Source: Alphaproteobacteria bacterium UBA3637
GTDB lineage: Bacteria; Pseudomonadota; Alphaproteobacteria; CAAHEQ01; UBA3637
Length of the DNA stretch: 46,944 nucleotides
NCBI GenBank assembly: GCA_002373615.1
Contig: DFKU01000040.1
Location: 1-46,944, forward strand
Direction of reading: 5' to 3'
The position numbers and the translations under genes were made by a program. The notes beneath the pieces were generated by a model, which saw only the letters and a program-made list of their open reading frames with translations, searched no databases and was not told the origin of the DNA. This document shows, piece after piece, positions 1 through 46,944 of this stretch. Positions within the stretch are counted from its first letter, which is position 1. Every line of letters starts with the position of its first letter.

Positions 1-364
1 TCATGGCGGAATTATAGCCCGCTATCCCTGCGACACTCAAGACGCCCATCACCGCCAGGACACCCAGCATTTCCACCATACTGCGGCCACACTCACCCGT
101 CATTACGAGCCCACCTTTTTTATATCCCGTCATTGCGAGCCCGATAGGGCGTGGCAATCTGCCAGAGATTGCTTCGTTGGCAAGGCCGCCTCGCAATGAC
201 AATGAAGGGGTAGAACGCCCATACTTCTCTGTCATCCTTGGGGCAGCGTCAGCTGAACCCGAGGATCCAGCGGTATGTAGAACCTTATTTCCTACCAGAT
301 TCTCGCTTACGCAAGAATGACAAATCGAATTAAAGTTCTTTTCTTTTTTTAATAAAATATTCAT
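1..364 (-). CDS. type IV pilin-like (class III signal-peptide-like) protein, paralog 1; 3' end runs off the window
   Basis: My own translation of the minus strand from the ATG at 364-362 (GGGAG upstream) stays open for 121 codons to position 1. It gives a 93-aa leader ending ...LVMTGECG, followed by RSMVEMLGVLAVMGVLSVAGIAGYNSAM. The same block occurs in the ORFs at 24668, 37060 and 41616. It is absent from the ORF track because no stop codon lies within the window. Confidence 0.6.
   Translation of the reverse strand, partial: MNILLKKEKNFNSICHSCVSENLVGNKVLHTAGSSGSADAAPRMTEKYGRSTPSLSLRGGLANEAISGRLPRPIGLAMTGYKKGGLVMTGECGRSMVEMLGVLAVMGVLSVAGIAGYNSAM
99..112. repeat. solo terminal half of the GTCATTGCGAG-type palindromic element
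   Basis: GTCATTACGAGCCC matches the terminus of the elements at 129-200 and 24696-24759. It lies inside the leader-peptide coding region of paralog 1. Confidence 0.5.
129..200. repeat. palindromic MITE/RPE-like element, family 1 (termini GTCATTGCGAG / CTCGCAATGAC)
   Basis: The terminal inverted repeats are at 129-139 and 190-200. There is an inner stem GCAATCT...AGATTGC. It is GC-rich relative to its surroundings. A second copy lies at 24696-24759. This copy is translated in frame within the paralog 1 leader. Confidence 0.7.
230..322. repeat. palindromic MITE/RPE-like element, family 2 (termini TGTCATCCTTG / CAAGAATGACA)
   Basis: It has imperfect terminal inverted repeats. Related copies are at 24788-24842 (partial) and 46891-46944 (cut by the window end). 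It is in frame within the paralog 1 leader. Confidence 0.65.
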
Positions 365-376
365 TTTAAACTCCCG

Positions 377-580
377 TAAAAAATTTTTTTCGCCTTGATA
401 AGAGGCGGTTGGAAGCTCGAAGCACTATCGTTTGGAATAGCGTTGCATATTTGGGAATACTCCCTTATTTTACAACCTTCCAACCGATATTTGAAATCAA
501 TTGGAAATCTATGTCTGTACACCAGACAAACCAAACGTTAAAGGACTTCGAATCCTCCGCACCGGCATCACCCGCTGTGC
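377..580 (-). promoter_or_regulatory. structured 5' leader RNA (type C) with terminator/antiterminator, upstream of pilin-like paralog 1
   Basis: Minus-strand promoter is TTGACA (plus-strand coordinates 610-615), a 17-nt spacer, then TATGAT (587-592). RNA GGUUGGAAG (plus coordinates 477-485) is perfectly complementary to CUUCCAACC (407-415), which abuts the hairpin CGCCU-loop-AGGCG (391-407) and an A/U tract. It shares the GGUUGGA(A/U)GG-N3-UAAAAUAAGGG core with the leaders at 23546 and 41408. Confidence 0.55.
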
Positions 581-628
581 AAATGTATCATATAAAATCC
601 GAAAAAATCTGTCAAGGAAAATTTGAAA

Positions 629-672
629 ACAAAAAATTCCCCTTTATCAGGGAATTTAAATGGCGGGATTGA
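629..672. repeat. direct repeat copy of the tRNA-Asp 3' end plus its downstream hairpin (att-like scar)
   Basis: ATCAGGGAATTTAAATGGCGGGATTGA at 646-672 is identical over 27 nt to 821-847. Similarity extends to about 40 nt with a few mismatches. Confidence 0.7.
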
Positions 673-805
673 GTGCGCAAATGAATAAGCGTCCTCAAGG
701 ACGGTTATCATGCGTAAACCAATGAAGCACAATGAACCAAACGGCAGTGCAGGTGAATTGATGCTGGAATTGGCGAGAACCCCTTGGGGTGAGAGCCCCT
801 TAAAT

Positions 806-847
806 ACAAAAAATCCCCCTATCAGGGAATTTAAATGGCGGGATTGA
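806..847. repeat. direct repeat copy overlapping the true 3' end of tRNA-Asp
   Basis: Partner of the repeat at 629-672. It includes the last 12 nt of the tRNA (TCAATCCCGCCA on the minus strand) and the CCCT-GAT-AGGG hairpin with T-run. Confidence 0.7.
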
Positions 848-913
848 AGGGGCTCGAACCCTCGACCTTCTGCGTGACAGGCAGACGCTCTAAACCAGCT
901 GAGCTACAACCCC
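836..913 (-). tRNA. tRNA-Asp (anticodon GTC)
   Basis: Hand-folded cloverleaf on the minus strand. Acceptor stem is GGGGTTG/CAATCCC, D arm GCTC-AGCTGGTTTA-GAGC, anticodon arm TCTGC-CTGTCAC-GCAGA (GTC), T arm GAGGG-TTCGAGC-CCCTT. Discriminator is G and CCA is encoded. Confidence 0.9.
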
Positions 914-954
914 ATCGCCAATGGAGAGTATTTTAGCAGATTTAAAATTAAAAA

Positions 955-1896
955 TCAAGTATTTTTTTGATAATTTTCCAAAAAAGCCTGTAATGTAGCC
1001 ACATTATTCATTTTTTCTTGGGTAGATTCCGGCAAGATTCGGCGCACAAGTCCTGACAAAACTGCCCCCGGACCACACTCCACAAAGTGCGTAATTCCTT
1101 GTGCATTCATATACAAAACGCTTTCACGCCAACGGACAGGCGCCACTATCTGTTGCACCAATAATTGAGCAAAATTTTCTGTTTCAGCTTGGGCCGTCAC
1201 ATTTGCCACCACAGGAACACAGGGCGTTTGAAATTTAATTTGCCCCAAAACTTCTTGTATTTTTTCTTGAGCAGACTTCATCAGTGGCGAATGAAAAGCC
1301 CCTGCGACCGGCAATGGAATAACACGCTTTGCCACCATATTCTCCGCCTGCATTTTGGCGGTAGATAATGCCACCAGCGAGCCGCTTAAAACCCATTGCC
1401 CTGCTCCGTTATCATTGGCAACATAACAGCCTGAATCAGAGGCAATTTTTTGAACCACACCAGGTTCTAGCCCCAAAACAGCCATCATTCCACCTGCTTC
1501 TTTATCCCCGGCTTCTGCCATTGCCAACCCACGGATTTTTAAAATTTTTGCGGTCTGCGTAAGAGTCAAAGCCCCCGTTGCACAAAGGGCTGTATATTCC
1601 CCCAGTGAATGCCCCGCCACAAAAGAAACATTTTCTTTTAAAGAAAAGCCTTGTGCTTCCAAAGTGCGCATGACGGCCATAGAAACAGCCATAATTGCCG
1701 GTTGAGCATTTTGCGTTTGAGTTAATTCCTTTATATCTCCGTTCCACATTAAATCTGTTAAATTTTGGTGCAACGCTTCATCTACTTCCTGAAAAACGTC
1801 TTTTGCTGCAGGAAAAGCATCCGCCAAATCCCGTCCCATCCCAATAGATTGAGAACCTTGCCCCGGAAAAAGAAATGCCATCTGTTGCTTCATCAT
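955..1896 (-). CDS. fabD: malonyl-CoA:ACP transacylase
   Basis: 313 aa with N-terminal FLFPGQGSQ and the active-site motif GHSLGEY. Confidence 0.93.
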   Translation of the reverse strand: MMKQQMAFLFPGQGSQSIGMGRDLADAFPAAKDVFQEVDEALHQNLTDLMWNGDIKELTQTQNAQPAIMAVSMAVMRTLEAQGFSLKENVSFVAGHSLGEYTALCATGALTLTQTAKILKIRGLAMAEAGDKEAGGMMAVLGLEPGVVQKIASDSGCYVANDNGAGQWVLSGSLVALSTAKMQAENMVAKRVIPLPVAGAFHSPLMKSAQEKIQEVLGQIKFQTPCVPVVANVTAQAETENFAQLLVQQIVAPVRWRESVLYMNAQGITHFVECGPGAVLSGLVRRILPESTQEKMNNVATLQAFLENYQKNT

Positions 1897-2042
1897 ACCT
1901 TTATTTTAACAAAAAATTATTTTTTTCGCAAGATTAAAAAGAGTACTTGACATTCACCAAAGGATGGGCTAGCCTTTCGTCTAGAGTAGTGGAGACACGA
2001 AATGATAAACAACAAAACAACTTCAAATGAAAGGATCATGTT

Positions 2043-2654
2043 ATGAAGAAATTATTATTAGCAAGTTTAGCCATTGTGGCTTTTGCAGGGGTCGCTCAAG
2101 CTGAATCAAAAGTTTGCGTTCGCCCATACGTTTCATTAAAGGGAACCTATTCCAAAATGGCCATAAATGGTAAAGCGAGTGCAAATGGCGATAAAGAAAC
2201 CATTGCCAAAAAAGATTGGGTGGGCGGTGCTTCCGTCGCTGCCGGTTTAAAAATGTGCGCCTTCAGAACAGAATTGGAATTTAACCAATCTTTAAGCGCA
2301 AAAGATAACTATGATGGCCTTAGGACAAAGCAATCTTATCGTTCTTATATGCTGAATGGTTATTTTGATGTCCCAACAGGCACAAATTTTCATCCGTATG
2401 TCGGGGCCGGTATCGGCGTAGCACGCGTTAAAACACGTTTGTCGGAGGCTGAAGATGTAACAAAACATCGTTCCACCAATTTTGCATGGCAAGCGGGTGG
2501 CGGCTTGGGCTATAATTTGACCCGTAACTGGACCTTGGATGTGGGATATCGTTATGTGAATAACGGTCACAATAAATGGAAAGTTGAAGACGGTAAAGTC
2601 AAAACAAATACAGAAGAACATCAAATTACAGCCGGTGTCAGATATACATTCTGA
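2043..2654 (+). CDS. small outer-membrane beta-barrel protein (Omp25/OmpA-like barrel family)
   Basis: Signal peptide MKKLLLASLAIVAFAGVAQA. It shows alternating beta-strand patterns and a C-terminal aromatic residue (...GVRYTF). A candidate promoter is TTGACA, 17-nt spacer, TAGCCT at about 1945. Confidence 0.8.
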   Translation: MKKLLLASLAIVAFAGVAQAESKVCVRPYVSLKGTYSKMAINGKASANGDKETIAKKDWVGGASVAAGLKMCAFRTELEFNQSLSAKDNYDGLRTKQSYRSYMLNGYFDVPTGTNFHPYVGAGIGVARVKTRLSEAEDVTKHRSTNFAWQAGGGLGYNLTRNWTLDVGYRYVNNGHNKWKVEDGKVKTNTEEHQITAGVRYTF

Positions 2655-2671
2655 TATCGTTTGGCTTTTAT

Positions 2672-2700
2672 CCCCCGTTTTTAGGCGGGGGTATTTTTTT
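2672..2700 (+). terminator. intrinsic terminator after the OMP gene
   Basis: Stem CCCCCG, 8-nt loop TTTTTAGG, stem CGGGGG, followed by TATTTTTTT. Confidence 0.8.
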
Positions 2701-2787
2701 ATTCTGATTTTTTGTCTATTTTTTCTTTACAAAACTCCTTTTTTATGGTATAATGTTTTTTATGCATTTTAAAAAAGGAGAAAATTA

Positions 2788-3537
2788 ATGCAAGATCAAT
2801 CTTATTCTAATAATATTGTTTTGAACGTTTTACATGAAATTCAAGGAAGAGGTTTTTTAAAATCCGATGTTTTTTTGCAATATCGCCAAAAATTGAGTCA
2901 CGCGTTTGCTTTGTTTTTAAATCAAACCCCCGTCGTTCCAGAAAAAGCGAAAACCTGTTTGGATGCTTTAAATGCAATCAGCCTGAACAACCAGGCTTTC
3001 TTCTCTCTTTATCAAGACACTGCGATGGATTTACATGATTGGGCCAGTGCAGGTGATGAACTCACACGGACACAAGCAGATATTCAGCTGTTGCGCTTTT
3101 TTGGATATGAAGCCCCCTCTTCTGTTAAATTAAAAAAACAGTTGTTAGAAAAAATTAAAAATATGCCCAGATTACACGAAAAACATTCTTTAGTGGCTGA
3201 TGCTTTATACAACCTGTCTAACCACTATGAACAAAACCATCAATACGATGAAGATCCAAACAAAGAATGCCTCTTAAACTTGGGCAAAGTATTGAGCAAT
3301 ATCTCAAAACATACAAGAAAATTGTCTTCAGAGGAAAGGGTCAAATTTTCCTGCGTTGCAGACAAAATTCAATCTTATGCTCCTCAATTTTATGACGAAG
3401 CTTGGGAAAAAACTTTTGCAACAAAACCCATTCAAAAAGTATCCGTTCCGAAAATAAAAGAAGCTGTACAAGCTTGTACTCGTCAGGATTTTGGGAAATT
3501 CGGCCCATGTTTTTCAAAAAATTGGGACAGAGACTAA
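2788..3537 (+). CDS. hypothetical protein (no recognisable domain)
   Basis: 249-aa ORF with an AAGGAG RBS. Upstream is an extended -10 promoter: TTTACA at 2726-2731, 17-nt spacer, TGGTATAAT at 2746-2754. It has no signal peptide and no motif I recognise. Confidence 0.6.
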   Translation: MQDQSYSNNIVLNVLHEIQGRGFLKSDVFLQYRQKLSHAFALFLNQTPVVPEKAKTCLDALNAISLNNQAFFSLYQDTAMDLHDWASAGDELTRTQADIQLLRFFGYEAPSSVKLKKQLLEKIKNMPRLHEKHSLVADALYNLSNHYEQNHQYDEDPNKECLLNLGKVLSNISKHTRKLSSEERVKFSCVADKIQSYAPQFYDEAWEKTFATKPIQKVSVPKIKEAVQACTRQDFGKFGPCFSKNWDRD

Positions 3538-3609
3538 TAAAATCACAAAAAACGCTTGACAAACATATAAAAAAAGCTAAAATATATCCCACATAAAAAA
3601 AGGAAAAAA

Positions 3610-4413
3610 ATGACTGCTAAAATTATTGTCTTTGCAAATGAAAAAGGTGGAACAGGAAAATCAACCTTGGCCATGCATACGATTGTGGCTTTATTACGTT
3701 CGGGGAAAAAAGTGGCTTCTTTTGACCTAGACCCGGATCAACAAAGTTTAACTCACTATATCGAAAATAGAAAAACTTTTATCAATGAAAAAGGCGTTTC
3801 TTTGCCCATTCCGGAACATATTTGTTGGACAAAGGATGTTGCTAAAATTTATACTTTGCGTGGAAAAGTGGATAAATTAAAAGAAGAAGTGGATGCCATT
3901 GTAATTGATACACCGGGATCTCATACTTCGTTGGGAATGGAGGCCATGACATTGGCAGATGTTTTAATTACCCCAATGAATGATTCCTTGGTGGATTTGG
4001 ATATTTTGGCTGTTGTAGATGGGGATACTTTAAAAATTCAAGGGCCCAGTCATTTTGCGCAAACTGTTTGGTCCACACGTCAACAACGTATGTTGGAACG
4101 TAAACCTTCTATCAATTGGTTGGTCGTGCGAAATCGTATGTTATTCAGCAAATCCAAAAACTCGCAAAATATGTCTATTTTGTTGAACGCCCTTTCCAGA
4201 CGAATTCACTTTGAATTAGTAGGCGTTGTTTCGGAACGTGTCGTTTTCCGTGAACTGTTCTTAAAGGGGTTAACAATGTTGGATTTCAAAGAAAACGCCG
4301 TCAAAATGCAAAACACCATTTCTTCCAACAGTGCCCGTAAAGAATTAGGTGCCTTAGTGGAAAAGATTTGGGGAACCCCCTTGATTTTGGATGCAGAAAA
4401 TGCTACTAAATAA
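3610..4413 (+). CDS. mipZ: ParA-family ATPase MipZ (division-plane positioning, FtsZ inhibitor)
   Basis: Deviant Walker A NEKGGTGKST. The motifs DTPG, TPMNDSLVDLD, VVRNR and FRELF..GLT match Caulobacter MipZ as I recall it. Candidate promoter is TTGACA, 16-nt spacer, TAAAAT at about 3556. Confidence 0.8.
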   Translation: MTAKIIVFANEKGGTGKSTLAMHTIVALLRSGKKVASFDLDPDQQSLTHYIENRKTFINEKGVSLPIPEHICWTKDVAKIYTLRGKVDKLKEEVDAIVIDTPGSHTSLGMEAMTLADVLITPMNDSLVDLDILAVVDGDTLKIQGPSHFAQTVWSTRQQRMLERKPSINWLVVRNRMLFSKSKNSQNMSILLNALSRRIHFELVGVVSERVVFRELFLKGLTMLDFKENAVKMQNTISSNSARKELGALVEKIWGTPLILDAENATK

Positions 4414-4445
4414 TTAGTAGCGATTCTGATTCAAAGGGGGGAATA

Positions 4446-6068
4446 ATGAATATCTTTGCTGTCCCAACAAAGCCATATCTTGATCAAAAATTTGGAACTT
4501 CAGGCCTGAGAAAGAAGACTGCTGATTTTCAACAGGAAAATTACCTGGAAAATGCGGTTCAATCCATTTTTGATTGTTTAACAGGTTTTGAAGGGAAAAC
4601 CCTGATTATCGGCAGTGATGGCAGATATTATAGTGCTCATGCCGTACAAGTCATCATCAAAATGGCAATTGCCAACCAATTTGGGCATATTATTATTGGG
4701 CAAGAGGGCATTTTATCCACCCCGGCTGTCAGCCATTTGATTCAAAAAAGACAAGCCTTTGGCGCTTTAATTTTAACCGCCAGTCATAATCCTGCCGGCA
4801 AAGAGGGAGATTTTGGTATTAAATATAACATTTCAACGGGCGCCCCTGCGCCAGCAAATTTAGGCGATGCCTTTTCAGACAGATGTTCAAAAATTGATCG
4901 CCTTTGGATGATTCAATCGCCCGATGTGGATTTATCCTATCAACATGAAGAAACATTGGGGTCCACTTTAATAGAAGTCATTGATCCCGTTTCTGATTAT
5001 GCCCAGTACATGCAAGAAATTTTTGATTTTGAAGCCATTAAAACATTATTTAAAAATGGTTTTAAGATGACATTTAATGCTATGAACGCTGTGACAGGCC
5101 CTTATGCAAAATATATTTTTGAAGAACTTTTGGGGGCGGAATCTGGAACTGTTATCAATGGTACTCCCCTGCCCGATTTTGGGGGATTACATCCTGAACC
5201 CAATTTGGTTTATGCCAAAGATTTAGTGGATTTAGCTTATTCAGAAAATGCCCCTGATTTGTGCGCTGCTTCGGATGGCGATGGGGACAGATACATGATA
5301 TTGGGCAAATCCTTTTTTGTGACCCCTGCTGATTCTTTGGCTGTTTTAGCCGAATACATAGAGAAAATCCCCTTTTATAAAGGAAAATTTTATGGGGCCG
5401 CCAGATCTATGCCAACAGCAGATGCATTGGATGCAGTCTGTCATAAATTGAAAAAAGAATGCTATCAAACACCAACGGGATGGAAATTTTTTGGTTCCCT
5501 TTTAGAAGACAAAAAGATATCCCTGTGCGGTGAAGAAAGTTTTGGGGCTGGATCTTTTCACGTAATGGAAAAAGATGGGCTTTGGGCCATCTTGTTTTGG
5601 TTAAATATTTTAGCAATTACCCAAAAAACGCCCCAAAAAATTGTCACAGAACTGTGGAAAAAATATGGTCGTGTTTATGCCAAAACCTACAGCTATCATA
5701 CAAATGACACAGAGGCCGTGACACATTTATTGGATTCTTTGTCCTCCAGAATTCCTGGTTTAATTGACCTTTCTTTTGATGATTACAGCGTTCTTAAGGC
5801 TTCCATTTTTAATTATACTGACCCTGTATCGAATGAACAAACAACCAATCAAGGTATCATTATTGATTTATCCAAAGGAGCTCGAATATTTGTACGTGCT
5901 TCAGGAACCAGTTCTTCGGGTGCAACATTGAAAGTGTATTTATCCCAAAAAAGTACTGATATTCAATCAGATCCGAAAGATTTGCTTCAGCCGTTGGAAA
6001 AAACGGCCCAAGATCTTTTACAAATTCAAAAATACTTGGGCGATAAAGTTGAAATAACAGAAACCTAA
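4446..6068 (+). CDS. pgm: phosphoglucomutase, alpha-D-glucose phosphate-specific
   Basis: 540 aa with the phosphoserine loop TASHNP, the Mg loop SDGDGDR and GEESFG. Confidence 0.92.
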
Positions 6069-7594
6069 CGTCTTCTTAAAAAGGAAGGTAAATCCATCGA
6101 TTCTTCCAACCCCGTCAATTCTGGGGTGGTTTCTTTTTTCACAGGACTTTTGGGCTTAGGGGCACTTTTTATACCGCGCCCAATCAATCCGGGTAAAAGA
6201 TCGATTAAATTCGTTCTGGAGGCTTTCACATTTGCGGAATCCTTTTGCCCCCCTAAATTCACTTCTGGTTTTTCTTTTATCTCTTCCCTGACAGGAGTTG
6301 TTTTTCCCATTTCAGGAGGTGTTTCCGAAAACAGTGAGGTCGGAATATTGACCCCGGTTTCCGAAATTTCAACCTCTAATTCGGTGGGAGACGATACTTC
6401 TGCCCGTTTCGGTGTTGGAATAAAACCAAAGTCGGTATTTGGAATCAAGCTGGGTTCTTCTGATTCTGGATTCCCTTCTTGCCCTTCGGTATGTGTCACA
6501 CGAATTTCTGTTGTTTTTAAGGTGAGGCCTTCAACAACCGGTTCTGGTTTTGGCTGAGGTGCCGGTGGCGCTTGAATTGACTTTACAGGTTCCCCTAATC
6601 CTGTTGCTACAATGGATACTTGAACAGATCCTTCCAAACCTTCATTGACAGTAGAACCAAATTTTACATTTGCATTTTCATCCACCTGAGAAACAATTTT
6701 TTGCATAATGATATCCACTTCTTCCAAGGTCAAATCCAAACCGCCGGAAATGTTAATCAAAACACTTTTTGCCCCCTGGATAGAAGCATCATCTAACAGC
6801 GGATTCGTCAAAGCTTGGTCAGCAGCAAGTTCTGCCCGATTTTCACCGCTGGCTTTTCCCGTACCCATCATGGCGCGCCCCATAGTTGTTAAAACGGTCC
6901 GGACATCCGCAAAATCCAAATTCACCATCCCCGGATTCATCACCAAATCTGTGATACTCCGCACCCCTTGACACAGCACATCATCAGATATTTTAAAAGC
7001 CCCCGCAAATGTCATGTTCGGTTTAGCAATACGGAATAAATTCTGATTCGGAACAATAATCAGGGTATCCACATATTGCTGAAGTTCTGCAATCCCTTTC
7101 TTGGCCACCTGCATCCGATGAGGACCTTCAAAATTAAAGGGTGTGGACACAACCCCCACGGTTAAAATCCCCTTTTCTTTAGCCAGTTTTGCAATGACAG
7201 GAATCGCCCCCGTTCCTGTACCACCACCCATTCCTGCCGTTAAAAAAAGCAAATGCAAGCCATCAATGGCTTCTTTAATTTTTTCAGCAGATTCTTCGGC
7301 CGATTGGCGTCCGATTTCAGGGTTAGAACCTGCCCCCAATCCTTGAGTCGTCTTTTCCCCCAGTTGAATTCGGTCAGCCACCAATGACTTAGAAAGAGCT
7401 TGAGCGTCCGTGTTGGCCACGAAAAAAGCACAACCTGTTAAATTACTGGCCACCATGTTATTGACCGCATTTCCCCCAGCGCCCCCAACACCAATAACGC
7501 CCAGATTCGGGGTCAACAAAACTTTTGGGGGTGGCGTTGCCAATCCAATAGAGAGTTCACTTTCTTTTATCACGACAGAATCTGTTTTATCCAT
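6065..7594 (-). CDS. ftsZ: cell division GTPase FtsZ with long disordered C-terminal linker
   Basis: Carries GGGTGTG and NTDAQAL motifs. A P/E-rich linker follows, and the C terminus has the conserved peptide DLPSFLRRR. Confidence 0.97.
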
Positions 7595-8823
7595 TCTATT
7601 CCCTTTCTTATGCGGCTTTGTTTTGTACCAGCCGATTGAAAATTTTCAAAATTTTTATCCTGCAATCGCATCAAAACGTAAGCCAATAATCCTATACATA
7701 CATTAAATGTACACGAATCGAACGCAGTTGGCAAGTTTTTTATTTGTTTTGTTTTACCAAGCCTGGTAATTCCCCCCAAAAGCGAGGCCACTTTTTCTTT
7801 AAGTCCCGCCAATCCTGAGGCACATCCAGTCAACACAAAACGTTTAGCAACCGTTGAAAATGTTGGATTTTGATCCAAATCAATTTGCAGTTTTTCCAGG
7901 GTTTCTTCTAACCTGGGGACAATCACAGAAATCAAGTCAGAACGACGCACCTGCATATTAGCCCCTTCTTCATCCCCTAAAATAGGGACTATCACGCTTT
8001 CCAGTTCATCCCGCGGTGATAAAAAAGCAGCCCCATTCAAAACTTTTAAGCGTTCTGCATTTTTTAAATCTGTATTCAATCCTTGAGCAATATCTCGGGT
8101 CATTTGATTCCCCCCCATCTGAACAACGCCCAATTGCATCAATCCTCCACCAACAAAAACCGCATATGAAGTTGTCCCTGCCCCAAAATCAAGGACGGTA
8201 GCCCCAATATCTTTTTCTTCTTCAGAAAGAACCGCCAAAGCTGAAGCATAGGGGGTTGCCACCTTCATAGACACGGATACATGACACCGATCTAAAACGG
8301 TCAATAAATTCATTGTTTGGGTTTGGGGCATTGCCACCACATGCACATGTGCCCCCAAGGTATTTGCATAAATACCTCTGGGATCCGTGTGACCTTGTTC
8401 TTTATCCAAAACATAGCCTAAAGGAAATGCATGTAAGACCTCTTCCCCTGCCGGTACATGGGTCGCAACAATTTCATCCACCAATCGTTTGACGTCTGCA
8501 CCCGAGACAGGTTTCCCTGCCGAAATGGCCGTTTCATGATATAAATGAAGGGAGTGTAATTCTGAAGAAGAAATATTCACAACAACCGATTCAATTGGAT
8601 GATCTGCTTGCTTTTCTGCTTGATGCAAAGCTTCCCCGATGCAAGTCGTGGCCGCCCCCAAATCCCAAATTGTCCCCGCTTGAATCCCTTGAGCAGGGAC
8701 ACAAGAAGCCCCCACCACCTCGACATATTTATCATCTGTTAAGCGGACAACCAAGCAAGCAATTTTACTGCTCCCTATGTCCAATAAATTGAGATATTTT
8801 TTCTTTTTAAAGGCCTTACTCAT
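7570..8823 (-). CDS. ftsA: cell division protein FtsA
   Basis: 417-aa actin-like fold (DIGSSKI, DFGAGTT) sitting between ftsQ and ftsZ. Confidence 0.93.
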
Positions 8824-9620
8824 TTTTTATTTTCCTTTTTCTTAAAGGATGTTTTTTTGGGATGTAAAATAATCCTATCTGACAGGCGAACATCAATCGC
8901 ATCCACATTTTTTTTCAATAAATTTTCTTTTTCATTTTGATGCACCAAACGTTTCAAAGCCTTGTCAAAACCTGTTTCGGGCAACATAATTTTTATTCCC
9001 CCTTCAGGGTCCATCAGGTGCAAATTCCAGCGACGTTTTTCAATACGTACGGCCGATTTTACATCAGAATTGATGGAAGGCACCTGTTCCAAAGCCGCCA
9101 ACAATGAAAGCGTATTTTCCGGGGCATCCGATCCCACCACCAAAATCAAATCCGCCGGTAACAACTTATCATCTTTAATAGGATGCCCCAGCTCATCTAA
9201 AGGTTGATAGTTTTGATTATTTTGCCACAGGGCAATAGGTGTTTTTTCTGTGATACGAATCACCAACTTGTCCGGCAAATGGCGCTCCACAATGGCTTCT
9301 TTAATCCAAGGAAGAGTCAATAATTTTTGCCTGGCATCAACCAAAGAAATTGTATCCATTTTTTGATTTTGTGTTATGTTTAAGGCGTTCATAATTGTTT
9401 TAACATCTGTCCGTTTATGGCCTTCCACGACAACCTGATTTAGGCGCCAATGAGCCTGTTCAGCCATAACAGTCCACATTTTTTGACAAGCTGCAACACC
9501 TGCTTGTCCAACAGGGGATAAATAAAGACCTATCAGCCCTGACACAATTACAGCGCCTATCAAACTCTTTAATTTCCAAGCGCTCTTCCCCTTTTTCTTC
9601 ATTTTAAACTCTAATCGCAT
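8820..9620 (-). CDS. ftsQ: cell division protein FtsQ
   Basis: One N-terminal transmembrane helix followed by a POTRA-like region, at the conserved dcw position. The start could instead be the ATG at 9602. Confidence 0.85.
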   Translation of the reverse strand: MRLEFKMKKKGKSAWKLKSLIGAVIVSGLIGLYLSPVGQAGVAACQKMWTVMAEQAHWRLNQVVVEGHKRTDVKTIMNALNITQNQKMDTISLVDARQKLLTLPWIKEAIVERHLPDKLVIRITEKTPIALWQNNQNYQPLDELGHPIKDDKLLPADLILVVGSDAPENTLSLLAALEQVPSINSDVKSAVRIEKRRWNLHLMDPEGGIKIMLPETGFDKALKRLVHQNEKENLLKKNVDAIDVRLSDRIILHPKKTSFKKKENKK

Positions 9621-10519
9621 CGGGCCCCCTGAATCAATTTTTCAATTAAATCTTCATAGGACAAATTTTTAAGGCGCGCCATATCAGGCACCAAAGAAGT
9701 CGGTGTCATCCCGGGATTAGTATTGATTTCCAAAAAGACAATCCTGTTTTTATCAAGACGAAAATCACTGCGCGTCACACCTCTGGCGCCCAAGACATTA
9801 TGCATTTTTTCGGCATATTTATAAAGTTTTTTTTCTGTTGACTTTGAAACGGGCGCAGGCAATAAATGTTTGACCGCCCCTGCCTGATACTTATTTTGAA
9901 AATCATACCAACCTTTGTTGGGGACCAATTCCACAACGCCTAACGCTTTCCCATCCAAAACAGCCACAGAAAGTTCACGCCCCGGGATATATTCTTCCAC
10001 CAACAATTTTTTATTTTTTGGCCATTTGACCTTTCTGCAATCAGCTTCCTTTAAGACAAGAGATACACCGATAGAGGATCCTTCATCATTAGGCTTTACC
10101 ACCAAGGGTAATTTCATTTTTTGAAATTCTTCTTTTGTTTTAAGCCCCCCTTTTGCGACAGGAACCTTCACTTGCATCGCCATTTTGCGTGTCATTTCCT
10201 TGTCCATACCGATACTGGACGCCATCACGCCCGAATGGGTATAGGGAATTTTCATCCAGTTTAAAAGCCCTTGGATACAACCGTCTTCGCCCCCCCTTCC
10301 GTGCAAGGCATTAAAAACAATATCAGGTTTAAAACGTTTTAAATCAGCAACGAGTTTGGATAAATCTGCATCAACAATAATGGCTTTTGTTGGGTAGCCC
10401 AAATTTTTTAACGCCCTCACCACCCCTTTACCGGAAAGCAAAGAAATCTCACGTTCAGAGGAAATGCCCCCCATTAAAACAGCCACCTTTAACGTCTTCC
10501 CAGACATTGAACCTCCCAT
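9611..10519 (-). CDS. ddl: D-alanine--D-alanine ligase
   Basis: 302-aa ATP-grasp protein with ALHGRGGEDG and EINTNPGMT motifs. Confidence 0.93.
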   Translation of the reverse strand: MGGSMSGKTLKVAVLMGGISSEREISLLSGKGVVRALKNLGYPTKAIIVDADLSKLVADLKRFKPDIVFNALHGRGGEDGCIQGLLNWMKIPYTHSGVMASSIGMDKEMTRKMAMQVKVPVAKGGLKTKEEFQKMKLPLVVKPNDEGSSIGVSLVLKEADCRKVKWPKNKKLLVEEYIPGRELSVAVLDGKALGVVELVPNKGWYDFQNKYQAGAVKHLLPAPVSKSTEKKLYKYAEKMHNVLGARGVTRSDFRLDKNRIVFLEINTNPGMTPTSLVPDMARLKNLSYEDLIEKLIQGARCD

Positions 10520-11346
10520 TCTAATTTCACCCCTTCTCTTTCAGCAACAATGGCGCGCACTTCTTCCACAAAATCTTCCAGCTCTGTGGCCGTTGCCCCA
10601 TTGTTCACCAAAAAGTTGGCGTGCTTGGCTGACATTTCAGCCTTTCCTTTCTTATACCCCTTTAATCCGGATTTTTCAAGTAAAAAACCAGCTGAAGTGT
10701 TGGGTGGATTTTTGAAAGTGGATCCTGCGGTGCGTACTCCTTGGGGTTGTGTGGCAACGCGTTTCGTGTGATATTCATTCATCAAAAACCTTATTTTATC
10801 TGTATCTTCCTGCCCTTTTGCCCGCAAAACTGCCCCCCAAAAAATCCCCTTTTTTGCCCACGGGGAAGAACGATATCCCCAATCAGAAAAATCAGAGATT
10901 ATTTTTTTATTCCCCTGAAAATCAATAAAAGAAATTTCTTGTAAAAGGTCAGAGAGCTTTCCACCAAACGCACCAGCATTAGAGGCAAGTCCACCGCCCA
11001 AAGTCCCCGGAATTCCTTCCATAAATTCAAAGCCCGTAAGACCTGCGTTGGCAGCCTTACCTGCAATATCCATTAATTTTGTCCCTGCCCCAGCGATGAT
11101 TTTATCCCCTTCAATCGTTATGTTTTGAAGGGATTTTCCCAACTTTAAAACAACACCTGCAATACCACCATCACGAATCAGGACATTACTCCCAGCCCCC
11201 AAAATCGTTATAGGACATTGAGAATTTTTCAAAAAAGAAATGAGGTCTGCTTCACTTTCAACTTCAGCAAAAAAGTCGGCTTTCCCCCCCACACCCAACC
11301 AAGTATGCTTTGATAAATCATAATCGGGGATCAGGTGCAAGGTCAT
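10489..11346 (-). CDS. murB: UDP-N-acetylenolpyruvoylglucosamine reductase
   Basis: 285-aa FAD-binding protein (LGAGSN, GGG) with the GSTFKNP motif, in the expected dcw position. Confidence 0.92.
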   Translation of the reverse strand: MTLHLIPDYDLSKHTWLGVGGKADFFAEVESEADLISFLKNSQCPITILGAGSNVLIRDGGIAGVVLKLGKSLQNITIEGDKIIAGAGTKLMDIAGKAANAGLTGFEFMEGIPGTLGGGLASNAGAFGGKLSDLLQEISFIDFQGNKKIISDFSDWGYRSSPWAKKGIFWGAVLRAKGQEDTDKIRFLMNEYHTKRVATQPQGVRTAGSTFKNPPNTSAGFLLEKSGLKGYKKGKAEMSAKHANFLVNNGATATELEDFVEEVRAIVAEREGVKLEWEVQCLGRR

Positions 11347-12722
11347 TTTTGAAGTGCCTCCAATAACTCAGGAATATGCCCCGAAAGCGAACCGGCATTT
11401 AAGCAGACAACTGTATCCCCTGATTTTGTAAAACGTGCCACATCAAAGGCAAAATCTTTTTCGGTTGTTTTATAAATATTGGGATAAGAGGGCTTCATTT
11501 CGGATACGAATTTATCAGCACTCACGCCCTCAATTGGGGCGTCGCCTGCCGAATAAACATCTGTTACAAACAAAGCATCCACTCCTTCAAAAGCTGTTTT
11601 AAAATCGGCCCATAAATCTTGGAAACGCGTATAACGATGGGGTTGAAACACAGCCACCAAACGCCCAGAAATTTGTTCCTTTAAAGCAGACAAGGTGGCT
11701 TTAATTTCTGTGGGATGGTGCGCATAATCATCATAAACGACCACGCCTTTTTCAGTCCCGCGCAGGGTCAAACGTCTTTGAATTCCCATAAAATCTGCCA
11801 AAGAATTTTTAATAATCTCTGTATCTATTTTCAAAAAAACACCCACCGCAAAAGCCGCCAGCGCATTTAAAATGTTATGTTTTCCCATCAAAGAAATTTT
11901 GACATCAGCTACTTTCTGAAAAGCATCGCCTTCACGTACATAGACATCAAAAACAGAGCCCCCTTGTGCCACACGGATATTGTCCGCATGAATATCTGCT
12001 GTTTTTAAAAAACCATAGGTAAGGACACATCTATTTTTAATTTCAGGTAAAATTTCGCGCACAACAGGGTGATCCACACACACCACACACGCGCCATAAA
12101 ATGCCGTTTGATTCAAAAATGTTTGATAGGCCATTTTTTCACGATCAAAGGTTTTATAATAATCCAAGTGTTCTGGTTCAATATTTGTCACAACAGAAAT
12201 GGTACTGGGCAGTTTCAAAAATGATCCGTCAGATTCGTCCGCTTCTGCCACAATCCAGTCGCCTGAACCCGCCCCTGCATTAGACCCTTTGGCATTTAAA
12301 ATCCCCCCGATAATAAAACTGGGATCCATTTTGGCTGAAACCAGCATATGGGCAATTAAGGAAGAAGTGGTTGTCTTCCCATGCGAACCCGAAATGCTGA
12401 TGCTTTTTTTAAAGCGCATGAGTTCCGCCAACATTTCCGACCGATGTGCCACAGGAATCCCCTGCCTTTGGGCCGCCTGTAATTCCACATTGTCCGGATG
12501 AATAGCGGATGAAATCACAACAGCTTCCACATCTTTTAAATGGCTTTCATCATGCCCGATAAAGACAGGAATATCCTTTGCTTGCAGGCGACGCGTATTC
12601 GCATTTTCCACATTATTGGAACCTTGCACCTCTACCCCAAAAACGGGGAGCATTTCGGCAATAGCACTCATCCCAATGCCACCGATTCCTATAAAGTGAA
12701 TTCTTTTTAAGGGGAAATTCAT
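11343..12722 (-). CDS. murC: UDP-N-acetylmuramate--L-alanine ligase
   Basis: Motifs IHFIGIGGIGMSA and GSHGKTTT; Mur ligase family. Confidence 0.95.
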   Translation of the reverse strand: MNFPLKRIHFIGIGGIGMSAIAEMLPVFGVEVQGSNNVENANTRRLQAKDIPVFIGHDESHLKDVEAVVISSAIHPDNVELQAAQRQGIPVAHRSEMLAELMRFKKSISISGSHGKTTTSSLIAHMLVSAKMDPSFIIGGILNAKGSNAGAGSGDWIVAEADESDGSFLKLPSTISVVTNIEPEHLDYYKTFDREKMAYQTFLNQTAFYGACVVCVDHPVVREILPEIKNRCVLTYGFLKTADIHADNIRVAQGGSVFDVYVREGDAFQKVADVKISLMGKHNILNALAAFAVGVFLKIDTEIIKNSLADFMGIQRRLTLRGTEKGVVVYDDYAHHPTEIKATLSALKEQISGRLVAVFQPHRYTRFQDLWADFKTAFEGVDALFVTDVYSAGDAPIEGVSADKFVSEMKPSYPNIYKTTEKDFAFDVARFTKSGDTVVCLNAGSLSGHIPELLEALQK

Positions 12723-13795
12723 TTTTTAAGTTCCTGTTCAATTAAACGTACCACTTGAGCCGCCACATCAGGATGGCCCATTGAAGCAGCAATTTTGGCA
12801 GCCCCAATCAATTCATCCGGATTCATAATCAATTCCGTCAGGCGTTTAGTAAACCCGTCCACATCAAAGTCTTTTTCTTGAATCAACCAACCGGCCCCGG
12901 CTTCCGCAAACTGACGTGCATTTTCAAATTGATGGTTATCTGCTGAGGTGGGCAGAGGTACATAAATTCCAGGACGTCCGATGACTGCCAATTCGGCCAA
13001 AGTGGAAGAACCTGCCCGCCCAATCACGAGGTTTGATTTTTCAATCAGCTCGGGCATATTGTCAAAAAAGGATTGAACCGTGGTCGCATAAAAACCTGCA
13101 TCTTGATACATTTTTTGCAAATCATCCACATCTTCGGGGCGAGCTTGCTGAGTGATTTTCATGTTCGCCCGAATTTCATTGGGCAATTGTAATAAGGATT
13201 TGGGTAATTCATGACTTAAAAAACGTGCCCCTTGACTACCCCCGAAAACCAACAAATGAAAGACTGAATCCATAGGATACGGACTGTTCGCTTTTTCCTG
13301 AATGGCAGGGCGCACCGGTTGTCCCACCAAGAAAGTGGAAATTCCCGTTGGTACGCGTTTGGTTTCGGCAAAGGCAGTTGCCACAAATTTGACCCGTGGT
13401 GCCAATAATCGATTCGCCCGCCCCAACACTGCATTTTGTTCATGCACAGCGGTTGGAATACGCAAAAATTGCGCTGCCAATACTGCAGGCAAAGAAGCAT
13501 ACCCCCCCACGCCAATCACTAAATCCGGCTTTTGTTTCATCATGAAAAAAGCGGATTGATACATCCCCAACAACAATTTGAAGGCAGACTTCATTTTGCC
13601 CACAAAACTTTGTCCCGTGACGGAAGCCGCTGAAATAATATGAGTGGGAATTTCGGTGAGCTTCCTGTATTCTGCCCCACGCTTATCTGTGATAAACAAA
13701 ACTTCATATCCTACATCTTTCAGCCCTTTGGCAATGGATTCTGCCGGGAAAATATGTCCCCCCGTTCCCCCTGTTGTAATAACAATTTTTTTCAT
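12719..13795 (-). CDS. murG: undecaprenyl-PP-MurNAc-pentapeptide GlcNAc transferase
   Basis: GGTGGHIFPA motif; 358 aa. Confidence 0.95.
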   Translation of the reverse strand: MKKIVITTGGTGGHIFPAESIAKGLKDVGYEVLFITDKRGAEYRKLTEIPTHIISAASVTGQSFVGKMKSAFKLLLGMYQSAFFMMKQKPDLVIGVGGYASLPAVLAAQFLRIPTAVHEQNAVLGRANRLLAPRVKFVATAFAETKRVPTGISTFLVGQPVRPAIQEKANSPYPMDSVFHLLVFGGSQGARFLSHELPKSLLQLPNEIRANMKITQQARPEDVDDLQKMYQDAGFYATTVQSFFDNMPELIEKSNLVIGRAGSSTLAELAVIGRPGIYVPLPTSADNHQFENARQFAEAGAGWLIQEKDFDVDGFTKRLTELIMNPDELIGAAKIAASMGHPDVAAQVVRLIEQELKK

Positions 13796-14913
13796 TCTAA
13801 ACCTCGACTAAATGTATGTCCGTGTGTCAGACTTAAAATTAAACCAAAGGCGAACGCCACCGACACCAATGACGATCCGCCATACGAAATAAAAGGCAAA
13901 GTCATCCCCTTTGTGGGAATTAAATTTAAAGTAGATGAGATATTGACCAATGATTGAAAGGTAATTTGCGCCAATAATCCCCCTGTTGCAATTTGGGAAA
14001 AGAGATTATTTTCAGAGCGAATCAACTTTGTCACACGCCATACCAAAAAGGCAAAAATCAAAATCACAAAAGCCGTAATTAAAAAGCCAAACTCTTCCGC
14101 CGATACAGCCATAATAAAATCTGTGTGCGCATCGGGAAGTTCATATTTGACCACGCCTTCCCCCGGGCCTTTCCCGAACCAACCGGCACTTTTAAGGGTT
14201 GCCATAGATTTTTCCACTTGATAGGGCAATCCTTCCTCATGATTAAAGAAATTTAAAATACGAGTACGAACGTGCTCTAAAAATAAAAATGCCATGCCGA
14301 CAGCGCCAGCCCCTGCTGCCACCAAAAAGCCCACCACCCATTTTGGAATGCCTGATAAGAAAAGTTCCACTGCAAAAATCACCCCAATGGTGAGCAGCAT
14401 GCCAAAATCAGGTTGACACCATAATAAAAAGCAAATGAGGCCTGCTAAAATAAACGCAATCAAGCGCCCATAGGTATGTTGAATCAAACGCCCCTTGGCC
14501 AAGAGCCAACCGCACACCACAGCAAAGGCGGGCTTCACAAACTCAGACGGTTGAATACTGATACCGAACAGGGAAATCCAACGCCGCGCGCCTTTTACTT
14601 GGGGCCCCACAAAGACCAAAAGCATGCCAATAATTCCAACGATTAAAACTACATAACACAACCTGCGTGCCCATTGAATAGGAAGCAGAGCTACCCCCAA
14701 TAAAGTGACAATCGCAATAGGGACAAAAACCAAATGTTTAATAATAAAATAGGTCCAAGTAAAGTGATTGCGCAAAGCCACTGCAGGACTGGCCGCCAAA
14801 GTCAAAAACACGCCACAGAACAATAACAAAAAAGCGGCATACATCACATCCCTGTCCAGACTCCGACTTTGTTCAATGATCAGCTTTTTCAAATTATTCC
14901 ATAGGCGTTTCAT
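13792..14913 (-). CDS. ftsW: peptidoglycan glycosyltransferase / lipid II flippase FtsW
   Basis: Polytopic SEDS-family protein. I moved the start to the ATG at 14913 (MKRLWNN...), which lies 2 nt after the mraY stop. The longer ORF-track start at 14973 would overlap mraY. Confidence 0.9.
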   Translation of the reverse strand: MKRLWNNLKKLIIEQSRSLDRDVMYAAFLLLFCGVFLTLAASPAVALRNHFTWTYFIIKHLVFVPIAIVTLLGVALLPIQWARRLCYVVLIVGIIGMLLVFVGPQVKGARRWISLFGISIQPSEFVKPAFAVVCGWLLAKGRLIQHTYGRLIAFILAGLICFLLWCQPDFGMLLTIGVIFAVELFLSGIPKWVVGFLVAAGAGAVGMAFLFLEHVRTRILNFFNHEEGLPYQVEKSMATLKSAGWFGKGPGEGVVKYELPDAHTDFIMAVSAEEFGFLITAFVILIFAFLVWRVTKLIRSENNLFSQIATGGLLAQITFQSLVNISSTLNLIPTKGMTLPFISYGGSSLVSVAFAFGLILSLTHGHTFSRGLE

Positions 14914-14915
14914 TT

Positions 14916-15992
14916 TTACCTCAATTTTAAAGTAGCTACAGCGGCCAATGCCAGCAAAATGGACATAATCCAAAAGCGCACCACAACGGTTGTTTCACTC
15001 CATCCCAATTTTTCAAAATGGTGATGAATGGGCGCCATCAAAAAGACGCGTTTTTTTCTGAGTTTATAGGATCCCACTTGAATCATTACAGACAGAGCTT
15101 CCACCACAAAAATGAGCCCTGAAATCGCGAGCAGAATTTCATGCTTTGTGGCCACCGCAATGGCGCCTAAAAATCCCCCTAAAGCCAAAGAGCCTGTATC
15201 CCCCATAAAAACTTGTGCCGGATGCGCATTATACCATAAAAAACCCAAGGTGGCACCGACCAGTGCGCCCCCCATCACGGTCATTTCACCGGCGTCCTTG
15301 ATATAGTGAATTTGCAAGTAGCTGGCATAATCCACACGTCCCACCAGGTAAGCAATCACCATAAACACCAAGGTGGACATAATGACAGGCAGACTGACCA
15401 ATCCATCCAAACCGTCTGTCAAATTGACTGCGTTGGATGCCCCTACAATCACAATCAATACAAAGGGGATATAGAAAAAGCTCATATCAATAAAGAAATT
15501 TTTGAAAAAGGGAACGGTCAAAATCGTGCCCATGGTTCCCGTCAGATAGATCAAAGCCAGACACACCACCCCTGCAATTGTAAATTGCCAAAACAGTTTT
15601 TGACGGGCGGAAATCCCATCGCTGGAATGCTTGGTAAGCTTGGTGTAATCATCCACAAATCCAGTAAGTCCCATGCCCAAAAAGGCAAACAAAAGCACCC
15701 ATATATAGGGATTCATCAAATTTGCCCATAAAAGGGTCGCGATTGTCCCCGTGATTAAAATCATCAAGCCCCCCAAAGTGGGTGTCCCCCTTTTGGCCAA
15801 ATGCGTTTCTGGACCACAGGTACGAATAGGCTGCGCCGCTTGTTTTGACTTCAACCATTGAATCAAGCGAGGCATAAAAATCAGCGTCAAGACAAAGGCC
15901 GTCAACAAAGCCGCCCCCGTTCGGAAAGTCAGATAACGAAATAGATTGAGTGCCCCAAAACTTTCTTTAAAAAACGATAACCAATAAAGCAT
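14916..15992 (-). CDS. mraY: phospho-N-acetylmuramoyl-pentapeptide transferase
   Basis: 358-aa polytopic protein with NAVNLTDGLDGL and MGDTGSLALGG motifs. Confidence 0.96.
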   Translation of the reverse strand: MLYWLSFFKESFGALNLFRYLTFRTGAALLTAFVLTLIFMPRLIQWLKSKQAAQPIRTCGPETHLAKRGTPTLGGLMILITGTIATLLWANLMNPYIWVLLFAFLGMGLTGFVDDYTKLTKHSSDGISARQKLFWQFTIAGVVCLALIYLTGTMGTILTVPFFKNFFIDMSFFYIPFVLIVIVGASNAVNLTDGLDGLVSLPVIMSTLVFMVIAYLVGRVDYASYLQIHYIKDAGEMTVMGGALVGATLGFLWYNAHPAQVFMGDTGSLALGGFLGAIAVATKHEILLAISGLIFVVEALSVMIQVGSYKLRKKRVFLMAPIHHHFEKLGWSETTVVVRFWIMSILLALAAVATLKLR

Positions 15993-18779
15993 TTACTTTG
16001 CCCCTTTCAATAATTCAACCAAACGCCATAGACCTGTTCCATGGGATGATTTCACCAAAACAACATCCCCCGTTTGCAGAATATTTGTTATGATTTCCAT
16101 CAATTCTTCCGGTGTCTTTGCCCACCCTTGTTGGATTTCTTTGGGAAGTGTTTCCAGCATTTTTTGCATGAAAATTCCTGTAGCAAAAACCCCTTGAATA
16201 TTATTGTGTGCTAAAACAGCGCTCAAGTCAAGATGATTTTTTAAAGATTCCTCCCCTAATTCCAACATATCTCCCAAAACAGCAATTTTTCGGCCTTGAT
16301 ACAGACCCAACATATTAATGGCGGCCGTCATTGAGCCCGGGTTCGCATTATAGGCGTCATCAATTAAAGTTATTTTTTTCCCATTGATAATGATTTCTTG
16401 CGCTTGACCACGTCCCGCCATAGGTGTCAAATTTTCCAACGTTTGAATGGCCAAAGGAACACTGGCACCAACCGAATCAATGACACCCAATACCCCCATG
16501 GCATCCAAAGCATAATGTTCGCCGATAAAGTGCATGGAAAAGTCACCCCTTTCCCCCATCATATCGGCTTTCACAAATTGCTTTTTATCATGGATAGAAA
16601 CATTTTTTAATTGGTAATCTGCTTTATCAGATTTACCAAATTTAATGATTTTATGAATGTTTTCTGAGACAGCAAAATCTGCCAAAATTTGTGCTCCCAA
16701 CGTATCTGCATTTAAAACAGCAACCCCGTTTTTATTTTGAAAATCAAAGATATGTGCTTTTTCGGCAGCAGTGACTTCAGGTGTTTTGAAAAATTCTTGG
16801 TGTGCCGGTTGAACATTCGTGATAATGCTGACATCAGGGCGCACCAAATCCGACAGCTCATGCATTTCACCCACGTGACTGATGCCCATTTCAATCACAG
16901 CATATTCGGAATTTGCCGGCATATTGGCCAAAGTATAAGGCACCCCCAAATTACTGTTTAAATTCGCCCGTGTAATATAGGTTTTGCCCTGGGCAGACAA
17001 ACAAGCCCCCAACATTTCTTTCACGGTGGTTTTTCCGGAACTGCCCGTTACCCCTATCACTTGAGCGGTCGTACGCATGCGGGCAAAACGGGCCAGTGCC
17101 AGCAAGGCTTCTTGAGTATCCAAGACAACAATTTGCTTTTCTATCGGGATATCCGCCAAGGGATGATTGACGACACAAGCCGCCGCCCCGGCTTCCACAG
17201 CCGCTTTCACAAATTCGTGACCATCCCGTGCGCCCCCCGTCAAAGCAATAAATAAATCCCCAATTTTGACTTCTTTGGAATTAAAGGTTACCCCATGGGC
17301 ATTGATAAATTCGGGCACTTCCACCCCCAGCGCCATTTGTAATTCTGATGCCTTCCATAAAGGCCTTTCGGTTAAATTTTTAAGCATAAGTTGTACCTCA
17401 ATTCTATCGTTAAACGGATATTCGGTGGGGCCGATTTTTTGTGTCGCTTCATGTCCTTTACCGGCCAACACCAAAACATCCCCTTTTTCGGCTGTGGCTA
17501 TCGCATGACGAATGGCCTCAAAACGCGTTTTTTCTTCTATCCCTTTGGGACAAGCTGCCAAAATTTCCGACCGAATTGTGGCAGGATTTTCTGACCTTGG
17601 GTTATCGTCCGTCACATAAACCACATCAGCCAACCGATTCGCAATTGCTCCCATCTGGGGACGTTTTCCTTTATCCCGATCCCCCCCACATCCAAACAGA
17701 CACATCAGGCGATTTTGGGTGTGTAAGCGCAGCGACTTTAAAACATGTTCCAGTCCATCCGGCGTATGGGCATAATCCACGAACACAAGCGCCCCTTTGG
17801 GCGTTTTCCCCATCAATTCCAATCGTCCTGCTGGGGCTTTTAATTGGGGTAAAAACCGAATAAGTTCTTCCCATTTTGCCCCCAGCGCATGACAAAGTCC
17901 CATCGCCGCCATTAAATTCATTCCTTGGAAATCCCCAAAGATGGGAACTTCAATTTCATATTCTTTTCCCAAAATTTCTAAGGTCAATTTTTGACCCTTT
18001 TCGGTGGGTTCTTGATTTTTTAATTTTAAAGTTTCCCCGTTTTTTCCATAGGAAACAATTTGTTCTCCACGGGATTCAGCCAATTTTTTCAGATCAAAAT
18101 ATTCGGGGATATCGGCATTTAAAACAGCTGTATCCCCCGCCCTTAAAATTTCAGAAAAGAGATTCTGTTTAGCCTGAAAATAATTTTCAAAAGTTTTATG
18201 ATAATCCATGTGATCGCGGGTTAAATTGGTAAAGGCCCCTGCTGCTAATTTTTGGCCCACCAAACGTCCTTGATCCAGCCCATGACTGGAAGCTTCCATC
18301 GCCACCACTTGAACGCCTTGCATCTCTAATTTTGCCAAAGTTTGGGCAAGTTCCTTGGGGGGTAAAGTTGTCATACCGCCATCAATATGTCCATCAGACC
18401 CGTCAATACCAATCGTACCCAAACTCACCGCTTTCACGCCCAATAAATTCATCAGTTGTTGCACAAAATATACAGTAGACGTTTTGCCATTGGTCCCCGT
18501 TACCGCCACTTTTTTTATGCTTTCAGAAGGCCATAAAAGGGCGCAAACACGTGCCAATTCGCGCCGCACATCCTTTACCACACGCACAGGAACATCACAC
18601 TTTATTTCGTGGTTGGCCACAATGGCTGAAGCCCCACGCTCAATCGCCTGTGGAATAAAATCAGCGCCATCCGCCTTGGTTCCTTTGATGGCAAAAAAGG
18701 CACAGGCTTTTGTCACCTTGTCAGCACATTCGGTGACATCCGTAATTTTATTTTCATCTAACCAATTTTTTAAGTCCAT
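15993..18779 (-). CDS. murEF: fused MurE-MurF (UDP-MurNAc-tripeptide synthetase and UDP-MurNAc-pentapeptide synthetase in one ORF)
   Basis: Single 928-aa ORF. The N-terminal half has VTGTNGKTST and DDNPRSENP (MurE). The C-terminal half has VTGSSGKTTVKE and NLNSNLGVPYTL (MurF). No stop codon or frameshift separates the halves. Confidence 0.88.
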   Translation of the reverse strand: MDLKNWLDENKITDVTECADKVTKACAFFAIKGTKADGADFIPQAIERGASAIVANHEIKCDVPVRVVKDVRRELARVCALLWPSESIKKVAVTGTNGKTSTVYFVQQLMNLLGVKAVSLGTIGIDGSDGHIDGGMTTLPPKELAQTLAKLEMQGVQVVAMEASSHGLDQGRLVGQKLAAGAFTNLTRDHMDYHKTFENYFQAKQNLFSEILRAGDTAVLNADIPEYFDLKKLAESRGEQIVSYGKNGETLKLKNQEPTEKGQKLTLEILGKEYEIEVPIFGDFQGMNLMAAMGLCHALGAKWEELIRFLPQLKAPAGRLELMGKTPKGALVFVDYAHTPDGLEHVLKSLRLHTQNRLMCLFGCGGDRDKGKRPQMGAIANRLADVVYVTDDNPRSENPATIRSEILAACPKGIEEKTRFEAIRHAIATAEKGDVLVLAGKGHEATQKIGPTEYPFNDRIEVQLMLKNLTERPLWKASELQMALGVEVPEFINAHGVTFNSKEVKIGDLFIALTGGARDGHEFVKAAVEAGAAACVVNHPLADIPIEKQIVVLDTQEALLALARFARMRTTAQVIGVTGSSGKTTVKEMLGACLSAQGKTYITRANLNSNLGVPYTLANMPANSEYAVIEMGISHVGEMHELSDLVRPDVSIITNVQPAHQEFFKTPEVTAAEKAHIFDFQNKNGVAVLNADTLGAQILADFAVSENIHKIIKFGKSDKADYQLKNVSIHDKKQFVKADMMGERGDFSMHFIGEHYALDAMGVLGVIDSVGASVPLAIQTLENLTPMAGRGQAQEIIINGKKITLIDDAYNANPGSMTAAINMLGLYQGRKIAVLGDMLELGEESLKNHLDLSAVLAHNNIQGVFATGIFMQKMLETLPKEIQQGWAKTPEELMEIITNILQTGDVVLVKSSHGTGLWRLVELLKGAK

Positions 18780-18781
18780 AT

Positions 18782-20524
18782 TTACCTTCTTTTTTTAGCG
18801 GCCACTGACCGTTCAATGGCCCGTTCAATGTAGGCAGGTTGCTTCCAATCCTCCACGGGTGCTACCCCCAGGTATGGGGCAATATCCCCAATGATTTGAA
18901 GCCCCGTTGCTTTGGCATTCCACCCCGCCGTATTAAACATGTGTGTTTCTTTAACCTTTTGTGGATCATCGTATGATACCAAAACAATATACTTTGGATC
19001 ATTCATCGGAAAAACACCTACAAAACTGGTTCTGAGCGATCCTTCCACATAGTGTCCTTTTTCCAGCGCTTGACGGGACCCCGTTTTACCCCCAACTGCA
19101 TACATGGCCACAGGACTGTTTTTGGCAAGTTCATAGTTCACAACTGCCCACATCATGTGACGCATTTTTTGGGAAGTATCTTCTGAAATCACACGCATTT
19201 CTGATTTATCTTTATTGCCCCCTTTGATAAAAGTGGGCGTATGATAAAGACCGCCATTTGCTAAAGAAGCCACCCCTGCAATCAAATGCAGAGGCGTCAC
19301 CGAAATGCCATACCCATAAGACAGACGAGAAGACTCCACTTCATTCCATTTTTCTTTTTTAATGTATTGGGGCTGTGCCCGTTCAGGGAGCGCAATCGGC
19401 AATTTTTCATAAAACCCAAAACGCCCAAAAAATTCTTTTTGATTTTCCCAGCCAATTTTAAGCCCAATTTGTGCAGACCCGATATTGGAGGAATGGATTA
19501 AAATTTCAGGGACTGTTAAAGGACGATTTTGTCCCCGATAATCTTCAATCGCTTTTGCCCCTTTTAATTTCAAAGGTTTTGAGGCATCAAAGACATCATT
19601 GACTGTAATTGTTTTCGTTTCCAGTCCAAGAGCGGTGTTAAACAGTTTAAAAACGGATCCAAATTCATAAGTCCCCAATGTTGCTTGATTAAATCTGGCT
19701 TTTTCTGACTCCTTAAGTGGCACATTTGGATCATAATCAGGAAGAGAAACAGAGGCCAAAACTTCCCCGTTATTCACATCCATAATCAAAGCCAATCCTC
19801 CTTTTGCTTTAAATTTTTCAATACCTTGTAAAAGAGCACTTCTTGCAATTTCTTGAATTGAAATATCAATAGATAATTGCACATCTTTATCCATTAATTC
19901 TGTATCATAGGCCTTTTCAATCCCAGAAATACCGATATTATCAATATCCACCCCCCCCAATAAATGTGATATCAGCGGCCCTTGTGGGTACACTCGCTTT
20001 TCTATTGGGTGCGCTGTTAAAAAGTAATATCCTAACCAATTAATTGCATCATATTCAGCAGGAATAATTCCCCGTTTAATGTATTCAAAACCACTTAAAC
20101 TTGTGATTTTTTCATAAACGGTTGCAGTGTTCATTCCCAGTGCTTTTGCTATTTTTTCAGCAATTTCATCGACGTCAGTACGATCACGAACCAAAGCAGG
20201 ATTTACAGATAAATCCCACATAGGTAAACTGGTCGCCAAAATAATCCCATTCCTGTCTAAAATATTATGGCGATTAAGGGCGTAATGTGTTTGTACTTCG
20301 GATTGAAATGTACGCGGTTCATAATTCATAACTGTCAGATAAAACAATCGCCCAATGATAACAACATACAAAAGCAAAAACCAAAAAGCAACAAATCCCA
20401 TTCGGCCAGAGGCAATTTTTAATTGGTGTCTGGTGGTCATGTCCAAATAACGCCACTTATCCATTTTTTTTAAGGGGATTTCTTGGCAGGGAAAATAAAA
20501 AGAATCCCTCTTTTTCTTAAACAT
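18782..20524 (-). CDS. ftsI: penicillin-binding protein 3 / FtsI transpeptidase
   Basis: N-terminal transmembrane helix, then the motifs SVFK, SSN and KTGS. Confidence 0.92.
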   Translation of the reverse strand: MFKKKRDSFYFPCQEIPLKKMDKWRYLDMTTRHQLKIASGRMGFVAFWFLLLYVVIIGRLFYLTVMNYEPRTFQSEVQTHYALNRHNILDRNGIILATSLPMWDLSVNPALVRDRTDVDEIAEKIAKALGMNTATVYEKITSLSGFEYIKRGIIPAEYDAINWLGYYFLTAHPIEKRVYPQGPLISHLLGGVDIDNIGISGIEKAYDTELMDKDVQLSIDISIQEIARSALLQGIEKFKAKGGLALIMDVNNGEVLASVSLPDYDPNVPLKESEKARFNQATLGTYEFGSVFKLFNTALGLETKTITVNDVFDASKPLKLKGAKAIEDYRGQNRPLTVPEILIHSSNIGSAQIGLKIGWENQKEFFGRFGFYEKLPIALPERAQPQYIKKEKWNEVESSRLSYGYGISVTPLHLIAGVASLANGGLYHTPTFIKGGNKDKSEMRVISEDTSQKMRHMMWAVVNYELAKNSPVAMYAVGGKTGSRQALEKGHYVEGSLRTSFVGVFPMNDPKYIVLVSYDDPQKVKETHMFNTAGWNAKATGLQIIGDIAPYLGVAPVEDWKQPAYIERAIERSVAAKKRR

Positions 20525-20831
20525 CCGTTTCCTCCTTTTCTTTAAGGAGAGGATTTGACCTTTCTTCTATTTCATCCGGCTTTACTATTTGTTTTCCAAG
20601 CAGTGGTTTTAAGTCAGATTCTTGGATCATTTTACGCAAATGCTGAGGATCCGTCAAAAACGCCCAATCGGCACGTAATAAATGCAATTCCCTGTTGTCT
20701 GAAACAATCTGACGTTTAAGCTTTACCAATTCTTTTTCTTGATCTAGCACATGATACTTTAATAAAAACATTCCAACACCAGACAGAATAGCCATGCTTA
20801 TACAAAACAAATTAACTGAACTTTGTTTCAT
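20517..20831 (-). CDS. ftsL: cell division protein FtsL (alphaproteobacterial type)
   Basis: Small bitopic coiled-coil protein between rsmH and ftsI. I moved the start to the ATG at 20831 (MKQSSVNLF...), which has a GGGGGG RBS. Confidence 0.7.
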   Translation of the reverse strand: MKQSSVNLFCISMAILSGVGMFLLKYHVLDQEKELVKLKRQIVSDNRELHLLRADWAFLTDPQHLRKMIQESDLKPLLGKQIVKPDEIEERSNPLLKEKEETDV

Positions 20832-21735
20832 TTTCCCCCCTGATTGCCCAACGGAGCTTTGCAGAATGTGCTCTCGGATTCCGGGCCAATTCTGTCTCAT
20901 CCGCAGTGATTGGCTTTTTATCCGGTACTATAAAAGGAGCTTTTATTGATATTTTTGAAGTGGTATATTTATTGATATGTCCCATTTTAGCAGAATTTTT
21001 TTTCAAAAACTCTTTAACGATTCTGTCCTCCAAAGAATGAAAAGAAACGACCACCAATCGTCCCCCTGATTTCAAAATTTTTAAACTGGCATCTAAGGCC
21101 CGCTCCAATTCCCCTAATTCATCATTAACAACAATTCTGATGGCCTGAAAAGTACGCATGGCACTGTCTGATCCATCTTTGGGATGCGGCATCACGGAAT
21201 GAATCACTTCTGCTAACTGTAAAGTTGTATTAAGGGGGCGTGCATTTACTATCGCCCGAGCAATTTTACGGGATGCTTTTTCTTCCCCATACCGAAACAA
21301 AATATCTGCCAATTTATCGTTTGGCCAATTATTGACAATATCTGCAGCCGAAACACCTTGCCCGCTCATTCGCATGTCCAACGGCCCATCAAAACGAAAA
21401 GAAAAACCCCGCTCCGGCGTATCAATTTGCATAGAAGAAACCCCAATATCCAACACAAAACCATCTACGGGCTCCGTCACATACTTTGCCACTTCGCTAA
21501 AACAATCTTGAATAAAGGTAAATCTATCCCCAAATTCGGCTTGAAATTTTTTTACTGTTGGTAAAACGGTATCATCCCGATCAAAAGCAATCACTTTTGT
21601 GGCTGGATTTGATTCTAAAATCGCTCGTGTGTACCCCCCCGCCCCAAAAGTACCATCAACAAAAACACCCCCCCGTTCAGGGGATAAATGATGTATGACG
21701 GGCACTAACAGCACCGGAATATGCATTTTGGTCAT
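20812..21735 (-). CDS. rsmH: 16S rRNA (cytosine1402-N4)-methyltransferase
   Basis: Motifs VDGTFGAGGY and SFHSLEDR. Confidence 0.95.
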   Translation of the reverse strand: MTKMHIPVLLVPVIHHLSPERGGVFVDGTFGAGGYTRAILESNPATKVIAFDRDDTVLPTVKKFQAEFGDRFTFIQDCFSEVAKYVTEPVDGFVLDIGVSSMQIDTPERGFSFRFDGPLDMRMSGQGVSAADIVNNWPNDKLADILFRYGEEKASRKIARAIVNARPLNTTLQLAEVIHSVMPHPKDGSDSAMRTFQAIRIVVNDELGELERALDASLKILKSGGRLVVVSFHSLEDRIVKEFLKKNSAKMGHINKYTTSKISIKAPFIVPDKKPITADETELARNPRAHSAKLRWAIRGENETKFS

Positions 21736-21795
21736 TTCATATCCTTTTCCTTAAAAAAGTATAGACCAAAGCCCTGTCAAATAGCAAGCGCTTTT

Positions 21796-22782
21796 TTATT
21801 TTTTGGTAATTTTATTTGCCGCCTTTAGCAAAGACATTTGTTTGTTTCCCTGATACCAAGAATAATTTTTTTGCGTACAGGTATCAATCAGCTTCCAAAA
21901 GGCCCTTTCCGAGTGTGTTTTTATGTGTGCAAACTTACGTTTGTCCGAAATACTTCTGTGATCATGACATATTTGCAGAACACTTTGTTTAAAACATCTT
22001 GATTCACATAACAAGGCAGAATCAATTAAAATCGAATGCGCATCTGTTCGTCTGAGATTATCTTTGATGCCGCTTTCCTTTTTAGCTTGCCATAAATCGT
22101 TTTTGCGAACAGCTTCTTGAAATTTAGGAAAATCACTTTTGTATTTTCCATACCCTAAATTATAGATTAGATCCACAACAACCAGTCTTAAAGAAGGGGA
22201 TATCGTAAATAAATTTGGATGACATTCATACGCATTTTTAACATGAAATCGGATAGCTTCTTGATTGATTCTTTTTAAAGTAGATTCCGGCATTAAAAAC
22301 AAAGCTTGATTCCATACTTCAGAAGTATTTTTGGGACATTTTCCTTGACAATCTTCCACTTTAATTGTTTCTGCTTTTGCCACTTCAGGAAACATCAGGT
22401 AGGTTTTAGGATCACACCAATTTGCACCTGCCATTTTCTTTAAACGTTCTTTGTTGTCTAAAACAAACTTTTTTCCTTTTTTAGGAGTCACCTTTAAGGC
22501 TAACAGATGTTGTACAGCTTTAAAGTCTTTCACGTGGACCCCGCAGCCCACCGTTATATTTCCCGTTTTTCCATAATAACAATAGGGAAAGTTTCCCTCC
22601 AACTGTTCACAAATTGGAGCATATTCGGCCGCCAATTGATCGCAAGCCTTTATTGCTGATTGTGTTATCTGTTGGGGCGCCTTTGGAGCCGCCTGAACAA
22701 CAGAAGGGGCACCTGCCGCAAAAAAAGCGGCAGCCCCCAATAATGAACGTAAAGTTTTGCTTTTCTTTAAGCTTGAAAACAT
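21796..22782 (-). CDS. secreted lysozyme-like protein (GH24 / phage-lysozyme-like fold, tentative)
   Basis: Signal peptide ...APSVVQA/AP. LEGNFPYCYYGKTGNITVGCGVH resembles the EGxxLxAYxDxxGxxTIGxGH catalytic motif. DLIYNLGYGKYKSDFPKFQEAV resembles the downstream FNxG helix region. Its start overlaps the ndk stop (TAATG). Confidence 0.45.
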   Translation of the reverse strand: MFSSLKKSKTLRSLLGAAAFFAAGAPSVVQAAPKAPQQITQSAIKACDQLAAEYAPICEQLEGNFPYCYYGKTGNITVGCGVHVKDFKAVQHLLALKVTPKKGKKFVLDNKERLKKMAGANWCDPKTYLMFPEVAKAETIKVEDCQGKCPKNTSEVWNQALFLMPESTLKRINQEAIRFHVKNAYECHPNLFTISPSLRLVVVDLIYNLGYGKYKSDFPKFQEAVRKNDLWQAKKESGIKDNLRRTDAHSILIDSALLCESRCFKQSVLQICHDHRSISDKRKFAHIKTHSERAFWKLIDTCTQKNYSWYQGNKQMSLLKAANKITKK

Positions 22783-23198
22783 TATTGTAATTCTTCAGGT
22801 TTAAACCAAAGATTGATTTCACGTTCCGCACTTTCCGGACTGTCAGATCCATGTACGGAATTATGCCCCTTGCTTTCGGCATATTTTTTACGAATCGTCC
22901 CTTCGGCGGCTTCTGCAGGATCTGTTTTTCCCATCAAATCACGCCAAGCTTGAATAGCATTTTCGCCTTCCAATACTTGAACAATGATAGGGCCAGATGT
23001 CATAAATTCCACCAATCCGTCAAAGAAGGGCTTTCCTTTATGTTCTGCATAAAAAGTTTCAAATTGATCCCGTGTTGCAGTCAAACGTTTTGAGGCCAAA
23101 ATTTTAAAACCTTTATGAATAATGATATCGTTAATTTCATCTTCTAAACCGCGTGCCACTGCATCAGGTTTAATAATACAAAAAGTTCTTTGAATCAT
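22782..23198 (-). CDS. ndk: nucleoside diphosphate kinase
   Basis: 138 aa with the NSVHGSDS active-site motif. Confidence 0.96.
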
Positions 23199-23545
23199 TT
23201 TATTTTCCTTTCTGTCAAAGTTGTTTTCATCATTCTTGTTCTTAAGTATTAAAATTCAAATTACTTAAATTTTAATTTCTTTTATTTTTACATTTTCAGC
23301 GTATTTATTTTTATAAAAAAAGTCAAGTTGATTTTTTTATTTTTACTTCTTTAAAATTGGGGTTAAAGTAAAAATAAAATACTGCATCCGTTTCCTCTTA
23401 AGCGCCCAAAAGGTGCTTTTATTTTATAATCTGAGTGTAAGATAAATTGATGTCGGAATTGGTACAAGTCAAAAGTCTAACTGATAAAAAAATTATCGTT
23501 CGTTTTAATATTGCTTTTTTTATTTTCTTTTGCTAAAATACTTCT

Positions 23546-23719
23546 GCCCGAGAGGGTGGGGTGTGATAGCCTCTCTCAATACGTCCAGCAGGACGAAGAT
23601 CTTCAATCGGTAAAGTCCGGTTGGATGGCCGCTAAATAAGGGACTTTGTCTTGAATAGGTGGCACTATTTATTGAGTAGTTATCACCTCCAACCACTTTT
23701 TGGGTGGTTTAATTTTTTT
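23546..23719 (+). promoter_or_regulatory. structured 5' leader RNA (type A1) with terminator/antiterminator, upstream of a small lipoprotein gene
   Basis: Promoter is TTGCTT at 23511-16, 17-nt spacer, TAAAAT at 23534-39. A helix pairs AAAGUCC (23612-18) with GGACUUU (23641-47). GGUUGGA(U)GG at 23619-28 is complementary to CCUCCAACC at 23686-94. That segment overlaps the terminator stem AACCAC/GUGGUU, which is followed by a U-run at 23710-19. A near-identical copy lies at 44200-44376 on the minus strand. Confidence 0.6.
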
Positions 23720-23730
23720 CAAGGAGTATA

Positions 23731-23916
23731 ATGATGAAAAAACTATTTTTAATTTTAATCGCGTTTGCTTTGACGGGGTGCACCTATGCGGGGCCCTTTG
23801 TGACACATATATCACAAAATAAAGATGGGAGCTTAACTGTGGAAAAATGTATGGTGGAACACAATGCTTTTTCTGGGGCCATCGCCACCACAAATTGCAC
23901 CCAATCTAAAGTATAA
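23731..23916 (+). CDS. small lipoprotein (61 aa), paralog of 44004-44189
   Basis: Lipobox LTGC. The mature part begins CTYAGPFVTHISQNKDGSLTVEKCMVEHN...TTNCT, with 3 conserved Cys. It has an AAGGAG RBS. Confidence 0.75.
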   Translation: MMKKLFLILIAFALTGCTYAGPFVTHISQNKDGSLTVEKCMVEHNAFSGAIATTNCTQSKV

Positions 23917-23981
23917 TTTCTTTTTAAATCCCCTCCCCCCATTTAAACAGCATAGGCTTAATAAAAAATGAAAGGAAAAAA

Positions 23982-24482
23982 ATGAAAAAATTATTATTGC
24001 TTTCTTGTTGTTTATTGGGGGCGTGTGCGACAACCCCTGATAGGATTGAAACCCCGATTTATAAGACTGTGGGGGATAAAGATCAAATTGGGACAGTTAC
24101 CTTTTATGACACCGCTCAAGGCTTAAAAGGCGTTGTAAATTTATCTGAATTGCCCGTTGGGGAACATGGATTTCATATTCATGCGATTCCCGATTGCGGT
24201 TCTTTGGATGGAGAGCCTGCCATGAAAGCGGGGGCTCATTATGATCCAGCTCAGACCGGAAAACACTTGGGGCCCGATGGGGATGGACACAAGGGTGACC
24301 TGCCCCGTTTAATGACGGATGATGAAGGGCATGTCAGGACTGCCTTTTATGCGCCACATCTCACTTTACAGGAAATTAAAGGGCGTTCTGTTGTCATTCA
24401 TGAATTTGGGGATAATTATGCGGATACACCCCGTCCACAAGGCGGTGGCGGTAAACGCATTGCCTGTGGGGTAATAAAATAA
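23982..24482 (+). CDS. sodC: Cu/Zn superoxide dismutase, lipoprotein form
   Basis: Lipobox LLGAC, plus GFHIH, HKGDLP and GGGGKRIACGVI. Confidence 0.93.
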   Translation: MKKLLLLSCCLLGACATTPDRIETPIYKTVGDKDQIGTVTFYDTAQGLKGVVNLSELPVGEHGFHIHAIPDCGSLDGEPAMKAGAHYDPAQTGKHLGPDGDGHKGDLPRLMTDDEGHVRTAFYAPHLTLQEIKGRSVVIHEFGDNYADTPRPQGGGGKRIACGVIK

Positions 24483-24496
24483 GAATTTTAAGGATG

Positions 24497-24528
24497 AAAA
24501 GCCCCGAAAATTGGGGCTTTTATTTTTT
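24497..24528 (+). terminator. intrinsic terminator after sodC
   Basis: AAAAGCCCC-GAAAATT-GGGGCTTTT followed by ATTTTTT. Confidence 0.85.
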
Positions 24529-24567
24529 CACTTACAATTTCAAAAAGAATCTGAGTATAATGAGGGC

Positions 24568-24645
24568 GTCTGCCTGAATAGGTAAGACTATCTACTTTCT
24601 ATATAGTTATGAACATCCACTCACTGAAACAGTGAGTCTTTGTTT
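24568..24645 (+). promoter_or_regulatory. truncated copy of the leader RNA family (3' half only) upstream of pilin-like paralog 2
   Basis: Promoter is TTACAA at 24532-37, 18-nt spacer, TATAAT at 24556-61. UGAAUAGGUAAGACUAU and CAUCC, then the hairpin CUCACUG-aaa-CAGUGAG (24620-36) and UCUUUGUUU, match the 3' part of the A/B leaders. No upstream partner for CAUCC is present. Confidence 0.45.
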
Positions 24646-24667
24646 AACTTTAAAAAGGAGATAAAAA

Positions 24668-25036
24668 ATGGACATGAAAAATAGAAAAATAAATTGTCAT
24701 TGCGAGCCCATCAGGGTGTGGCAATCTCACGAGATTGCTTCACATACGTTCGCAATGACGGGTGAGTGTGGGCGTTCTAGCCCCACCTGTCATCCTTGGA
24801 CGAGCGTCAGCGAGATCCGAGGATCCACTGGACGTGGCCTTAACGTACCTCGTTGTGCACAATACGCACAATCCGGGCGCAGTATGGTGGAAATGCTGGG
24901 CGTCCTGGCGGTGATGGGCGTCCTCAGTGTTGCGGGCATCACGGGCTATAATTCCGCTATGAATAAGCATCGCGCCAACGAGCTCTTAAACGAGGCCTCC
25001 AAACGCGCCGCACCTGTCGCCATGCATTTGATGTAG
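24668..25036 (+). CDS. type IV pilin-like protein, paralog 2 (short; possibly truncated or pseudogenised)
   Basis: A 70-aa leader ends in SG, followed by RSMVEMLGVLAVMGVLSVAGITGYNSAMNKHRANE... The ORF stops only about 52 aa after the putative cleavage site. The leader contains two palindromic elements in frame. Confidence 0.5.
   Translation: MDMKNRKINCHCEPIRVWQSHEIASHTFAMTGECGRSSPTCHPWTSVSEIRGSTGRGLNVPRCAQYAQSGRSMVEMLGVLAVMGVLSVAGITGYNSAMNKHRANELLNEASKRAAPVAMHLM
24696..24759. repeat. palindromic element family 1, copy 2
   Basis: GTCATTGCGAGCCC...GGCAATCTC-AC-GAGATTGC...TTCGCAATGAC, translated as CHCEPIRVWQSHEIASHTFAMT. Confidence 0.7.
24788..24842. repeat. palindromic element family 2, partial copy
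   Basis: TGTCATCCTTGG...GCGTCAGC..GA.CCGAGGATCCA matches the left part of 230-322. Confidence 0.55.
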
Positions 25037-25114
25037 ACGCACCCAACGGGCGAGCTGGTTCCAACACTTTGCGTCAAAATTCATATTTGGTTATATGTCA
25101 ATAGCTGTAAAATT

Positions 25115-25136
25115 CCCCCGGCCAAGCGGTCGGGGG
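25115..25136. terminator. GC-rich hairpin between convergent genes (probable terminator, mainly for the minus-strand DUF378 gene)
   Basis: CCCCCGGCC-AAG-CGGTCGGGGG with AATTTT on the minus-strand downstream side. Confidence 0.5.
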
Positions 25137-25154
25137 ATGTTATACAAACGTTTT

Positions 25155-25361
25155 TTATTTGGAAATTTCGCGACCCGGATAAAAGGAACTGAACAATACC
25201 CAGATGGAAGCCAAGCCCACCAAAATGTAGACAATGCGGCTTAAAACGCTCATGGGTCCGAACAAAAAGGCCACCAAGTCAAAGTTAAACGCTCCGACCA
25301 AGCCCCAGTTCAAGCCCCCGATAACAACCAAAATCAAAACAATTTTTGAAATGATATCCAT
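25155..25361 (-). CDS. DUF378-family small membrane protein
   Basis: 68 aa with GGLNWGLVGAFNFDLVAFLFG, which is typical of DUF378 (YuzA-like) proteins. Confidence 0.85.
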   Translation of the reverse strand: MDIISKIVLILVVIGGLNWGLVGAFNFDLVAFLFGPMSVLSRIVYILVGLASIWVLFSSFYPGREISK

Positions 25362-25528
25362 GTTTTTCCTCCTTTTTTTAAGATAACACTTACCCTATAT
25401 GGCGTGGCTTTTTAAAAAATTCAAGGGATTTTTCTTATTTTAGTTGTATTGATTATTAAAATATTCTTGCTATTGGTGTAAAACTGTGATAAAAATGCGC
25501 CTATTCAAATTTAAAGAAGGGGGAGATT

Positions 25529-26245
25529 ATGGCAAAAACAAAAATAAAAGCAACATTGAATGGCCCGTATATTGTGGAAGGGCAAATCCCAATCCAAGAG
25601 CAGATGATTGAAAAGGACGCCACCACACAGGGTTGGACTTATAAGCAAGGAAAGCGTTTTCAGGCGCCCACCGAACCCACAAAACTGTGTCGTTGCGGGC
25701 ATTCAGGAAAGATGCCCTTTTGTGATGAATCGCATTGTAAAGAGGCTTTTGACGGCACTTGTACAGCGCCACACAAGCCTTTTGCTCAGGATGCCCAAGC
25801 GGTAGAGGGCCCTAACTTTACCTTGCTGGATAATGAAATGTATTGCGCCTTTGGGCGGTTTTGTGATGCGTTTGGCAGGGTGTGGAATCTGGTGCGCCAA
25901 GGGAAAAAGGAGACCGATCAACTGGCTATCAAAGAAACGCTTTCCTGTCCCGGGGGACGCTTGATGATTATTGATAATCAAACGGGGGAAATTATTGAAG
26001 AACCTACGCACCCCGAAATCAATATTCTGCAAGATGCGGCCTTGAATTGCATGGGGCCCATTTATGCCAAAGGAGGCATTGAAATTGTTGATGACCACGA
26101 AAAACCCTATGAAATTCGGGCGCGTCAGGCCCTGTGTCGGTGTGGCAAATCGCACAACAAACCTTTTTGTGATGGCTCACACGCCATAGAGGCAGACGAA
26201 AAAGAAACCCCGAACAAGTCGGGGCTTCCAAAGACACAAACATAA
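25529..26245 (+). CDS. CDGSH iron-sulfur domain protein (two CDGSH motifs)
   Basis: Motifs CRCGHSGKMPFCDESH and CRCGKSHNKPFCDGSH, with a GGGAG RBS. Confidence 0.85.
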   Translation: MAKTKIKATLNGPYIVEGQIPIQEQMIEKDATTQGWTYKQGKRFQAPTEPTKLCRCGHSGKMPFCDESHCKEAFDGTCTAPHKPFAQDAQAVEGPNFTLLDNEMYCAFGRFCDAFGRVWNLVRQGKKETDQLAIKETLSCPGGRLMIIDNQTGEIIEEPTHPEINILQDAALNCMGPIYAKGGIEIVDDHEKPYEIRARQALCRCGKSHNKPFCDGSHAIEADEKETPNKSGLPKTQT

Positions 26246-26246
26246 A

Positions 26247-27497
26247 TTAGAATTTATATTGTAATTGTACACCAAAAATATTGGACTGTGTATGCTTATA
26301 TTTAGCATGGACATCTGGTGTTTCTTTATCCAATGCTTTGGCTGTCTTGGCAATCAAATGCGCATAGCCCACATCCACTTGCCAATTGTTTTTCATATAG
26401 CTGGCGCCCACACTCATCCACCAACGATCACTGTCAGGAATACGAATGGTCCGGCGTTCTGCCCCATTGGTCGGGCTTTGGTCCCAAGCGGCCCCCAAGC
26501 GGAAGGTTAAATTTTTGCAATAGTAATAATCTAACCCACCTGATAATGTCCAAGTATTTTTATACCGATAGTTGGTATTCTTTTCCCCTGTTGGTTTGAA
26601 TAAAAGTGAATCAGAATAAATGGTGAAATTCGGGAAGGACGAAGTCCAGTGAGTCCAACGAGCGGTTCCGGAAAATCCTAAATCCTTATATCTGTGATAG
26701 GCAGAAAAAGTCACTGTTTCAGGTAAATCAGGATTTGCCCAAGCATGATCCATACTATTCAACATACCTATAGTTGGATGTTTGCTTTTAAATGTCCCTT
26801 TGGCAGTTTGAGCAGAACGTAAGCGATACGATACCCCAAAACGGGTATTTTCATTGTGCTCATACATCAAGCCAAAAGCGGCTGTTTTACTCCACCCGTG
26901 CACATTAAAATTGATATCCCCTTGTTCTGTTGAACCAAGAGTTGTAGGTGTAAACTTCTGTGTCATACGGCCGTAAATGTAGCGCATGATACCACTCACC
27001 CCAAAAGACCAATGTTGATTGAACTTATAGGCAGCGGACACGTTAAAGTCCACAATATCCAACTTGGATAAAATGGCGGCTTCATTGCCAAACCAATCGG
27101 ACTTATATTTTGTTTTGAGTCCAAAGGGCGCATAAATCCCTGCCCCCAAGAATAATTTATCGTTCACATTATATTGTGCAAAACCGGCAGGAACGGGTTG
27201 CCAAAAATCCATTTTCCCTTTTTCGCCGTCATTTGCCCCACCAATTTTATAGGCATCTGATTTGACACCAATCATATTAAAAACCTGTTGAACACCTGAT
27301 TTTTTCATCAAGGTCATCCCCGCGGGGTTATAGGCAATGGCCGAATAATCGTCGCCCATAATACCAACACCGGCATAGGAACGCCCCAGACCTGTCACAG
27401 AGTAATCGTTTAACTGATAGCTGGCTGCTCTTGCGTTTGTCATGTGGAAAGCCACAGCTACGGCAACAGCCATTTTAACTAATTTGTTCACTTTCAT
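26247..27497 (-). CDS. FadL/OmpP1/TodX-family outer-membrane hydrophobic-compound channel
   Basis: I moved the start to the ATG at 27497 (MKVNKLVKMAVAVAVAFHMTNARA, AAAGGA RBS). It has GLGRSYAGVG...YNPAGM N-terminal motifs and ends in QLQYKF. Confidence 0.85.
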   Translation of the reverse strand: MKVNKLVKMAVAVAVAFHMTNARAASYQLNDYSVTGLGRSYAGVGIMGDDYSAIAYNPAGMTLMKKSGVQQVFNMIGVKSDAYKIGGANDGEKGKMDFWQPVPAGFAQYNVNDKLFLGAGIYAPFGLKTKYKSDWFGNEAAILSKLDIVDFNVSAAYKFNQHWSFGVSGIMRYIYGRMTQKFTPTTLGSTEQGDINFNVHGWSKTAAFGLMYEHNENTRFGVSYRLRSAQTAKGTFKSKHPTIGMLNSMDHAWANPDLPETVTFSAYHRYKDLGFSGTARWTHWTSSFPNFTIYSDSLLFKPTGEKNTNYRYKNTWTLSGGLDYYYCKNLTFRLGAAWDQSPTNGAERRTIRIPDSDRWWMSVGASYMKNNWQVDVGYAHLIAKTAKALDKETPDVHAKYKHTQSNIFGVQLQYKF

Positions 27498-27762
27498 TTT
27501 AATTTCCTTTCTGTTATTTAATAAAATTTGAAAGTTGACGAATTCATTATACACAATAAAAAACAAAAAAGCAAGCACTGTCATAAAAATGTCATAAATC
27601 TTCAAATGTGCTGAAAAATATGGCGTTTAAAGTTAGTCCTATTTTTCTTTAAAAATTTTTTTAAAAATATTTTTTATCAATTATGTCAATTTTATGACAC
27701 ATAAAAAACGGATTTAAAATTCTTTTCTTGACAGGGGGACCATTTTCGGGTACCATAGGGAT

Positions 27763-27913
27763 GCATTTTGATTTTGGTCAAAATGTCGGGTCTGAAAAAT
27801 CCGTACAATCTATCCGTCCAGAATCGGGCGGATGACCGCCCAATAAATTGAATAAGTGGTACTATGATTGTATAGTTTTTCAGCATCCGTCCACTAAAGC
27901 AGTGGATTTTTTT
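27763..27913 (+). ncRNA. orphan copy (type B1) of the structured leader RNA family; no downstream plus-strand gene
   Basis: Promoter is TTGACA at 27728-33, 17-nt spacer, TACCAT at 27751-56. Helices are GAAAAA/UUUUUC (27794-99 with 27876-81), UACAAUC/GAUUGUA (27804-10 with 27866-72), and the hairpin GGGCGG-AUGA-CCGCCC (27826-41). GGCGGAUG (27827-34) is complementary to CAUCCGUC (27884-91), which overlaps the terminator UCCAC-uaaagca-GUGGA plus U7 (27890-913). Confidence 0.6.
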
Positions 27914-27997
27914 AATGGCACATATGGGCGGTGCTGGCTGAATAAATTGAATAGGTCAGAGGTTTTTAATAGGACTAATACATTGAACGCCGCCCGC

Positions 27998-28222
27998 CTA
28001 ATTCACTTCTTTAAAATCCACATCAATCACATCATGGGCGTGAATCGGGTGATGACGCGTACGGTGTTTGCGAACGCGCGTTCTTATGTGGCCTTTCAGG
28101 CGTCTTAGTGCCCCCAATAAAACAGCGATAATTAAAATTGGAATGGCCACATACCATAGCGTCAAAAACATGAACATCAAAAATAAAGCCGATAAAATGA
28201 TGGAAAAAAGCTGGTAAATCAT
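27998..28222 (-). CDS. small membrane protein (hypothetical)
   Basis: 74 aa with two hydrophobic helices and a basic/His-rich tail. Its start overlaps the mutS stop by 4 nt, which suggests translational coupling. Confidence 0.55.
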
Positions 28223-30813
28223 TCAAGTTCCCCCTTTAAGCGATACAAAACATCCAAGGCTTCCCGTGGCGATAAAGAATCCACATTCAAGGCTTTCAAT
28301 TCTTTTTCAACAGAGCTTTCTTTTGGCTTTACCTGTTCTTCCACCGCCGAAAACAAAGGCAAATCATCAAACAAAGGCTTTTGATGGGCCTTCTTTTCCT
28401 CTAATTCATTCAGGACTTGTTCTGCCCGTGTCAGCACCGATTCCGGCATCCCTGCCAAGCGCGCCACATGAATCCCATAGGAACGATTCGCAACCCCCTC
28501 ACCCACTTCGTGCAGAAAGACGACATCGCCTTGCCATTCCTTAATGCGCATAGTATGCATGGAAACACGCGATAACTTTTTCCCCAGAGCTGTCAATTCG
28601 TGATAGTGGGTGGCAAACAAAGCCCGCGCCCTGTTATGATTATGCAGATATTCCACCGTTGCCCAGGCGATAGAAAGGCCATCAAAGGTGGCTGTGCCAC
28701 GTCCCACTTCATCCAAAATCACCAAAGATTTATCCGTGGCGCCGTTCAAAATACTGGCAACTTCCACCATTTCAATCATAAAGGTAGACCGTCCACGCGC
28801 CAAGTCATCACTGGCCCCCACACGGGAGTACAGGCGATCCACTAAGCCAATGGTGGCGCTTTCCGCCGGCACATAGGACCCCATTTGCGCCAACACAGCA
28901 ATCAAGGCATTTTGACGCAAAAAGGTACTTTTCCCCGCCATATTGGGCCCCGTCAAAAGCCAAAGATTATTTTGTTCATTCAAATTACAATCATTTGGGA
29001 TAAAGTCCGTATGGGATTTGGATAAAGCATCCTCCACCACCGGATGACGCCCACCCCGAATATCAAATTCTTTATCCAAGGTCAATGTGGGGCGCACCCA
29101 ATTTTTTTGACTGGCTAAATGCGCCAAGCTGGATACCACATCCAAGCATGCCAAAGCCCGCGCCGCCTGTAAAATTTCAGTACTGGCGGACACAATCTTT
29201 TGACGTAAGGCTTCATATAATTCCAATTCCAACTTTAAGGCTTTGTCATCGGCATTTAAAATTTTTGTTTCCAATTCAGACAATTCCACCGTTGTAAAAC
29301 GTACGCAATTCACCATTGTTTGGCGATGGATAAAGCCCATTTCTTTATTTGTCAGCAAGGGCTCAGAAAAGCGTGTAGGCACTTCCACATAATAGCCCAA
29401 TAAATTATTAAAGGTCACTTTTAAATTTTGAATATTTGTCTGGGCAACATACTTTGCCTGTAAATCCATCACCATTTTTTTGGCGTTTTGGCGAATATTT
29501 TTTAATTCATCCAAGGGTGCATTATAGCCCGCTTGAATGAATCCGCCATCACGTGCAAGTAAGGGAACTTCCTTTTCATCATTCACCAAAGCGCGCCTGA
29601 TTTCTTCCACCAAGGCGGAATGTTCCCCCATCAAATCCCGTGTTTGTTGCAACGCTTGGGGCATATAATCCCCCACCAGATGTGTGCGCAAATTCGGCAC
29701 ATAGCCCAAGCCACGGGCTATCGCCAACATATCCCTGGGCCCCCCACGCCCCACCGCCAAGCGTGTCAGGCATCTTTCGATATCGGGCACTTCCTTTAAA
29801 ATCGTATGAATTTCATTTAAAACCAAGGGGTTATCTTTAAAGAAGTTCACTTGATCCAACCTGGCATTGATTAAATCCAAATCCATCAAAGGGGAAGCCA
29901 ACCATGTGGAAAGCAACCGTGCCCCTGCCCCTGTCACTGTTTCATCTAAAACAGAGAGTAAACTTTTTGCCCCCTTTTCATCGGATAAAGGCGCTGTCAA
30001 TTCCAAGGACCTGCGGGTTGCTGCGTCAATTTGCATCAGCTGAATTTCGTTCACTTGTTGCGGGGCAGATAAAATAGGCGCTTCCCCTTTTTGGGTTTCA
30101 GCCAAATACCGATGAATGACCCCGATAGCGATATTTTCTGCCTTGGAAAAAGCGGTGTACTTTTGCAGAATGTCGGCATATAAAAGGGCGGAAAAATCAC
30201 TGGCCGGCAATTCCGTCAATTGCCCAAAGGAATTGTCCCACAGATGAGGAAAACGGGTGGTGAAATCCTCCTGAACCAACACCTCTGAGGCTTGCAGGCG
30301 TGCCATCACCGAGGGCAGTGTTTCAGGGGTGGCATTTTGCACATAAAAATCCCCTGTGGACATATCCGCCCACGCCACACCAAATCCCATTCCTGTTTCG
30401 GAAATCGCTGCCAAATAGTTGTGCTGACGGGCACTTAATAAATTTTCATCTGTTAAAGTCCCTGCCGTTACAATACGAATCACTTCGCGGCGTACCACCG
30501 CTTTATAGCCCCGTTTTCTGGCCTCAGCCGGATCTTCCATTTGTTCACAAATAGCGACCTTATGCCCCGCCTTTACCAAACGCACCAAGTAATTTTCATA
30601 GGCATGAAACGGCACACCACACATAGGAATGGGTTGCCCTAAGTGCTTACCCCGATAGGTCAAGACGATATCCAATGCGCGTGAGGCCACAAAAGCATCC
30701 CCAAAAAACAGTTCATAAAAATCCCCCATGCGATAAAAAAGCAAGCAATCAGGATACTCAGCTTTTATTTTTAAATATTGTTCTACGGATGGTGTTGTTT
30801 TATCTGTTGACAT
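28219..30813 (-). CDS. mutS: DNA mismatch repair protein MutS
   Basis: [12 protein letters not shown] terminus and [13 protein letters not shown] Walker A. I moved the start to the ATG at 30813 ([17 protein letters not shown]). Confidence 0.95.
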
Positions 30814-30855
30814 TTTTTTCTTTCCTTTTTTAATAAAAAGCATTATACTAAAATC

Positions 30856-32238
30856 ATGAAAAAAAAGAAAGTAAAAATCTTTAATCATTTTGGAAAATTG
30901 GCCGCACGGACTTTGATTATCAACATTCCGGCGTTGCTGATTTTACTGATTTTATTGTTGTTAAAGAAATTGACCTGGATTTCTGCCAGTATTTCACTTT
31001 TTTCTTTTTGGACAATCAGCGCTATTATCATTTTCTTTGTTTTTAAGGACTTGGATAATTTTATTGCTTATTTAAAAAATGCTTCACAAAATTTGGATGT
31101 GGAACTCCCCCGATTCCGCAAAGGCTTTTTTTCTTCGGCCAGATTGGCCAACACATTCCAAAGCCTGCAAAACGCATGGCAACAAAAAACGCAAACAGGG
31201 GTTCATATTTTGGAAAATTTACCAGATCCGCTTTTAATGGTGAATGAAAAAGAAATGGTTGTTTTTGCAAATAATTCCGCTCGTAAAATTTGGTCAGAAG
31301 CTGCTGTCGATTTTAATGTCAGTGTGTTGTTTTCGGATCTGCATTTTACAAAAGCTTTTCAAGAATTGGTTCATAAGAAGACTCCAAAAGCCACCATTGA
31401 ATGGCAAACAACTTTAAACCAAAAGACATCTTATTATTTGGTCCAGATGGAACGCCTGCCATCCGCCAGCTTTTTGGAGGCCCTTTATGTGGTTGTTTTG
31501 CATGACATTACCCCATTCAAAGCCTTTAAGCAGCGTCAGGCCGATTTTTTTGCGAATGCCAGCCATGAACTCAAAACACCTTTAGCTATTTTATCAGGTG
31601 TCATTGAAACTCTACAAGGCCCCGCCAGAGATGATACAAACGCCCGTGAAAAGTTTTTAAATTTAATGGCAGAACAAACAAATCATATGAATGAATTGGT
31701 TCAAAATTTATTGAAGTTGGCCCATATGCAACAAGAAAAACTCCCTATCACTGAGCCTGTTTTGGTGGGAGAATTATTAACGGGACTGGTAAATGATTTT
31801 CAAATACGCGCCGAAAAAGCAGGAAAAGAAATTATTTTGGAAAAAGAAAACTTGCCCCGTTTGATGGCCGGACGCGCCGATTTGTACCATGTTTTTCAAA
31901 ACTTACTGGATAACGCTTTAAAGTATGGGCAAGAAAAATCCCCTATTACTATCAAGGCTTTTTTAAAAAACACCCCGCAAAAAGATTTTTCTTTGTTCGA
32001 TAAAAATGAATGGATTGTTGTCAGTATTCATAATTTTGGGAAAGCTTTGACCACCGAGGAACAAGAAAAGATTTTTGACCGTTTTTATCGCGTTAACTCC
32101 ACCCAAAAAGTGGAAGGAACAGGCTTGGGGTTAAGTATTGTTCAACACCTGGTCCAAAAGTATGATGGCACTGTGGAAGTCATCAGCTCTCCAGAATCAG
32201 GGACAACTTTCACGGTTTCTTTTCCCTTGGAATTTTAA
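30856..32238 (+). CDS. two-component sensor histidine kinase (PhoR-like architecture), no adjacent response regulator
   Basis: Two transmembrane helices, a PAS-like segment, the H-box [13 protein letters not shown], and N/G boxes ([19 protein letters not shown]). Confidence 0.85.
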
Positions 32239-32543
32239 TTGCTCACTAAAAACTCTTTTAACAGCTTCACTATTTCTTCTTGCATGGCCTGAGGAAGTGA
32301 GCCGATTTTTTTCGTTAAATGCTCTTTTGCCATAGGACGCATTAAATCCAAAGCAATTTGTCCCATTTGTCCTTTTAATTTTACCCCTACACGGCAAGGA
32401 AAGTTATGCTTCACGTTCGTAATTGGGGCAATCAAAACATAGGGAAGTAGCTCGTTCATTTCATTTGGAGACAAAACAATACAAGGCTTTTCACCCCCCC
32501 GAATTTCACACATAAAAACATCAAATTTTTTTACCATTCCCAT
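32235..32543 (-). CDS. mazF: MazF/PemK-family type II toxin (mRNA interferase)
   Basis: 102 aa with PCIVLSP...LIAPITN...IALDLMRPMAKEHL, the typical PemK pattern. It overlaps the antitoxin gene. Confidence 0.8.
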   Translation of the reverse strand: MGMVKKFDVFMCEIRGGEKPCIVLSPNEMNELLPYVLIAPITNVKHNFPCRVGVKLKGQMGQIALDLMRPMAKEHLTKKIGSLPQAMQEEIVKLLKEFLVSN

Positions 32544-32749
32544 TCTCCTTCTGCTTTTACGGGATGCGCTTGCACCTCATCCGCCAATAATTCCTTCCAC
32601 CCCAAACGTGGTTTGACCAGTGGTGTAATGACAACAGCCCCTTGACGTACATTTAAATTCAGTTCTTCCTTAAAACCACATTCTTCAATGATTGCTTTTG
32701 GGAAACGTACCCCAAAAGAATTGCCAATTTTGATCAGCTTTGTTTTCAT
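32531..32749 (-). CDS. mazE: AbrB/MazE/SpoVT-family antitoxin
   Basis: 72 aa with the IKIGNSFGVRFPKAII swapped-hairpin motif. Confidence 0.8.
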   Translation of the reverse strand: MKTKLIKIGNSFGVRFPKAIIEECGFKEELNLNVRQGAVVITPLVKPRLGWKELLADEVQAHPVKAEGEWEW

Positions 32750-34077
32750 GCATTTCCTCCTTTTATCACTTCAGCCAGCACCATGTACAGACGCCCCACA
32801 TCTGATCCAACCAGTACGCCCAATAGCGGACTATCGCTCAAATTTTCTTTTGCCTCATAAGTCATTTGTTCAAAGGCTTGCATATAATGATTCACTGTAC
32901 TTTGAAAAGCTATGTTTTCACGATAAAGTTTGCGTATTTTTTCCGCCTTTGTGGCACGGATTTCTGACCTTAGATGACGCATAAAGACAGCTTTGTCCCC
33001 TTTGTAATACCGTTTCCAAAGTTCTTCTTCATTTTTGGGGCTGAATAAGTGTGCCAATTCCACCGAAAATTGTTGTAATTGCCCTACAATAGAACTGGCC
33101 TCAACCAATAAATCATGACTTTGTTTTTCCTTCAAATTCAAATGCTTTTCCAAGGCCTCTGTATGAGCATTTAACCCTTGTGCCACAACTGACATATCCC
33201 CTTGCATTTGATTTAAAACACTTTGTAAAGAACGGGCCCGATTTTCCACTTGATCCCCCATCAGAGCCACTTCCTTGTTTGTTTTTTCCGCCTGCGCTTG
33301 AACCTCTTTTAGTGAATCATATTGTGATAAAGTTTTTTCTAATCGTTCAGTATTTTCCGATAAAGCCTTTACCATCTGTGCAGAATTTTCTTCCGATGTT
33401 AAAATTTGCTGACGCGCCGTTTCCAAAGCATGTGCCAAATTTTGAATTTCCAAGATTTGAGCATTTAATTCTTTTGAAAAAGTTGCCATGATTGCATTCG
33501 TTTTGCGCGTAATATCATTTAAAATATCTGCCTGCCCCGCCAAAAGAGTTGTTGTTTGTGAGGATTGTTGATTGCTTTGATGGGTAATTTCAGCCAACTT
33601 TTCAATGTGGCCAGCCATTTTTTGAACAGCCCCCACCGTTTGAGTGTCCACCGTTTTTACTAATTTATTTAAGCCTTCAATCCACCGTTGTAAGTTTTCT
33701 TTGACTGTATCCGTATGTTCTGTGACCCCCGTATAGAGTGACCGGAATTCCTTGATTTGTTTAGCTAAATGAGCCGTCAATTCTTTTGTATAAACAGCCC
33801 CCTCTTCCGATGGGTAAATCAATTCTTCCATAAAAGAATGAATCTTTTTAGCTTCCCGCTCAATCCGCTCAGATCGATCAAAATAAGAAGCCACCAAAAA
33901 GAGGACAACCAAAGGCATAGCCAATCCCCCTAGCCCTCCAACAACTTCCATAGGAGAAAGGTTTCCTCTTGTTTGCCACCATCCCGAAACTTGTAAATAA
34001 TTGATTACAAATCCAATCCATATGAAAGCAATTAACCAAAAGAAAAGAATTCCTTTTTTAAAAAATATTTTTTGCAT
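32746..34077 (-). CDS. membrane-anchored coiled-coil protein (hypothetical)
   Basis: 443 aa with two N-terminal transmembrane helices followed by long heptad-rich Q/E/K/L regions. Its stop overlaps the mazE start by 4 nt. Confidence 0.65.
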   Translation of the reverse strand: MQKIFFKKGILFFWLIAFIWIGFVINYLQVSGWWQTRGNLSPMEVVGGLGGLAMPLVVLFLVASYFDRSERIEREAKKIHSFMEELIYPSEEGAVYTKELTAHLAKQIKEFRSLYTGVTEHTDTVKENLQRWIEGLNKLVKTVDTQTVGAVQKMAGHIEKLAEITHQSNQQSSQTTTLLAGQADILNDITRKTNAIMATFSKELNAQILEIQNLAHALETARQQILTSEENSAQMVKALSENTERLEKTLSQYDSLKEVQAQAEKTNKEVALMGDQVENRARSLQSVLNQMQGDMSVVAQGLNAHTEALEKHLNLKEKQSHDLLVEASSIVGQLQQFSVELAHLFSPKNEEELWKRYYKGDKAVFMRHLRSEIRATKAEKIRKLYRENIAFQSTVNHYMQAFEQMTYEAKENLSDSPLLGVLVGSDVGRLYMVLAEVIKGGNA

Positions 34078-34103
34078 AGAACCTCCTTTTGTCCAAAAGG
34101 ATA

Positions 34104-34327
34104 CACAAAGTAATTACTTTTGTCAAGAGTGTAATTACTTTGTAATTTTATTTTTTACTTTTTTGTTTTCTTAAAATCAGTAATTACAAAGTAATATTCC
34201 ATAAAAAAATCGTACTTATTTTGTAATTACATTATTATTAATTCTTTTTAAATTACGAGAGAGATTACCTATAATATAGATATAAGTATTTTATTTTTAA
34301 CAATTTTTGTAAGTAATTACTTTGTAA
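34104..34327. promoter_or_regulatory. array of GTAATTAC palindromes (operator- or iteron-like)
   Basis: GTAATTAC occurs at 34110, 34131, 34180, 34223 and 34313. The exact 15-mer GTAATTACTTTGTAA occurs at 34131 and 34313, and a near-inverted copy at 34180. The first site is embedded in CACAAAGTAATTACTTTTGTC. Confidence 0.55.
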
Positions 34328-35171
34328 GTACTTTATCTAAATCCGGTTTTTCCAAATAGGTTGTTTCTGCGGGCATTTGGTGTTTAAACCACGTTCTTTG
34401 GCGTTTTGCATAGTGACGGGTTGCTATTAAAATATTTTTCGAAGCAGTCGGCAAATCACATCTTTTTTCAATAAAATCAGTAAGTTCCTTTACACCTATC
34501 GCATTTATTACACCACCTGTGGCCGAGCTGGACAACAATTCTTGTACTTCCCCCACAATATTTTTCCCCAGCATTTGAATCAAACGCATTTCAATTTTGC
34601 CGTACAATTCTTCCCTATGAGGCAATATGACAAATGTTTTAAAATCAACATCCAAAAATTTTTGTTTTGGAAGATTTTTAAAATATTCAATAGGATGTCC
34701 CGTTTCCAACAGAACCTCTAAGGCTCGCCGTTGACGTTGAATATCCAGAGGAACTTCTTCTTCCCCTAATTTACGCACAACTATTTGAGCCGGCATAGAG
34801 CGCACACGATTCCGCACTTCGGGGCTAATCTCTGGCATAGGACTGATTCCTTCCATTAAAACAGAAAGGTAAAGTCCTGTTCCCCCAACCACAATCGGGT
34901 GTTCTATTTTAGAAATAACCTCAGCGGCCTTTTTTACCCATCCTGCCGCATCTTCTTGGTCGTTATTCCCCATGTAGCCATACAGGTGATGAGGAATCCC
35001 CCGCATTTCATCTTGAGTAGGACGCGCCGTTAAAGCTTGCAATCCTGAATACACTTGAAAAGCATCAGCGTTCACAATTTCCCCACCGATTTTTTCCGCT
35101 AAATCTAGAGCCAGGCCAGATTTTCCGCTGGCTGTTGGCCCTGCAATAATATATACTTGTTTTTTTGTCAT
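34317..35171 (-). CDS. miaA: tRNA dimethylallyltransferase
   Basis: P-loop GPTASGKS. I moved the start to the ATG at 35171 (MTKKQVYIIAGPT). Confidence 0.92.
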   Translation of the reverse strand: MTKKQVYIIAGPTASGKSGLALDLAEKIGGEIVNADAFQVYSGLQALTARPTQDEMRGIPHHLYGYMGNNDQEDAAGWVKKAAEVISKIEHPIVVGGTGLYLSVLMEGISPMPEISPEVRNRVRSMPAQIVVRKLGEEEVPLDIQRQRRALEVLLETGHPIEYFKNLPKQKFLDVDFKTFVILPHREELYGKIEMRLIQMLGKNIVGEVQELLSSSATGGVINAIGVKELTDFIEKRCDLPTASKNILIATRHYAKRQRTWFKHQMPAETTYLEKPDLDKVLTK

Positions 35172-35262
35172 AGAACGATTATAGCATAAAAAAAGATTTT
35201 TTGCATCCTTTTTCTTGTTTTTTTTACAACTTTTTGATAAAATAAGACTGAATGGAGGCACC

Positions 35263-35739
35263 ATGAAAAAATTCTTTTTATCAGCTTTAATATTTATCAC
35301 AGGGTGTGGTTTTTCCCCTCTTTACCAAGAGGTCACGACTGAAAGTGGTGCTGTTCCTGTCACTGTTGCTCCTATCCCTGATCAATATGGATTTGCTATG
35401 CATCAGATTATTCAAAATAAACTAGGAAATTCAAAGGATGATCAATATATTCTAACGGTGTCTGCCCCCACCTTTCATTCGTGGGACCAAACCATTGATG
35501 ACAAGAATTTTGCAACGATGATGGGCATTACAGGAACAGTTAATTACCGTTTGACAGAAAAAAAGACCCGTAAAGATATTTTGAATACCTCCACCAGTTT
35601 GACCAGCTCTTATGCTGTTGTAAAGGATCCATATGCAACAACCATTGCCGAAAGAAAAGCTAAAAAAGATTTATCGGAACAATTAGCTGAACAAGTCAGT
35701 TTGCATGCTTTAGGCACTTTAGCGGGGGTACGCGATTGA
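35263..35739 (+). CDS. lptE: LPS-assembly lipoprotein LptE
   Basis: Lipobox ITGCGFSPLY. The conserved lptE-holA pairing supports the call. I moved the start to the ATG at 35263. Confidence 0.75.
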   Translation: MKKFFLSALIFITGCGFSPLYQEVTTESGAVPVTVAPIPDQYGFAMHQIIQNKLGNSKDDQYILTVSAPTFHSWDQTIDDKNFATMMGITGTVNYRLTEKKTRKDILNTSTSLTSSYAVVKDPYATTIAERKAKKDLSEQLAEQVSLHALGTLAGVRD

Positions 35740-36740
35740 AGGCAAAACCTTACCAAATAGAGGCTTTAAAACAGCGCCTTCAAAAAGAATTTAAGGCCGC
35801 CCTTGTTTTTGGAACTGATGCCAGTGGTGTTCAAGAAATTTCTAAGCAAATTCAAAGCATTGTGATTCCAGAGGCAGGACCTTTTTCTGTTATTTCTTTG
35901 ACTCCAGCCGATTTAAAAACCACCCCCAATCGTGTTTTAGAAGAAGCCAATACGCCTGATTTAATGGGGGGAAGACGGTTGATTTGGCTGAAAGAAGCAA
36001 CCGCCCAACATGCCAATATCATGTCTGATTTTATTGAAAAATGCCAGACGGATGCTTTTTTGTTGATGACAGCCGAAAACCTGACGAAGTCCGCGGCTTT
36101 ACGGGTTGAATCAGAAACAAGTCCCACTATTTTAGTGATTGCCTGCTATCCCCCAGAGGTGGCTGATTTACGCCGAATTATTATGGATTTTTCCCGCACC
36201 CACGGCTTTGATTTTGCACCAGAAGCGATGGATTACCTGATTCAAAATACTGATAATAACACTTTGATTTTAAAGAACGAACTGGATAAAATTGCTCTCT
36301 GGAATCAAGATAAAAAGTACCTGACTTTGGATTTGGTACAACAGTTGGTGGGGACGGGAACGGTGAATGTGGATACCTTGATTCAGGCAGTGGCCAACCG
36401 GCAAACGGAAAGGATGCTTTCCTCTCTTACTGCCTTGTTGGCGCAAGGCGAAAATCCTGTGACCTTAGTACGTTTGATTGCACGTTATTTTTCAAATTTA
36501 TTAAAAGGCGTTGATAAACTGGCCCATGGGGAAACCACCGCCGATGTCGCCAAAAAGATTTTAAAGCCTGCTCAATTTCGCTTGGAAGAAGCTGTGATGG
36601 AACAATTGCGCACATGGACAAAGGCCAATTTATTAAAGGCACATCACGATTTATTAAATGCCGAAATTCAAATGAAATCGGGCGTTTTGGATCCAGAACT
36701 CATTTTGAAGCAAACACTTTTAATGCAGACAAAAAAATAA
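35736..36740 (+). CDS. holA: DNA polymerase III delta subunit
   Basis: 334 aa with a TTG start overlapping the lptE stop (TTGA). Size and synteny with lptE support the call. Confidence 0.75.
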   Translation: MKAKPYQIEALKQRLQKEFKAALVFGTDASGVQEISKQIQSIVIPEAGPFSVISLTPADLKTTPNRVLEEANTPDLMGGRRLIWLKEATAQHANIMSDFIEKCQTDAFLLMTAENLTKSAALRVESETSPTILVIACYPPEVADLRRIIMDFSRTHGFDFAPEAMDYLIQNTDNNTLILKNELDKIALWNQDKKYLTLDLVQQLVGTGTVNVDTLIQAVANRQTERMLSSLTALLAQGENPVTLVRLIARYFSNLLKGVDKLAHGETTADVAKKILKPAQFRLEEAVMEQLRTWTKANLLKAHHDLLNAEIQMKSGVLDPELILKQTLLMQTKK

Positions 36741-36779
36741 TTCTTGTTTTTTATAAAAATTTTATTTACAATGTTTTTG

Positions 36780-37045
36780 AATTTGGGGAAACCTGAATTC
36801 TGAGTGCCTGAAAAGGTGCAAGAGAGTTGTCGCAGACTCAATGTCACGGGTGAGTGACACCTGCCCCAAAAGGTGCGTGTGTTTTAAATAATCCTTTGGA
36901 TTTGCTCACCTATTTTTTCCCGACATGGTCGGGGGCCTTTGGTGCATGTTCAGGGGGAAACCCTAAAGACCATTGGAATCATTGTGACATTTGATTGCGA
37001 ACTCTCCGGCCACCTGAAATTCAGGTGGTGTTTAAACAATAAAAA
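36780..37045 (+). promoter_or_regulatory. long 5' leader of pilin-like paralog 3 (composite; contains repeat remnants and a terminal hairpin)
   Basis: Promoter is TTGTTT at 36744-49, 17-nt spacer, TACAAT at 36767-72. ACCUGAAUU (36791-99) is perfectly complementary to AAUUCAGGU (37018-26), which is the 3' half of the hairpin CCACCUGA-aau-UCAGGUGG (37010-28). There is an internal hairpin CCCGAC-aug-GUCGGG (36919-33). The motif CAAAAGGUGC occurs twice. Confidence 0.4.
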
Positions 37046-37059
37046 ATTGGAGTAATAAA

Positions 37060-37836
37060 ATGAAAAGAAATAATTTAAAACAAAATGTCATTCTGAGTGA
37101 AACGAAGAATCTGATGAGATCCTTCACATTCGTTCAGGATGACAGAGAATCTGGTCGGTCGATGGTGGAAATGTTGGGAGTGTTAGCAGTGATGGGCGTC
37201 TTGAGTGTCGCGGGCATTGCCGGTTATAATACAGCGATGAATCAACACCGTGCCAATGAAGCCGTTAACTCTGCGATGCGGGCGGCGGTTATGTTATCTG
37301 CGCAACGCCTCGCCAATCCATCCGCCACTTTAAGTGCCAACGGTTTAGACAGTGCCATTACTGTTGGTAATGACACGGATAAACTGGTTTTGACTTTAAG
37401 CAATGTGGATGAAAAAGTCCGTTCCAGAATTGAGGCCATGGGACTTAAAAACGCCACGATCAGCTCTGATGGAAATGGTGCTTTAACTTTTACCTTTAAC
37501 AACGATTTATCCGAAAGAAACAGTGCGGGCGGAAATGAGCAACAAGAGCCCGAGCCCGTTGCTGACCCGTGTGCAGGATTTACTGCGACGATTTGCACAA
37601 CAGCTTGCACAAATAATAATGGAAAAGCTATTTATACCTATGAAAAGAAGGGGACAGCTTGTGGTATAGACGGAGGTAGAGCTTGTGATGGAAATGGAAT
37701 TTGCAATCGATGCCCTGATGACACATATGCAGCTTTATCATCGTATGGTAATGGTGATGAGAGTAATGTACCTGGCTGTAACTGTTCTGGATCAATGGGA
37801 TGGAACTCACAGCTTGAAAGATGTGAAAAAAAATAA
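37060..37836 (+). CDS. type IV pilin-like protein, paralog 3, with Cys-rich C-terminal module
   Basis: A 32-aa leader ends in ESG, followed by RSMVEMLGVLAVMGVLSVAGIAGYNTAMNQHRANE. Next come a small beta-rich region, an acidic/Pro linker (QQEPEPVADP), and a C-terminal module with 12 Cys. Confidence 0.65.
   Translation: MKRNNLKQNVILSETKNLMRSFTFVQDDRESGRSMVEMLGVLAVMGVLSVAGIAGYNTAMNQHRANEAVNSAMRAAVMLSAQRLANPSATLSANGLDSAITVGNDTDKLVLTLSNVDEKVRSRIEAMGLKNATISSDGNGALTFTFNNDLSERNSAGGNEQQEPEPVADPCAGFTATICTTACTNNNGKAIYTYEKKGTACGIDGGRACDGNGICNRCPDDTYAALSSYGNGDESNVPGCNCSGSMGWNSQLERCEKK
37086..37144. repeat. palindromic element family 3 (TGTCATTCTGAG...CAGGATGACA)
   Basis: Inverted termini with an inner stem GAAGAATCTG/..; translated in frame as VILSETKNLMRSFTFVQDD within the leader peptide. 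Confidence 0.65.
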
Positions 37837-37926
37837 CAGAAATTAATGACGAAATGTGTATTTGTGATCGTAATATGATTTTTTAACCGAGGCATGCTAT
37901 CATTCTGGTGGCATAGCAAATTAAAT

Positions 37927-37953
37927 AATCCCCGAAAAATGCGGGGATTATTT
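37927..37953. terminator. bidirectional intrinsic terminator between pilin-like paralog 3 and parB
   Basis: AATCCCCG-AAAAATG-CGGGGATT, flanked by A/T runs on both sides. Confidence 0.75.
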
Positions 37954-38796
37954 TCACAAAAACCGTTTTAACAATTCTTGTAACTGTTCGGGGGATTTAT
38001 AGGTAAAACTTAAAGTCCCCTTTTTGCCGTTCCATTTAAGGTTCACTTTCATCCCCAATTTTTGAGCCAAATCCTGTTCAAGTGATTGAATATCTTCATC
38101 TTTTTCATTCATTTGGACAGTCTTTTTTGGGGGATGTTTTTTAATTTCAACTGCCTTTTCGGCTTCCCGCACTGTCATTCCTTTATTGATGATTTGCAGG
38201 GCCAATTCTTCCGATTTTTCCACGCCAATCAGTGCCCGTGCGTGCCCTGGGGTGATTTGCTTATCTTCCAACATTTTCCGAATTGTGGATGGTAAATCCA
38301 ACAAACGCAACGTATTCGCAATATAACTGCGGCTTTTGCCTAAAACTTCAGCCAAAGCCTCCTGCGTATAGGCAAATTCCTTCATCAAACGCGCGTAGGC
38401 CTCCCCCTCTTCTATCGGATTTAAATCCTCGCGTTGCAGGTTTTCAATCAAGGCCACTTCCAAGGCATCTTTATCATTAAAATCTTTAATAATAACAGGA
38501 ACTTGCAAAAGGCCAGCCTGTTGTGAAGCGCGGAAACGACGTTCCCCGGCAATGATTTCATATCCCCCTAAACTTTTTGGGCGCACCAACAAAGGTTGCA
38601 AAACGCCTTTTGTCTTGATGGAAGCCACCAAATCCTGAATGGCCTCAGGCCGAAAAACGCGCCGCGGTTGAAAGCGGCTGGGGCTCAATTCCCCGATCGC
38701 CACCATCTTGATTGTTTCTTCCGGCGCCGCATTGATATCCGCCACGGTATCATCGCCCATCAAAAAACTTAAACCTTTTCCTAATCTATTGTCCAT
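37954..38796 (-). CDS. parB: chromosome partitioning protein ParB (parS-binding CTPase)
   Basis: IIAGERRFRAS ParB box plus an HTH region. Confidence 0.95.
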   Translation of the reverse strand: MDNRLGKGLSFLMGDDTVADINAAPEETIKMVAIGELSPSRFQPRRVFRPEAIQDLVASIKTKGVLQPLLVRPKSLGGYEIIAGERRFRASQQAGLLQVPVIIKDFNDKDALEVALIENLQREDLNPIEEGEAYARLMKEFAYTQEALAEVLGKSRSYIANTLRLLDLPSTIRKMLEDKQITPGHARALIGVEKSEELALQIINKGMTVREAEKAVEIKKHPPKKTVQMNEKDEDIQSLEQDLAQKLGMKVNLKWNGKKGTLSFTYKSPEQLQELLKRFL

Positions 38797-39568
38797 TTTG
38801 TTCTCCTTTGTTACGTTTTAAAACTTCGGCTGCCAAGCGCAAATAGCTTTGGGCGCCCACACTTTTGAAATCATACAGCATGACGGGTTTTCCATGGCTG
38901 GGTGCCTCAGGAATCCGCACATTTCTGGGGATAATTGTGTCAAAAACCAAGGGGCCAAAAAACGATCTGACATCCGCTTGTACCGATTTTGCCAGGTTAG
39001 ACCGCCCGTCATACATGGTTAAAACAACCCCTTGAATTTTTAAGCTTGGATTAAAGTTTTTCTTAATCTTTTCAATCGTTTTCATTAAATCTGCTACCCC
39101 TTCCAAAGCCAAATATTCACATTGAATCGGAATAATAACTTGAGTGGAAGCCACCAGAGCGTTTAAAGTGAGGAGCCCCACTGCCGGTGGACAATCCATA
39201 AAGATATAATCGAAGTCATTTTCGGCCGCTTGAAGGGCTTTTTTAAGATAAAATTGAGGATGTTCAGTCCCCGCCAATTCCAAGTCAACCCCCAGCAATT
39301 CTTGACTGGCCGGCAACACATATAAATTGGGCACTAATGTTGACTGAACAGCTTCCATCAAGGGGGCTTGCCCCGTTAAAACACCATAAGAACTGGCACG
39401 TCCCAGTTGGCGACGAAGACCAAAACTGACGGTTGCATTGCCTTGCGGATCCAAATCAATAATCAGAATTTTTTTATTAAGGGCAGACAGAGCTGTGGCC
39501 AAGTTCACCACTGTTGTTGTTTTTCCAACTCCCCCTTTTTGATTGGATACTGCAAAAATTTCACTCAT
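38786..39568 (-). CDS. parA: chromosome partitioning ATPase ParA
   Basis: Deviant Walker A NQKGGVGKTT; 260 aa. Confidence 0.95.
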   Translation of the reverse strand: MSEIFAVSNQKGGVGKTTTVVNLATALSALNKKILIIDLDPQGNATVSFGLRRQLGRASSYGVLTGQAPLMEAVQSTLVPNLYVLPASQELLGVDLELAGTEHPQFYLKKALQAAENDFDYIFMDCPPAVGLLTLNALVASTQVIIPIQCEYLALEGVADLMKTIEKIKKNFNPSLKIQGVVLTMYDGRSNLAKSVQADVRSFFGPLVFDTIIPRNVRIPEAPSHGKPVMLYDFKSVGAQSYLRLAAEVLKRNKGEQNGQ

Positions 39569-40175
39569 ATTTCACCCCCGATATTTTTAAGATAACCCCT
39601 TCTGAATATTCATTTGGAAATTCTTCAATTTGTGCGTCAAATTGGCAATTTTTTATTTCCTCTTTATACCCTTTTCCTTTTGGTAAAATCCAAATTGTTT
39701 CACGTGAAACAATTTTTCGACACAATATAAGTATTTGATTTAATTCAGAAAATGCACGACAAGTTAAAACATCACTTTTTAAATTTTCTATCTTTTCTAC
39801 CCGTTCGGATAGGATATTTAAATTGAGTCCTAATTGCCTATTTACCTCTTTCAAAAAGATAGCTTTTTTATTATCGCTTTCAATTAAAGTAATTGTTAAA
39901 GGAAAATTGGCAACTTTATTTAAAATTCCCAAAATAATTCCAGGAAATCCGCCGCCGCTCCCCACATCCGTTAAAGTTTTACTTGAATCAGGAATATATT
40001 TCCAAAGTTGAGCAGAATCCAAAACATGTCTTTTTTGAAGATCAGGGATAGTATTTTTTGAAATTAAATTTACATGTTTTTGCCATTCAAGCAAAACTTT
40101 GATATATTTTTCAATATCTTGTTGTGATTCCTTTAAAACTTTTTCAAATTGTTTCACGTGAAACATTCCCCTCAT
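39561..40175 (-). CDS. rsmG: 16S rRNA (guanine527-N7)-methyltransferase
   Basis: GSGGGFPG SAM-binding motif and the conserved rsmG-parA-parB order. Confidence 0.92.
   Translation of the reverse strand: MRGMFHVKQFEKVLKESQQDIEKYIKVLLEWQKHVNLISKNTIPDLQKRHVLDSAQLWKYIPDSSKTLTDVGSGGGFPGIILGILNKVANFPLTITLIESDNKKAIFLKEVNRQLGLNLNILSERVEKIENLKSDVLTCRAFSELNQILILCRKIVSRETIWILPKGKGYKEEIKNCQFDAQIEEFPNEYSEGVILKISGVKYE
39696..39711. promoter_or_regulatory. parS: parS site 1 (TGTTTCACGTGAAACA)
   Basis: Exact match to the canonical 16-bp parS palindrome. It lies inside the rsmG 3' region and is read as VSRET. Confidence 0.9.
40150..40165. promoter_or_regulatory. parS: parS site 2
   Basis: Exact TGTTTCACGTGAAACA at the rsmG 5' end, read as MFHVK. 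Confidence 0.9.
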
Positions 40176-40229
40176 CTGATTGTTAAGATAAGGAGATTAT
40201 AAATAAATTAAAATAAAAAAACAATAGTT

Positions 40230-40634
40230 TTAAAAATAAAATTTTACAGTATTTTTTGAACAATTACTTTTTTCTATATTTTTTGCACCAGCAAAATGAT
40301 TATCAAAACTATTACAGAGTTTTTCTTCTACCCGATTTAAAGTGATAGAAAATCCCCCATTTGATTCAGATTTAGCCGAAGCAGGATACCCAGCAATAGA
40401 AAATGTTTCACGTGAAACATTTTGAGGATTTGACAACATAAGTGTTTGAATTTCAATATTTTTTATTTGTAATTCTTGAGCAATTTTATTCTTTTTTAAT
40501 TGAAAATTAGCTGTATTATATCCTTTGACAGATTGAGCAGTCATCATTCCGTCCACAGCCATACTTCCCATTAGGTCAATCATTTGCGCTGAAGTAGAAA
40601 GTGATGTACCCAGTATTAGTAAAAATAAAATCAT
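40230..40634 (-). CDS. hypothetical secreted protein
   Basis: The start at 40634 overlaps the dnaQ stop (ATGA). It has a signal-like N terminus, MILFLLILGTSLSTSAQ. It contains parS site 3. Confidence 0.55.
   Translation of the reverse strand: MILFLLILGTSLSTSAQMIDLMGSMAVDGMMTAQSVKGYNTANFQLKKNKIAQELQIKNIEIQTLMLSNPQNVSRETFSIAGYPASAKSESNGGFSITLNRVEEKLCNSFDNHFAGAKNIEKSNCSKNTVKFYF
40404..40419. promoter_or_regulatory. parS: parS site 3
   Basis: Exact 16-mer within a 22-bp perfect palindrome, AAATGTTTCACGTGAAACATTT. Confidence 0.9.
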
Positions 40635-41317
40635 ATCTCCCCCCATATTGGATTTTTAATTTTTGATAAAAATTCTGTGTGGGCAGATTCTTCCGTTGGA
40701 TCTAAATTCCACTCACGTACAGGAAATGTTTCACGTGAAACATTTTTTAAATTATGACTAACTGTTTGATTTTGTTGTTTTTTTTGAGTGGAAGAAAAAT
40801 TTAATTCCCGATTTGTAATCAATTCCAGATACACGTCAGCCAATAATTCTGAGTCCAACAAAGCCCCATGGACCGTCCGGCGCGAAGCATCCACTTTATA
40901 GCGCTTGCATAATTCATCCAAGTTCACTCTTGCCCCTGGAAATTTTTTCCGCGCAATTAATAATGTATCAATGACAGGATTTGGTAATTCTGCTTTTCCA
41001 CAGGCCTTTAATTCGTAATTCAAAAAATTCATATCAAAGGCGGCATTATGGATCACAAGCGGCGTATTTTCGCCAACGAAGGCCAAAAAATCATCTGCAA
41101 TTTCTTCAAATAATGGCTTGTCAGACAAAAATTCTTCCGTCAAACCGTGCACAGCTACAACTTCCTGGCTGATAGCGCGCATTGGATTAATGTATTGATG
41201 ATACGTCTTTCCGGTCGGTAAGTGGTTTTCCAATTCCACACACCCAATTTCAACAATCTTATCCCCCTTTTCGGGATTCAGTCCTGTTGTTTCTGTATCC
41301 AAAACGATTTCACGCAT
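40631..41317 (-). CDS. dnaQ: DNA polymerase III epsilon subunit (3'-5' proofreading exonuclease)
   Basis: Exo I DTETTGL, Exo II HNAAFD, Exo III HGALLDSELLADVY. Confidence 0.93.
   Translation of the reverse strand: MREIVLDTETTGLNPEKGDKIVEIGCVELENHLPTGKTYHQYINPMRAISQEVVAVHGLTEEFLSDKPLFEEIADDFLAFVGENTPLVIHNAAFDMNFLNYELKACGKAELPNPVIDTLLIARKKFPGARVNLDELCKRYKVDASRRTVHGALLDSELLADVYLELITNRELNFSSTQKKQQNQTVSHNLKNVSRETFPVREWNLDPTEESAHTEFLSKIKNPIWGEI
40727..40742. promoter_or_regulatory. parS: parS site 4
   Basis: Exact 16-mer within the same 22-bp palindrome, in the dnaQ C-terminal tail (NVSRETF). Confidence 0.9.
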
Positions 41318-41407
41318 AAAGGCTCCTTCTAAGGTATTTTAACAAAAAATGCCTATAAAAGCAAGATTTATGTTGCGCTTTTGATTTTTATATGGTAGTG
41401 TAATTTT

Positions 41408-41591
41408 GAATCAAGCAGGTGCTTGGTTCGGCTGGGCGTAAGACCCCTGCAAAGTTGCTGATAAAGCGTAAAAACTGCCTTTTAGTTCAAAGGACTGGAA
41501 GGCAGGTAATAAAGGGCCTTTCAGGGCTTTTAATAACTGCGCATAACTTTGTAATGTCTTAACTTCCAGTCGCTGATAGCGACTTTTTTTA
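41408..41591 (+). promoter_or_regulatory. structured 5' leader RNA (type D) with terminator/antiterminator, upstream of pilin-like paralog 4
   Basis: Candidate promoter is TTGCGC at 41373-78, 17-nt spacer, TAGTGT at 41396-401. GACUGGAAG (41493-501) is perfectly complementary to CUUCCAGUC (41563-71). That segment overlaps the terminator AGUCGC-ugaua-GCGACU plus U7 (41568-91). The core GGACUGGAAGGcagGUAAUAAAGGG parallels the leaders at 377-580 and 23546-23719. Confidence 0.55.
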
Positions 41592-41615
41592 ACATTTAAC
41601 GAAAGGAAAAATAAA

Positions 41616-42212
41616 ATGAGTAAAAGTCAAAAGAAGAACGAACAAGGACGGTCCATGGTGGAAATGCTGGGGGTTTTAGCGGTGATCGGTGTCTTGAGTG
41701 TCGCAGGCATTGCAGGGTATAATACAGCCATGCGGTCACACAAAGCCAATGAAGTTTTGAATGCAGCCAGTATGTTTTATGTGCTAGCAAAAGCCCAAAA
41801 TCAGGGGAATGGTCCAAGTGGTAATATAAACTATGCTGATGTGGGTGGTACAAATCCATCAGGGGCAACCCTCACCTACACAGACAATGCTTTCACCATC
41901 ACTTTCACGGATACGGATGATTGCACCATGGCCGCGAATAAGTTGGGTGACAAGGCAACTACTGATTGTACCAATAAAAAATTAACCGTTAACTTCGGGG
42001 AAACAACAACATCCCAAACACCAGAAGAACCTCAGGAAGATTTAACAATTGTAGACATGCAAGACGGAAATTGTCCTTCTGGATATAAACCTACAGGGAT
42101 AGATGATAAGTGTGCTAAATCATTAACAGATGCAGCAAAGCTATGTTCAAGCGGATGCGCGCAAGATACACCACTAGAATATGCTTGCGTTGATTCCAGT
42201 TATTGTCTATGA
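41616..42212 (+). CDS. type IV pilin-like protein, paralog 4 (archetype with short leader), with Cys-rich C-terminal module
   Basis: MSKSQKKNEQG/RSMVEMLGVLAVIGVLSVAGIAGYNTAM. This is a short basic leader ending in Gly, with Glu at +5 and a roughly 20-aa hydrophobic helix. It continues with a small beta region, an acidic/Pro linker (TPEEPQED), and a C-terminal module with 6 Cys. It has an AAAGGA RBS. Confidence 0.7.
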   Translation: MSKSQKKNEQGRSMVEMLGVLAVIGVLSVAGIAGYNTAMRSHKANEVLNAASMFYVLAKAQNQGNGPSGNINYADVGGTNPSGATLTYTDNAFTITFTDTDDCTMAANKLGDKATTDCTNKKLTVNFGETTTSQTPEEPQEDLTIVDMQDGNCPSGYKPTGIDDKCAKSLTDAAKLCSSGCAQDTPLEYACVDSSYCL

Positions 42213-42271
42213 TATTTTTCTTGCGTTTCCTTTTGTTTTATGCGATAGTATAGGGCGAAAGGAATTCTTTT

Positions 42272-44014
42272 ATGCCTATCCGATTACTCCCCCAAAATCT
42301 TGTCAATCAAATTGCTGCCGGTGAGGTGGTGGAACGCCCCGCCAGTGCCATTAAAGAATTGATTGAAAATGCGATTGATGCGTGTGCCACCCAGATTGAT
42401 GTGCGCTTGGAAAACGGGGGAAAGACCTTTTTTTCGGTGGCGGATAACGGAAAAGGCATGAGTCAAGAGGAACTGCCTGTTGCCATTCAAAGACATGCGA
42501 CCAGTAAATTGCCCAAAGATGACCTGTTAGACATCAATTTTTTGGGCTTTCGGGGGGAAGCGCTCCCCTCCATCGCTTCTGTTGCCAAAATGACAATAAC
42601 CTCACGCACAGCGGATTCGGACACAGGTTGGCGGTTAGAGGTAACGGGCGGCATTACCGAAAAGCCCTGCCCTGCCCCACGCGCCCTTGGGACAACGATA
42701 GAGGTCCATAACCTCTTTTACAATGTCCCTGCCCGCCTTAAATTTTTAAAATCCGATCAAAGTGAGCAAGGGGCCATCAGGGAAGTCTTTGATCGCTTGG
42801 CGATGGGGAACCCAGAAATTACTTTTTCTTTGGCCACAGAAAATAGGAAACTCGCCCATTATCCCGCAACAGAAAGCCTGTTTGACCGTGTCGCTATGGT
42901 AATTGGGCATCAATTTAAAGAAAACGCCCTGCCCGTTCAGGCAGAATATGAAGGGATAAAATTGGCGGGCTTTGTGGGCCTGCCCACCTATACGCGCGCC
43001 ACCAGTACAGAACAATACTTATTTGTCAATGGGCGCTCGGTCAAAGATAAAGTGTTGTTGGGTGCGATTCGGGGCGCTTATCAAGGTTTAATGGGGCATG
43101 GCAGTGAGGGGCACCCTGTCCTTGCCCTATTCCTGTCTGTTCCAAAAGATAAAATTGATGTCAATGTGTCGCCCGCCAAAACAGAAGTGAGATTTGCCGA
43201 GGCCGGACGAATTCGGGGATTATTGGTCGCCAGTATCCGAAATGCTTTGGCGGAACACGGGCAAAAGACCGCAAGTACCATTTCTATCGGGGCTTTGGAT
43301 ACCTTTATTCCCCGTGAAACACCTATGGCCTATTCGGCACCGGTGCGTCATACGCCTGTCCAACATACTTTCAATTTACAGGACTCTTATCAGGTTAAAA
43401 AGGAAGTATCCGCCCCTACCCCCGTGGTTGAGGATGACTTTCCGCCGTTGGGCCTGGCCAAAGCGCAAGTCCATAAAACATATATTATTGCCCAAACAAA
43501 AGAGGGCTTTGTGGTGGTGGATCAACACGCGGCGCATGAACGGCTGACCTATGAAAAAATGATGGCCAATTTTGGCGAACACCCGCAAACACAACTGTTG
43601 TTGGTGCCTGAAATTATCGATTTAAAGCCGGAAGAAGTGGCCCTATTAAATGCGCGTGCGCCCGAATTAAAAGAAATGGGCTGGGTGATTGATCCCTTTG
43701 GGGCGGATTCTGTGGCGGTCAGGGAACTCCCTGCATTACTTGATAAAACAGATATTCAAAAGACCATTCAAGATTTGGTGGATACCCTGCGCGCCTTTGA
43801 TGATACCGTTTTATTAAAGGATAAAATGAAAGATATTTGCGCGCGCATGGCGTGCCATGGATCGGTCAGGGCCGGGCGTGTTTTAAATCTTGATGAAATG
43901 AATGCCCTTTTGCGTCAAATGGAGGCCTGTGGCACCTCAGGTCAATGTATCCACGGGCGCCCCACCTATATTGAACTCAAATTAAAAGATATTGAAAAAT
44001 TGTTTAACCGATAA
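42272..44014 (+). CDS. mutL: DNA mismatch repair protein MutL
   Basis: GHKL N terminus NQIAAGEVVERPASAIKELIENAIDA and a C-terminal dimerisation region; 580 aa. Confidence 0.95.
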   Translation: MPIRLLPQNLVNQIAAGEVVERPASAIKELIENAIDACATQIDVRLENGGKTFFSVADNGKGMSQEELPVAIQRHATSKLPKDDLLDINFLGFRGEALPSIASVAKMTITSRTADSDTGWRLEVTGGITEKPCPAPRALGTTIEVHNLFYNVPARLKFLKSDQSEQGAIREVFDRLAMGNPEITFSLATENRKLAHYPATESLFDRVAMVIGHQFKENALPVQAEYEGIKLAGFVGLPTYTRATSTEQYLFVNGRSVKDKVLLGAIRGAYQGLMGHGSEGHPVLALFLSVPKDKIDVNVSPAKTEVRFAEAGRIRGLLVASIRNALAEHGQKTASTISIGALDTFIPRETPMAYSAPVRHTPVQHTFNLQDSYQVKKEVSAPTPVVEDDFPPLGLAKAQVHKTYIIAQTKEGFVVVDQHAAHERLTYEKMMANFGEHPQTQLLLVPEIIDLKPEEVALLNARAPELKEMGWVIDPFGADSVAVRELPALLDKTDIQKTIQDLVDTLRAFDDTVLLKDKMKDICARMACHGSVRAGRVLNLDEMNALLRQMEACGTSGQCIHGRPTYIELKLKDIEKLFNR

Positions 44015-44189
44015 TATCGGTTGTGCAATTTTTGGTAGAAACTGTACCCAAAATATTATGCTCCATCATACACTTTTCAACCTTTAAGTCCCCTGATTTT
44101 GTACGCGAAATATTGGTGACATAAGGCCCGGCATAGGTGCACCCTGTCAAAACAAACACGATAAAAATTAAAAATAGTTTTTTCATCAT
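44004..44189 (-). CDS. small lipoprotein (61 aa), paralog of 23731-23916
   Basis: I moved the start to the ATG at 44189 (MMKKLFLIFIVFVLTGC, AAGGAG RBS). The mature part is CTYAGPYVTNISRTKSGDLKVEKCMMEHN...TKNCT. Its 3' end overlaps the mutL stop region by 11 nt in a convergent arrangement. Confidence 0.75.
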   Translation of the reverse strand: MMKKLFLIFIVFVLTGCTYAGPYVTNISRTKSGDLKVEKCMMEHNILGTVSTKNCTTDIIG

Positions 44190-44199
44190 TATACTCCTT

Positions 44200-44376
44200 A
44201 AATAAAATTTAAACCACCCCAAAAGTGGTTGGAGATAGGAAACTACTCAATAAATAGTGCCACCTATTCAAGACAAAGCCCCTTATTTAGCGGCCATCCA
44301 ACCGGACTTTACCGATTGAAGATCTTCGTCCTGCTGGACGTATTGAGAGAGGCTATGATACCCCACCCTTCCGGGC
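44200..44376 (-). promoter_or_regulatory. structured 5' leader RNA (type A2), near-identical copy of 23546-23719
   Basis: Minus-strand promoter is TTGCAA (44406-11), 17-nt spacer, TAGAAT (44383-88). The reverse complement aligns almost base for base with A1. The GGGACUUU to GGGGCUUU change keeps pairing as a G-U wobble. The terminator is CCAACCAC-uuuu-GGGGUGGUU. Confidence 0.6.
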
Positions 44377-44419
44377 AAGGCTATTCTAACACAAACAAAT
44401 ATAATTTGCAAGACAATAA

Positions 44420-44685
44420 TGAGAGTGGATAACTTTGGGATAACTGGGGATAACTTGGGATAAAAAAATTTCATCAAAATATTTTTCAGAATTTATTCTT
44501 TTTTATACACAGATAAAAAGAAGAATTTTTCAGCCTTATACGATTCGCCCATCAGACCTTTTATTGCCCTAAAAAAAACGATTCGTTTTAAACTTAAAAT
44601 TCCTGTCAACAAAAATAAGAAAAAGTTTTCCACATTATCCACAGGGCTACTAAAACAACTATATTTATTATATAAAAAAGGAAAA
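44420..44685. other. oriC: candidate chromosomal replication origin (oriC): DnaA-box cluster plus AT-rich tract
   Basis: Four GGATAA-core boxes begin at 44427, 44438, 44448 and 44458, spaced 11, 10 and 10 bp apart; the first reads AGTGGATAA. A very AT-rich stretch spans 44461-44620. Tandem boxes TTTTCCACA (44626-34) and a perfect TTATCCACA (44635-43) follow. Four parS sites lie 4-5 kb away. Confidence 0.45.
44626..44643 (+). promoter_or_regulatory. tandem DnaA boxes (TTTTCCACA TTATCCACA)
   Basis: The second 9-mer equals the consensus TTATCCACA. The first matches 8 of 9 positions. Confidence 0.6.
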
Positions 44686-45552
44686 TTATTTTTCCGGCTC
44701 AAGATGAATCATAATCTCAGCTTCTGGGTAAATTTCGTGAATCAGGCCTTCGGCTCTATCAGCAATGATATGTGCTTTGGTAAGAGGCATTTGCCCATCC
44801 AGAATCAAAGTCATTTGGATGAACATTTGTGTTCCTGATAAACGTGTCCGTAAATCCTGAATGGATTTCACTTCTTTTAAAGTGTGGACTTGTGATTTTA
44901 TTTTTTGCCCAACTTGTTTCGGCAGTTCTTCATCCATCAACATCGCCACCGAAGCGCGCAAAATATAAAAGCTGCTTTTTAATAAATACAAGCTGACACC
45001 AATTCCGAATAAGCTATCCACCCATCCAATAGCAAAAGTGGTGCTGAAAATCAAAGAGGCTAATACGCCCAAATTCATCATTAAATCGCCGTTATAATGG
45101 GCATTGTCGGCTTGGATAGAAAGCGAGCCTGTCTGGCGCACGACAAAGGCTTGAAAACGTGTGAGAAGGACAGTTAAAATTAAAGTGATAAAGATAATCC
45201 CAATGCCCAACAGGGAATGCGTTGGGCTTTCATGACGCCCCAAATGCAGGGCGGATTCAAAGGCTAATAAGAAAGCGGAACCCAATAAAATCAGTCCTTG
45301 AATAAGGCTGCCGATTCCTTGCGCTTTTCCATGGCCAAAGCGGTGTTCTTTGTCGGCCGGTTGCACGGATTGACGGACGGAAACAAAATTGATAAAAGAA
45401 GTCATTAAATCTTGGATGGAATCAAACAGGCTGGCCAATATTGCGACGGAAGCCGTCATAAAAAAAGCCACTGTTTTTAACAAAATCAAAATGCCTGCCG
45501 TTAAAACGGAAGCGACGGATGCCCACATCATCAATTTATTTTTATTTGTCAT
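44686..45552 (-). CDS. cation diffusion facilitator (CDF) family divalent-metal efflux transporter
   Basis: Six transmembrane helices with FDSIQD (TM2) and HYNGD (TM5) metal-site motifs, and a C-terminal cytoplasmic domain. Confidence 0.88.
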   Translation of the reverse strand: MTNKNKLMMWASVASVLTAGILILLKTVAFFMTASVAILASLFDSIQDLMTSFINFVSVRQSVQPADKEHRFGHGKAQGIGSLIQGLILLGSAFLLAFESALHLGRHESPTHSLLGIGIIFITLILTVLLTRFQAFVVRQTGSLSIQADNAHYNGDLMMNLGVLASLIFSTTFAIGWVDSLFGIGVSLYLLKSSFYILRASVAMLMDEELPKQVGQKIKSQVHTLKEVKSIQDLRTRLSGTQMFIQMTLILDGQMPLTKAHIIADRAEGLIHEIYPEAEIMIHLEPEK

Positions 45553-45645
45553 TTTTCTATATTAGGTCTTTTTTTTATAAAAAGCCATAGATTTTTTGAT
45601 TAATCCATCCTATATTATAAAATAATATGTAAGGAGTTTAAAAAA

Positions 45646-46575
45646 ATGGCAAATTTATATGAGATGTTAGGGGTATCTAAAACTGCCTCAGATGATGAAA
45701 TTAAACGGGCGTATCGGAAATTAGCGCGCACTCTGCATCCGGATGTGAACCCCGATAAAAAGGCGCAGGAAAAATTTAAAGCCGTAACAGCGGCGTATGA
45801 GTTACTCTCAAATAAAGATAAGCGCCGGCGCTATGATGCAGGGGAAATTGATGAAAAAGGTAACCCTACCCCGTTTGGTTCAGGCTTTTATGATCGGGGT
45901 GGTGCCGGGGGTTTTAATGGCTTTAACGGGCGCACCTATCGTCAAGGTAATACCACCTATACCAATATCAATCCGGAAGATTTGGCCAGCATGTTTGGGG
46001 GGATGGGCGGTGGCTTTAATTTTGCCGACCTGTTTGGGATGGGGGGCATGTCCGGTATGCAAGGTGGCCGGCGGTCCTATCAACCCCAAGGGCAAGATGT
46101 GCAATATAACCTGCAGATTCCCTTTGATTTAGCGGTGACAGGCGGTGAAACAACCGTTCGTCTGGCCAATGGCAAGCAAGTGAAAGTGAAGGTGCCCTCA
46201 GGTGTGGTGGATGATGCGGTTTTACGCTTGCGTGGGATGGGTGAAATGGGGGGCGATGCCTTGATTAAACTCAAAGTGGGGGCCAGCAACCTTTATACCC
46301 GTCAAGGCGACAACTTGGAAATGAGTATCCCCTTGACTTTAAAAGAGGCGGTGCTGGGGACAAAAATCGCTGTCCCAACCCCGTCGGGCGAAGTGATGGT
46401 AAAAATTCCGCCCATGAGCGGCGGGGATAAAACGCTTCGTTTAAAGGGAAAAGGGGTCGCTGGGCGTGGGGATTTATTGTTGAAACTTGCCGTAGTTCTG
46501 CCCAGTTCTGACAGCGATTTAACGCGCTTTGTGAAGGATTGGGACACCACACAAAAAAATCCCCGTTCGTTTTAA
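45646..46575 (+). CDS. cbpA: DnaJ-class co-chaperone lacking zinc finger (CbpA-like)
   Basis: J domain with HPD (RTLHPDVNPD), a G/F-rich region, no CxxCxGxG repeats, and a DnaJ C-terminal substrate-binding domain. Confidence 0.8.
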   Translation: MANLYEMLGVSKTASDDEIKRAYRKLARTLHPDVNPDKKAQEKFKAVTAAYELLSNKDKRRRYDAGEIDEKGNPTPFGSGFYDRGGAGGFNGFNGRTYRQGNTTYTNINPEDLASMFGGMGGGFNFADLFGMGGMSGMQGGRRSYQPQGQDVQYNLQIPFDLAVTGGETTVRLANGKQVKVKVPSGVVDDAVLRLRGMGEMGGDALIKLKVGASNLYTRQGDNLEMSIPLTLKEAVLGTKIAVPTPSGEVMVKIPPMSGGDKTLRLKGKGVAGRGDLLLKLAVVLPSSDSDLTRFVKDWDTTQKNPRSF

Positions 46576-46668
46576 GGTTGTCTTTTTGTTATTTTTTTAT
46601 CAGCGCTTTTTTATAAAAGTGTAAGTATTTTGTTTGACATTTAAAATAATTTTGATTATTCTGAAGTG

Positions 46669-46820
46669 GCACTTGGCAAGGGCCAATGTGCCGGATTTGA
46701 AAAGTCCGTATAGTGTTGTCCGTCCTGTATTGGATGGATGACCGTCCAATATAATGAATAAACGGTACTGTCACTATACAGCTTTTCAACATCCGTCCAC
46801 TTTTAAAAGTGGAATTTTTT
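46669..46820 (+). promoter_or_regulatory. structured 5' leader RNA (type B2) with terminator/antiterminator, upstream of pilin-like paralog 5
   Basis: Promoter is TTGACA at 46634-39, 17-nt spacer, TATTCT at 46657-62. Helices are GAAAAG/CUUUUC (46699-704 with 46782-87), GUAUAGUG/CACUAUAC (46708-15 with 46772-79), and the hairpin UUGGAUGG-AUGA-CCGUCCAA (46730-49). GGAUGGAUG (46732-40) is complementary to CAUCCGUCC (46790-98), which overlaps the terminator UCCAC-uuuuaaaa-GUGGA plus a U-run (46796-820). Confidence 0.6.
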
Positions 46821-46848
46821 GTTGTCAATTAAAATGAAAGGATGAACA

Positions 46849-46944
46849 ATGGACAAATTATTAAAAAAAGAAAAGAATTTAAATTCGATTTGTCATTCTT
46901 GCGTAAGCGAGAATCCGGCAGGAAATAAGGTCCTACATACCGCT
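46849..46944 (+). CDS. type IV pilin-like protein, paralog 5 (5' end only; runs off the window)
   Basis: The sequence from the ATG at 46849 (AAAGGA RBS) is MDKLLKKEKNLNSICHSCVSENPAGNKVLHTA. By hand alignment, 87 of 96 nt are identical to the reverse complement of 269-364 (paralog 1). Membership in the pilin-like family is inferred from that homology only. Confidence 0.45.
   Translation, partial: MDKLLKKEKNLNSICHSCVSENPAGNKVLHTA
46891..46944. repeat. palindromic element family 2, copy cut by the window end
   Basis: TGTCATTCTTGCGTAAGCGAGAATCCGGCAGGAAATAAGG... matches the reverse complement of 230-322. Confidence 0.6.

Follow-up and report, generated by a model that had tools for sequence, protein, structure and literature searches.

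Pilin-like genes of the uncultured alphaproteobacterium UBA3637 and its relatives carry small palindromic repeats between the start codon and the codons of the predicted cleavage site. The explanation that we consider probable is that REPIN-like elements inserted there repeatedly and in frame, that the enlarged leaders are translated from the original SD–ATG and then presumably cleaved off, and that insertion is biased towards this segment. In the window, i.e. the whole 46.9-kb stretch of DNA that was analysed, five pilin-like paralogs (P1–P5) share the junction G|RSMVEML (Table 1). An initial annotation had listed four, with leaders of 11, 32, 70 and 93 aa; these lengths hold for P4, P3, P2 and P1, respectively, and P5 brings the count to five. 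The paralogs are single genes dispersed among housekeeping genes, and no gene for a prepilin peptidase or for pilus or T2SS assembly was found in the window.

Table 1. Pilin-like paralogs, palindromic elements and associated features of the window
Feature	Position	Strand	Description
P1	1–364	minus	truncated by the window start; stop-free translation, 93-aa leader then G|RSMVEMLGVLAVMG
P1 mature N-terminus	1–85	minus	RSMVEMLGVLAVMGVLSVAGIAGYNSAM
P1 leader	86–364	minus	93 aa counting G(−1)
Half element A in P1	99–125	minus	gene strand GGGCTCGTAATGAC; SD-like AAAAAAGGTGG ahead; SD ΔG −7.7
Element A in P1	129–200		72 nt, GTCATTGCGAG…CTCGCAATGAC; ΔG −33.3 kcal/mol
Relic G-R-S-T-P cleavage-site codons in P1	207–220	minus	GGGCGTTCTACCCC; left border of element A
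Element B' in P1	231–321		91-nt GTCAT…ATGAC palindrome with central spacer; peptide CHSCVSENLVGNKVLHTAGSSGSADAAPRMT; ΔG −34.3 kcal/mol, z −3.0
P1 start codon	362–364	minus	ATG
P1 SD	371–375	minus	GGGAG
RNA leader and intrinsic terminator of P1	375–489	minus	directly upstream of SD and ATG; 74.7 bits
RNA leader of P2	24543–24647		only 20.7 bits; 5' half missing
P2	24668–25036	plus	122 aa
P2 leader	24668–24877	plus	70 aa
Element A in P2	24696–24759		64 nt; peptide CHCEPIRVWQSHEIASHTFAMT; ΔG −31.0 kcal/mol, z −5.3
Relic G-R-S segment in P2	24770–24783	plus	GGGCGTTCTA(C/G)CCC; G-R-S codons GGGCGTTCT at 24770–24778
Partial element B in P2	24789–24842		left-arm hairpin only; unrelated sequence onward to 24874
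P3	37060–37836	plus	258 aa, intact; leader 32 aa
Element C in P3	37087–37143		57 nt; peptide VILSETKNLMRSFTFVQDD; ΔG −23.6 kcal/mol, z −5.2
RNA leader of P4	41489–41594
P4	41616–42212	plus	198 aa; native 11-aa leader MSKSQKKNEQG; element-free
RNA leader of P5	46728–46824
P5	46849–46944	plus	truncated by the window end; MDKLLKKEKNLNSICHSCVSENPAGNKVLHTA…; B' begins at 46892

Pilin-like paralogs and the elements in their leaders

The proteins appear to form a divergent type IV pilin-like family, with prepilin-peptidase cleavage predicted at G|R. The sequence G|RSMVEMLGVLA(I/V)(I/M)GVLS is invariant across the family and, aligned with G|FTLIELLIVVAIIGILA of Geobacter PilA-N (7tgg), matches it at G(−1), E(+5) and in the hydrophobic stretch. 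An AlphaFold2 model displays a 52-residue N-terminal helix (residues 13–64, pLDDT 83) followed by a β domain; neither the head domain nor the pilin model gave a significant fold match in the PDB. Weak matches to prepilin families were obtained for 44 of 72 members: the best scores for PF07963 (N_methyl) and TIGR02532, 13.5–14.8 bits, lie below the cut-offs of 21.2 and 16.3, and every one of the 21 members (out of 72) matched by TIGR02532 is under its cut-off. Two relatives are named 'pseudopilin PulG' by JGI. Like type IV pilins and pseudopilins, the family has many paralogs and traits of the class III type: its short leader is basic and closes with Gly(−1), position +5 is Glu, and the roughly 20 hydrophobic residues after it make up the N-terminal half of a helix about 50 residues long. 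It differs from type IV pilins in its G|RSMVEML motif, in its sub-threshold scores and in the invariant Arg at position +1, where Phe, Met or Leu, hydrophobic residues open to N-methylation, would be expected. Class III leaders measure about 6–7 aa in type IVa and about 15–30 aa in type IVb pilins, and to our knowledge leaders of 32–130 aa would far exceed any known class III leader.

P2 is probably a degenerating gene, since its mature part is only 53 aa long and its upstream RNA leader lacks the 5' half. Neither P1 nor P5 seems to have been recovered whole in any assembly; the first 97 nt of P5 match the beginning of the P1 leader at 91% identity, and a protein search with full-length P1, including its 93-aa leader, retrieved two relatives only. 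Contigs end in these repeats at both ends of the window and in loci L001 and L211. In UBA3650, the gene for the closest homolog of P3 (L005) sits at the contig start.

The element coordinates of the initial annotation agree with ours to 1–2 nt, and so does most of its inventory: no repeat in P4, a single element in P3 (given as 59 bp, 37086–37144, against 57 nt here), and two and a half elements in P1 (B', A and a half A at 99–112). Two elements had been assigned to P2, of which the first is a complete A and the second is only a partial B, 83% identical to part of positions 231–269 in B' of P1. The complete elements are true palindromes that give stable hairpins (ΔG −24 to −34 kcal/mol, z −3 to −5). 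Type B' also opens the leaders of P5, L085 and, more distantly, L009, and type C recurs in the leaders of the database proteins P0008, P0024, P0063, P0068 and P0078. A hammerhead ribozyme, suggested by CTGATGAG in element C, was rejected, as the core GAAA is out of place and Rfam gives no match. The initial annotation had called for a genome-wide catalogue of copies; within the 46.9-kb window, a blastn search with all elements located every copy in a leader, and in another 15.7 kb of this organism's DNA (L084) no copy lies outside the pilin leaders either. The organism is also present in ERZ12302819, ERZ28612943 (SHIW14) and SRR5322900.

The insertions appear to be independent, because both A and B change orientation between the two genes (A of P1 versus A of P2, B' of P1 versus B of P2) and because an empty site can be recognized in L206. 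This P2-like gene lacks the 105-nt segment extending from P2 position 24770 to the functional GGGCGCAGT at 24875 and reads GGTCGGTCT|ATGG, the kind of presence/absence difference that had been proposed as a check in related loci; we read it as the empty site for the P2 insertion. The G-R-S-coding segment reported to recur at insertion borders is indeed found in P2 and, as its reverse complement, in P1. Some of these relic duplicates are imperfect, with TCN on the left and AGT on the right, and the left-border relics are explained neither by a clean target-site duplication nor by simple recombination.

Element-bearing leaders of 27–130 aa are present in at least nine other related MAGs and in about 43 of 116 close homologs (about 37%), with up to 4–5 elements stacked per leader; the 130-aa leader belongs to a 497-aa protein (L041). 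Native leaders (MKKLESG, MKRTNESG, MSKSQKKNEQG, etc.) are recognizable in about 75 of 96 genes, and the net positive charge of the extended ones stays at +2 to +6. Many leaders are mosaics, in which one element follows different N-termini or one right flank (TTEGG, GECG) is shared behind different elements. We found no prior description of palindromic elements in pilin leaders in a literature search; in a separate search, the element string 'gtcattgcgag' matched primers only.

Nature and distribution of the palindromic elements

The elements are 55–130 nt long and run from GTCAT to ATGAC with arms of at least 11 nt. Each consists of two inverted GTCAT-hairpin modules, GTCATTGCGAGG…GCAATC and GATTGCCACGCCC…GGGCTCGCAATGAC with a variable spacer between them, and therefore looks like a REP doublet (REPIN). 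Among known systems, REPs, REPINs and the palindromic ends of IS200/IS605 are close to the elements; shared traits are a conserved head ahead of an imperfect palindrome some 25 nt long, the pairing of inverted modules into one long hairpin, the lack of target-site duplication and the tandem or nested clusters. REPs and REPINs are extragenic by definition and move by means of RAYT or another Y1 (HUH) transposase, whereas the elements described here are intragenic and translated, and their head is GTCAT instead of GTAG.

The initial annotation had called the repeats MITE-like. They do resemble MITEs (reviewed in PMC10969869; QMITEs of Coxiella, PMC5896051) in being small and multicopy, with terminal inverted repeats and stable RNA hairpins, and MITEs too are occasionally fused in frame to genes. 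However, MITEs usually lie between genes and have a target-site duplication on their flanks; we found none around 58 full A-family copies (mean longest flank match 2.4 nt versus 1.8 nt in controls), and the flanks of these copies more often continue the palindrome. The parallel that had been drawn with Rickettsia palindromic elements (RPEs), in-frame insertions in protein-coding genes (Ogata et al. 2000, summarised in PMC10969869), rests on shared traits: both are small palindromic repeats of Alphaproteobacteria that lie in ORFs, keep the frame, are translated into a peptide without evident function and are tolerated where they do not disturb the fold. RPEs, by contrast, are about 100–150 bp long and Rickettsia-specific, and they sit within the mature products of many genes that are unrelated to one another, whereas the present elements are 55–110 bp long, belong to a cross-phylum repeat type and are concentrated and stacked in a single portion of a single gene family; the product probably loses this portion. 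The A family is not Rickettsia-specific, since its 31-mer is present in no fewer than 120 metagenome contigs of 27–69% GC; in these contigs the pilin motif was never found beside a copy. The lengths of these copies, measured from GTCAT to ATGAC, are uniform modulo 3, a figure that is uninformative because the true ends vary.

In L209, an IS200/IS605 transposase gene is inserted inside a leader element. The hairpin ends of this IS200-family IS carry an ATTGCG…CGCAAT theme, and it is at most a putative parent of the elements; no parent IS with the ends of the elements was identified. The 1.1 Mb of fetched loci contained neither a further Y1 transposase beside elements (tblastn) nor an adjoining RAYT.

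Complete palindromes are strongly concentrated in leaders: there are 17 in 5.8 kb of leader, 15 in 94 kb of pilin-gene flanks, 0 in 80 kb coding for mature pilin and at most 3 in 320 kb elsewhere, i.e. a roughly 20- to 300-fold enrichment in a sample of loci that were fetched for holding pilins and are not complete genomes. The leader had been proposed to be a tolerant landing pad. The enrichment over intergenic DNA exceeds what tolerance alone explains, so an insertion bias is likely. In its boldest form, to which we give rather less than even credence, the leader and cleavage-site codons would be a preferred 'safe harbour' for REPIN-like elements mobilised as ssDNA by a Y1 (HUH) transposase, with three independent insertions at the identical nucleotide, after GGN-CGN-TCN-A, each of which regenerated G-R-S on the right; elements would attract more elements and even an IS200-family IS, and class III signal peptides of 70–130 aa would still be processed. 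Such peptides would be by far the longest known, and prepilin peptidases would ignore leader length.

Start codon, reading frame and alternative explanations

In the explanation that we favour, small palindromic repeats would have inserted repeatedly and independently, in both orientations, between the native start and the cleavage-site codons, and only open-frame insertions would have survived, those whose total length is a multiple of 3 and whose right end reads ..A ATG AC. or ..GAT GAC, never ..TGA. Translation would start at the original SD–ATG and read through the repeat; the enlarged leader would be cytoplasmic and removed at G|R by the prepilin peptidase, the mature pilin would be unaltered, and the insert would have almost no effect on fitness. 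An insertion bias probably contributes to the clustering of elements in leaders and, less markedly, in pilin-gene flanks; its candidate causes are (i) a Y1 (HUH-type) transposase targeting ssDNA hairpins, (ii) resident elements attracting new ones or (iii) recombination between the near-identical 5' ends of paralogs, which would spread elements.

That the far ATG is the native start, with the repeats lying in frame between it and the G|RS junction, is supported by its context. In element-free and element-bearing genes alike, it lies 13–28 nt 3' of a conserved structured RNA leader with an intrinsic terminator, a structure supported by covariation. Rfam provided no family for the elements or this RNA leader, either in a gathering-threshold scan of the whole window or in E-value scans of leaders, element-rich loci and upstream RNA.

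The alternative with the best claim, though an improbable one, is that the repeats are 5'-UTR insertions and that translation starts at the right-end ATG of the element (MT-x-E-x-G|RS, a 6–8-aa leader) or at another internal ATG, the upstream frame being incidental or decaying. Most right ends do read ..MT.. and place an in-frame ATG 6–9 codons ahead of G(−1), and some of these ATGs are preceded by a good SD: in P1, AAGGTGG lies 7 nt before the ATG at 101–103, which would yield the 6-aa leader MTGECG (SD ΔG −7.7), and in L071 the value is −8.7. Moreover, the far frame is broken in L085, by a frameshift inside its 565-nt leader, and in L209, yet MTVGYETG|RS and MTVESG|RS are in frame. Internal SDs are weak on average, however (−2.35 versus −7.5 kcal/mol for the far ATGs), and about a quarter of the leaders use the ..(Q/N)DD frame, without such an ATG. 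L020, L067 and L075 lack any internal start codon; in the last two, the stretch from the element to G(−1) is free of ATG, GTG and TTG. The far ATG, for its part, retains its SD and a basic K/N-rich N-terminus. The upstream frame is maintained, as the initial annotation had claimed: 19 long leaders (3042 nt) contain 0 stops in the pilin frame and 71 and 80 in the other two, and the 93 stop-free codons of P1 compare with 8 and 5 stops in the remaining frames. Neither of the findings that would have undermined that claim materialized. Open frames are conserved in relatives, the nearest upstream SD–ATG being in frame and open in about 88 of 96 pilin genes from related genomes; and a start at the internal Met of S-M-VEML is excluded, because G-R-S is invariant as amino acids while its codons vary synonymously (GGN, CGN, TCN/AGY). 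Three proteins that start at MVEML (P0010, P0011 and P0020) were considered as broken frames and rejected as contig-edge artefacts.

Loaded leaders might also mark dying pilin paralogs, in which repeats accumulate as in pseudogenes once selection is lost, a reading that we hold to be slightly less probable again. It could account for P2, for the frameshifts in L085 and in the L084 paralog (1 nt, in the mature part) and for the IS interrupting L209; among the multi-element genes of the organism itself, P1 and P5 are end-truncated, P2 is shortened and the L084 copy is frameshifted, and intactness is not demonstrable there. Decay should hit mature pilin sequences too, which are free of elements, and it would not preserve an open frame across the inserts. 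Furthermore, the majority of element-bearing genes are full length (220–500 aa, with an intact N-terminal helix and a Cys-rich C-terminus), e.g. L010, L012, L013, L016, L031, L034, L041, L067 and about 40 database proteins. Least probable in our view is that the elements have been co-opted, either as mRNA hairpins directly behind the start codon that tune translation or stability, or as portable homology by which paralogs would swap promoters, RNA leaders and N-termini (pilin switching, phase variation). Strong hairpins starting about 25 nt after the ATG, the mosaic leaders, the clustering of elements directly upstream and downstream of pilin genes and the simple-sequence repeats found upstream of several pilin genes, which suggest phase variation in this pilin family, would all agree with such a role. 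But element type, position and peptide differ from one orthologous group to another, a good number of paralogs, P4 among them, work element-free, and we found no direct sign of switching.

Significance for the pilin family

Palindromic repeats that lie in frame in genes have been described chiefly from Rickettsia, where mature proteins contain them. In the present case, a single short and probably discarded segment of one gene family gathers repeats throughout an uncultured clade and grows from about 10 to up to 130 aa, which makes the leader an unusual place for selfish DNA to accumulate within a gene. Should insertion prove to be targeted, the family would offer a tractable natural case of REP-like site preference, the mobility of such elements being poorly understood. 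Provided that cells do synthesise and process the long precursors, gene callers would mis-start or split such genes and assemblers would break contigs there; class III signal peptides would tolerate a tenfold extension, which is relevant to pilin annotation and engineering; and selfish DNA could persist within coding sequence at almost no cost.

Pilin-like paralogs of the window and their leaders

Five pilin-like paralogs, P1–P5, are scattered in the window (GC ~41%) among housekeeping genes (FabD, an outer-membrane β-barrel protein, MipZ, phosphoglucomutase, Ndk, Cu/Zn SOD, FadL, MutS, MiaA, HolA, ParB-ParA-GidB, RNase T, MutL, a CDF transporter, DnaJ and a dcw cluster containing MraW, FtsI and fused MurE-MurF). 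All five have in common the junction G↓RSMVEMLGVLAV(M/I)GVLSVAGI, the arrow marking the end of the leader. No pilus machinery or peptidase gene lies within the window. MipZ and the relatives described below assign the organism to the Alphaproteobacteria. The initial annotation had rightly listed four paralogs and missed P5, whose first 97 nt match the start of P1 at 91% identity. P4 has exact copies in four metagenome assemblies; complete P1 and P5 genes were found nowhere.

Similarity to known families is limited to the N-terminus, with sub-threshold matches to prepilin-peptidase-dependent proteins (44 of 72 members) and TIGR02532 (21 of 72), and a profile match to Geobacter PilA-N that aligns G-1 and E+5; residue +1 is an atypical Arg. 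The AlphaFold2 model places a 52-residue N-terminal helix on a β domain, and a Foldseek search with it gave no significant match. The basic leader of a prepilin does not leave the cytoplasm and is cleaved off at the cytoplasmic face. The extra leader peptide has a net charge of +2 to +6 here and, if likewise cytoplasmic and cut off, would be harmless.

The leaders have the lengths first proposed: 93 open codons from a GGGAG-preceded ATG to G↓RS in P1, 70 in P2, 32 in P3 and 11 in P4. Their elements are true GTCAT…ATGAC palindromes (hairpins of −24 to −34 kcal/mol, z −3 to −5), and the relic GGGCGTTCTA(C/G)CCC is present at both insertion borders proposed for it. P3 is intact, with a single element. 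Of the two elements claimed for P2, A is full, but 'B' is merely one arm plus unrelated sequence; P2 is probably degenerating, since its mature part is 53 aa long and its upstream RNA leader lacks the 5′ half. Using blastn with every element, including those of related genomes, we found no copy outside the leaders in the window, and in L084, a further 15.7 kb of the same organism, elements are confined to the pilin leader. Assemblies break independently inside the leader repeats (window ends 1 and 46944, the end of contig L001, the start of L211), and both window ends lie in inverted copies of one pilin 5′ region.

Elsewhere in the window, the 16-nt palindrome TGTTTCACGTGAAACA, which fits the parS consensus, lies within or next to gidB, parA and the RNase T gene; these palindromes, parAB-gidB and a cumulative GC-skew minimum near 40–42 kb place this region probably near the replication origin. 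The direct repeat at tRNA-Asp could be an integration scar.

Features of the window
Feature	Position	Strand	Remark
P1	1–364	−	cut by window start
P2	24668–25036		
P3	37060–37836		
P4	41616–42212		
P5	from 46849		cut by window end
Element A (P1)	129–200		
Element A (P2)	24696–24759		
Element B′	231–321		
Element C	37087–37143		
RNA leader	375–489	−	
RNA leader	41489–41594	+	
RNA leader	46728–46824	+	
RNA leader	23615–23722	+	
RNA leader	44199–44307	−	
RNA leader	27822–27917	+	
RNA leader	24543–24647	+	weak
RNA leader	27922–28017	+	weak (26 bits)
P3-type leader	~36930–37040	+	candidate
Inverted duplication, ~400 nt	23500–23916 / 44005–44422	+ / −	78–87% identical
Apparent MurE-MurF fusion, dcw cluster	15993–18779	−	one 928-aa ORF, two full Mur ligase domain sets
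tRNA-Asp	836–913	−	one in the window
Direct repeat, 46 nt	627–672, 802–847		85% identical; takes in tRNA-Asp 3′ end
16-nt palindrome	39690–40746		four copies

Translation start and the upstream RNA leader

Three lines of evidence identify the ATG upstream of the elements (far ATG) as the likely native start: (i) SD pairing of far ATGs averages −7.5 kcal/mol, equal to that of element-free paralogs, as against −2.35 for internal in-frame starts; (ii) a conserved structured RNA plus intrinsic terminator stops 13–28 nt before the far ATG, alike in element-free genes (P4, L038, L008, L023, L061) and element-bearing ones (P1, P5, L084, L009, L010, L012, L013, L022, L067, L075, L085, L206, L208), so that the elements would have inserted 3′ of the original start codon; (iii) the G-R-S amino acids are invariant while their codons vary (GGN, CGN, TCN or AGY), so that translation must begin upstream of G-R-S. 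This conservation contradicts a start at the M of S-M-VEML, the scenario under which the repeats would be 5′ UTR insertions. In L020, L067 and L075, there is no ATG, GTG or TTG from the element to G-1. P1 has an SD-like AAGGTGG ahead of an internal ATG (alternative leader MTGECG) and may be translated from both starts.

The RNA leader, of ~100 nt, comprises a 9-bp helix P1, a 6-bp helix P2 with conserved AAUAAG and rAAUAkG strands, hairpins P2a and P3 and the joiner UUUCUAAC; the terminator overlaps the 3′ strand of its helix P1. Covariation over 29 sequences lends the predicted structure strong support: 96.8% of cells are paired versus 30–49% with partners slid, both sides change in 146 cells versus 6–17 on sliding, and compensatory changes occur at 15 of 21 pairs. 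Rfam 15 gave no match, and 23 more copies occur in the loci compared (e.g. L012 2752–2856, L067 2773–2881). This RNA resembles a riboswitch or an antitermination leader. It is not restricted to pilin genes, as it also precedes two copies of a 61-aa lipoprotein gene (MMKKLFLILIAFALTGC…), carried with it on the inverted duplication, and occupies one orphan site. The orphan, a tandem pair, has no same-strand gene downstream and runs up against a small membrane-protein ORF in convergent orientation, and MutS; it is what remains of a lost pilin gene or else an independent small RNA. P3 has a different upstream leader (CCCGAC..GTCGGGGG..GGGGAAACCC..CTCTCCGRCCACC…GGTGG), also present at the pilin gene of another MAG (L025 ~2790–2950) and a candidate second cis-regulatory RNA. 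Simple-sequence repeats ((CA)7–25, (TA)5, (TCTA)n) lie 100–170 nt upstream of the pilin ATG in L014, L019, L029, L041 and L027, and a C9 run separates the SD-ATG from the pilin frame in L050 (~2850); such repeats suggest slipped-strand phase variation in the family.

Frame maintenance across the family

A genome scan for the pilin N-terminus yielded 527 relatives, almost all from uncultured alphaproteobacterial MAGs (human, ruminant and rabbit gut, plus UBA3650). Among 96 distinct genes, most leaders are 7–20 aa long and ~23 contain GTCAT…ATGAC elements (including L009, L010, L012, L013, L015, L016, L020, L022, L031, L067, L075 and L071); L034 has nested elements, and L041 a 130-aa leader on a 497-aa protein. 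The family counts 3776 members among database proteins, and element-derived leaders of 20–68 aa occur in ~43 of the 116 junction-showing proteins closest to P4, as counted from the list.

The inserts are kept open in the pilin frame, bearing out the frame bias that the initial annotation had proposed to check. In 19 long leaders (3042 nt), stops number 0 in the pilin frame and 71 and 80 in the others, a count that is partly circular because the leaders were picked for an open far ATG. A less circular test gives the same picture: in ~88 of 96 genes, the first SD-ATG met on going upstream from the junction lies in the pilin frame, with no stop in between, and a neutral 40-codon insert would pass in <2% of cases (~0.07 stops per codon in other frames, 1-in-3 frame match). 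The right ends of the elements always read ..A ATG AC. (..MT) or ..GAT GAC (..DD), never the TGA frame. Apparent failures are few: L085, whose 565-nt leader with at least five elements holds two frames overlapping by ~190 nt, that is, a single frameshift; L209, described below; and three proteins 'starting' at MVEML, rejected as broken frames because they are contig-edge artefacts. In-frame 30-nt tandem duplications in the left arm (L013 2276–2305, L015 28–87; VI(F/S)GGHTSPS, one or two copies) are another route of leader growth.

Nature of the elements and their concentration in leaders

Aligned, the elements consist of two inverted modules, each GTCAT plus an imperfect palindrome of ~25 nt, with a variable spacer between them, the same architecture as REP doublets (REPINs). 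None of 58 full A-family copies has a target-site duplication, which is at odds with one defining property of a MITE; the label REP/REPIN-like fits better, with the difference that the copies here are intragenic. No RAYT was seen in the fetched loci, and Rfam has no family for the elements. The palindrome often continues into the flanks of the 58 copies, a sign of nested insertions, and lengths are uniform modulo 3 (21:19:18). In L209, an IS200/IS605-family IS (190–733; TnpA of 142 aa, 119 bits to NF033573) sits exactly mid leader palindrome, between …AAATACTGCT and GGATGCCCG…, with the native SD-ATG and a left half-element upstream and a right half-element and MTVESG↓RS downstream. This shows that Y1-type single-strand-specific transposition hits the leader site; we infer that the small elements may move likewise. 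At least 120 metagenome contigs of 27% to 69% GC carry the right half of A, a 31-mer (GATTGCCAC.CCC....GGGCTCGCAATGAC), never with a pilin motif beside it; such cross-phylum conservation is unusually wide for a small repeat.

In loci fetched as pilin-holding, complete palindromes number 17 per 5.8 kb of leader, 15 per 94 kb in the 600 nt flanking pilin genes, 0 per 80 kb of mature pilin coding sequence and at most 3 (at least 1 false) per 320 kb elsewhere. The leader as a tolerant landing pad, the explanation first offered, is by itself insufficient, since insertions into ordinary intergenic DNA should be tolerated no less well. The insertions are evidently independent, judging from the opposite orientations of A and B in P1 and P2 and from L206, a related locus that lacks the 105-nt insertion of P2 and represents its empty site. 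Stacking or nesting (P1, L034, L041, L085) and tandem arrays downstream of L010 and L015 suggest that elements attract further elements, and mosaic leaders, with one element behind different N-termini or one right flank behind different elements, point to recombination between near-identical 5′ ends as an additional means of spread. Three insertions (L013 type; P2-B; A in P1, L084 and L085) lie at one nucleotide, after GGN-CGN-TCN-A, each with a second G-R-S on its right; the two copies differ (TCN vs AGT), the repeated stretch being ~16 nt in one case, a pattern for which a clean target-site duplication and simple recombination both fail to account.

Prokaryotic MITEs are normally intergenic (review, PMC10969869), and in-frame palindromic repeats in genes are known from RPEs, some ERIC and BOX elements and QMITE copies (PMC10969869, PMC5896051); the open leader frames sustain the likeness to RPEs. 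In our literature search, neither a concentration of such elements in signal or leader peptides nor class III leaders this long had been described. The sequence facts are solid and relevant to specialists in mobile DNA and type IV filaments: palindromic repeats in frame inside genes are already known, and what appears to be new is their concentration in a leader peptide.

Follow-up and report, generated by a model that had tools for sequence, protein, structure and literature searches.

Eight or more modules of a single family of structured RNA elements are present in the 46,944-nt stretch of alphaproteobacterial DNA analyzed here (the window). Copies of the family can adopt two mutually exclusive folds, designated OFF and ON, and both folds are marked by compensatory base changes. 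Model searches and a common architecture suggest a distant relationship between the family, found here in an uncultured alphaproteobacterium, and the c4 antisense RNAs of phage P1. We propose that a c4-type antisense-RNA module here serves as a transcription attenuator that acts in cis and is OFF by default, a reading that we consider to have an even chance of being correct. A literature search did not find the element described. Going by the sample names, the host organisms probably live in the gut or rumen.

Copies of the element and their partner genes

The initial annotation described a promoter-bearing RNA of about 175 nt duplicated in front of two paralogous 61-aa lipoprotein genes. As listed in Table 1, both of these A-type copies (wA1 and wA2) were located, with 93.6% identity across 173 nt by blastn; extending the comparison to the promoters and into the ORF 5' ends gave a mean column identity of 91%, and similarity fell off abruptly 5' of the -10 box. 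The wA1 transcript is predicted to start at about G23546. Its -35 box has only 3 of 6 consensus matches, which accounts for the absence of this promoter from the consensus-scan list. The terminator AACCAC/GUGGUU with its U-run, also described earlier, was recovered by scanning in both A-type copies, and the RBS and start codon indeed follow closely, with AAGGAG 1-2 nt and ATGATG 11 nt past the T-run in each. Both encoded paralogues carry an LTGC lipobox with a weak LPAM_1 match, and no family in NCBIfam or Pfam was assigned to them. No terminator was present before 24497 downstream of the wA1 lipoprotein ORF, a stretch that includes the superoxide dismutase gene.

Table 1. Coordinates of the elements, their parts and neighboring genes in the window.
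Feature	Position	Strand	Detail or basis
wA1 promoter	23511-23539	+	TTGCTT-17-TGcTAAAAT, extended -10; read from sequence
wA1 (A-type element)	23546-23719	+	Sequence reading, alignment, terminator scan, models R1/R2/R3
wA1 GNRA hairpin	23546-23557	+	GCCC-GAGA-GGGU
wA1 ext5'	23557-23561	+	UGGGG
wA1 b1 (Pa 5' strand)	23563-23568	+	GUGAUA
wA1 a1 (P3 5' strand)	23575-23581	+	CUCAAUA
wA1 segment (1)	23582-23589	+	CGUCCAGC
wA1 segment (2)	23619-23627	+	GGUUGGAUG
wA1 P5	23628-23633 / 23658-23663	+	GCCGCU / GGUGGC; encloses AAAUAA, small hairpin, UUGAAUA
wA1 a'	23670-23676	+	UAUUGAG
wA1 b'	23681-23686	+	UAUCAC
wA1 segment (3)	23686-23694	+	CCUCCAACC; overlaps terminator
wA1 terminator	23691-23709	+	AACCAC/GTGGTT + T-run; terminator scan
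wA1 U-run	23710-23719	+	
RBS of wA1 lipoprotein gene	23721-23726	+	AAGGAG
61-aa lipoprotein ORF after wA1	23731-23916	+	
Cu/Zn superoxide dismutase gene	23982-24482	+	3' of wA1 lipoprotein gene
wD, truncated copy	24553-24643	+	Models weak, 10.9 to 18.4 bits
wD terminator	24619-24637		Scan
Pilin-like ORF after wD	24668-25036		
wB1 (B-type)	27758-27913	+	Terminator UCCAC/GUGGA + U-run; R1 139 bits; MFE = OFF fold
c4-like tandem domain after wB1	27926-27999	+	R3 34.7 bits, E 6e-5; fold computed
wE	41430-41590	+	R1 search; R3 46.6 bits
198-aa pilin-like gene after wE	41616-42212		
wA2 promoter	44411-44383	-	TTGCAA-17-TAGAAT with TG; consensus scan
wA2 (A-type element)	44376-44200	-	Sequence reading, blastn, promoter/terminator scan, R3
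wA2 terminator	44230-44212	-	AACCAC/GTGGTT + T-run; terminator scan
61-aa lipoprotein ORF (paralogue) after wA2	44189-44004	-	LPAM_1 match weak
wB2 (B-type)	46663-46820	+	R1 search
ORF after wB2	46849 onward		Cut by window end
wC	378-588	-	R3 63.8 bits (485-403)
Pilin-like ORF after wC	starts 364	-	Contains GRSMVEMLGVLAV

The remaining modules are more varied. wB1, preceded at about 27 nt by a TTGACA promoter, is an orphan without a downstream ORF; an internal promoter, TTGAAT-17-TATAGT, was rejected as it fits wB1 alone and is not conserved. The tandem domain behind wB1 has a closing helix, a P5 with the loop UGAAUAAAUUGAAUAG and a second hairpin, without upstream a1/b1 copies and without a terminator, and could only be transcribed by read-through from wB1. 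wB2 is followed after 28 nt by an ORF whose N-terminus matches that of the pilin-like ORF after wC. The truncated wD retains one AAUAG loop, segment (3) in the form CAUCCACUC and the terminator. A family search (NCBIfam, Pfam) with the pilin-like proteins returned only a sub-threshold N_methyl match. wC, wE, wD and the tandem domain were absent from the earlier list of copies. The same genome is rich in other palindromic repeats.

Ten more modules were found in related metagenomic contigs. The copies comprise 17 full and 3 partial ones. A descriptor scan of about 181 kb of loci gave no further convincing copies (background, about 2.6 matches per shuffled set). A-type and B-type leaders had been proposed to form one diverged family, and this is borne out: lipoprotein orthologues at loci L017 and L019, 75% identical to those of the window, have a B-like leader, and a single covariance model detects both types. 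Motifs said to be shared by the two types recurred as well, GGATGRCCG four times against 0.64 expected and TGAATARGNGGYACT five times at ≤2 mismatches against 0.8 expected, a count reached in 0/100 shuffles.

The full copies show the predicted positional bias toward gene 5' ends, with 16/17 located 20-140 nt upstream of a co-oriented ORF. The RBS lies 11-35 nt past the terminator in 14 copies, a gap too small for a separate promoter, and the gene begins farther off in L001 and L008, 60-140 nt past the terminator. Given these two distant gene starts and the lack of an ORF after wB1, for some copies the main role may be that of a free small RNA. The element was present at 8/8 true lipoprotein loci retrieved, which span 5 different genomic neighborhoods; one further match (P0013, L016), on a GC-rich phage-like contig without the element, was treated as a false homologue. 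Pilin-like genes are the second main partner (in the window, L001 and L023). Of three distant pilin homologues, two (L025, L026) are preceded by a structured leader of another kind, which includes a terminator, and the third (L027) had no structured leader. As the initial annotation had suggested, the partners encode mostly surface or secreted products: lipoproteins, pilin-like proteins and one secreted protein. We infer that the element regulates these genes.

Two mutually exclusive folds

The OFF fold consists of the long-range helices Pa (b1:b') and P3 (a1:a'), together with P4, P5 and the terminator, and it pairs segment (1) with segment (2). In this fold 94.6% of alignment cells were paired, and 24/40 pairs showed compensatory change. 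The covariation score was 0.552, compared to 0.205 for shuffled alignments (0/500 reached the observed value) and at most 0.098 with the partners slid. The models R1 and R2 represent this fold; they were too narrow, missing wC and L023, and misaligned parts of the distant copies. The helices were therefore curated by hand and model R3 was built on the ON domain. In the curated helices (17-18 copies), 95-100% of positions paired with their own partner strand, but only 52-79% when given the strand of another copy. Pa and P3 were 99-100% paired in 18 copies, with compensatory change in 8/8 P3 pairs and 8/14 outer pairs; as the copies are related to one another, such counts overstate the number of independent events. 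The OFF fold was recovered independently by MFE folding of single sequences. Sequences of Pa and P3 differ among copies within one genome. These two helices dominate the structure and were missing from the initial annotation. Scores for wA1 were 37-39 bits with R1, 68.7 bits with R2 and 79.6 bits with R3 (23619-23698), and wA2 scored 79.3 bits with R3 (44303-44223).

The ON fold closes GGNNGGAUG onto CAUCCNNCC and thereby occupies the terminator's 5' half. When 17 copies were aligned with MAFFT, without fitting to the fold, 90.8% of cells were paired in this fold and 13/19 pairs were compensatory, with a covariation score of 0.479 against 0.219 for shuffled alignments (0/500 reached it); the closing helix (2):(3) alone was 95.4% paired. 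Segment (3) shares 2-5 nt with the 5' arm of the terminator in 17/17 copies. Across these copies the P5 loop measures 15-30 nt, and the loop of the second hairpin is variable in length (4-18 nt) and sequence (GAUUGU, CACUAU, UAAUCAU). The fold in which the terminator was forced to form was the MFE structure in 12/17 copies and lay ≤1.6 kcal/mol above it in the other 5; forcing the antiterminator cost 7-26 kcal/mol more. With the ON fold so much less stable, read-through may be rare unless a factor exists. Intrinsic terminators were found by consensus scan in the copies checked (wA1, wA2 and wD), and the leaders have the features of intrinsic-terminator attenuators: a GC-containing hairpin with a U-run, an exclusive upstream pairing and a location in the 5' leader.

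The helices proposed in the initial annotation fared unevenly. An enclosing helix AAAGUCC/GGGACUUU had been suggested; the complementarity (AAAGTCC/GGGACTTT) exists, but it is specific to the A-type, lacks informative covariation and is incompatible with the family-wide P5 (GCCGCU/GGUGGC). The complementarity between GGTTGGA(T)GG and CCTCCAACC also exists, as 7 bp plus 2 bp flanking a bulge. The claim that GGUUGGAUG pairs with sequence overlapping the terminator held up, with the pair covarying as GGUUGG/CCAACC, GGGUGG/CCACCC, GGRCGG/CCGUCC and GACUGG/CCAGUC. In the OFF fold common to the family, the partner of GGUUGGAUG is the upstream CGUCCAGC.

Structural relationship to c4 and sRNA-Xcc1 RNAs

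Scanning the window at Rfam gathering scores returned only a tRNA, and no family reached threshold when the window or single copies were scanned by E-value. The best sub-threshold match was sRNA-Xcc1 (RF02221), with 25.3 bits for wB1, 26.9 bits for wB2 and 21.8 bits for L001, about half of the gathering threshold of 53 bits; this model did not match wA1 or L008. In wB1, wB2 and L001 the model aligned over its full length (positions 1-87), precisely matching the ON fold. The C4 antisense RNA model (RF01695) was absent from all E-value scans, and BLAST with the Rfam sRNA-Xcc1 consensus found no match in plasmids and phages. True sRNA-Xcc1 members were obtained by a pattern scan of viral contigs. 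When R3, built solely from the element's own copies, was searched against prophage contigs pre-selected by the sRNA-Xcc1 pattern, 28/28 top matches were c4/sRNA-Xcc1-type RNAs; model searches in both directions link the element to this group.

The architecture is likewise shared. In both, a closing helix of roughly 9 bp, with GG at its start, holds two hairpins, the first with an A-rich (internal) loop that carries GAAUA-type motifs, often round a small inner hairpin, and the second with the variable recognition segment a' as its loop; after these come b', a linker rich in U, and a tail of AC(C). Upstream target copies complementary to a'/b' are present, as in P1 immI, in the order b1-a1, and phage c4-type loci have the same b1-a1 ... 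a'-b' logic. Both also sit directly upstream of the gene they accompany and are multi-copy in some genomes. The initial annotation did not include this relationship. The 5' hairpin of the element, followed by a CGGAUUUGAAAGGUCCG hairpin with b1 in its loop, weakly matches the CGGGUUUGGCAGCCCG hairpin of the c4-a1b1 motif (RF03163); these matches recur at 10-17 bits against a gathering score of 46.7 and may reflect chance, the two-hairpin shape being generic.

Several differences set the element apart. Unlike in sRNA-Xcc1 and C4, the 3' strand of its closing helix is partly shared with the terminator, and the 5' strand can be taken up by segment (1) instead. Those RNAs belong to phages P1/P7, related prophages and integron cassettes; the element occupies an alphaproteobacterial chromosome, not a phage, plasmid or integron, and it accompanies genes for lipoproteins and pilin-like proteins in place of antirepressor, Icd or SymE. 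Downstream a2/b2 sites are where c4 RNAs normally act to repress translation (PMC5320573, PMC8198154). Such sites were present in the phage loci, but none of the P1 immI type was found at the RBS of the next gene in the element copies, where complementarity of a'/b' to the copy's own start region was close to that for other copies' start regions (0.65 vs 0.63; 0.70 vs 0.69). Without cognate-specific a2/b2 sites, the known c4 mechanism is not directly transferable. The Group 1 sRNAs of Acinetobacter baumannii are comparable as a large c4-derived family co-opted in a bacterial chromosome, with recognition loops that vary among copies and a closing stem that starts with GGW, where RNase P cuts theirs (PMC5320573). 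In the element, segment (2) starts with GGG, GGA, GGU or GGC in 15/17 copies; the exceptions, L010b and wE, start with GAG or GAC. Group 1 RNAs differ in matching the Rfam C4 model and have been described as sRNAs that are processed and act in trans, with neither a terminator/antiterminator switch nor a fixed place before surface-protein genes reported (PMC5320573).

Proposed mechanism and alternatives

If the element is a default-OFF attenuator, a sigma-70-type promoter would start an RNA of about 150-210 nt made up, in order, of the 5' hairpin, b1 (in the loop of a small hairpin), a1, segment (1), the c4-like domain and the terminator. The c4-like domain would extend from segment (2) through P5, with its conserved loop AAUAR...GAAUAR, the second hairpin with a' in its loop and the linker b' to segment (3). 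In the OFF state, these recognition segments would pair in cis with the upstream target copies a1/b1 to form P3 and Pa, and (1) would pair with (2). Segment (3) would be left free and the terminator, whose 5' arm overlaps it, would form, ending transcription 11-35 nt before the RBS and releasing a discrete small RNA. In the ON state, with pairing of a'/b' to a1/b1 blocked, the c4-like domain would close on itself via (2):(3), which would preclude the terminator and allow RNA polymerase to continue into the lipoprotein or pilin-like gene. Termination and read-through themselves are what we infer here, as is the trigger. Our preferred candidate for the trigger is occupation of a1/b1 by a trans RNA or a processed c4-like RNA. 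Next in order come binding of the A-rich P5 loop by an RNA-binding protein, for example Hfq, cutting by RNase P where segment (2) begins with GGN, and, last, a small ligand.

This design resembles classical terminator/antiterminator leaders (riboswitches, T-box, RAT/LicT, ANTAR) in that a less stable antiterminator shares nucleotides with the terminator in a 5' leader and an anti-antiterminator, here segment (1), is present. It differs in having no sequence or model match to them and in being set by two long intramolecular antisense-target helices instead of a compact aptamer or protein-binding hairpin. An ANTAR target was rejected because the element lacks its signature, two tandem hexaloops with A at position 1 and G at position 4 of which the second overlaps the terminator; c-di-GMP riboswitches and T-boxes were rejected for want of their features and of model matches.

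It is possible, though unlikely, that the elements are mainly genes for free trans-acting c4-like sRNAs, comparable to sRNA-Xcc1 and Acinetobacter Group 1, whose a'/b' in the opened or processed RNA pair with mRNAs elsewhere, the adjacent gene being only the traditional c4 companion. Each element is served by a promoter of its own and by a terminator that looks efficient, and folding gives the terminated form as the MFE structure or close to it; wB1 is an orphan followed by a terminator-less c4-like domain; the P5 loop rich in A-R-N triplets and the U-tail are typical of Hfq-binding sRNAs; and the nearest known relatives are described as multi-copy, RNase P-processed sRNAs (PMC2996969, PMC5320573, PMC12189769). 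In the terminated RNA, however, a'/b' are sequestered by the element's own a1/b1 through strongly covarying helices, and a plain sRNA gene needs neither the overlap of (3) with the terminator seen in every copy nor the covariation of (2):(3). The element also travels with the lipoprotein gene through different neighborhoods and leaves no room for a separate promoter between terminator and RBS. The sRNA and attenuator roles do not exclude each other. We consider it improbable that the element is a metabolite or ion riboswitch, with the P3-P4-P5 junction or the ON three-way junction with its AAUAR/GAAUAR loop binding a ligand. The structured domain is conserved, with covarying helices and unpaired positions that are invariant, and its terminator and antiterminator overlap in the 5' UTR, all of which would fit this; surface-protein genes are typical partners of second-messenger riboswitches. 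Against it, no Rfam riboswitch, c-di-GMP-I/II included, matched single copies at E<=10 or the window at E<=5; the partner genes point to no metabolite; the long Pa and P3 vary among copies of one genome, as a/b specificity determinants do rather than an aptamer; and the best structural relatives are antisense RNAs.

That the family is a dispersed repeat or mobile-element remnant with incidental hairpins and no regulatory role is hardly credible. Eight modules in 47 kb, the decayed or truncated wD and tandem domain, and the abundance of other palindromic repeats would suit a repeat, but compensatory differences keep two folds intact, an upstream promoter and a downstream terminator occur in the same order in all, nearly every full copy faces an ORF start, and no terminal repeats, target duplications or transposase are associated. 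Least credible of all is leader-peptide attenuation, in which the AUG of GGAUG would open a mini-ORF ending at the UAA/UAG of AAUAA/AAUAG. In most GGAUG copies an in-frame stop can be read inside a conserved loop motif, but an A/U-rich loop closes two of three frames by chance, no Shine-Dalgarno sequence lies at a usable distance and L004 has no early stop. This explanation was rejected since the AUG of segment (2) is missing in four copies (wC, wE, L023 and L010b, which have GGAAG or GGAUU) and the ORFs are not conserved, the 24-codon ORF of wB1 being absent from wB2.

The attenuator model also admits an extension that we regard as highly improbable, in which each copy is an orthogonal self-propagating RNA switch and, the a/b sequences being copy-specific, gives heritable, gene-by-gene bistable expression of pilin-like proteins and lipoproteins. 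In an ON transcript a'/b' would be free and would seize a1/b1 of the following transcript of that locus while it is still nascent and lacks its own a'/b', forcing it into the ON fold too; OFF transcripts would be self-closed and inert. If true, a phage immunity RNA would have been domesticated into a means of phase variation that leaves the DNA unaltered.

c4-type antisense RNAs serve phages as immunity repressors and are also abundant as chromosomal sRNAs in Acinetobacter (PMC5320573). Here a c4-type fold occurs in an uncultured alphaproteobacterial lineage, joined to a terminator and built-in targets, before many surface-protein genes. Since sRNA-Xcc1 is also found just upstream of genes, the model offers a testable cis-regulatory reading of that family too, and the element, being compact and modular, may be useful as an engineered RNA switch. 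If the attenuator model holds, it would represent a new attenuator design in which a single leader holds both an antisense RNA and its target, with two short exchangeable segments determining specificity, and a phage regulatory RNA would have been domesticated for control of the bacterial cell surface.

The duplicated leader and its two folds

The initial annotation described a duplicated leader in front of two small lipoprotein genes, and we confirmed a common layout for both A-type copies (wA1 and wA2) in 23400-24100(+) and 43800-44520(-): a promoter rich in A and T, a structured stretch of about 175 nt, an AACCAC/GTGGTT hairpin with a T-run, AAGGAG and ATGATG. The copies are 93.6% identical over 173 nt by blastn, and in pairwise alignment the similarity is lost sharply 5' of the -10 box. 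A consensus scan detected both terminators proposed (23691-23709 and 44230-44212) and the wA2 promoter, TTGCAA-17-TAGAAT with TG; the wA1 promoter, TTGCTT-17-TGcTAAAAT, has an extended -10 and a weak -35.

Single-sequence folding of 15 copies gave one architecture for the OFF fold. It comprises a 5' hairpin (GCCC-GNRA-GGGU in A-types, with GAGA, GGAA or GAAA); a long interrupted helix made up of ext, Pa (strands b1 and b') and P3 (strands a1 and a'); P4, enclosed by that helix, in which segment (1), CCGUCC-like, pairs with segment (2), GGNNGGAUG; P5, whose loop carries AAUAR and GAAUAR with a small hairpin between them in many copies; and the terminator. In the A-type, segment (2) is paired with CGUCCAGC at 23582-23589, for which locus L010 has UGUCCAAUU. 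In a model-made alignment of 10 copies, 94.6% of cells were paired and 24 of 40 pairs showed two-sided changes; the covariation score was 0.552 versus 0.205 after shuffling (0 of 500 as high), and slid partners reached at most 0.098. As this alignment was fitted to its model, the helices of 17-18 copies were also tabulated by hand: positions paired with their own partner in 95-100% and with another copy's partner in 52-79%. A different helix suggested initially, AAAGUCC/GGGACUUU, was not supported, being possible only in the A-type, clashing with P5 and showing no informative covariation.

In the ON fold, segment (2) pairs instead with segment (3), CAUCCNNCC, which has 2-5 nt in common with the 5' arm of the terminator. 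Such a pairing with terminator-overlapping sequence had been predicted, and it covaries (GGUUGG/CCAACC, GGGUGG/CCACCC, GGRCGG/CCGUCC, GACUGG/CCAGUC). P5 is retained, a small hairpin (CUAU/AUAG, CUGU/ACAG or CUAC/GUAG) forms around the P3 3' strand, and the Pa 5' strand is displayed in the loop of a 5' hairpin (ext5' plus the UCCG following Pa). In a plain MAFFT alignment of 17 copies, 90.8% of ON-domain cells were paired and 13 of 19 pairs were compensatory, with a covariation score of 0.479 versus 0.219 shuffled (0 of 500) and at most 0.153 for slid partners. Since both folds covary, both appear to be under selection; they are mutually exclusive. In constrained folding, the terminator fold was the MFE structure or within 1.6 kcal/mol of it and the antiterminator fold was 7-26 kcal/mol costlier; by these computed energies, termination should be the default state.

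Copies and downstream genes

Motif and similarity searches traced further copies in the window, which is ordinary chromosome (dcw cluster, mipZ, parAB-gidB, mutS, mutL). When genome and metagenome collections were scanned with a pattern, B-type copies turned up in L001, a MAG labelled Alphaproteobacteria bacterium SIG60, and in four contigs from metagenomes. Of these contigs, L007 holds an A-type copy that is truncated at its 5' end and identical to wA2 throughout the part present. A further five matches to the pattern were discarded as chance.

Positions of leader copies and other features (in the window unless a locus is named)
Feature	Position	Strand	Remark
wA1	23546-23719	+	A-type
wA2	44376-44200	-	A-type
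wB1	27758-27913
wB2	46663-46820
wC	588-378	-
wD	24553-24643		truncated
wE	41430-41590
Tandem c4-like domain	27926-27999	+
61-aa lipoprotein ORF after wA1	23731-23916	+	LTGC lipobox
Paralogous 61-aa lipoprotein ORF after wA2	44189-44004	-	LTGC lipobox
Pilin-like ORF, long N-terminal extension	24668-25036	+
Pilin-like ORF, long N-terminal extension	2-364	-
Pilin-like ORF, long N-terminal extension	46849-46944	+
Pilin-like ORF, long N-terminal extension	L023 10001-10762
Cu/Zn superoxide dismutase gene	23982-24482	+
Cation-diffusion-facilitator gene	44686-45552	-	zinc transporter type
tRNA gene	839-913	-
Duplicated tRNA end	645-672 and 815-842	-
MazF/PemK-type toxin gene	32235-32543	-
Small ORF 5' of toxin gene	32531-32749
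Leader of different kind	L025 5440-5738
Leader of different kind	L026 9700-10000

A search of 5.8 billion proteins gave only 13 relatives of the 61-aa lipoprotein, and contigs were fetched for seven of them. A family member lies directly 5' of the gene in all six true orthologues (eight loci, five distinct sequences), in varying neighbourhoods: after rpmG, between rpmI-rplT and a VWA/BatD operon, or divergent from ychF. The seventh relative (L016), on a GC-rich phage-like contig without the element, is regarded as a false homologue. Because the orthologues in L017 and L019 have a B-like leader, the A and B types form one family, as had been suggested; the short motifs common to both types are more frequent than chance predicts.

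Full copies stand upstream of the lipoprotein gene in eight cases and of a pilin-like gene in four; truncated wD is also followed by a pilin-like gene. Others precede genes for an XRE-type regulator (L004), a secreted Cys-rich protein (L008) and a 151-aa protein with a weak SLOG match (L010b); wB1 has no gene downstream. The protein downstream of wE (198 aa, pilin-like, 3776 relatives) contains GRSMVEMLGVLAV, with a sub-threshold N_methyl match. A family member is present at its 65%-identical relative (L023), and no structured leader at another relative (L027).

The pilin-like ORFs with long extensions begin right 3' of leaders, and their extensions precede the prepilin-like motif GRSMVEMLGVLAV. 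They are built of in-frame palindromic repeats, cattgcgag...cgcaatgac (giving ...SLRGG..LAMTG) and ctgaaacaagttcagaatgac (giving ILKQVQNDE). Either the real start lies further downstream or the leader peptide tolerates repeat insertions.

Two other loci in the window were noted. A second copy of the last bases and terminator of the tRNA gene (tcaatcccgccatttaaattccctgata...) occurs some 170 nt further downstream, immediately 5' of the wC promoter; this looks like an attachment-site duplication from integration at the tRNA gene. The MazF/PemK-type toxin gene is flanked by a histidine kinase gene and an unannotated ORF of 443 aa, and the small ORF 5' of the toxin gene could encode its antitoxin.

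Relationship to c4 and sRNA-Xcc1

No Rfam family matched at its threshold. In lax-filter scans of single copies, the single recurrent best match was sRNA-Xcc1 (RF02221, gathering score 53), at 25.3 bits for wB1 (E 0.014), 26.9 for wB2 (E 0.0055) and 21.8 for L001 (E 0.1); L008 and wA1 were unmatched in these scans. The alignment spans the entire model, and its pairing is exactly that of the ON fold. The 5' part of the element gave recurrent weak matches (10-17 bits) to c4-a1b1 (RF03163). sRNA-Xcc1 is an 88-nt RNA of Xanthomonas (PMC2996969), found 5' of symE in integron cassettes (bioRxiv 10.1101/2025.06.18.660453), 5' of an ORF6N protein gene in APSE phages (bioRxiv 10.1101/2020.03.17.996009) and in seven copies in Xylella (PMC12189769).

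At least 120 loci on viral contigs match a pattern from the Rfam sRNA-Xcc1 consensus, and in context their organisation is that known from c4 antisense RNA in phages P1/P7 (PMC5320573, PMC8198154). They combine a closing helix with two hairpins: the first has AUACAAUAC...GGAAUAA flanking a small inner hairpin, and the loop of the second (a'), like the linker UUUUGAG (b'), is complementary to upstream a1, b1 and to a2, b2 at the next gene's RBS. The present family corresponds to these loci one to one, with the 3' strands of P3 and Pa as a' and b' and their 5' strands as a1 and b1; the order is preserved.

As a test in the reverse direction, the covariance model R3, built solely from 17 ON domains of this family, was run on 100 of these prophage loci (0.95 Mb). 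Its best 28 matches (17.5-30.7 bits, E 0.002 to 2) were all c4/sRNA-Xcc1-type RNAs, eight of them without the search pattern, including the short canonical form GGUGGGUAUGGGAAUAUUCAAUACC.... Because the loci were pre-selected and the scores modest, we regard the family as a distant structural relative, and probably a homologue, rather than a member.

Several prophage contigs among the viral ones (L061, L096, L086, L067, L065, L077, L107) carry c4/sRNA-Xcc1-type RNAs in twos or threes; on some of these contigs a short canonical C4-type RNA lies about 200 nt 3' of an sRNA-Xcc1-type RNA. As both types share prophage contigs, RF02221 and RF01695 look like variants of one fold co-occurring in immunity regions.

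The tandem domain in the window, 12 nt 3' of the wB1 terminator, is complete and c4-like and lacks its own promoter, upstream a1/b1 copies and terminator; it may represent either a decayed second copy or a free antisense RNA that depends on read-through. For its putative loop AAUAGGACUAA there is a complement, TTAGTCCTATT, at 27633-27643(+), with about 0.6 such 11-mer matches expected by chance.

Proposed attenuation and possible action in trans

The analysis establishes which parts the element has, that there are two folds and how these rank in energy, that it is positioned before genes, and that its architecture is c4-like. That the element works as an attenuator is, in our judgement, an evenly balanced proposition. 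In this model a' and b' would pair with a1 and b1 on the same molecule, the normal RNA fold; segment (1) would then hold segment (2), and the terminator would form and release a small RNA some 150-210 nt long. Read-through would require that a' and b' be kept from a1 and b1, or that the closing helix be stabilised. Candidate triggers are an RNA that acts in trans and whose a'/b' match (read-through or processed transcripts could supply it), a protein bound to the A-rich P5 loop, RNase P cleavage at the GGN start of segment (2), and a ligand.

The main rival, which is compatible with a cis role, is that the elements are chiefly genes for trans-acting c4-like small RNAs.

The c4 target is a2/b2 at the next gene's RBS, whereas here the a'/b' of a copy are no more complementary to the translation start region beside them than to the corresponding regions of other copies. 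Unlike c4, the family has an intrinsic terminator overlapping the closing helix and an extra segment (1) competing for segment (2); no such overlapping terminator was seen in the phage c4-type loci inspected.

Predicted c4 motifs span several proteobacterial orders. In Acinetobacter, families of c4-like sRNAs encoded on the chromosome are already known (PMC5320573). Our literature searches turned up neither the present alphaproteobacterial family nor its association with pilin-like and lipoprotein genes, and no report of a terminator/antiterminator switch coupled to a c4-type fold.

The superoxide dismutase gene, whose product is periplasmic, lies 3' of the first lipoprotein gene with no terminator up to 24497, and probably shares its transcript; the second lipoprotein gene is just 3' of the cation-diffusion-facilitator gene. 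Such neighbours may be a sign that the small lipoprotein is linked to metals or oxidative stress. The 40%-identical relative of the wE protein (L025/L026; GCA_017412085.1, a more distant alphaproteobacterial MAG) has 5' of its gene a structured leader of a different kind, about 200 nt long, with a TTGACA-17-TATACT promoter, long helices and a strong terminator, matched by none of the family models built here. Leader-terminator control of these pilin-like genes may extend beyond this RNA family.

Follow-up and report, generated by a model that had tools for sequence, protein, structure and literature searches.

T-box leaders have an antiterminator that is less stable than the competing fold and needs a trans partner, and many copies per genome precede genes of one functional class. 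In the pyr operon, PyrR stabilises the anti-antiterminator and thereby brings about termination, the antiterminator being the default. The adenine ON riboswitch pbuE (ydhL) has an antiterminating fold that is much less stable than its terminating one, so that the decision is a kinetic one, taken during transcription. RAT sites (BglG/SacY) are local imperfect hairpins of ~30 nt and ANTAR sites are two tandem small hairpins with hexaloops; both overlap a terminator. As regards pilin genes, the class II c-di-GMP riboswitch Cdi-2-4 of Clostridioides difficile is an ON switch that allows read-through into the type IV pilin gene pilA1 (PMC6200980).

The leader described here occupies positions 41408–41591(+) of the window, i.e. 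the whole 46,944-nt stretch of DNA analysed, which comes from the origin-proximal chromosome of an uncultured, low-GC (~41%) alphaproteobacterium and carries gidB–parA–parB, the dcw cluster, mutS, mutL and dnaQ. Like the T-boxes of Firmicutes, it is a long structured leader with mutually exclusive antiterminator and terminator helices at its end, but it is found in Alphaproteobacteria, before surface-protein genes and not aminoacyl-tRNA synthetase genes, and it combines an upstream decoy strand with a 20-bp enclosing helix, that is, double anti-antiterminators; it does not match the T-box model even at E values up to 10, and the specifier loop and the T-box sequence are absent. With the trp, his and leu attenuators it shares four segments, the 1:2, 2:3 and 3:4 pairings and a segment 1 that resembles segment 3, whereas it lacks a conserved leader ORF and has an extra long-range helix (P1), an extra hairpin (P2) and a conserved arm (Px–P4). 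The three tiers of the pyr leader (anti-antiterminator, antiterminator and terminator) are present too, but the default is the terminating fold, by ~13 kcal/mol, and no PyrR-type binding-loop sequence is apparent by eye. As in pbuE/ydhL, stability strongly favours the terminator fold over the antiterminating one; however, the pbuE aptamer is made first and its competitor later, while the competitors in the present leader (the 5' strand of P1 and a strand called seg1) come first. The anatomy of RAT and ANTAR sites is not met by this long-range helix enclosing ~70 nt with two internal arms, although this is a comparison of anatomy made without a dedicated model. Finally, the leader resembles Cdi-2-4 in that it is a 5' leader before a pilin-like gene and one of a multi-copy regulon of surface functions, but architecture and phylum differ, and neither the c-di-GMP-I nor the c-di-GMP-II model gave a sequence or structure match in the leaders.

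More generally, searching the window against Rfam 15 at gathering threshold returned tRNA-Asp as the only match and none at a leader, and lax searches (E up to 5–10) of the window and of three single leaders returned nothing consistent at the leaders. We found no description of the element in literature searches. We class the leader as a new family of terminator/antiterminator leader switch, either orphan riboswitch-like or a protein-dependent attenuator, with a double anti-antiterminator and a trigger that remains unidentified. Note that the 3' half of one leader from another genome (L009 3852–3936) matched sRNA-Xcc1 with 24 bits (gathering threshold 53; E = 0.03 in a 221-nt search); this match, absent from the other leaders, is probably driven by the terminator.

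The focal leader, which precedes pilin-like paralog 4, opens with a 5'-terminal hairpin, P0 (41408–41429), present in the minimum free energy (MFE) fold; the 35 leaders for which upstream sequence is available all have an equivalent hairpin 1–4 nt 5' of P1. The following elements can be assigned to two alternative folds. The 5' strand of the long helix P1 (41434–41455), defined by the alignment to the fold-A model R2 and by pair counts, forms in the alternative fold a small hairpin, Pα (UGGG..CCUG). Hairpin P2 (41457–41467) is common to both folds (96.9% paired in the fold-A alignment, with 6/6 pairs varying on both sides). Next come seg1 (41475–41488), an anti-antiterminator strand that mimics a downstream strand, seg3, and that was assigned from the MFE fold, the fold-A helices and a table of the four segments, and the G-rich seg2 (GACUGGAAG, 41493–41501), whose partner is either seg1, giving helix P3, or seg3, giving the antiterminator. 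The Px–P4 arm (41502–41540) contains a conserved A-rich internal loop with AAUAAR on its 5' side and AAUA on its 3' side. It is followed by the 3' strand of P1 (41542–41567), which in the alternative fold becomes hairpin P5 plus a linker, J (P1b, one of the two parts of P1, is 98% paired and P5 100% paired). The last strand, seg3 (CUUCCAGUC, 41563–41571), is shared three ways: its 5' part pairs in P1, the whole of it with seg2 and its 3' part in the stem of the intrinsic terminator (stem-loop 41568–41584 and then a T run, ending at 41591), which is supported by a terminator scan and by helix covariation. All of these features are on the plus strand, as is the controlled gene (41616–42212), which starts 26 nt past the leader and encodes a prepilin-like protein with the N-terminus G/RSMVEMLGVLAVIGVLS.

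Prepilin-type N-termini in the window have this same G/RSMVEMLGVLAVIGVLS form, and the genes that encode them are scattered among housekeeping genes; matches of the window proteins to prepilin models or pilin structures are sub-threshold only. Several of these genes contain translated insertions of palindromic repeats between the start codon and G/RSMVEML, in the window at 1–364(−), 24668–24900(+) and 37060–37150(+) and elsewhere in loci L008, L010, L011, L024, L044 and L137, with peptides such as VILSE..RMT, CHSCVSEN, CHCE..AMT and HPERSEGSG. Such insertions may be tolerated because they are located in the part that prepilin peptidase would remove. A different and longer leader (36775–37050(+)) precedes the pilin-like gene at 37060. 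It is strongly structured (z = −5.1), ends in a GC-rich hairpin whose U tract is poor, and was detected neither by R2 nor by R1, a covariance model of the leader 3' half; it may represent a second leader family.

Five other intact leaders are present in the window. The leader of pilin-like paralog 1 (378–580(−), gene start at 364; 74.5 bits with R1 and 24.9 bits with R2) has seg2 at 477–485, seg3 at 407–415 and its terminator at 391–407, and is preceded by a promoter-like site at 615–587(−), TTGACA-17-TATGAT. A 61-aa lipoprotein gene, of which the window has two copies, starts at 23731, is followed by sodC and has a leader at 23546–23718(+) with seg2 at 23619–23627 and seg3 at 23686–23694, and the leader of a lipoprotein paralog (gene start at 44189) spans 44202–44380(−), with seg2 at 44295–44303 and seg3 at 44227–44235. 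Two leaders are of a short type (B-type), without P2 and P4: one, at 46664–46822(+), precedes a pilin-like gene starting at 46850 (seg2 46732–46740, seg3 46790–46798) and the other, at 27786–27915(+), is an orphan without a downstream gene on the same strand (seg2 27826–27834, seg3 27884–27892). The orphan, which has its own promoter-like site, is followed in tandem by a partial second copy (27926–28012(+), 27.5 bits with R1) that retains only seg2, Px and seg3, without seg1, P1 or terminator, and whose MFE structure is the antiterminator-type fold; read-through across 27786–28012(+) would run antisense to a 74-aa ORF and to mutS. Last, a truncated and degenerate copy at 24547–24645(+) (16.6 bits with R1, 18.6 bits with R2), which retains its terminator (24619–24637) but lacks the 5' half and has only a degenerate seg2, lies before a decayed pilin-like ORF at 24668–25036. 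The region 24547–25036(+), with its 122-aa, mostly repeat-derived pilin-like ORF and early stop, is probably a decaying gene copy. Promoter-like sites are found immediately 5' of four window leaders. Start codons in the window lie 12–26 nt past the terminator, and this tight spacing implies that the genes depend on read-through.

Two further features of the window deserve mention. Four copies of the palindrome TGTTTCACGTGAAACA (39687–39715, 40141–40169, 40395–40423 and 40718–40746), which is parS-like judging by the consensus, lie within or beside gidB, parA, parB and dnaQ, suggesting that the window is near the replication origin. In addition, tRNA-Asp has a second copy of its 3' end and terminator 175 bp away (627–672 and 802–847(−)), the two copies being 85% identical; a duplicated tRNA 3' end is the type of scar left by integration at a tRNA gene.

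The original prediction for this locus held that leaders of different pilin-like and lipoprotein genes carry, at the same architectural position, an antiterminator helix whose sequence differs and whose complementarity is preserved. The strand pairs it relied on are all present: GACTGGAAG (41493–41501) with CTTCCAGTC (41563–41571) in the focal leader, GGTTGGAAG (485–477(−)) with CTTCCAACC (415–407(−)) in the leader of paralog 1, GGTTGGATG (23619–23627) with CCTCCAACC (23686–23694), including one U–C mismatch, in the lipoprotein leader, the pair at 44303–44295 and 44235–44227(−) in the leader of its paralog, and, in the B-type leaders, GGGCGGATG (27826–27834) and GGATGGATG (46732–46740), each with CATCCGTCC (27884–27892 and 46790–46798, respectively). 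The 3' strand does overlap the 5' half of the terminator, with 3–4 nt in common in every one of the six intact leaders; a scan for a hairpin plus T run found the terminator in 5/6 of them, and the sixth, 391–407(−), has A7 and then T6. The conserved A-rich segment noticed after the 5' strand is also real: its consensus is AAUAAR, and a second segment, AAUA, faces it in the same arm. AAUAAR was also considered as the −10 box of a promoter, and rejected, there being no consistent fit to the positions of TATAAT.

Selection on seg2:seg3 complementarity, which had been inferred from the window alone, is borne out by compensatory changes in 36 leaders (the six intact ones of the window and 30 others) from many genomes. 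In A4, a structure-blind alignment of these leaders made with MAFFT only, the seg2:seg3 helix is a perfect 9-bp helix without bulge and is 97.5% paired; pairs 2, 3, 4 and 8 vary on both sides and show as many as six pair types. When the adjoining Px helix is included, the paired fraction in A4 is 95%, as against 75% in shuffles (0/500 reach the observed value), and sliding the partner by 1–3 columns lowers this figure to 31–49%. RNAalifold picks the seg2:seg3 helix for its consensus unprompted. The terminator helix, 92% paired on A4 and 92–99% paired across alignments, with covariation, has three columns (88–90) in common with seg2:seg3. Since terminator and antiterminator use the same columns, these columns covary with two partners, which is what an antiterminator/terminator pair predicts and what supports the antiterminator reading. 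The constraint bears on the sense RNA and not on the DNA, as indicated by the excess of G–U over A–C pairs (149:33 and 63:7) and by the low scores of the reverse-strand model (~25 bits versus ~80 bits for the sense strand). The locus has the two parts of an attenuator: an intrinsic terminator between promoter and start codon, and an alternative helix that shares terminator nucleotides and is kept by compensatory change. What the original prediction missed is the remainder of the switch, namely the anti-antiterminator seg1, the long P1 helix and the conservation of a whole second fold; moreover, the antiterminator, whose pairing it had right, is ~13 kcal/mol less stable than the terminating fold and cannot form unaided at equilibrium. 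Resemblances to ops/RfaH and CsrA sites were discarded, the similarity of GGCGGAUG being confined to one subgroup and its positions covarying with seg3.

The terminating fold, or fold A, consists of P0, P1 (P1a and P1b), P2, P3 (seg1:seg2), the Px–P4 arm and the terminator, and it is the MFE structure of every leader (36/36); no MFE structure contains the antiterminator. P1, of ~20 bp, pairs the 5' region with the region just 5' of seg3, its outermost pairs using the CWUCC of seg3; P3 is formed by seg2 and seg1, the wobble-rich mimic of seg3 lying upstream. Because plain MAFFT misaligns the 5' half of the leader, fold A was tested with R2, which was seeded from five near-identical sequences, and with alignment-free comparisons of duplex energies between strands of the same leader and of different leaders. 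R2 retrieves 36/36 leaders at full length, with boundaries equal to those set manually. In the resulting alignment, 94.5% of the cells of 49 pairs are paired (33–48% in slid controls) and 45/49 pairs vary on both sides, compared to 33.9 ± 2.0 in shuffles; P1b has four to five pair types per pair. The energies agree in being lower for own than for cross-leader partners: −22.8 versus −11.5 kcal/mol for P1, where the own partner is the best one in 31/36 leaders, −15.1 versus −9.3 kcal/mol for seg2:seg3 and −11.2 versus −8.2 kcal/mol for P3. The four segments co-vary across the family, as exemplified by seg1 CAUUCGUCC, seg2 GGGCGGAUG, seg3 CAUCCGCCC and terminator 3' strand GUGGG in one leader and by CUUUCAGUC, GACUGGAAG, CUUCCAGUC and GCGAC in another. 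Note that the fold-A alignment (A8) and the fold-B alignment (A6) were fitted to their own models, so that their pairing percentages are inflated; the A4 results on antiterminator, Px and terminator are unaffected.

The read-through fold, or fold B, is made of seg2:seg3 and three small hairpins, and its four tested helices are 95–100% paired (seg2:seg3 98%, Px 96%, P4 95% and P5 100%). Of its 22 pairs, 16 vary on both sides, including 6/6 in Px and 3/4 in P5 (CYAU...AURG), and 0/500 shuffles match either the pairing percentage or the covariation score. At the 5' end, Pα is present in every leader (36/36), with 4 bp or more in 33/36 as against 27% of shuffles, in variants as diverse as GGG..CCC, AGAGG..CCUCU, UGGA..UCCA and CGGAU..GUCCG. 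The loop of Pα is the 5' strand of P1a and the loop of P5 is the 3' strand of P1b; P1 therefore competes with Pα and P5 for the same nucleotides. The visibility of covariation for both states is the most distinctive feature of the element. Among unpaired nucleotides, strong conservation is restricted to AAUAAR and AAUA, located opposite each other between Px and P4 (and within a single hairpin loop in the short B-type leaders); a few junction bases are conserved as well. The AAUAAR/AAUA pair looks like a recognition site, yet it is present in both folds.

As closest relatives we find MAGs that bear the label Alphaproteobacteria and originate from goat, sheep, roe deer, rabbit and human gut. 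Searches with nhmmer using the window leaders found relatives directly 5' of prepilin-like genes in other genomes, with cross-matches between leader types. R1, run on the window with filters off, detected six strong and two degenerate copies and nothing else convincing. Among 165 loci fetched from species-representative genomes and metagenomes it picked up another 30, which belong to MAGs of gut and rumen Alphaproteobacteria; the metagenome scan contributed only eight new leaders. JAZRVC01 carries eight copies or more within ~40 kb of fetched loci, and SIG60 carries one. Altogether, 33/36 strong copies are in sense orientation directly 5' of a prepilin-like or small lipoprotein gene, and the remaining three comprise two before a truncated or frame-shifted gene and the orphan; the gene starts 3–45 nt past the leader in all intact cases but one. 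The leader marks a subset of the prepilin-like family, as 27 of the 157 genes with a prepilin motif in the fetched loci carry it, about one in six. The small lipoprotein family is limited to 13 clusters in a collection of 5.8 billion proteins. In the window, a lipoprotein gene with this leader is followed by that of a Cu/Zn superoxide dismutase (23731–24482(+)), and in another genome (L003 3001–6180) leader and lipoprotein gene are followed by genes for VWA, TPR and BatD-domain proteins. The gene set (secreted or surface prepilin-like proteins, lipoprotein plus periplasmic Cu/Zn SOD, lipoprotein plus VWA/TPR/BatD) points weakly to a signal related to the envelope or the host.

Comparison of the leaders, together with the folding calculations, shows that both folds are conserved by compensatory change and are mutually exclusive, fold A being the predicted default at equilibrium and length by length. 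In computed structures, forcing seg2:seg3 costs 13.6 ± 4.6 kcal/mol in the full leader (36 leaders) and 13.0 ± 3.9 kcal/mol in a transcript cut right after seg3, and in 35/36 leaders P1b belongs to the MFE structure from the moment its 3' strand has been transcribed. This cost, the early appearance of P1b and the absence of the antiterminator from any MFE structure together indicate that termination is the default. Of the two helices open to seg2, each considered in isolation, the one with seg3 is stronger than the one with seg1 (−15.1 versus −11.2 kcal/mol) because G–C pairs replace G–U pairs; it is P1 that tips the balance. We consider it likely that the element acts in cis, as a transcription-attenuation leader of ~170 nt with two states, a stop and a go fold, a reading for which there are no data on transcript ends or read-through. 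The leader would run from the 5' hairpin, right after the promoter, to the intrinsic terminator, 12–37 nt ahead of the start codon. In the stop state, P1 would capture the CWUCC of seg3 while seg1 keeps seg2 in P3, leaving the rest of seg3 to the terminator. In the go state, the P1 strands would fold back into Pα and P5, and seg2 would exchange seg1 for the whole of seg3, so that the terminator is blocked and RNA polymerase enters the prepilin-like or lipoprotein gene. The decision is inferred to depend on which comes first, the zipping of P1 with capture of the start of seg3 or the invasion of P3 by seg3. Read-through is inferred to require a trans factor, RNA-binding protein or small ligand, that would either block the P1 5' strand and seg1 or stabilise the three-way junction of seg2:seg3 with the AAUAAR/AAUA loop; the surface or secreted protein family would then stay off until the signal arrives. 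Several points speak against this two-state reading: no experimental data on transcript ends or read-through support it, no trans factor or ligand has been identified, the conserved unpaired AAUAAR/AAUA sits in an arm of both folds without obvious discrimination between them, a gap of 13 kcal/mol is large for a small ligand, save under kinetic control, and the leader at 27786–27915 controls no gene.

Two refinements of the two-state leader differ in the nature of the trigger. It is possible, if unproven by any ligand-binding data, that the element is an ON riboswitch for a metabolite or second messenger, with the three-way junction of seg2:seg3, Px–P4 (including its AAUAAR/AAUA loop) and P5 as aptamer: ligand bound during transcription would trap the three-way junction and prevent termination. 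The leader does have a conserved structured domain, with covariation in fold B, and conserved unpaired nucleotides (AAUAAR/AAUA and a few junction bases only), concentrated in one internal loop, and it occurs in many copies per genome before surface-protein genes, as c-di-GMP riboswitches do, with one tandem arrangement; the pilA1 riboswitch of C. difficile is a precedent for an ON switch before a pilin gene (PMC6200980). However, no known riboswitch model matches, the junction strands show no sequence conservation, the conserved loop belongs to both folds, and RNA polymerase makes the competitors (P1 5' strand and seg1) ahead of the putative aptamer, with fold A favoured by ~13 kcal/mol at every length tested. 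No ligand candidate emerged, and the folding energies say no more than that the go state depends on outside help. Such help could equally come from an RNA-binding protein, an idea that we regard as just as tentative in the absence of any identified protein: by binding to the 5' domain (P0/Pα plus the next single strand, or seg1) or to the A-rich loop, the protein would block P1 and P3 and let seg2:seg3 form. An antiterminator that cannot form unaided fits this idea and has parallels in T-box, PyrR, BglG and ANTAR-type systems; as seg2:seg3 beats seg1:seg2 alone, removal of P1 would tip the balance, P0 and Pα are kept in every member despite variable sequence, and the two AAUA-containing strands, facing each other, form a near-symmetric site. 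Yet no gene for a candidate protein is linked to the leaders, which lie dispersed between housekeeping genes, we saw no conserved sequence motif in the 5' domain, and the anatomy is unlike that of RAT, ANTAR, PyrR and TRAP sites. Between a small ligand under kinetic control and an RNA-binding protein no choice is possible, neither being better than a tentative proposal. A specific factor might even be dispensable if polymerase speed, NTP level or pausing set read-through, by way of the race between P1 zippering and formation of Pα and P5. We find such a factor-independent kinetic attenuator improbable: the decision does seem to hinge on P1 nucleating before seg3 emerges, and the competing Pα and P5 are conserved, but the 5' strand of P1b is free, P1b is favoured once it can form, and the conserved A-rich loop would be left without a role.

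Other explanations were also weighed. The arrangement of 1:2, 2:3 and 3:4 hairpins is that of a classical attenuator, in which a ribosome stalled on seg1 would free seg2 for seg3 in the manner of trp, his or leu; nevertheless, 9/36 leaders have no ATG ORF of at least eight codons over the 5' half, the ORFs that exist differ in position, frame and peptide and almost always lack a Shine-Dalgarno sequence, 1-nt indels occur between seg2 and AAUAAR and in P1b (where they are compensated on the opposite strand), and the 5' half evolves by paired compensatory changes. A leader peptide as trigger is therefore very unlikely, with hardly any chance of being right. One frame, ending at the UAA after seg2 (GWMAAK-stop, GRMTAQ-stop), was followed up and given up, being broken by 1-nt indels and by AAG in place of AUG; no ORF is common to the leaders. 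Even less credible is that the complementarity is a by-product of a palindromic mobile repeat (REP- or MITE-like) or of a DNA-level hairpin; the mobile repeat is what the original prediction had named as the finding that would weaken it. It is true that the genome carries short palindromic repeats, even inside pilin-like genes, and that reverse-strand models match at the leaders, from internal symmetry. But covariance-model scans of the 47-kb window with filters off match leader sites only, strong matches are all sense and 5' of genes, reverse matches reach 25 bits against ~80 bits, G–U pairs far outnumber A–C pairs, and the copies differ by compensatory substitutions where a recent repeat would have left near-identical ones. 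A further view would make the terminated RNA of ~170 nt the product, a family of sRNAs possibly acting in trans on sister leaders via seg2 and seg3, with read-through secondary. Fold A is indeed very stable and compact, with a 5' hairpin and a terminator, the copy at 27786–27915 has no downstream gene, and seg2/seg3 variants (..AACC, ..AGUC, ..GYCC) recur within and between genomes. We doubt this reading about as strongly as the factor-independent one: 33/36 copies lie directly before a prepilin-like or lipoprotein gene and two more before a truncated or frame-shifted one, the spacing is tight and leaves no room for a separate promoter, and a stand-alone sRNA would not need the conserved seg2:seg3 pairing.

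The two-state leader, if confirmed, would be of unusual design, with two pre-formed anti-antiterminators and both functional states visible by covariation; compensatory evolution that supports each of a pair of mutually exclusive folds is shown by few RNA families. That it is a new class of riboswitch or factor-dependent switch sensing an unknown signal (a second messenger, an envelope cue or a host cue) is no more than a tentative suggestion; it would add an orphan riboswitch-like class to a phylum where transcription-terminating riboswitches are uncommon. The leader offers a clean, testable model of a bistable attenuator and a handle on how a very large, uncharacterised prepilin-like family is regulated in gut and rumen Alphaproteobacteria, of which there are no cultured representatives. 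If the model is true, prepilin-like proteins and periplasmic defence genes (lipoprotein–sodC, lipoprotein–bat) of gut Alphaproteobacteria would be activated in one step, and the ligand or protein partner, if found, would reveal the signal by which these gut commensals deploy their surface repertoire.

Follow-up and report, generated by a model that had tools for sequence, protein, structure and literature searches.

A large family of dispersed type IV pilin-like genes, probable paralogues of a type IVb pilin, in an uncultured gut alphaproteobacterium

Results

The window, by which we mean the whole analysed stretch of 46,944 nucleotides from the Alphaproteobacteria bacterium UBA3637 (contig DFKU01000040.1), contains four genes with a common N-terminal signature, here called A to D, and the beginning of an inferred fifth, E. 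A six-frame motif scan, together with translations, located GRSMVEMLGVLAV(M/I)GVLSVAGI(A/T)GYN in four places (1-88 on the minus strand, 24875, 37153 and 41646), which confirms four of the five loci listed in the first-pass annotation, and the fuller form common to A-D is G|RSMVEMLGVLAV(M/I)GVLSVAGI(A/T)GYN(T/S)AM. Gene D (41616..42212, plus strand) is a complete prepilin-like gene of 198 aa, as judged from its ORF and translation. Its leader MSKSQKKNEQG is encoded at 41616-41648, with the predicted G|R cleavage falling between 41648 and 41649, and is followed by an alpha-1 helix, a small head, a linker rich in Glu, Pro and Thr and a Cys-rich C-terminal module; an identical 198-aa call exists in another assembly and 3,776 homologues were found. 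Gene C (37060..37836, plus strand, 258 aa, motif at 37153) is also a complete prepilin-like gene and has its predicted G|R cleavage site at 37153-37158, a head of a different type (…TFTFNNDLSE) and, C-terminally, a Cys module rich in beta structure, its similarity to D stopping at about residue 67 of D. Gene B (24668..25036, plus strand, motif at 24875) has a 70-aa leader laden with MITEs and only 52 mature residues, and is probably a truncated remnant of a family member when set against its homologue in locus L058, which continues for 426 aa more after the common NKHRANELLNEASKRAA segment. Gene A (1..364, minus strand, motif at 1-88) is the 5' part of a gene, 121 codons, cut by the contig end; in a sister assembly (L098) the complete gene encodes 551 aa, with 423 mature residues and 44 Cys. 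Of gene E (46849..46944, plus strand) the window holds the first 32 codons only, as had been claimed, the contig ending within a MITE of the gene, and all other assemblies likewise break about 66 nt into this gene. Its membership in the family is nevertheless well supported by a stretch of 97 nt (repeat I3) in which it is 91% identical to the beginning of gene A, by a leader RNA upstream and by a similar leader in L088 (MKENKNFKLKSICHSCVSENPAENKALHTAGSS...ESG|RSMVEML) that continues into the conserved block.

Among the window copies an 87-nt block shows 75-89% nucleotide identity, with 1-3 amino-acid differences per 29 codons and 8-16 nucleotide differences per pair at the third positions of these codons. 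Ser+2 is encoded by AGT in A and B and by TCG or TCC in C and D, and this switch of codon family indicates that the block is conserved as protein and not through nucleotide homogenisation; the first-pass annotation had placed the conservation at the nucleotide level. Gene conversion as the source of this conservation was considered and rejected on account of the numerous synonymous differences. The block is, as had been noted, GC-richer than its surroundings (54-61% against 41.6% for the whole window), and past about residue 67 the similarity between window copies ends, their C-terminal parts being unrelated.

To describe the signature more widely we collected 266 distinct N-termini with an anchor that leaves out positions -1 to +3. 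Gly-1 was present in 265 of them and Glu or Gln at -3 in 263, while Arg+1, Ser+2, Met+3 and Glu+5, as well as Met at +6, where the Flp motif has Tyr, were found in all 266. Beyond the conserved end of the leader the positions vary freely in sequence and length. A conservation boundary lying exactly at Gly-1 is the pattern expected of a prepilin cleavage site, which is how we read it from the sequences. A hydrophilic leader ending in Gly or Ala is characteristic of the class III signal peptides of type IV pilins (IPR012902; PMC10191384), and the leaders of this family end in this way and are rich in Lys, Asn, Glu and Gln. The segment after the predicted cleavage, RSMVEMLGVLAVIGVLSVAGIAGY, has the stretch of about 20-25 mainly hydrophobic residues that, often with a Glu at +5, is also characteristic, its one departure being the charged Arg+1. 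We know of no characterised pilin with Arg at +1, where a charged residue opens a normally hydrophobic stretch.

Profile searches returned pilin models in the correct register with scores below the cutoffs: 14.8, 13.5 and 11.4 bits for PF07963 (N_methyl, cutoff 21.2) and 13.7-13.8 bits for TIGR02532 (cutoff 16.3). Despite these sub-threshold scores PF07963, TIGR02532 and the PpdD-type NCBIfam models all align in the G|FTLIE register, and the alignment to a geopilin from the PDB places KKG|FTLIELLIVVAIIGIL with ESG|RSMVEMLGVLAIIGVL. Automated pipelines, too, have given some members names such as PulG, PilE or 'type II secretion system protein', in keeping with a pilin-like nature. The bundlin-type pilin found inside a pilus operon of relatives (see below) is also under the N_methyl cutoff, at 14.7 bits. 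PilS (PF08805) and Bundlin (PF05307) had no match in window proteins A-D at E up to 10; only the in-operon relatives match them (E=1.9e-16 and 4.8e-13). AF2 models were made for D (pLDDT 81, helix 12-61 and a beta-sheet head) and C (pLDDT 78, helix 38-85, head 100-147, C-terminal module with pLDDT >90). In both, a predicted N-terminal helix of 48-50 residues stands on a small four-stranded beta head, followed by the linker and the Cys-rich module, an arrangement suggestive of the 'lollipop' layout of pilins. A Foldseek comparison of the C and D models with the PDB gave no match with E<0.09, which we read as uninformative, not as negative, since models of long-helix pilins compare poorly with crystal structures lacking the N terminus.

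Directly upstream of most family genes lies an attenuator-like RNA whose paired positions covary. For gene D it occupies 41478..41593 on the plus strand (covariance model R1, 24.2 bits, E=1.5e-4, filters off), and a terminator scan placed its terminator hairpin at 41568-41584, followed by a U-run, with the ATG 22 nt downstream. Its predicted fold switches between P0 plus terminator and a long-range helix P1 when the 3' arm of the terminator is left out. The RNA of gene A (378..499, minus strand, 33 bits, ATG 13 nt downstream) folds into P1 plus terminator, that of gene E (46715..46824, plus strand, terminator at 46796-46813) is the best-scoring copy at 105.5 bits and ends 24 nt before the gene, and the one upstream of gene B is degenerate (12.9 bits). 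Among the covariance models of Rfam 15 the sole match above the gathering threshold was tRNA, and at E up to 5 none matched over the leader regions. Two small lipoprotein genes have the motif upstream of them as well. Among known systems, transcription attenuators and the expression platforms of riboswitches come closest, an example being the c-di-GMP riboswitch before pilA1 of Clostridioides. Like known transcription attenuators, the present RNAs have mutually exclusive antiterminator and terminator helices in a 5' leader and sit directly upstream of pilin genes; they differ in matching nothing in Rfam 15 and in their distinctive conserved unpaired AAUAA…AAUAA loops.

Palindromic MITEs lie in frame inside many leader peptides of the family. 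The basic leaders described earlier for the window genes are, in A, B, C and E, where they are long, short leaders interrupted by palindromic insertions. A TIR search placed a 57-nt element (GTCATTCTGAG…TTCAGGATGAC) in frame in the leader of gene C (37087..37143, plus strand), where it encodes VILSETKNLMRSFTFVQDD and forms a perfect hairpin in the leader fold; P0317 and P0319, close homologues of gene C, have the empty site (MKTNLLKNEQG|RS). The same search found elements at 24696-24759 and from 24789 in gene B and nested ones at 99-321 in the leader of gene A. The elements are 56-130 nt long with GTCAT…ATGAC ends. In a strict TIR census 23 of 31 elements were near family genes, an enrichment that is indicative only, since the census was crude (it missed the element of gene C) and the loci were centred on family genes. 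The upstream ATG is preceded at 6-32 nt by the RNA motif and an RBS in 26 family genes, and 10 of these 26 carry leader insertions, all open and in frame; keeping the frame in 10/10 would by frame alone have a chance of (1/3)^10, about 2e-5. Taken from the genes themselves, a translation start upstream of Met+3 is supported. In-frame translated MITEs are known from the Rickettsia palindromic elements (Ogata et al. 2000, reviewed in PMC10969869), which are likewise short palindromic repeats within protein-coding genes. Here the insertions, unlike those, concentrate in the disposable prepilin leader and the flanks of one family and have the length and ends given above. We propose that such insertions are tolerated because the leader peptide would be discarded.

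A Pfam scan of about 45 larger ORFs of the window gave mostly housekeeping genes, a few ORFs without a match and no pilus genes, and motif scans for the T2SS-E Walker A, T2SS-F and A24 returned none, in accordance with the first-pass statements that PilB/C/D/Q, Tad and T2SS genes do not occur in these 47 kb and that the family genes stand singly among housekeeping genes. They are dispersed in the same way in all relatives examined. In four contigs of related gut Alphaproteobacteria (L081, L085, L091 and L092), on the other hand, a family member adjoins a type IVb pilus operon with the order TcpQ-Secretin-PAP_PilO-unknown-T2SSE-T2SSF-PilS-like-PilS/Bundlin pilin(-T2SSE), the ATPase at the end being PilT-like. 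This gene order matches the annotated type 4b cluster of E. coli, and the clade ATPase is labelled 'bfpD' by JGI and 'TadA' in some NCBI records. The pilin within the operon starts with MK(N/S)LYKNEQSG|RSMVEML, for example MKNLYKNEQSG|RSMVEMLGVLAIIGVLS..., and is homologous to bundlin (1zwt, E=4e-6). The operon was seen in relatives only and not in about 76 kb from this organism. A machine encoded once elsewhere in the genome is a likely explanation for there being no machinery nearby; its presence in this particular genome, cleavage and pilus assembly are what we infer, while the signature, the size of the family, its modular build, the machinery of relatives and the RNA covariation are observed directly.

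A prepilin peptidase was sought by motif scan, by Pfam and by a phmmer search of all locus ORFs that took as its query the A24 peptidase from the type 4b cluster of E. coli. None of these routes yielded an A24 peptidase, whether in the window, among 80 genome loci or in the 10 kb flanking the four pilus operons on either side, about 1.3 Mb altogether. The counterpart operon of E. coli carries a prepilin peptidase and the clade operons do not. Polytopic ORFs of 140-330 aa were considered for this role and rejected, their Pfam matches being BacA, Bax1-I, ATP synthase a, MlaE, CDF and similar.

Clustered at 50% identity, the family forms at least 5,600 clusters, and it is present in many copies per genome; nine loci of one MAG together have 14. 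The number of Cys is even in 113 of 121 mature proteins and reaches 74, and such counts speak for an extracytoplasmic location. P0066 and P0360 have other head types joined to the tail of gene C, and each head and tail type has many homologues elsewhere. Tail modules found include F5/8 type C (discoidin), teneurin-like EGF, galaxin-like and PT-HINT. These comparisons support a shuffling of tails between head types, some tails being recognisable as adhesion or toxin-type modules. Large members with …NWWSA..FC…ALCE in their tails were considered as C-type lectins, an assignment that had no Pfam support and was dropped.

Discussion

The scattered genes belong to a family of type IV pilin-like subunits that is very large and has not been described before. 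The pilin-like character proposed in the first-pass annotation is supported by the pilin with the same N-terminus in the type IVb operon of relatives, by the boundary at Gly-1 and by the layout suggested by the AF2 models. The products in this uncultured gut alphaproteobacterium are probably, though with some room for doubt, type IV prepilins bearing class III signal peptides, and their genes are probably dispersed paralogues of a type IVb pilin gene. The hydrophobic segment of about 22 residues would insert each protein in the inner membrane, and a prepilin peptidase would cut the short hydrophilic leader after the invariant Gly, exposing Arg+1 with Glu at +5. The alpha-1 helix of about 50 residues would then let the subunit enter the filament of a type IVb machine encoded elsewhere, which we propose to consist of a secretin with TcpQ, PilO, a BfpD-like ATPase, a platform protein and a PilT-like ATPase. 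The bundlin/PilS-type pilin of the operon, with its common N-terminus, would be the likely main subunit and the dispersed paralogues alternative or minor 'modular' pilins, in which the common helix is combined with a small head of one of several types, a flexible linker and a disulfide-rich tail that can be exchanged. Most copies would be switched one by one through their terminator/antiterminator leader RNA.

These proteins could also be plain signal-anchored (type II) membrane or periplasmic proteins, started at the Met of RSMVEML or left with an uncleaved leader, their helix anchoring Cys-rich ectodomains without any pilus, which we consider improbable. It is true that a gene caller placed the start of a window protein at that Met (P0001, 185 aa) and that several database entries begin with MVEML, and both the empty peptidase search over about 1.3 Mb and the sub-cutoff pilin HMMs fit such a reading. 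Yet Gly-Arg-Ser and the Glu/Gln at -3, lying upstream of this Met, are invariant as protein despite synonymous and codon-family changes, the RBS and the leader RNA sit before the upstream ATG, and all ten R1-preceded MITE-bearing leaders are in frame. The identical N-terminus is, moreover, found on a bundlin homologue within a pilus operon, and an invariant Glu in a membrane anchor is hard to explain without a role in pilin assembly.

Improbable, too, is that the proteins are substrates of another type IV filament system, pseudopilins of type II secretion or Tad/Flp pilins. Automatic names given by NCBI and JGI to some members ('type II secretion system protein', PulG, PilE), the 'TadA' label of the clade ATPase and the mature part of gene B, whose 52 aa are the size of an Flp pilin, point in this direction. 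Against L058, however, gene B appears truncated; the median mature length in the family is 193 aa, and the motif is G|RSMVEM and not the G|XXXXEY of Flp. PpdD and XpsH models match only weakly and N-terminally (E>0.01), as far as GspG-K pseudopilins are concerned, and the associated loci contained no gsp-specific genes. The only machinery adjoining a family member is type IVb in content and order (TcpQ, PAP_PilO, a bundlin/PilS pilin, an ATPase labelled 'bfpD'), with no GspC/L/M or Tad (CpaB/C/E, TadB/C) genes. Likewise improbable is antigenic variation, in which dispersed copies would serve as donor cassettes and recombine, by way of their conserved 5' block, into a single expression locus, after the manner of Neisseria pilE/pilS or, in functional terms, the R64 PilV shufflon: the common 87-109-nt block at the 5' end of many copies, the highly variable heads and tails and the module shuffling over evolutionary time agree with it, but each copy is a complete gene with its own ATG, RBS and usually attenuator RNA, 8-16 of 29 third codon positions differ between copies in one genome, so that recent gene conversion is not visible, and no recombinase or shufflon-type repeats were seen in the window. 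From the earlier suggestion of a variable-cargo or antigenic-variation family we retain cargo, as tails are shuffled between heads, and find antigenic variation by recombination unsupported in view of separate starts, RBSs and, mostly, leader RNAs and of synonymous saturation.

Returning to a type IVb affiliation, the operon of relatives resembles in content and order those of type IVb pili such as EPEC bundlin (BfpA/BFP), the R64/Salmonella PilS thin pilus and V. cholerae TCP, and its pilin matches Pfam PilS/Bundlin and PDB 1zwt. Type IVb pilins typically have some residue other than Phe at +1. Differences are also apparent: leaders have 6-11 aa here in place of the classical 13-30 aa, +1 is an invariant Arg and not Met, Leu, Val or Trp, window proteins C and D are without a PilS/Bundlin head, the clade operon has no peptidase gene, and the pilin genes are many and dispersed instead of clustered. 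Type IV pili are usually described as having one major pilin and a handful of minor pilins. Modular type IV pilins have been reported in Streptococcus sanguinis, where PilB and PilC (Raynaud et al. 2021, PMC8179133; reviewed in PMC10191384) carry a non-pilin C-terminal domain, in that case for adhesion, grafted onto a pilin module. In our family F5/8 type C, EGF-like and other Cys-rich modules similarly follow a linker. In contrast to the one or two modular pilins per system known there, thousands of variants exist here, 14 in one MAG, with modules whose disulfide-rich folds are mostly uncharacterised; each gene is found away from the pilus locus and would be regulated on its own, and the setting is type IVb in a diderm and not type IVa in a monoderm. 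A literature search returned no paper on the motif strings and none linking RF32 with pili, and the Rs-D84 genome paper reports no pili for the RF32 order.

With binding or toxin-type tails on its subunits the filament would display or release different surface modules. It is rather doubtful, although worth stating, that the type IVb pilus is a programmable platform for display and delivery, with tens of cargo pilins, [EQ]-x-G|R-S-M-V-E as the code, a dedicated peptidase, gating by RNA and leaders serving as landing pads for MITEs. The peptidase would then possibly be non-canonical and the attenuator RNA possibly responsive to a ligand or protein, and, with the same doubt, the cargo tails would be lectin-like, EGF-like and HINT/toxin-type and number many tens per small genome.

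From all this it appears that uncultured Alphaproteobacteria of animal and human gut spend a large share of a small genome on interchangeable modules fused to pilins. The family genes break metagenome assemblies and are mostly unannotated because curated pilin models miss them. Should this be confirmed, we would know of no larger natural set of modular pilins, and the set would amount to a catalogue of new disulfide-rich domains for binding to partner cells or in the gut environment. With its invariance, Arg+1-Ser-Met would allow a defined test of the features that prepilin peptidases and assembly machines read, the family would show that cleaved leader peptides can absorb insertions of mobile elements, and the leader RNA would be a handle on the choice among dozens of pilin genes for expression.

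Family members in the window

The block G-RSMVEMLGVLAV(M/I)GVLSVAGI(A/T)GYN(T/S)AM, described in the first-pass annotation, was confirmed by a six-frame scan in four copies: at 1-88 on the minus strand (gene A, ORF start 364, cut by the contig end) and on the plus strand at 24875 (gene B, ORF 24668-25036), 37153 (gene C, ORF 37060-37836) and 41646 (gene D, ORF 41616-42212). A fifth member, locus E, which runs on the plus strand from 46849 for only 32 codons, had been inferred, and three results support it: 91% identity to the start of A over 97 nt (repeat I3), the best-scoring copy of the family leader RNA 24 nt upstream, and resemblance to a leader in the sampled locus L088 which continues into G|RSMVEML. 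The window is one entire contig of 46,944 bp; both its ends fall within repeated leaders and are inverted copies of the same leader, and on the E side independent assemblies stop at the same point (L093-L095 and L098 compared for contig ends). Gene A is complete in the sister assembly L098, where the protein is 551 aa long, 423 residues of it mature, and has 44 Cys; a 34-aa segment of its leader is absent from the window copy, owing either to strain polymorphism or to collapse in the assembly.

The block is, as claimed, GC-richer than its surroundings (54-61% GC vs 41.6% in the window), with 75-89% pairwise nucleotide identity between copies. Differences are mostly at third codon positions (8-16 per pair) and the Ser+2 codon is AGT in A and B and TCG or TCC in C and D, so what the conservation reflects is purifying selection on the protein, not homogenisation. 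The C-terminal parts are indeed dissimilar, with similarity between window copies ending around residue 67.

N-terminal signature

We gathered 266 distinct N-termini with an anchor leaving out positions -1 to +3. All 266 have Arg at +1, Ser at +2, Met at +3 and Glu at +5; Gly is present at -1 in 265/266 and Glu or Gln at -3 in 263/266. Upstream of position -3 the leader varies both in sequence and in length, the typical form being M-x(3-8)-N-E-[SQT]-G, 6-11 aa. Judged from its sequence the family N-terminus is a cleavage-type signature, with predicted cleavage at G|R, and it fits the description of a class III signal peptide, i.e. a leader that is hydrophilic and ends in Gly or Ala, then ~20-25 hydrophobic residues, often with Glu5 (PMC10191384). 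The curated pilin models PF07963 and TIGR02532 match in the correct register but below their cutoffs (14.8 bits against 21.2 and 13.7 bits against 16.3, respectively), and the alignment with geopilin from the PDB sets KKG|FTLIELLIVVAIIGIL against ESG|RSMVEMLGVLAIIGVL. The clear departure of the family from known pilins is the charged Arg+1; we know of no characterised pilin with Arg at this position, and the motif occurs in no paper of the library searched.

Genomic setting and type IVb machinery in relatives

The observation that these genes are scattered singly among housekeeping genes holds for the window and equally for relatives, and close homologues of D show no synteny among them. Pilus machinery had been reported absent from the 47 kb, in accordance with our Pfam scan of ~45 larger ORFs, mostly housekeeping and a few without a match, which gave 0 pilus genes; nor did a motif scan of the window find T2SS-E Walker A, T2SS-F or A24 motifs. 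The housekeeping genes are fabD, an outer-membrane protein gene, mipZ, pgm, the dcw cluster, ndk, sodC, fadL, mutS, miaA, lptE, holA, parAB, gidB, dnaQ, mutL, a CDF transporter gene and a DnaJ-like gene. In the dcw cluster a 928-aa ORF (15993-18779, minus) with two complete Mur-ligase domain sets appears to be a MurE-MurF fusion, and a MazF/PemK-type toxin gene (32235-32543, minus) has a histidine kinase gene on one side and, on the other, an ORF of 443 aa that is coiled-coil-like. The palindrome AATGTTTCACGTGAAACATTT occurs four times (39687-39715, 40141-40169, 40395-40423 and 40718-40746). The copies lie in gidB, dnaQ and an ORF of 138 aa, either internally or at an end, and in dnaQ the palindrome is translated as …VSRETF…; it may be another small repeat tolerated in coding sequence, or an operator.

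A motif scan of the sampled loci revealed a single ATPase of the PilB/GspE type, which is encoded in L081 at a distance of 3 kb from a family member. Pfam assignments make this a type IVb pilus locus, with a PilS/Bundlin pilin, a second PilS-like protein, T2SSF, T2SSE, secretin, TcpQ and two proteins without an assigned family. Gut Alphaproteobacteria have thousands of proteins closely related to its ATPase, some labelled 'bfpD' by JGI and one from 'Proteobacteria bacterium CAG:495'. Three more contexts have the same order, TcpQ-Secretin-PAP_PilO-unknown-T2SSE-T2SSF-PilS-like-PilS/Bundlin, with a PilT-like T2SSE added in two. The bundlin-type pilin of all these operons, which were observed in relatives only, starts MK(N/S)LYKNEQSG|RSMVEMLGVLAIIGVLS… and is homologous to BfpA (PDB 1zwt, E=4e-6). 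Since it bears the signature, in this clade the signature serves a genuine pilus subunit as its class III signal peptide; at the sequence level the dispersed genes share it with the operon's subunit. The nearest annotated system is the E. coli plasmid type 4b cluster, which shares the gene order and has an ATPase 35% identical and additionally carries an A24 peptidase. A search of ~1.3 Mb of clade DNA gave no A24 prepilin peptidase. This DNA probably falls short of one genome equivalent, comes from ~50 genomes and is biased to pilin loci, so the negative result is not significant, though the missing peptidase is still the main gap. One flank of the operon (L085:1-4881 and 16562-19444; L091; L092) carries two TrbC/VirB2-like genes and a gene for a 1,000-1,400-aa unknown protein, and the other flank VWA, PP2C phosphatase and Ser/Thr kinase genes in two of these three contexts.

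Leader RNA

Each window gene possesses a 5' region of 200-300 nt whose end, just before the RBS, is formed by a terminator-like hairpin and U-run. The consensus derived from eight homologous leaders shows compensatory changes, and the covariance model built for it (R1) has 34 matches with E below 0.01 in 1.2 Mb, 26 of them directly upstream of family genes and 28 in sampled loci (e.g. L058:9750-9862 and L017:6685-6798, minus). Over 31 sequences 98.6% of cells pair and both sides change in 9/14 pairs (90 cells), against only 27-57% pairing in slid controls, the alignment being fitted to the model and hence favouring the structure. The helices visibly differ by subtype (GGGCGGAUG/CAUCCGUCC, GGCUGGAAG/CUUCCAGUC, GGUUGGAAG/CUUCCAACC). 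In a 9-bp long-range helix, the 3' strand shares sequence with the terminator's 5' arm, and the 5' strand can be sequestered by an upstream segment; single-sequence folds of the D leader switch in line with these overlapping helices. There is also a 5-bp inner helix, with conserved unpaired AAUAA…(hairpin)…AAUAA loops at the junction. We read this RNA, which matches no Rfam 15 family, as a putative terminator/antiterminator switch.

Most family genes have a copy 6-32 nt ahead of their start codon. In the window, copies precede A (378-499, minus), D (41478-41593, plus) and E (46715-46824, plus). Two others, at 23603-23718 (plus) and 44201-44319 (minus), precede paralogous 61-aa lipoprotein genes, so the switch is not exclusive to pilin genes; each lies with its gene (MMKKLFLI…TGC…) in one copy of a ~400-nt inverted duplication, 78-87% identical (23500-23916, plus; 44005-44422, minus). 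An orphan at 27809-27916 (plus, 101 bits) has behind it a partial second copy at 27926-27997 and no family gene; this stretch (27809-27997, plus) may be left over from a pilin gene that has been lost.

Mobile elements in the leader peptides

What look like long leaders in A, B, C and E are short ones broken by hairpin elements (MITEs) with ends GTCAT…ATGAC; 18/21 window matches to such ends lie inside these leaders. The elements are at 99-321 (A, minus), 24696-24850, 37087-37143 and 46892-46944, and elsewhere at L005:3561-3616 and in L006, L020, L058, L070 and other loci. Insertion is a few codons before Gly-1, and gene flanks carry MITEs too. Among close homologues, the empty site MKQKYKSESG|RS (protein P0024) is filled as MKQKYK-GILKQVQNDEVRDCHAIARNDG-ESG|RS in P0025 and as MKQKYKINK-VILSETKNLMRSFTNVQDGG-ESG|RS in P0022; C is likewise filled relative to P0317 (MKTNLLKNEQG|RS). 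In 26 family genes the distance from the leader RNA and RBS to the upstream ATG is 6-32 nt, and all 10 insertion-bearing genes among them have a frame open to Gly-1 (probability ~2e-5 by frame alone if the region were untranslated). By RNA/RBS placement and in-frame insertions, the upstream ATG is the true start. In a crude TIR census 23/31 elements were in family genes or <400 nt away, an enrichment that is no more than indicative since the sampled loci are centred on family genes. To our knowledge a concentration of MITEs in a presumably cleaved leader has no earlier case. In-frame palindromic elements are known from Rickettsia (PMC10969869).

Family size and modular architecture

A database clustered at 90% identity contains 3,776 homologues of protein D at E ≤ 1e-3. 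The family profile, searched against 1.84 billion representatives clustered at 50% identity, matches 5,602 of these clusters, 4,287 of them at E ≤ 1e-10. In one-genome-per-species contigs there are >594 matching stretches among the matches listed, nearly all from 'Alphaproteobacteria bacterium' MAGs of human, ruminant, rabbit and other guts. Genomes carry many copies: MAG SIG60 has 14 counted over nine loci and the UBA3637 organism nine in the ~76 kb examined.

In the AF2 model of D (pLDDT 81) a helix at 12-61 is followed by a head of four strands, a Glu/Pro/Thr linker modelled at low confidence and a small module rich in Cys. The model of C (pLDDT 78) has a disordered leader, a helix at 38-85 and a head at 100-147; after a linker comes a Cys module rich in beta structure, for which pLDDT exceeds 90. 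Foldseek searches of both models against the PDB gave no significant match. Mature proteins range from about 50 to 882 aa and have up to 74 Cys, an even number in 113/121, as would suit proteins that lie outside the cytoplasm and form disulfide bonds. Tails are exchanged between heads: the tail of C recurs behind other head types in P0066 and P0360. Most large tails match no Pfam family; recognisable grafts are PT-HINT (P0328), teneurin-like EGF (P0320/P0369), galaxin-like repeats (P0042) and F5/8 type C (discoidin), the last in a paralogue from the window's sample with similar coverage (L096:14456-15661, minus). PT-HINT is the pretoxin Hint domain of polymorphic toxins. These shuffled tails and grafted modules support the variable cargo proposed in the first-pass annotation; its other suggestion, recombinational antigenic variation, is not supported. 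The same 'modular pilin' principle was described for S. sanguinis PilB and PilC (PMC8179133, PMC10191384), the gut family applying it at a far larger scale.

The pilin interpretation is supported by the signature common to the bundlin-type pilin of relatives' type IVb operons, and we conclude that the family probably represents type IV pilins with a link to type IVb machinery; that its members would be processed and assembled as such, and the roles of their tails, we infer. What is unusual in this family is the invariant Arg+1-Ser-Met, the massive expansion of dispersed modular pilin genes, the leaders carrying in-frame MITEs and a dedicated, putative RNA switch without an Rfam match.

Follow-up and report, generated by a model that had tools for sequence, protein, structure and literature searches.

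Two copies of an RNA element, B1 and B2, are encoded on the + strand of the DNA analysed here, a stretch of 46,944 nucleotides (the window). The family to which they belong has at least 22 distinct sequences, all of them from MAGs of uncultured Alphaproteobacteria or from related metagenome contigs. In the fold of its members, a 5' hairpin (P0) precedes a long stem, P1/P2, which meets two further helices, P3 and P4, at a three-way junction. The best reading of this B family is that it functions as a conditional transcription attenuator, which we regard as probable, although not by a wide measure of certainty. A second fold that would compete with the first, and that could disrupt an adjoining intrinsic terminator, is a conserved potential of the sequences.

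B1 and B2 are homologous, with a mean column identity of 82% in their alignment. As stated in the preliminary description of the window, which rested on its letters alone, each has a sigma-70-like promoter and an intrinsic terminator. The positions of these features are listed below, with scores from R1, a covariance model of the family, and z scores for fold stability.

27763-27913, + strand: B1 RNA, from predicted start to end of the U tract (R1 152.8 bits; fold z = -7.1)
27728-27756, + strand: B1 promoter, with -35 TTGACA at 27728-27733, a 17-nt spacer and -10 TACCAT at 27751-27756
27889-27907, + strand: B1 terminator stem-loop, with UCCAC..GUGGA at 27890-27906, then the U tract to 27913
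46669-46820, + strand: B2 RNA, the leader copy (R1 151.6 bits; fold z = -9.0)
46634-46662, + strand: B2 promoter from a consensus scan, with TTGACA, 17 nt and TATTCT
46796-46813, + strand: B2 terminator, then the U tract to 46820

Both promoters are assigned purely by consensus match, each agreeing at 10 of 12 positions with 17-nt spacing. Both terminators consist of a hairpin with G-C pairs directly before a U tract. These signals extend to the rest of the family: a promoter occupies the same register in every one of 21 members (at least 8/12 consensus matches), and terminator hairpin energies range from -6.2 to -10.9 kcal/mol across members. None of 200 dinucleotide shuffles was as stable as the native fold of B1 or B2.

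Homologues of MutS assign the window to uncultured Alphaproteobacteria. Additional members were collected in several ways. A pattern scan with AGYTTTTCARCATCCGTCCAC of one genome per GTDB species identified 15 loci in nine Alphaproteobacteria MAGs, with one to three copies each. A metagenome scan with a pattern lacking the 3' motif added four further members and one chance match. The covariance-model search proposed in the preliminary description recovered 22 distinct members, which score 91-157 bits with R1. The same model yields nothing at E <=0.1 in 681 kb of unrelated viral DNA. Plasmid and phage collections contain no match to the family, and a loose-pattern scan of viral contigs gave no true member among the first 80 loci fetched. 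A published account of reduced-genome gut Alphaproteobacteria of the order Rs-D84 may concern the same lineage as these MAGs (PMC12306168).

The elements also match no Rfam family; the preliminary description had likewise named no counterpart among the riboswitch classes that it considered. When the whole window is scanned with Rfam 15 at the gathering threshold, cmscan reports only a tRNA, and no consistent match emerges when B1, B2 and five further members are scanned at permissive thresholds. Models for c-di-GMP-I (RF01051) and c-di-GMP-II (RF01786) riboswitches give no hit even at E values up to 10. Literature searches returned no earlier description of these RNAs.

The fold is derived from comparative evidence. 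RNAalifold already recovers P1, P3 and P4 from an unfitted MAFFT alignment. Since MAFFT alignments misalign P0 and P2, they were replaced by a model-guided alignment of the 22 sequences (A5). In A5, 96.2% of cells pair and 25 of the 46 base pairs change on both sides, counts that are biased upward somewhat because this alignment was fitted to the model. This level of covariation was reached by none of 500 shuffles, and slid controls pair at 35-47%. The conserved elements are, from 5' to 3':

P0: 5' hairpin; all 8 pairs changed on both sides
P1a: CGGR with UCCG; either no change or a change on one side
P1b: CUGAAAAA with UUUUUCAG; jointly with P1a, 5 of 12 pairs changed on both sides
P2: 7-9 bp of highly variable sequence; 6 of 7 pairs of the main helix and a detached eighth pair change on both sides
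P3: AUCCGUCC, a loop of 2-9 nt and GGNCGGAU; paired in 97.7% of cells, all changes being one-sided and compatible with wobble pairing
P4: 5-bp stem with the loop (CC)AAUAUAUUGAAUAA; 5 of 5 pairs change on both sides and 100% are paired
J4/2: RCUGU, unpaired
Terminator: invariant, directly adjoining P1a

The G-U pairs of P3 identify the + strand as the RNA. Conserved loops and junctions, namely the 16-nt, AU-rich P4 loop, the RCUGU of J4/2 and the UCC and AG segments, are kept between the covarying helices. This combination of a conserved structured domain, covarying helices and conserved loop and junction nucleotides is generic to riboswitches. The individual strands map to the window as follows.

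27764-27785, + strand: B1 P0, the 5' hairpin CAUUUUGA / UCAAAAUG
27787-27810, + strand: B1 5' strands of P1a (CGGG), P1b (CUGAAAAA) and P2 (GUACAAUC)
27800-27802, + strand: B1 conserved UCC, between the P1b and P2 5' strands
27812-27834, + strand: B1 P3, with site a (AUCCGUCC) at 27812-27819, the loop, and the GG strand (GGGCGGAUG) at 27826-27834
27835-27860, + strand: B1 P4, an ACCGC/GUGGU stem around the conserved loop CCAAUAAAUUGAAUAA
27861-27883, + strand: B1 J4/2 (ACUAU), P2 3' strand (GAUUGUAU), AG and P1b 3' strand (UUUUUCAG)
27884-27892, + strand: B1 site c (CAUCCGUCC), made up of the P1a 3' strand and the terminator start
27933-27959, + strand: solo P4-like hairpin G CUGGC UGAAUAAAUUGAAUAG GUCAG, just 3' of B1
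46669-46690, + strand: B2 P0
46692-46704, + strand: B2 P1 5' strand
46705-46707, + strand: B2 UCC
46708-46715, + strand: B2 P2 5' strand
46718-46739, + strand: B2 P3, with the GG strand at 46732-46740
46741-46766, + strand: B2 P4
46767-46771, + strand: B2 J4/2
46772-46779, + strand: B2 P2 3' strand
46782-46789, + strand: B2 P1b 3' strand
46790-46798, + strand: B2 site c

The solo hairpin beside B1 is a local R1 match to model positions 75-101 (15.2 bits, E 0.12).

The central proposal of the preliminary description, a structured RNA under selection, is borne out by the RNAalifold fold and the covariation among 22 sequences, and all the sequence features that it lists are found where it placed them. 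Its inner helix changes from UACAAUC/GAUUGUA in B1 to UAUAGUG/CACUAUA in B2 through three pairs altered on both sides, just as it had recorded. Compensation in its outer helix is equally real, and the change from CUGAAAAA/UUUUUCAG in B1 to UUGAAAAG/CUUUUCAA in B2 involves two compensated pairs where one had been counted. The conserved fold is a different one from that drawn there, with P0, the long P1/P2 stem and the P3/P4 three-way junction. A hairpin with an AUGA loop, also named in that description, can be formed on paper by B1 and B2 and is not the conserved fold of the 22 members. Its positions pair in 89% of cells, mostly as G-U, and of its two outer pairs one is broken in 9 of the 22 sequences and the other in 5. 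It is also incompatible with P4, all five pairs of which covary, although it may form transiently in some members.

Two other candidate elements were set aside. Complementarity between the P4 loop and the P1b 3' strand does not track the P1b changes in one member (L027), as judged by eye. A leader peptide was rejected because the AUG that opens B1 P0 lacks a Shine-Dalgarno sequence and is not kept by other members.

The GG strand has a second potential partner. The B1 and B2 versions of this strand, GGGCGGAUG and GGAUGGAUG, are complementary to CAUCCGUCC (site c), whose last three bases begin the terminator stem. In A5, where the GG strand occupies columns 75-83 and site c columns 139-147, 99.5% of cells allow the antiterminator pairing between GGNCGGAUG and CAUCCGUCC, compared with 31-56% in slid controls. 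This complementarity had been noticed from B1 and B2 and interpreted as antiterminator/terminator logic with the AUGA hairpin as the competing structure. The complementarity is kept throughout the family; the competitor is not, and the GG strand is held in P3 by the upstream site a, AUCCGUCC. Site c is invariant within the B type, so two-sided covariation of the antiterminator helix does not arise there. It is identical in 3 of 3 complete members found by a pattern that excludes site c. Two B' variants, L148 and L155, carry one uncompensated A/C mismatch in this helix.

Other segments have the potential to rearrange along with the GG strand. The 5' CGGR has a further complement in a conserved UCCG that lies between P1b and P2, and pairing of the two would give an alternative hairpin, P1'. 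In L017 this sequence pair is CAGA:UCUG, which is compensated in P1' and mismatched in P1a. The P2 3' strand is flanked by CUGU and ACAG, which can form a mini-hairpin, P5 (CUAU...AUAG within 27861-27883 in B1). At P5 columns 113/127, 20 members have G-C, and B1 and L022 have A-U. Together these elements define a putative second fold that excludes P1, P2 and P3 and has compensated changes of its own. The competing pairings are nearly symmetric, with two CGGA strands and three UCCG strands.

The computed energies of the two folds are unequal. Mean helix energies are -11.7 kcal/mol for P3, -14.1 for the antiterminator, -4.1 for P1a and -8.0 for the terminator. With nested folding, the antiterminator state is on average ~10 kcal/mol costlier before the terminator 3' arm has been made, and ~15 kcal/mol costlier for the full RNA. 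Retaining P1b and P2 while the antiterminator forms would, by our own geometric estimate, require a strained pseudoknot. Because the terminator-compatible fold is computed to be far more stable, it is the predicted default, and the other fold would need help from a factor or a kinetic effect.

A conditional attenuator with these parts might operate as follows. Where a gene follows, as for B2 and at 17 of 20 loci, the RNA would be a 5' leader transcribed from its own sigma-70-type promoter. In the default terminator fold, the 5' CGGR would pair with the AUCCG of site c to form P1a, and P1b and P2 would extend this stem. Site a, AUCCGUCC, would hold the GG strand in P3 and thus act as an anti-antiterminator, with P4 capping the three-way junction and the terminator forming right beside P1. 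In the alternative fold, the 5' CGGR would instead pair locally with the conserved UCCG to give P1', and the P2 3' strand would become the loop of P5. The freed GG strand could then pair with CAUCCGUCC over 9 bp as an antiterminator. Loss of the terminator stem base would allow polymerase to read into the pilin-like or lipoprotein gene. The balance between the two folds would be shifted by some signal, which presumably acts where P2, P3 and P4 meet and on the conserved, AU-rich loop of P4.

The genes that adjoin the elements are consistent with a leader function. Among the 20 loci that extend downstream, 17 have an ORF on the same strand that is equipped with a Shine-Dalgarno sequence and starts no more than 36 nt from the U tract or terminator, a gap too short to leave room for a separate promoter. 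These ORFs mostly encode pilin-like proteins or a 135-aa lipoprotein. Nine contain GRS[ML][VI]EMLG, that is, the prepilin-like motif G|RSMVEMLGVLAxxGVLS, and three belong to one family of 135-aa lipoproteins, more distant orthologues of which are preceded by relatives of the leader that have diverged. Type IV prepilins begin with an N-terminus that has Gly at -1 and Glu at +5, before a hydrophobic helix. With the downstream proteins, all Pfam and NCBIfam models stay below their cut-offs. A pilin-like protein encoded at 41616-42212 in the window, which has the same N-terminus, matches the type IV pilin PilA5 (8qqj) with E = 0.0018 in a PDB phmmer search.

The ORF that follows B2 is truncated by the end of the window:

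46849-46944, + strand: ORF after B2, starting 31 nt past the B2 model match (end 46817) and cut by the window end

It is preceded by AAAGGAUG and has the N-terminus MDKLLKKEKNLNSICHSCVSENPAGNKVLHTA. Its first 32 residues nearly match those of an ORF that starts at 364 on the - strand and continues into GRSMVEMLGVLAVMGVLSVAG, so it is probably pilin-like as well. B1 had likewise been described as a leader. It is instead an orphan, as no same-strand gene follows and its downstream neighbours, a 74-aa ORF and mutS, are convergent to it. B1 is absent from the orthologous site in its closest relatives and therefore has no syntenic support. At locus L016 two complete units occur in tandem, the first of which has no gene to regulate. 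A 5' UTR location, as expected of riboswitches, is predicted for B2 and the 17 of 20 loci and not for B1 or the first L016 copy.

The B family is accompanied by leaders of other types, designated A, A', C and D. Over all types, this 47-kb window contains at least seven leaders. Those of the sibling types are:

23535-23712, + strand: A-type leader before a 61-aa lipoprotein ORF (23731-23916) (R1 35.6 bits, E 3.5e-6)
44209-44384, - strand: second A-type leader, before a paralogous small lipoprotein ORF (R1 22.7 bits, E 0.0027)
376-586, - strand: A'-type leader before the pilin-like ORF starting at 364 (-), with the same architecture in its MFE fold
41400-41597, + strand: C-type leader before the pilin-like gene 41616-42212, from its fold
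36785-37045, + strand: D-type leader before the pilin-like gene 37060-37836, from its fold

R1 aligns to both A-type leaders over the whole architecture, and the lipoproteins encoded after them are ~60 aa long. In every type, a P3-like 3' strand is complementary to a segment overlapping the terminator 5' arm, and the sequences involved differ between types. These complements span 7-12 bp and were reached by 0 to 223 of 2000 shuffles:

A: GGUUGGA with UCCAACC, 7 bp; 71/2000 shuffles (Watson-Crick) to 223/2000 (Watson-Crick and G-U, L005 copy)
A': CGGUUGGAAG with CUUCCAACCG, 10 bp; 1/2000 shuffles
C: GACUGGAAG with CUUCCAGUC, 9 bp, overlapping the terminator; 2/2000 shuffles
D: UGGUCGGGGG with UCUCCGGCCA, 10 bp with Watson-Crick and G-U pairs; 41/2000 shuffles
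L157: GACGACUGGAAG with CUUCCGGUCGUC, 12 bp with G-U pairs; 0/2000 shuffles

Orthologous genes also exchange leader types. The pilin-like gene at 41616 has a C-type leader, whereas its syntenic orthologue at L006, which encodes a protein with 52% identity over 132 aa and adjoins the same RNase T gene, has a B-type leader. Leaders of the 135-aa lipoprotein gene are of the B, B' or C-like type in different genomes, and in one genome there is none.

What might set the balance of such an attenuator can be considered in two ways, each a specific proposal of limited probability. The first is that the elements are metabolite or second-messenger riboswitches, a narrower version of the attenuator model. 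The P2/P3/P4 junction and P4 loop would then constitute the aptamer, and ligand binding would lock P3 and cause termination. Conserved loops and junctions set amid strongly covarying helices, two mutually exclusive folds, and downstream surface and pilin genes, which are typical targets of c-di-GMP riboswitches, all speak for this possibility. However, orthologous genes have different leader types with few junction nucleotides in common, which is unexpected for one ligand pocket. P1 and P2 comprise ~20 bp in total and are stable without ligand, and no known class is similar. We consider a riboswitch in this strict sense possible but rather unlikely.

The interchangeable leader types, which count somewhat against a single conserved ligand pocket, are compatible with an RNA-binding protein, since what these types have in common is an architecture and short AU-rich motifs, not a shared pocket. 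Such a protein might recognize, for example, AAUAA/GAAUAA loops or CGGA motifs and stabilize one of the folds. The very stable default fold also suggests that the RNA would reach its other state only with the help of an active factor. No candidate protein emerges, however, and the loci examined have no conserved neighbouring regulator. We give control by a protein about the same probability as a riboswitch.

A broader proposal, which is speculative to a similar extent, is that the B family and its siblings A, A', C and D form a riboswitch superfamily not described before. By sensing a small molecule or a second messenger, it would set the expression of variable pilin-like adhesins and lipoproteins in uncultured gut Alphaproteobacteria. 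B1 and other orphans might in addition have a trans effect on sibling leaders by way of the shared CGGA/UCCG pairing elements.

It is less likely still that the elements are independent genes for trans-acting small RNAs of ~150 nt whose adjacency to other genes is incidental or secondary. Each copy does have its own promoter and terminator, MAGs carry one to three copies, the default fold favours termination, and both the orphan B1 and the tandem units of L016 would be readily explained. Yet the 17 of 20 copies that lie directly before a same-strand ORF leave no room for that ORF to have its own promoter, and the pairing of leader and gene is kept across species. The sole long conserved unpaired stretch is the AU-rich loop, which would make a weak seed, and every conserved alternative pairing lies within the RNA itself. 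B1 and the first L016 copy stand as autonomous units, but neither a seed nor targets elsewhere were identified, and most copies are leaders.

Finally, a repeat or mobile element without RNA function, or a member of the sRNA-Xcc1 family, is highly improbable and both are essentially excluded: the elements are multi-copy and able to change location, and B2 gives a sub-threshold RF02221 match (26.9 bits against a gathering score of 53), but this match is absent from B1 and five other members, no match came from plasmids, phages or the first 80 loci fetched from the viral-contig scan, and the compensatory changes and P3 G-U pairs show selection on one RNA strand.

If the conditional attenuator reading is correct, a little-known group of uncultured gut and rumen Alphaproteobacteria controls many surface proteins through one modular RNA device. 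Among the controlled proteins would be two lipoprotein families and several pilin-like proteins whose C-terminal domains are variable and rich in cysteine. The B family is a well-supported orphan riboswitch or attenuator candidate with unusual, near-symmetric competing pairings, and it has been missed by current annotation libraries. Its leader variants provide a natural series for testing which features matter, and could offer a route towards understanding how attachment structures are regulated in these organisms.

Attenuation is already known as a type of mechanism. The RNA family, the superfamily, the gene targets and the near-symmetric competing strands appear to be undescribed, and each of the known systems that come closest has some of the same elements. 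The alpha-r14/alpha-r35 'cuckoo' RNAs are a family of multi-copy alphaproteobacterial small RNAs. The B elements likewise occur in Alphaproteobacteria as sets of paralogues, with several copies in a genome and a promoter and terminator for each. Unlike the 'cuckoo' RNAs, they lack an Rfam match and C/U-rich anti-Shine-Dalgarno loops, and copies sit directly upstream of same-strand ORFs.

A different likeness is seen between B2 and sRNA-Xcc1 (RF02221), in which the outer stem, AU-rich-loop hairpin and second hairpin of the model correspond to the antiterminator helix, P4 and P5, respectively. The sub-threshold alignment on B2 traces exactly the alternative fold. We treat this match as a chance resemblance.

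Some c-di-GMP-I and c-di-GMP-II riboswitches precede pilin genes such as Clostridioides difficile pilA1. The B family similarly places a structured leader with a terminator before type IV pilin-like genes. Its fold and conserved nucleotides are distinct, and neither RF01051 nor RF01786 matches at gathering or permissive thresholds.

The S-box (SAM-I) riboswitch is a leader with terminator, antiterminator and anti-antiterminator elements. By cmscan, the B family has no sequence or structural match to it. The closing stem of the B family is much longer and more stable, and its targets are surface protein genes rather than metabolic enzymes. The likeness is one of logic. On the attenuator reading of the B family, a 5' leader with its own promoter would in both cases carry a multi-helix sensor domain, a strand of this sensor would double as the 5' half of the antiterminator, and the antiterminator would overlap the 5' arm of an intrinsic terminator.

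Leaders of A-type are distant homologues of B RNA, the family of structured leaders of about 150 nt with a promoter and a terminator. They are found upstream of genes for lipoproteins of about 60 amino acids (sequence MKKLFL..LTGCTYAGPFVT..) at three places, one of them in L005, a locus from outside the window:

23535-23712 (window), + strand: A-type leader, upstream of a ~60-aa lipoprotein gene
44209-44384 (window), - strand: A-type leader, upstream of a ~60-aa lipoprotein gene
15738-15914 (L005), - strand: A-type leader, upstream of a ~60-aa lipoprotein gene

Four more long leaders with terminator hairpins precede other pilin-like genes of the window, the E leader being short:

376-586, - strand: A' leader, before a pilin-like gene
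41400-41597, + strand: C leader, before a pilin-like gene
36785-37045, + strand: D leader, before a pilin-like gene
24553-24650, + strand: short E leader, before the pilin-like gene at 24668

The terminator/antiterminator complementarity, between the 3' strand of the P3-like hairpin and a segment overlapping the 5' arm of the terminator, is kept in types A', C and D. It is absent from the short E leader before 24668.

Pilin-like orthologues at window 41616-42212 and L006 1-626 (-) both adjoin the same RNase T gene. Their leaders differ in type: the window gene has a C leader and the L006 gene a B leader. The leaders behave as exchangeable modules.

Two complete B-type units, both equipped with a promoter and a terminator, lie in tandem at L016 813-1163 (-). 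A gene, that of the 135-aa lipoprotein, follows the second unit but not the first. Just 3' of the B1 terminator stands a solitary hairpin (window 27933-27959, +) that carries the conserved loop sequence of P4 and may be what is left of a further copy.

In the five pilin-like paralogues of the window (24668-25036, 37060-37836, 41616-42212, 1-364 (-) and 46849-46944), the N-terminal helix (GRSMVEMLGVLAV.GVLSVAG) is nearly identical and a 109-nt stretch, the D1 repeat, is conserved, and the C-terminal parts are divergent and rich in cysteine. REP-like palindromic repeats (GTCATTGCGAGC..GCAATC and CTGTCATCC..GGATCCA; window 129-269, 24696-24827 and 46880-46944, with further examples in L014, L017 and L027) are translated in frame within long N-terminal extensions of pilin-like ORFs, N-terminal of the presumed prepilin cleavage site.

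Inverted copies of one pilin-like 5' coding region occupy both window ends (1-364, -; 46849-46944, +), and three independent assemblies have the same break point after B2. Here the repeats have caused the contigs to break. It is conceivable that the inverted end copies recombine with each other.

Near the left end is a pair of near-duplicate 46-nt repeats (627-672 and 802-847), of which the second overlaps the 3' end of a tRNA gene:

839-913, - strand: tRNA gene, 68 bits

Elsewhere, four perfect copies of TGTTTCACGTGAAACA fall within about 1.1 kb (window 39687-40746) adjoining the gidB, parA and parB genes. This sequence matches the parS consensus, which suggests that the surrounding region is origin-proximal.
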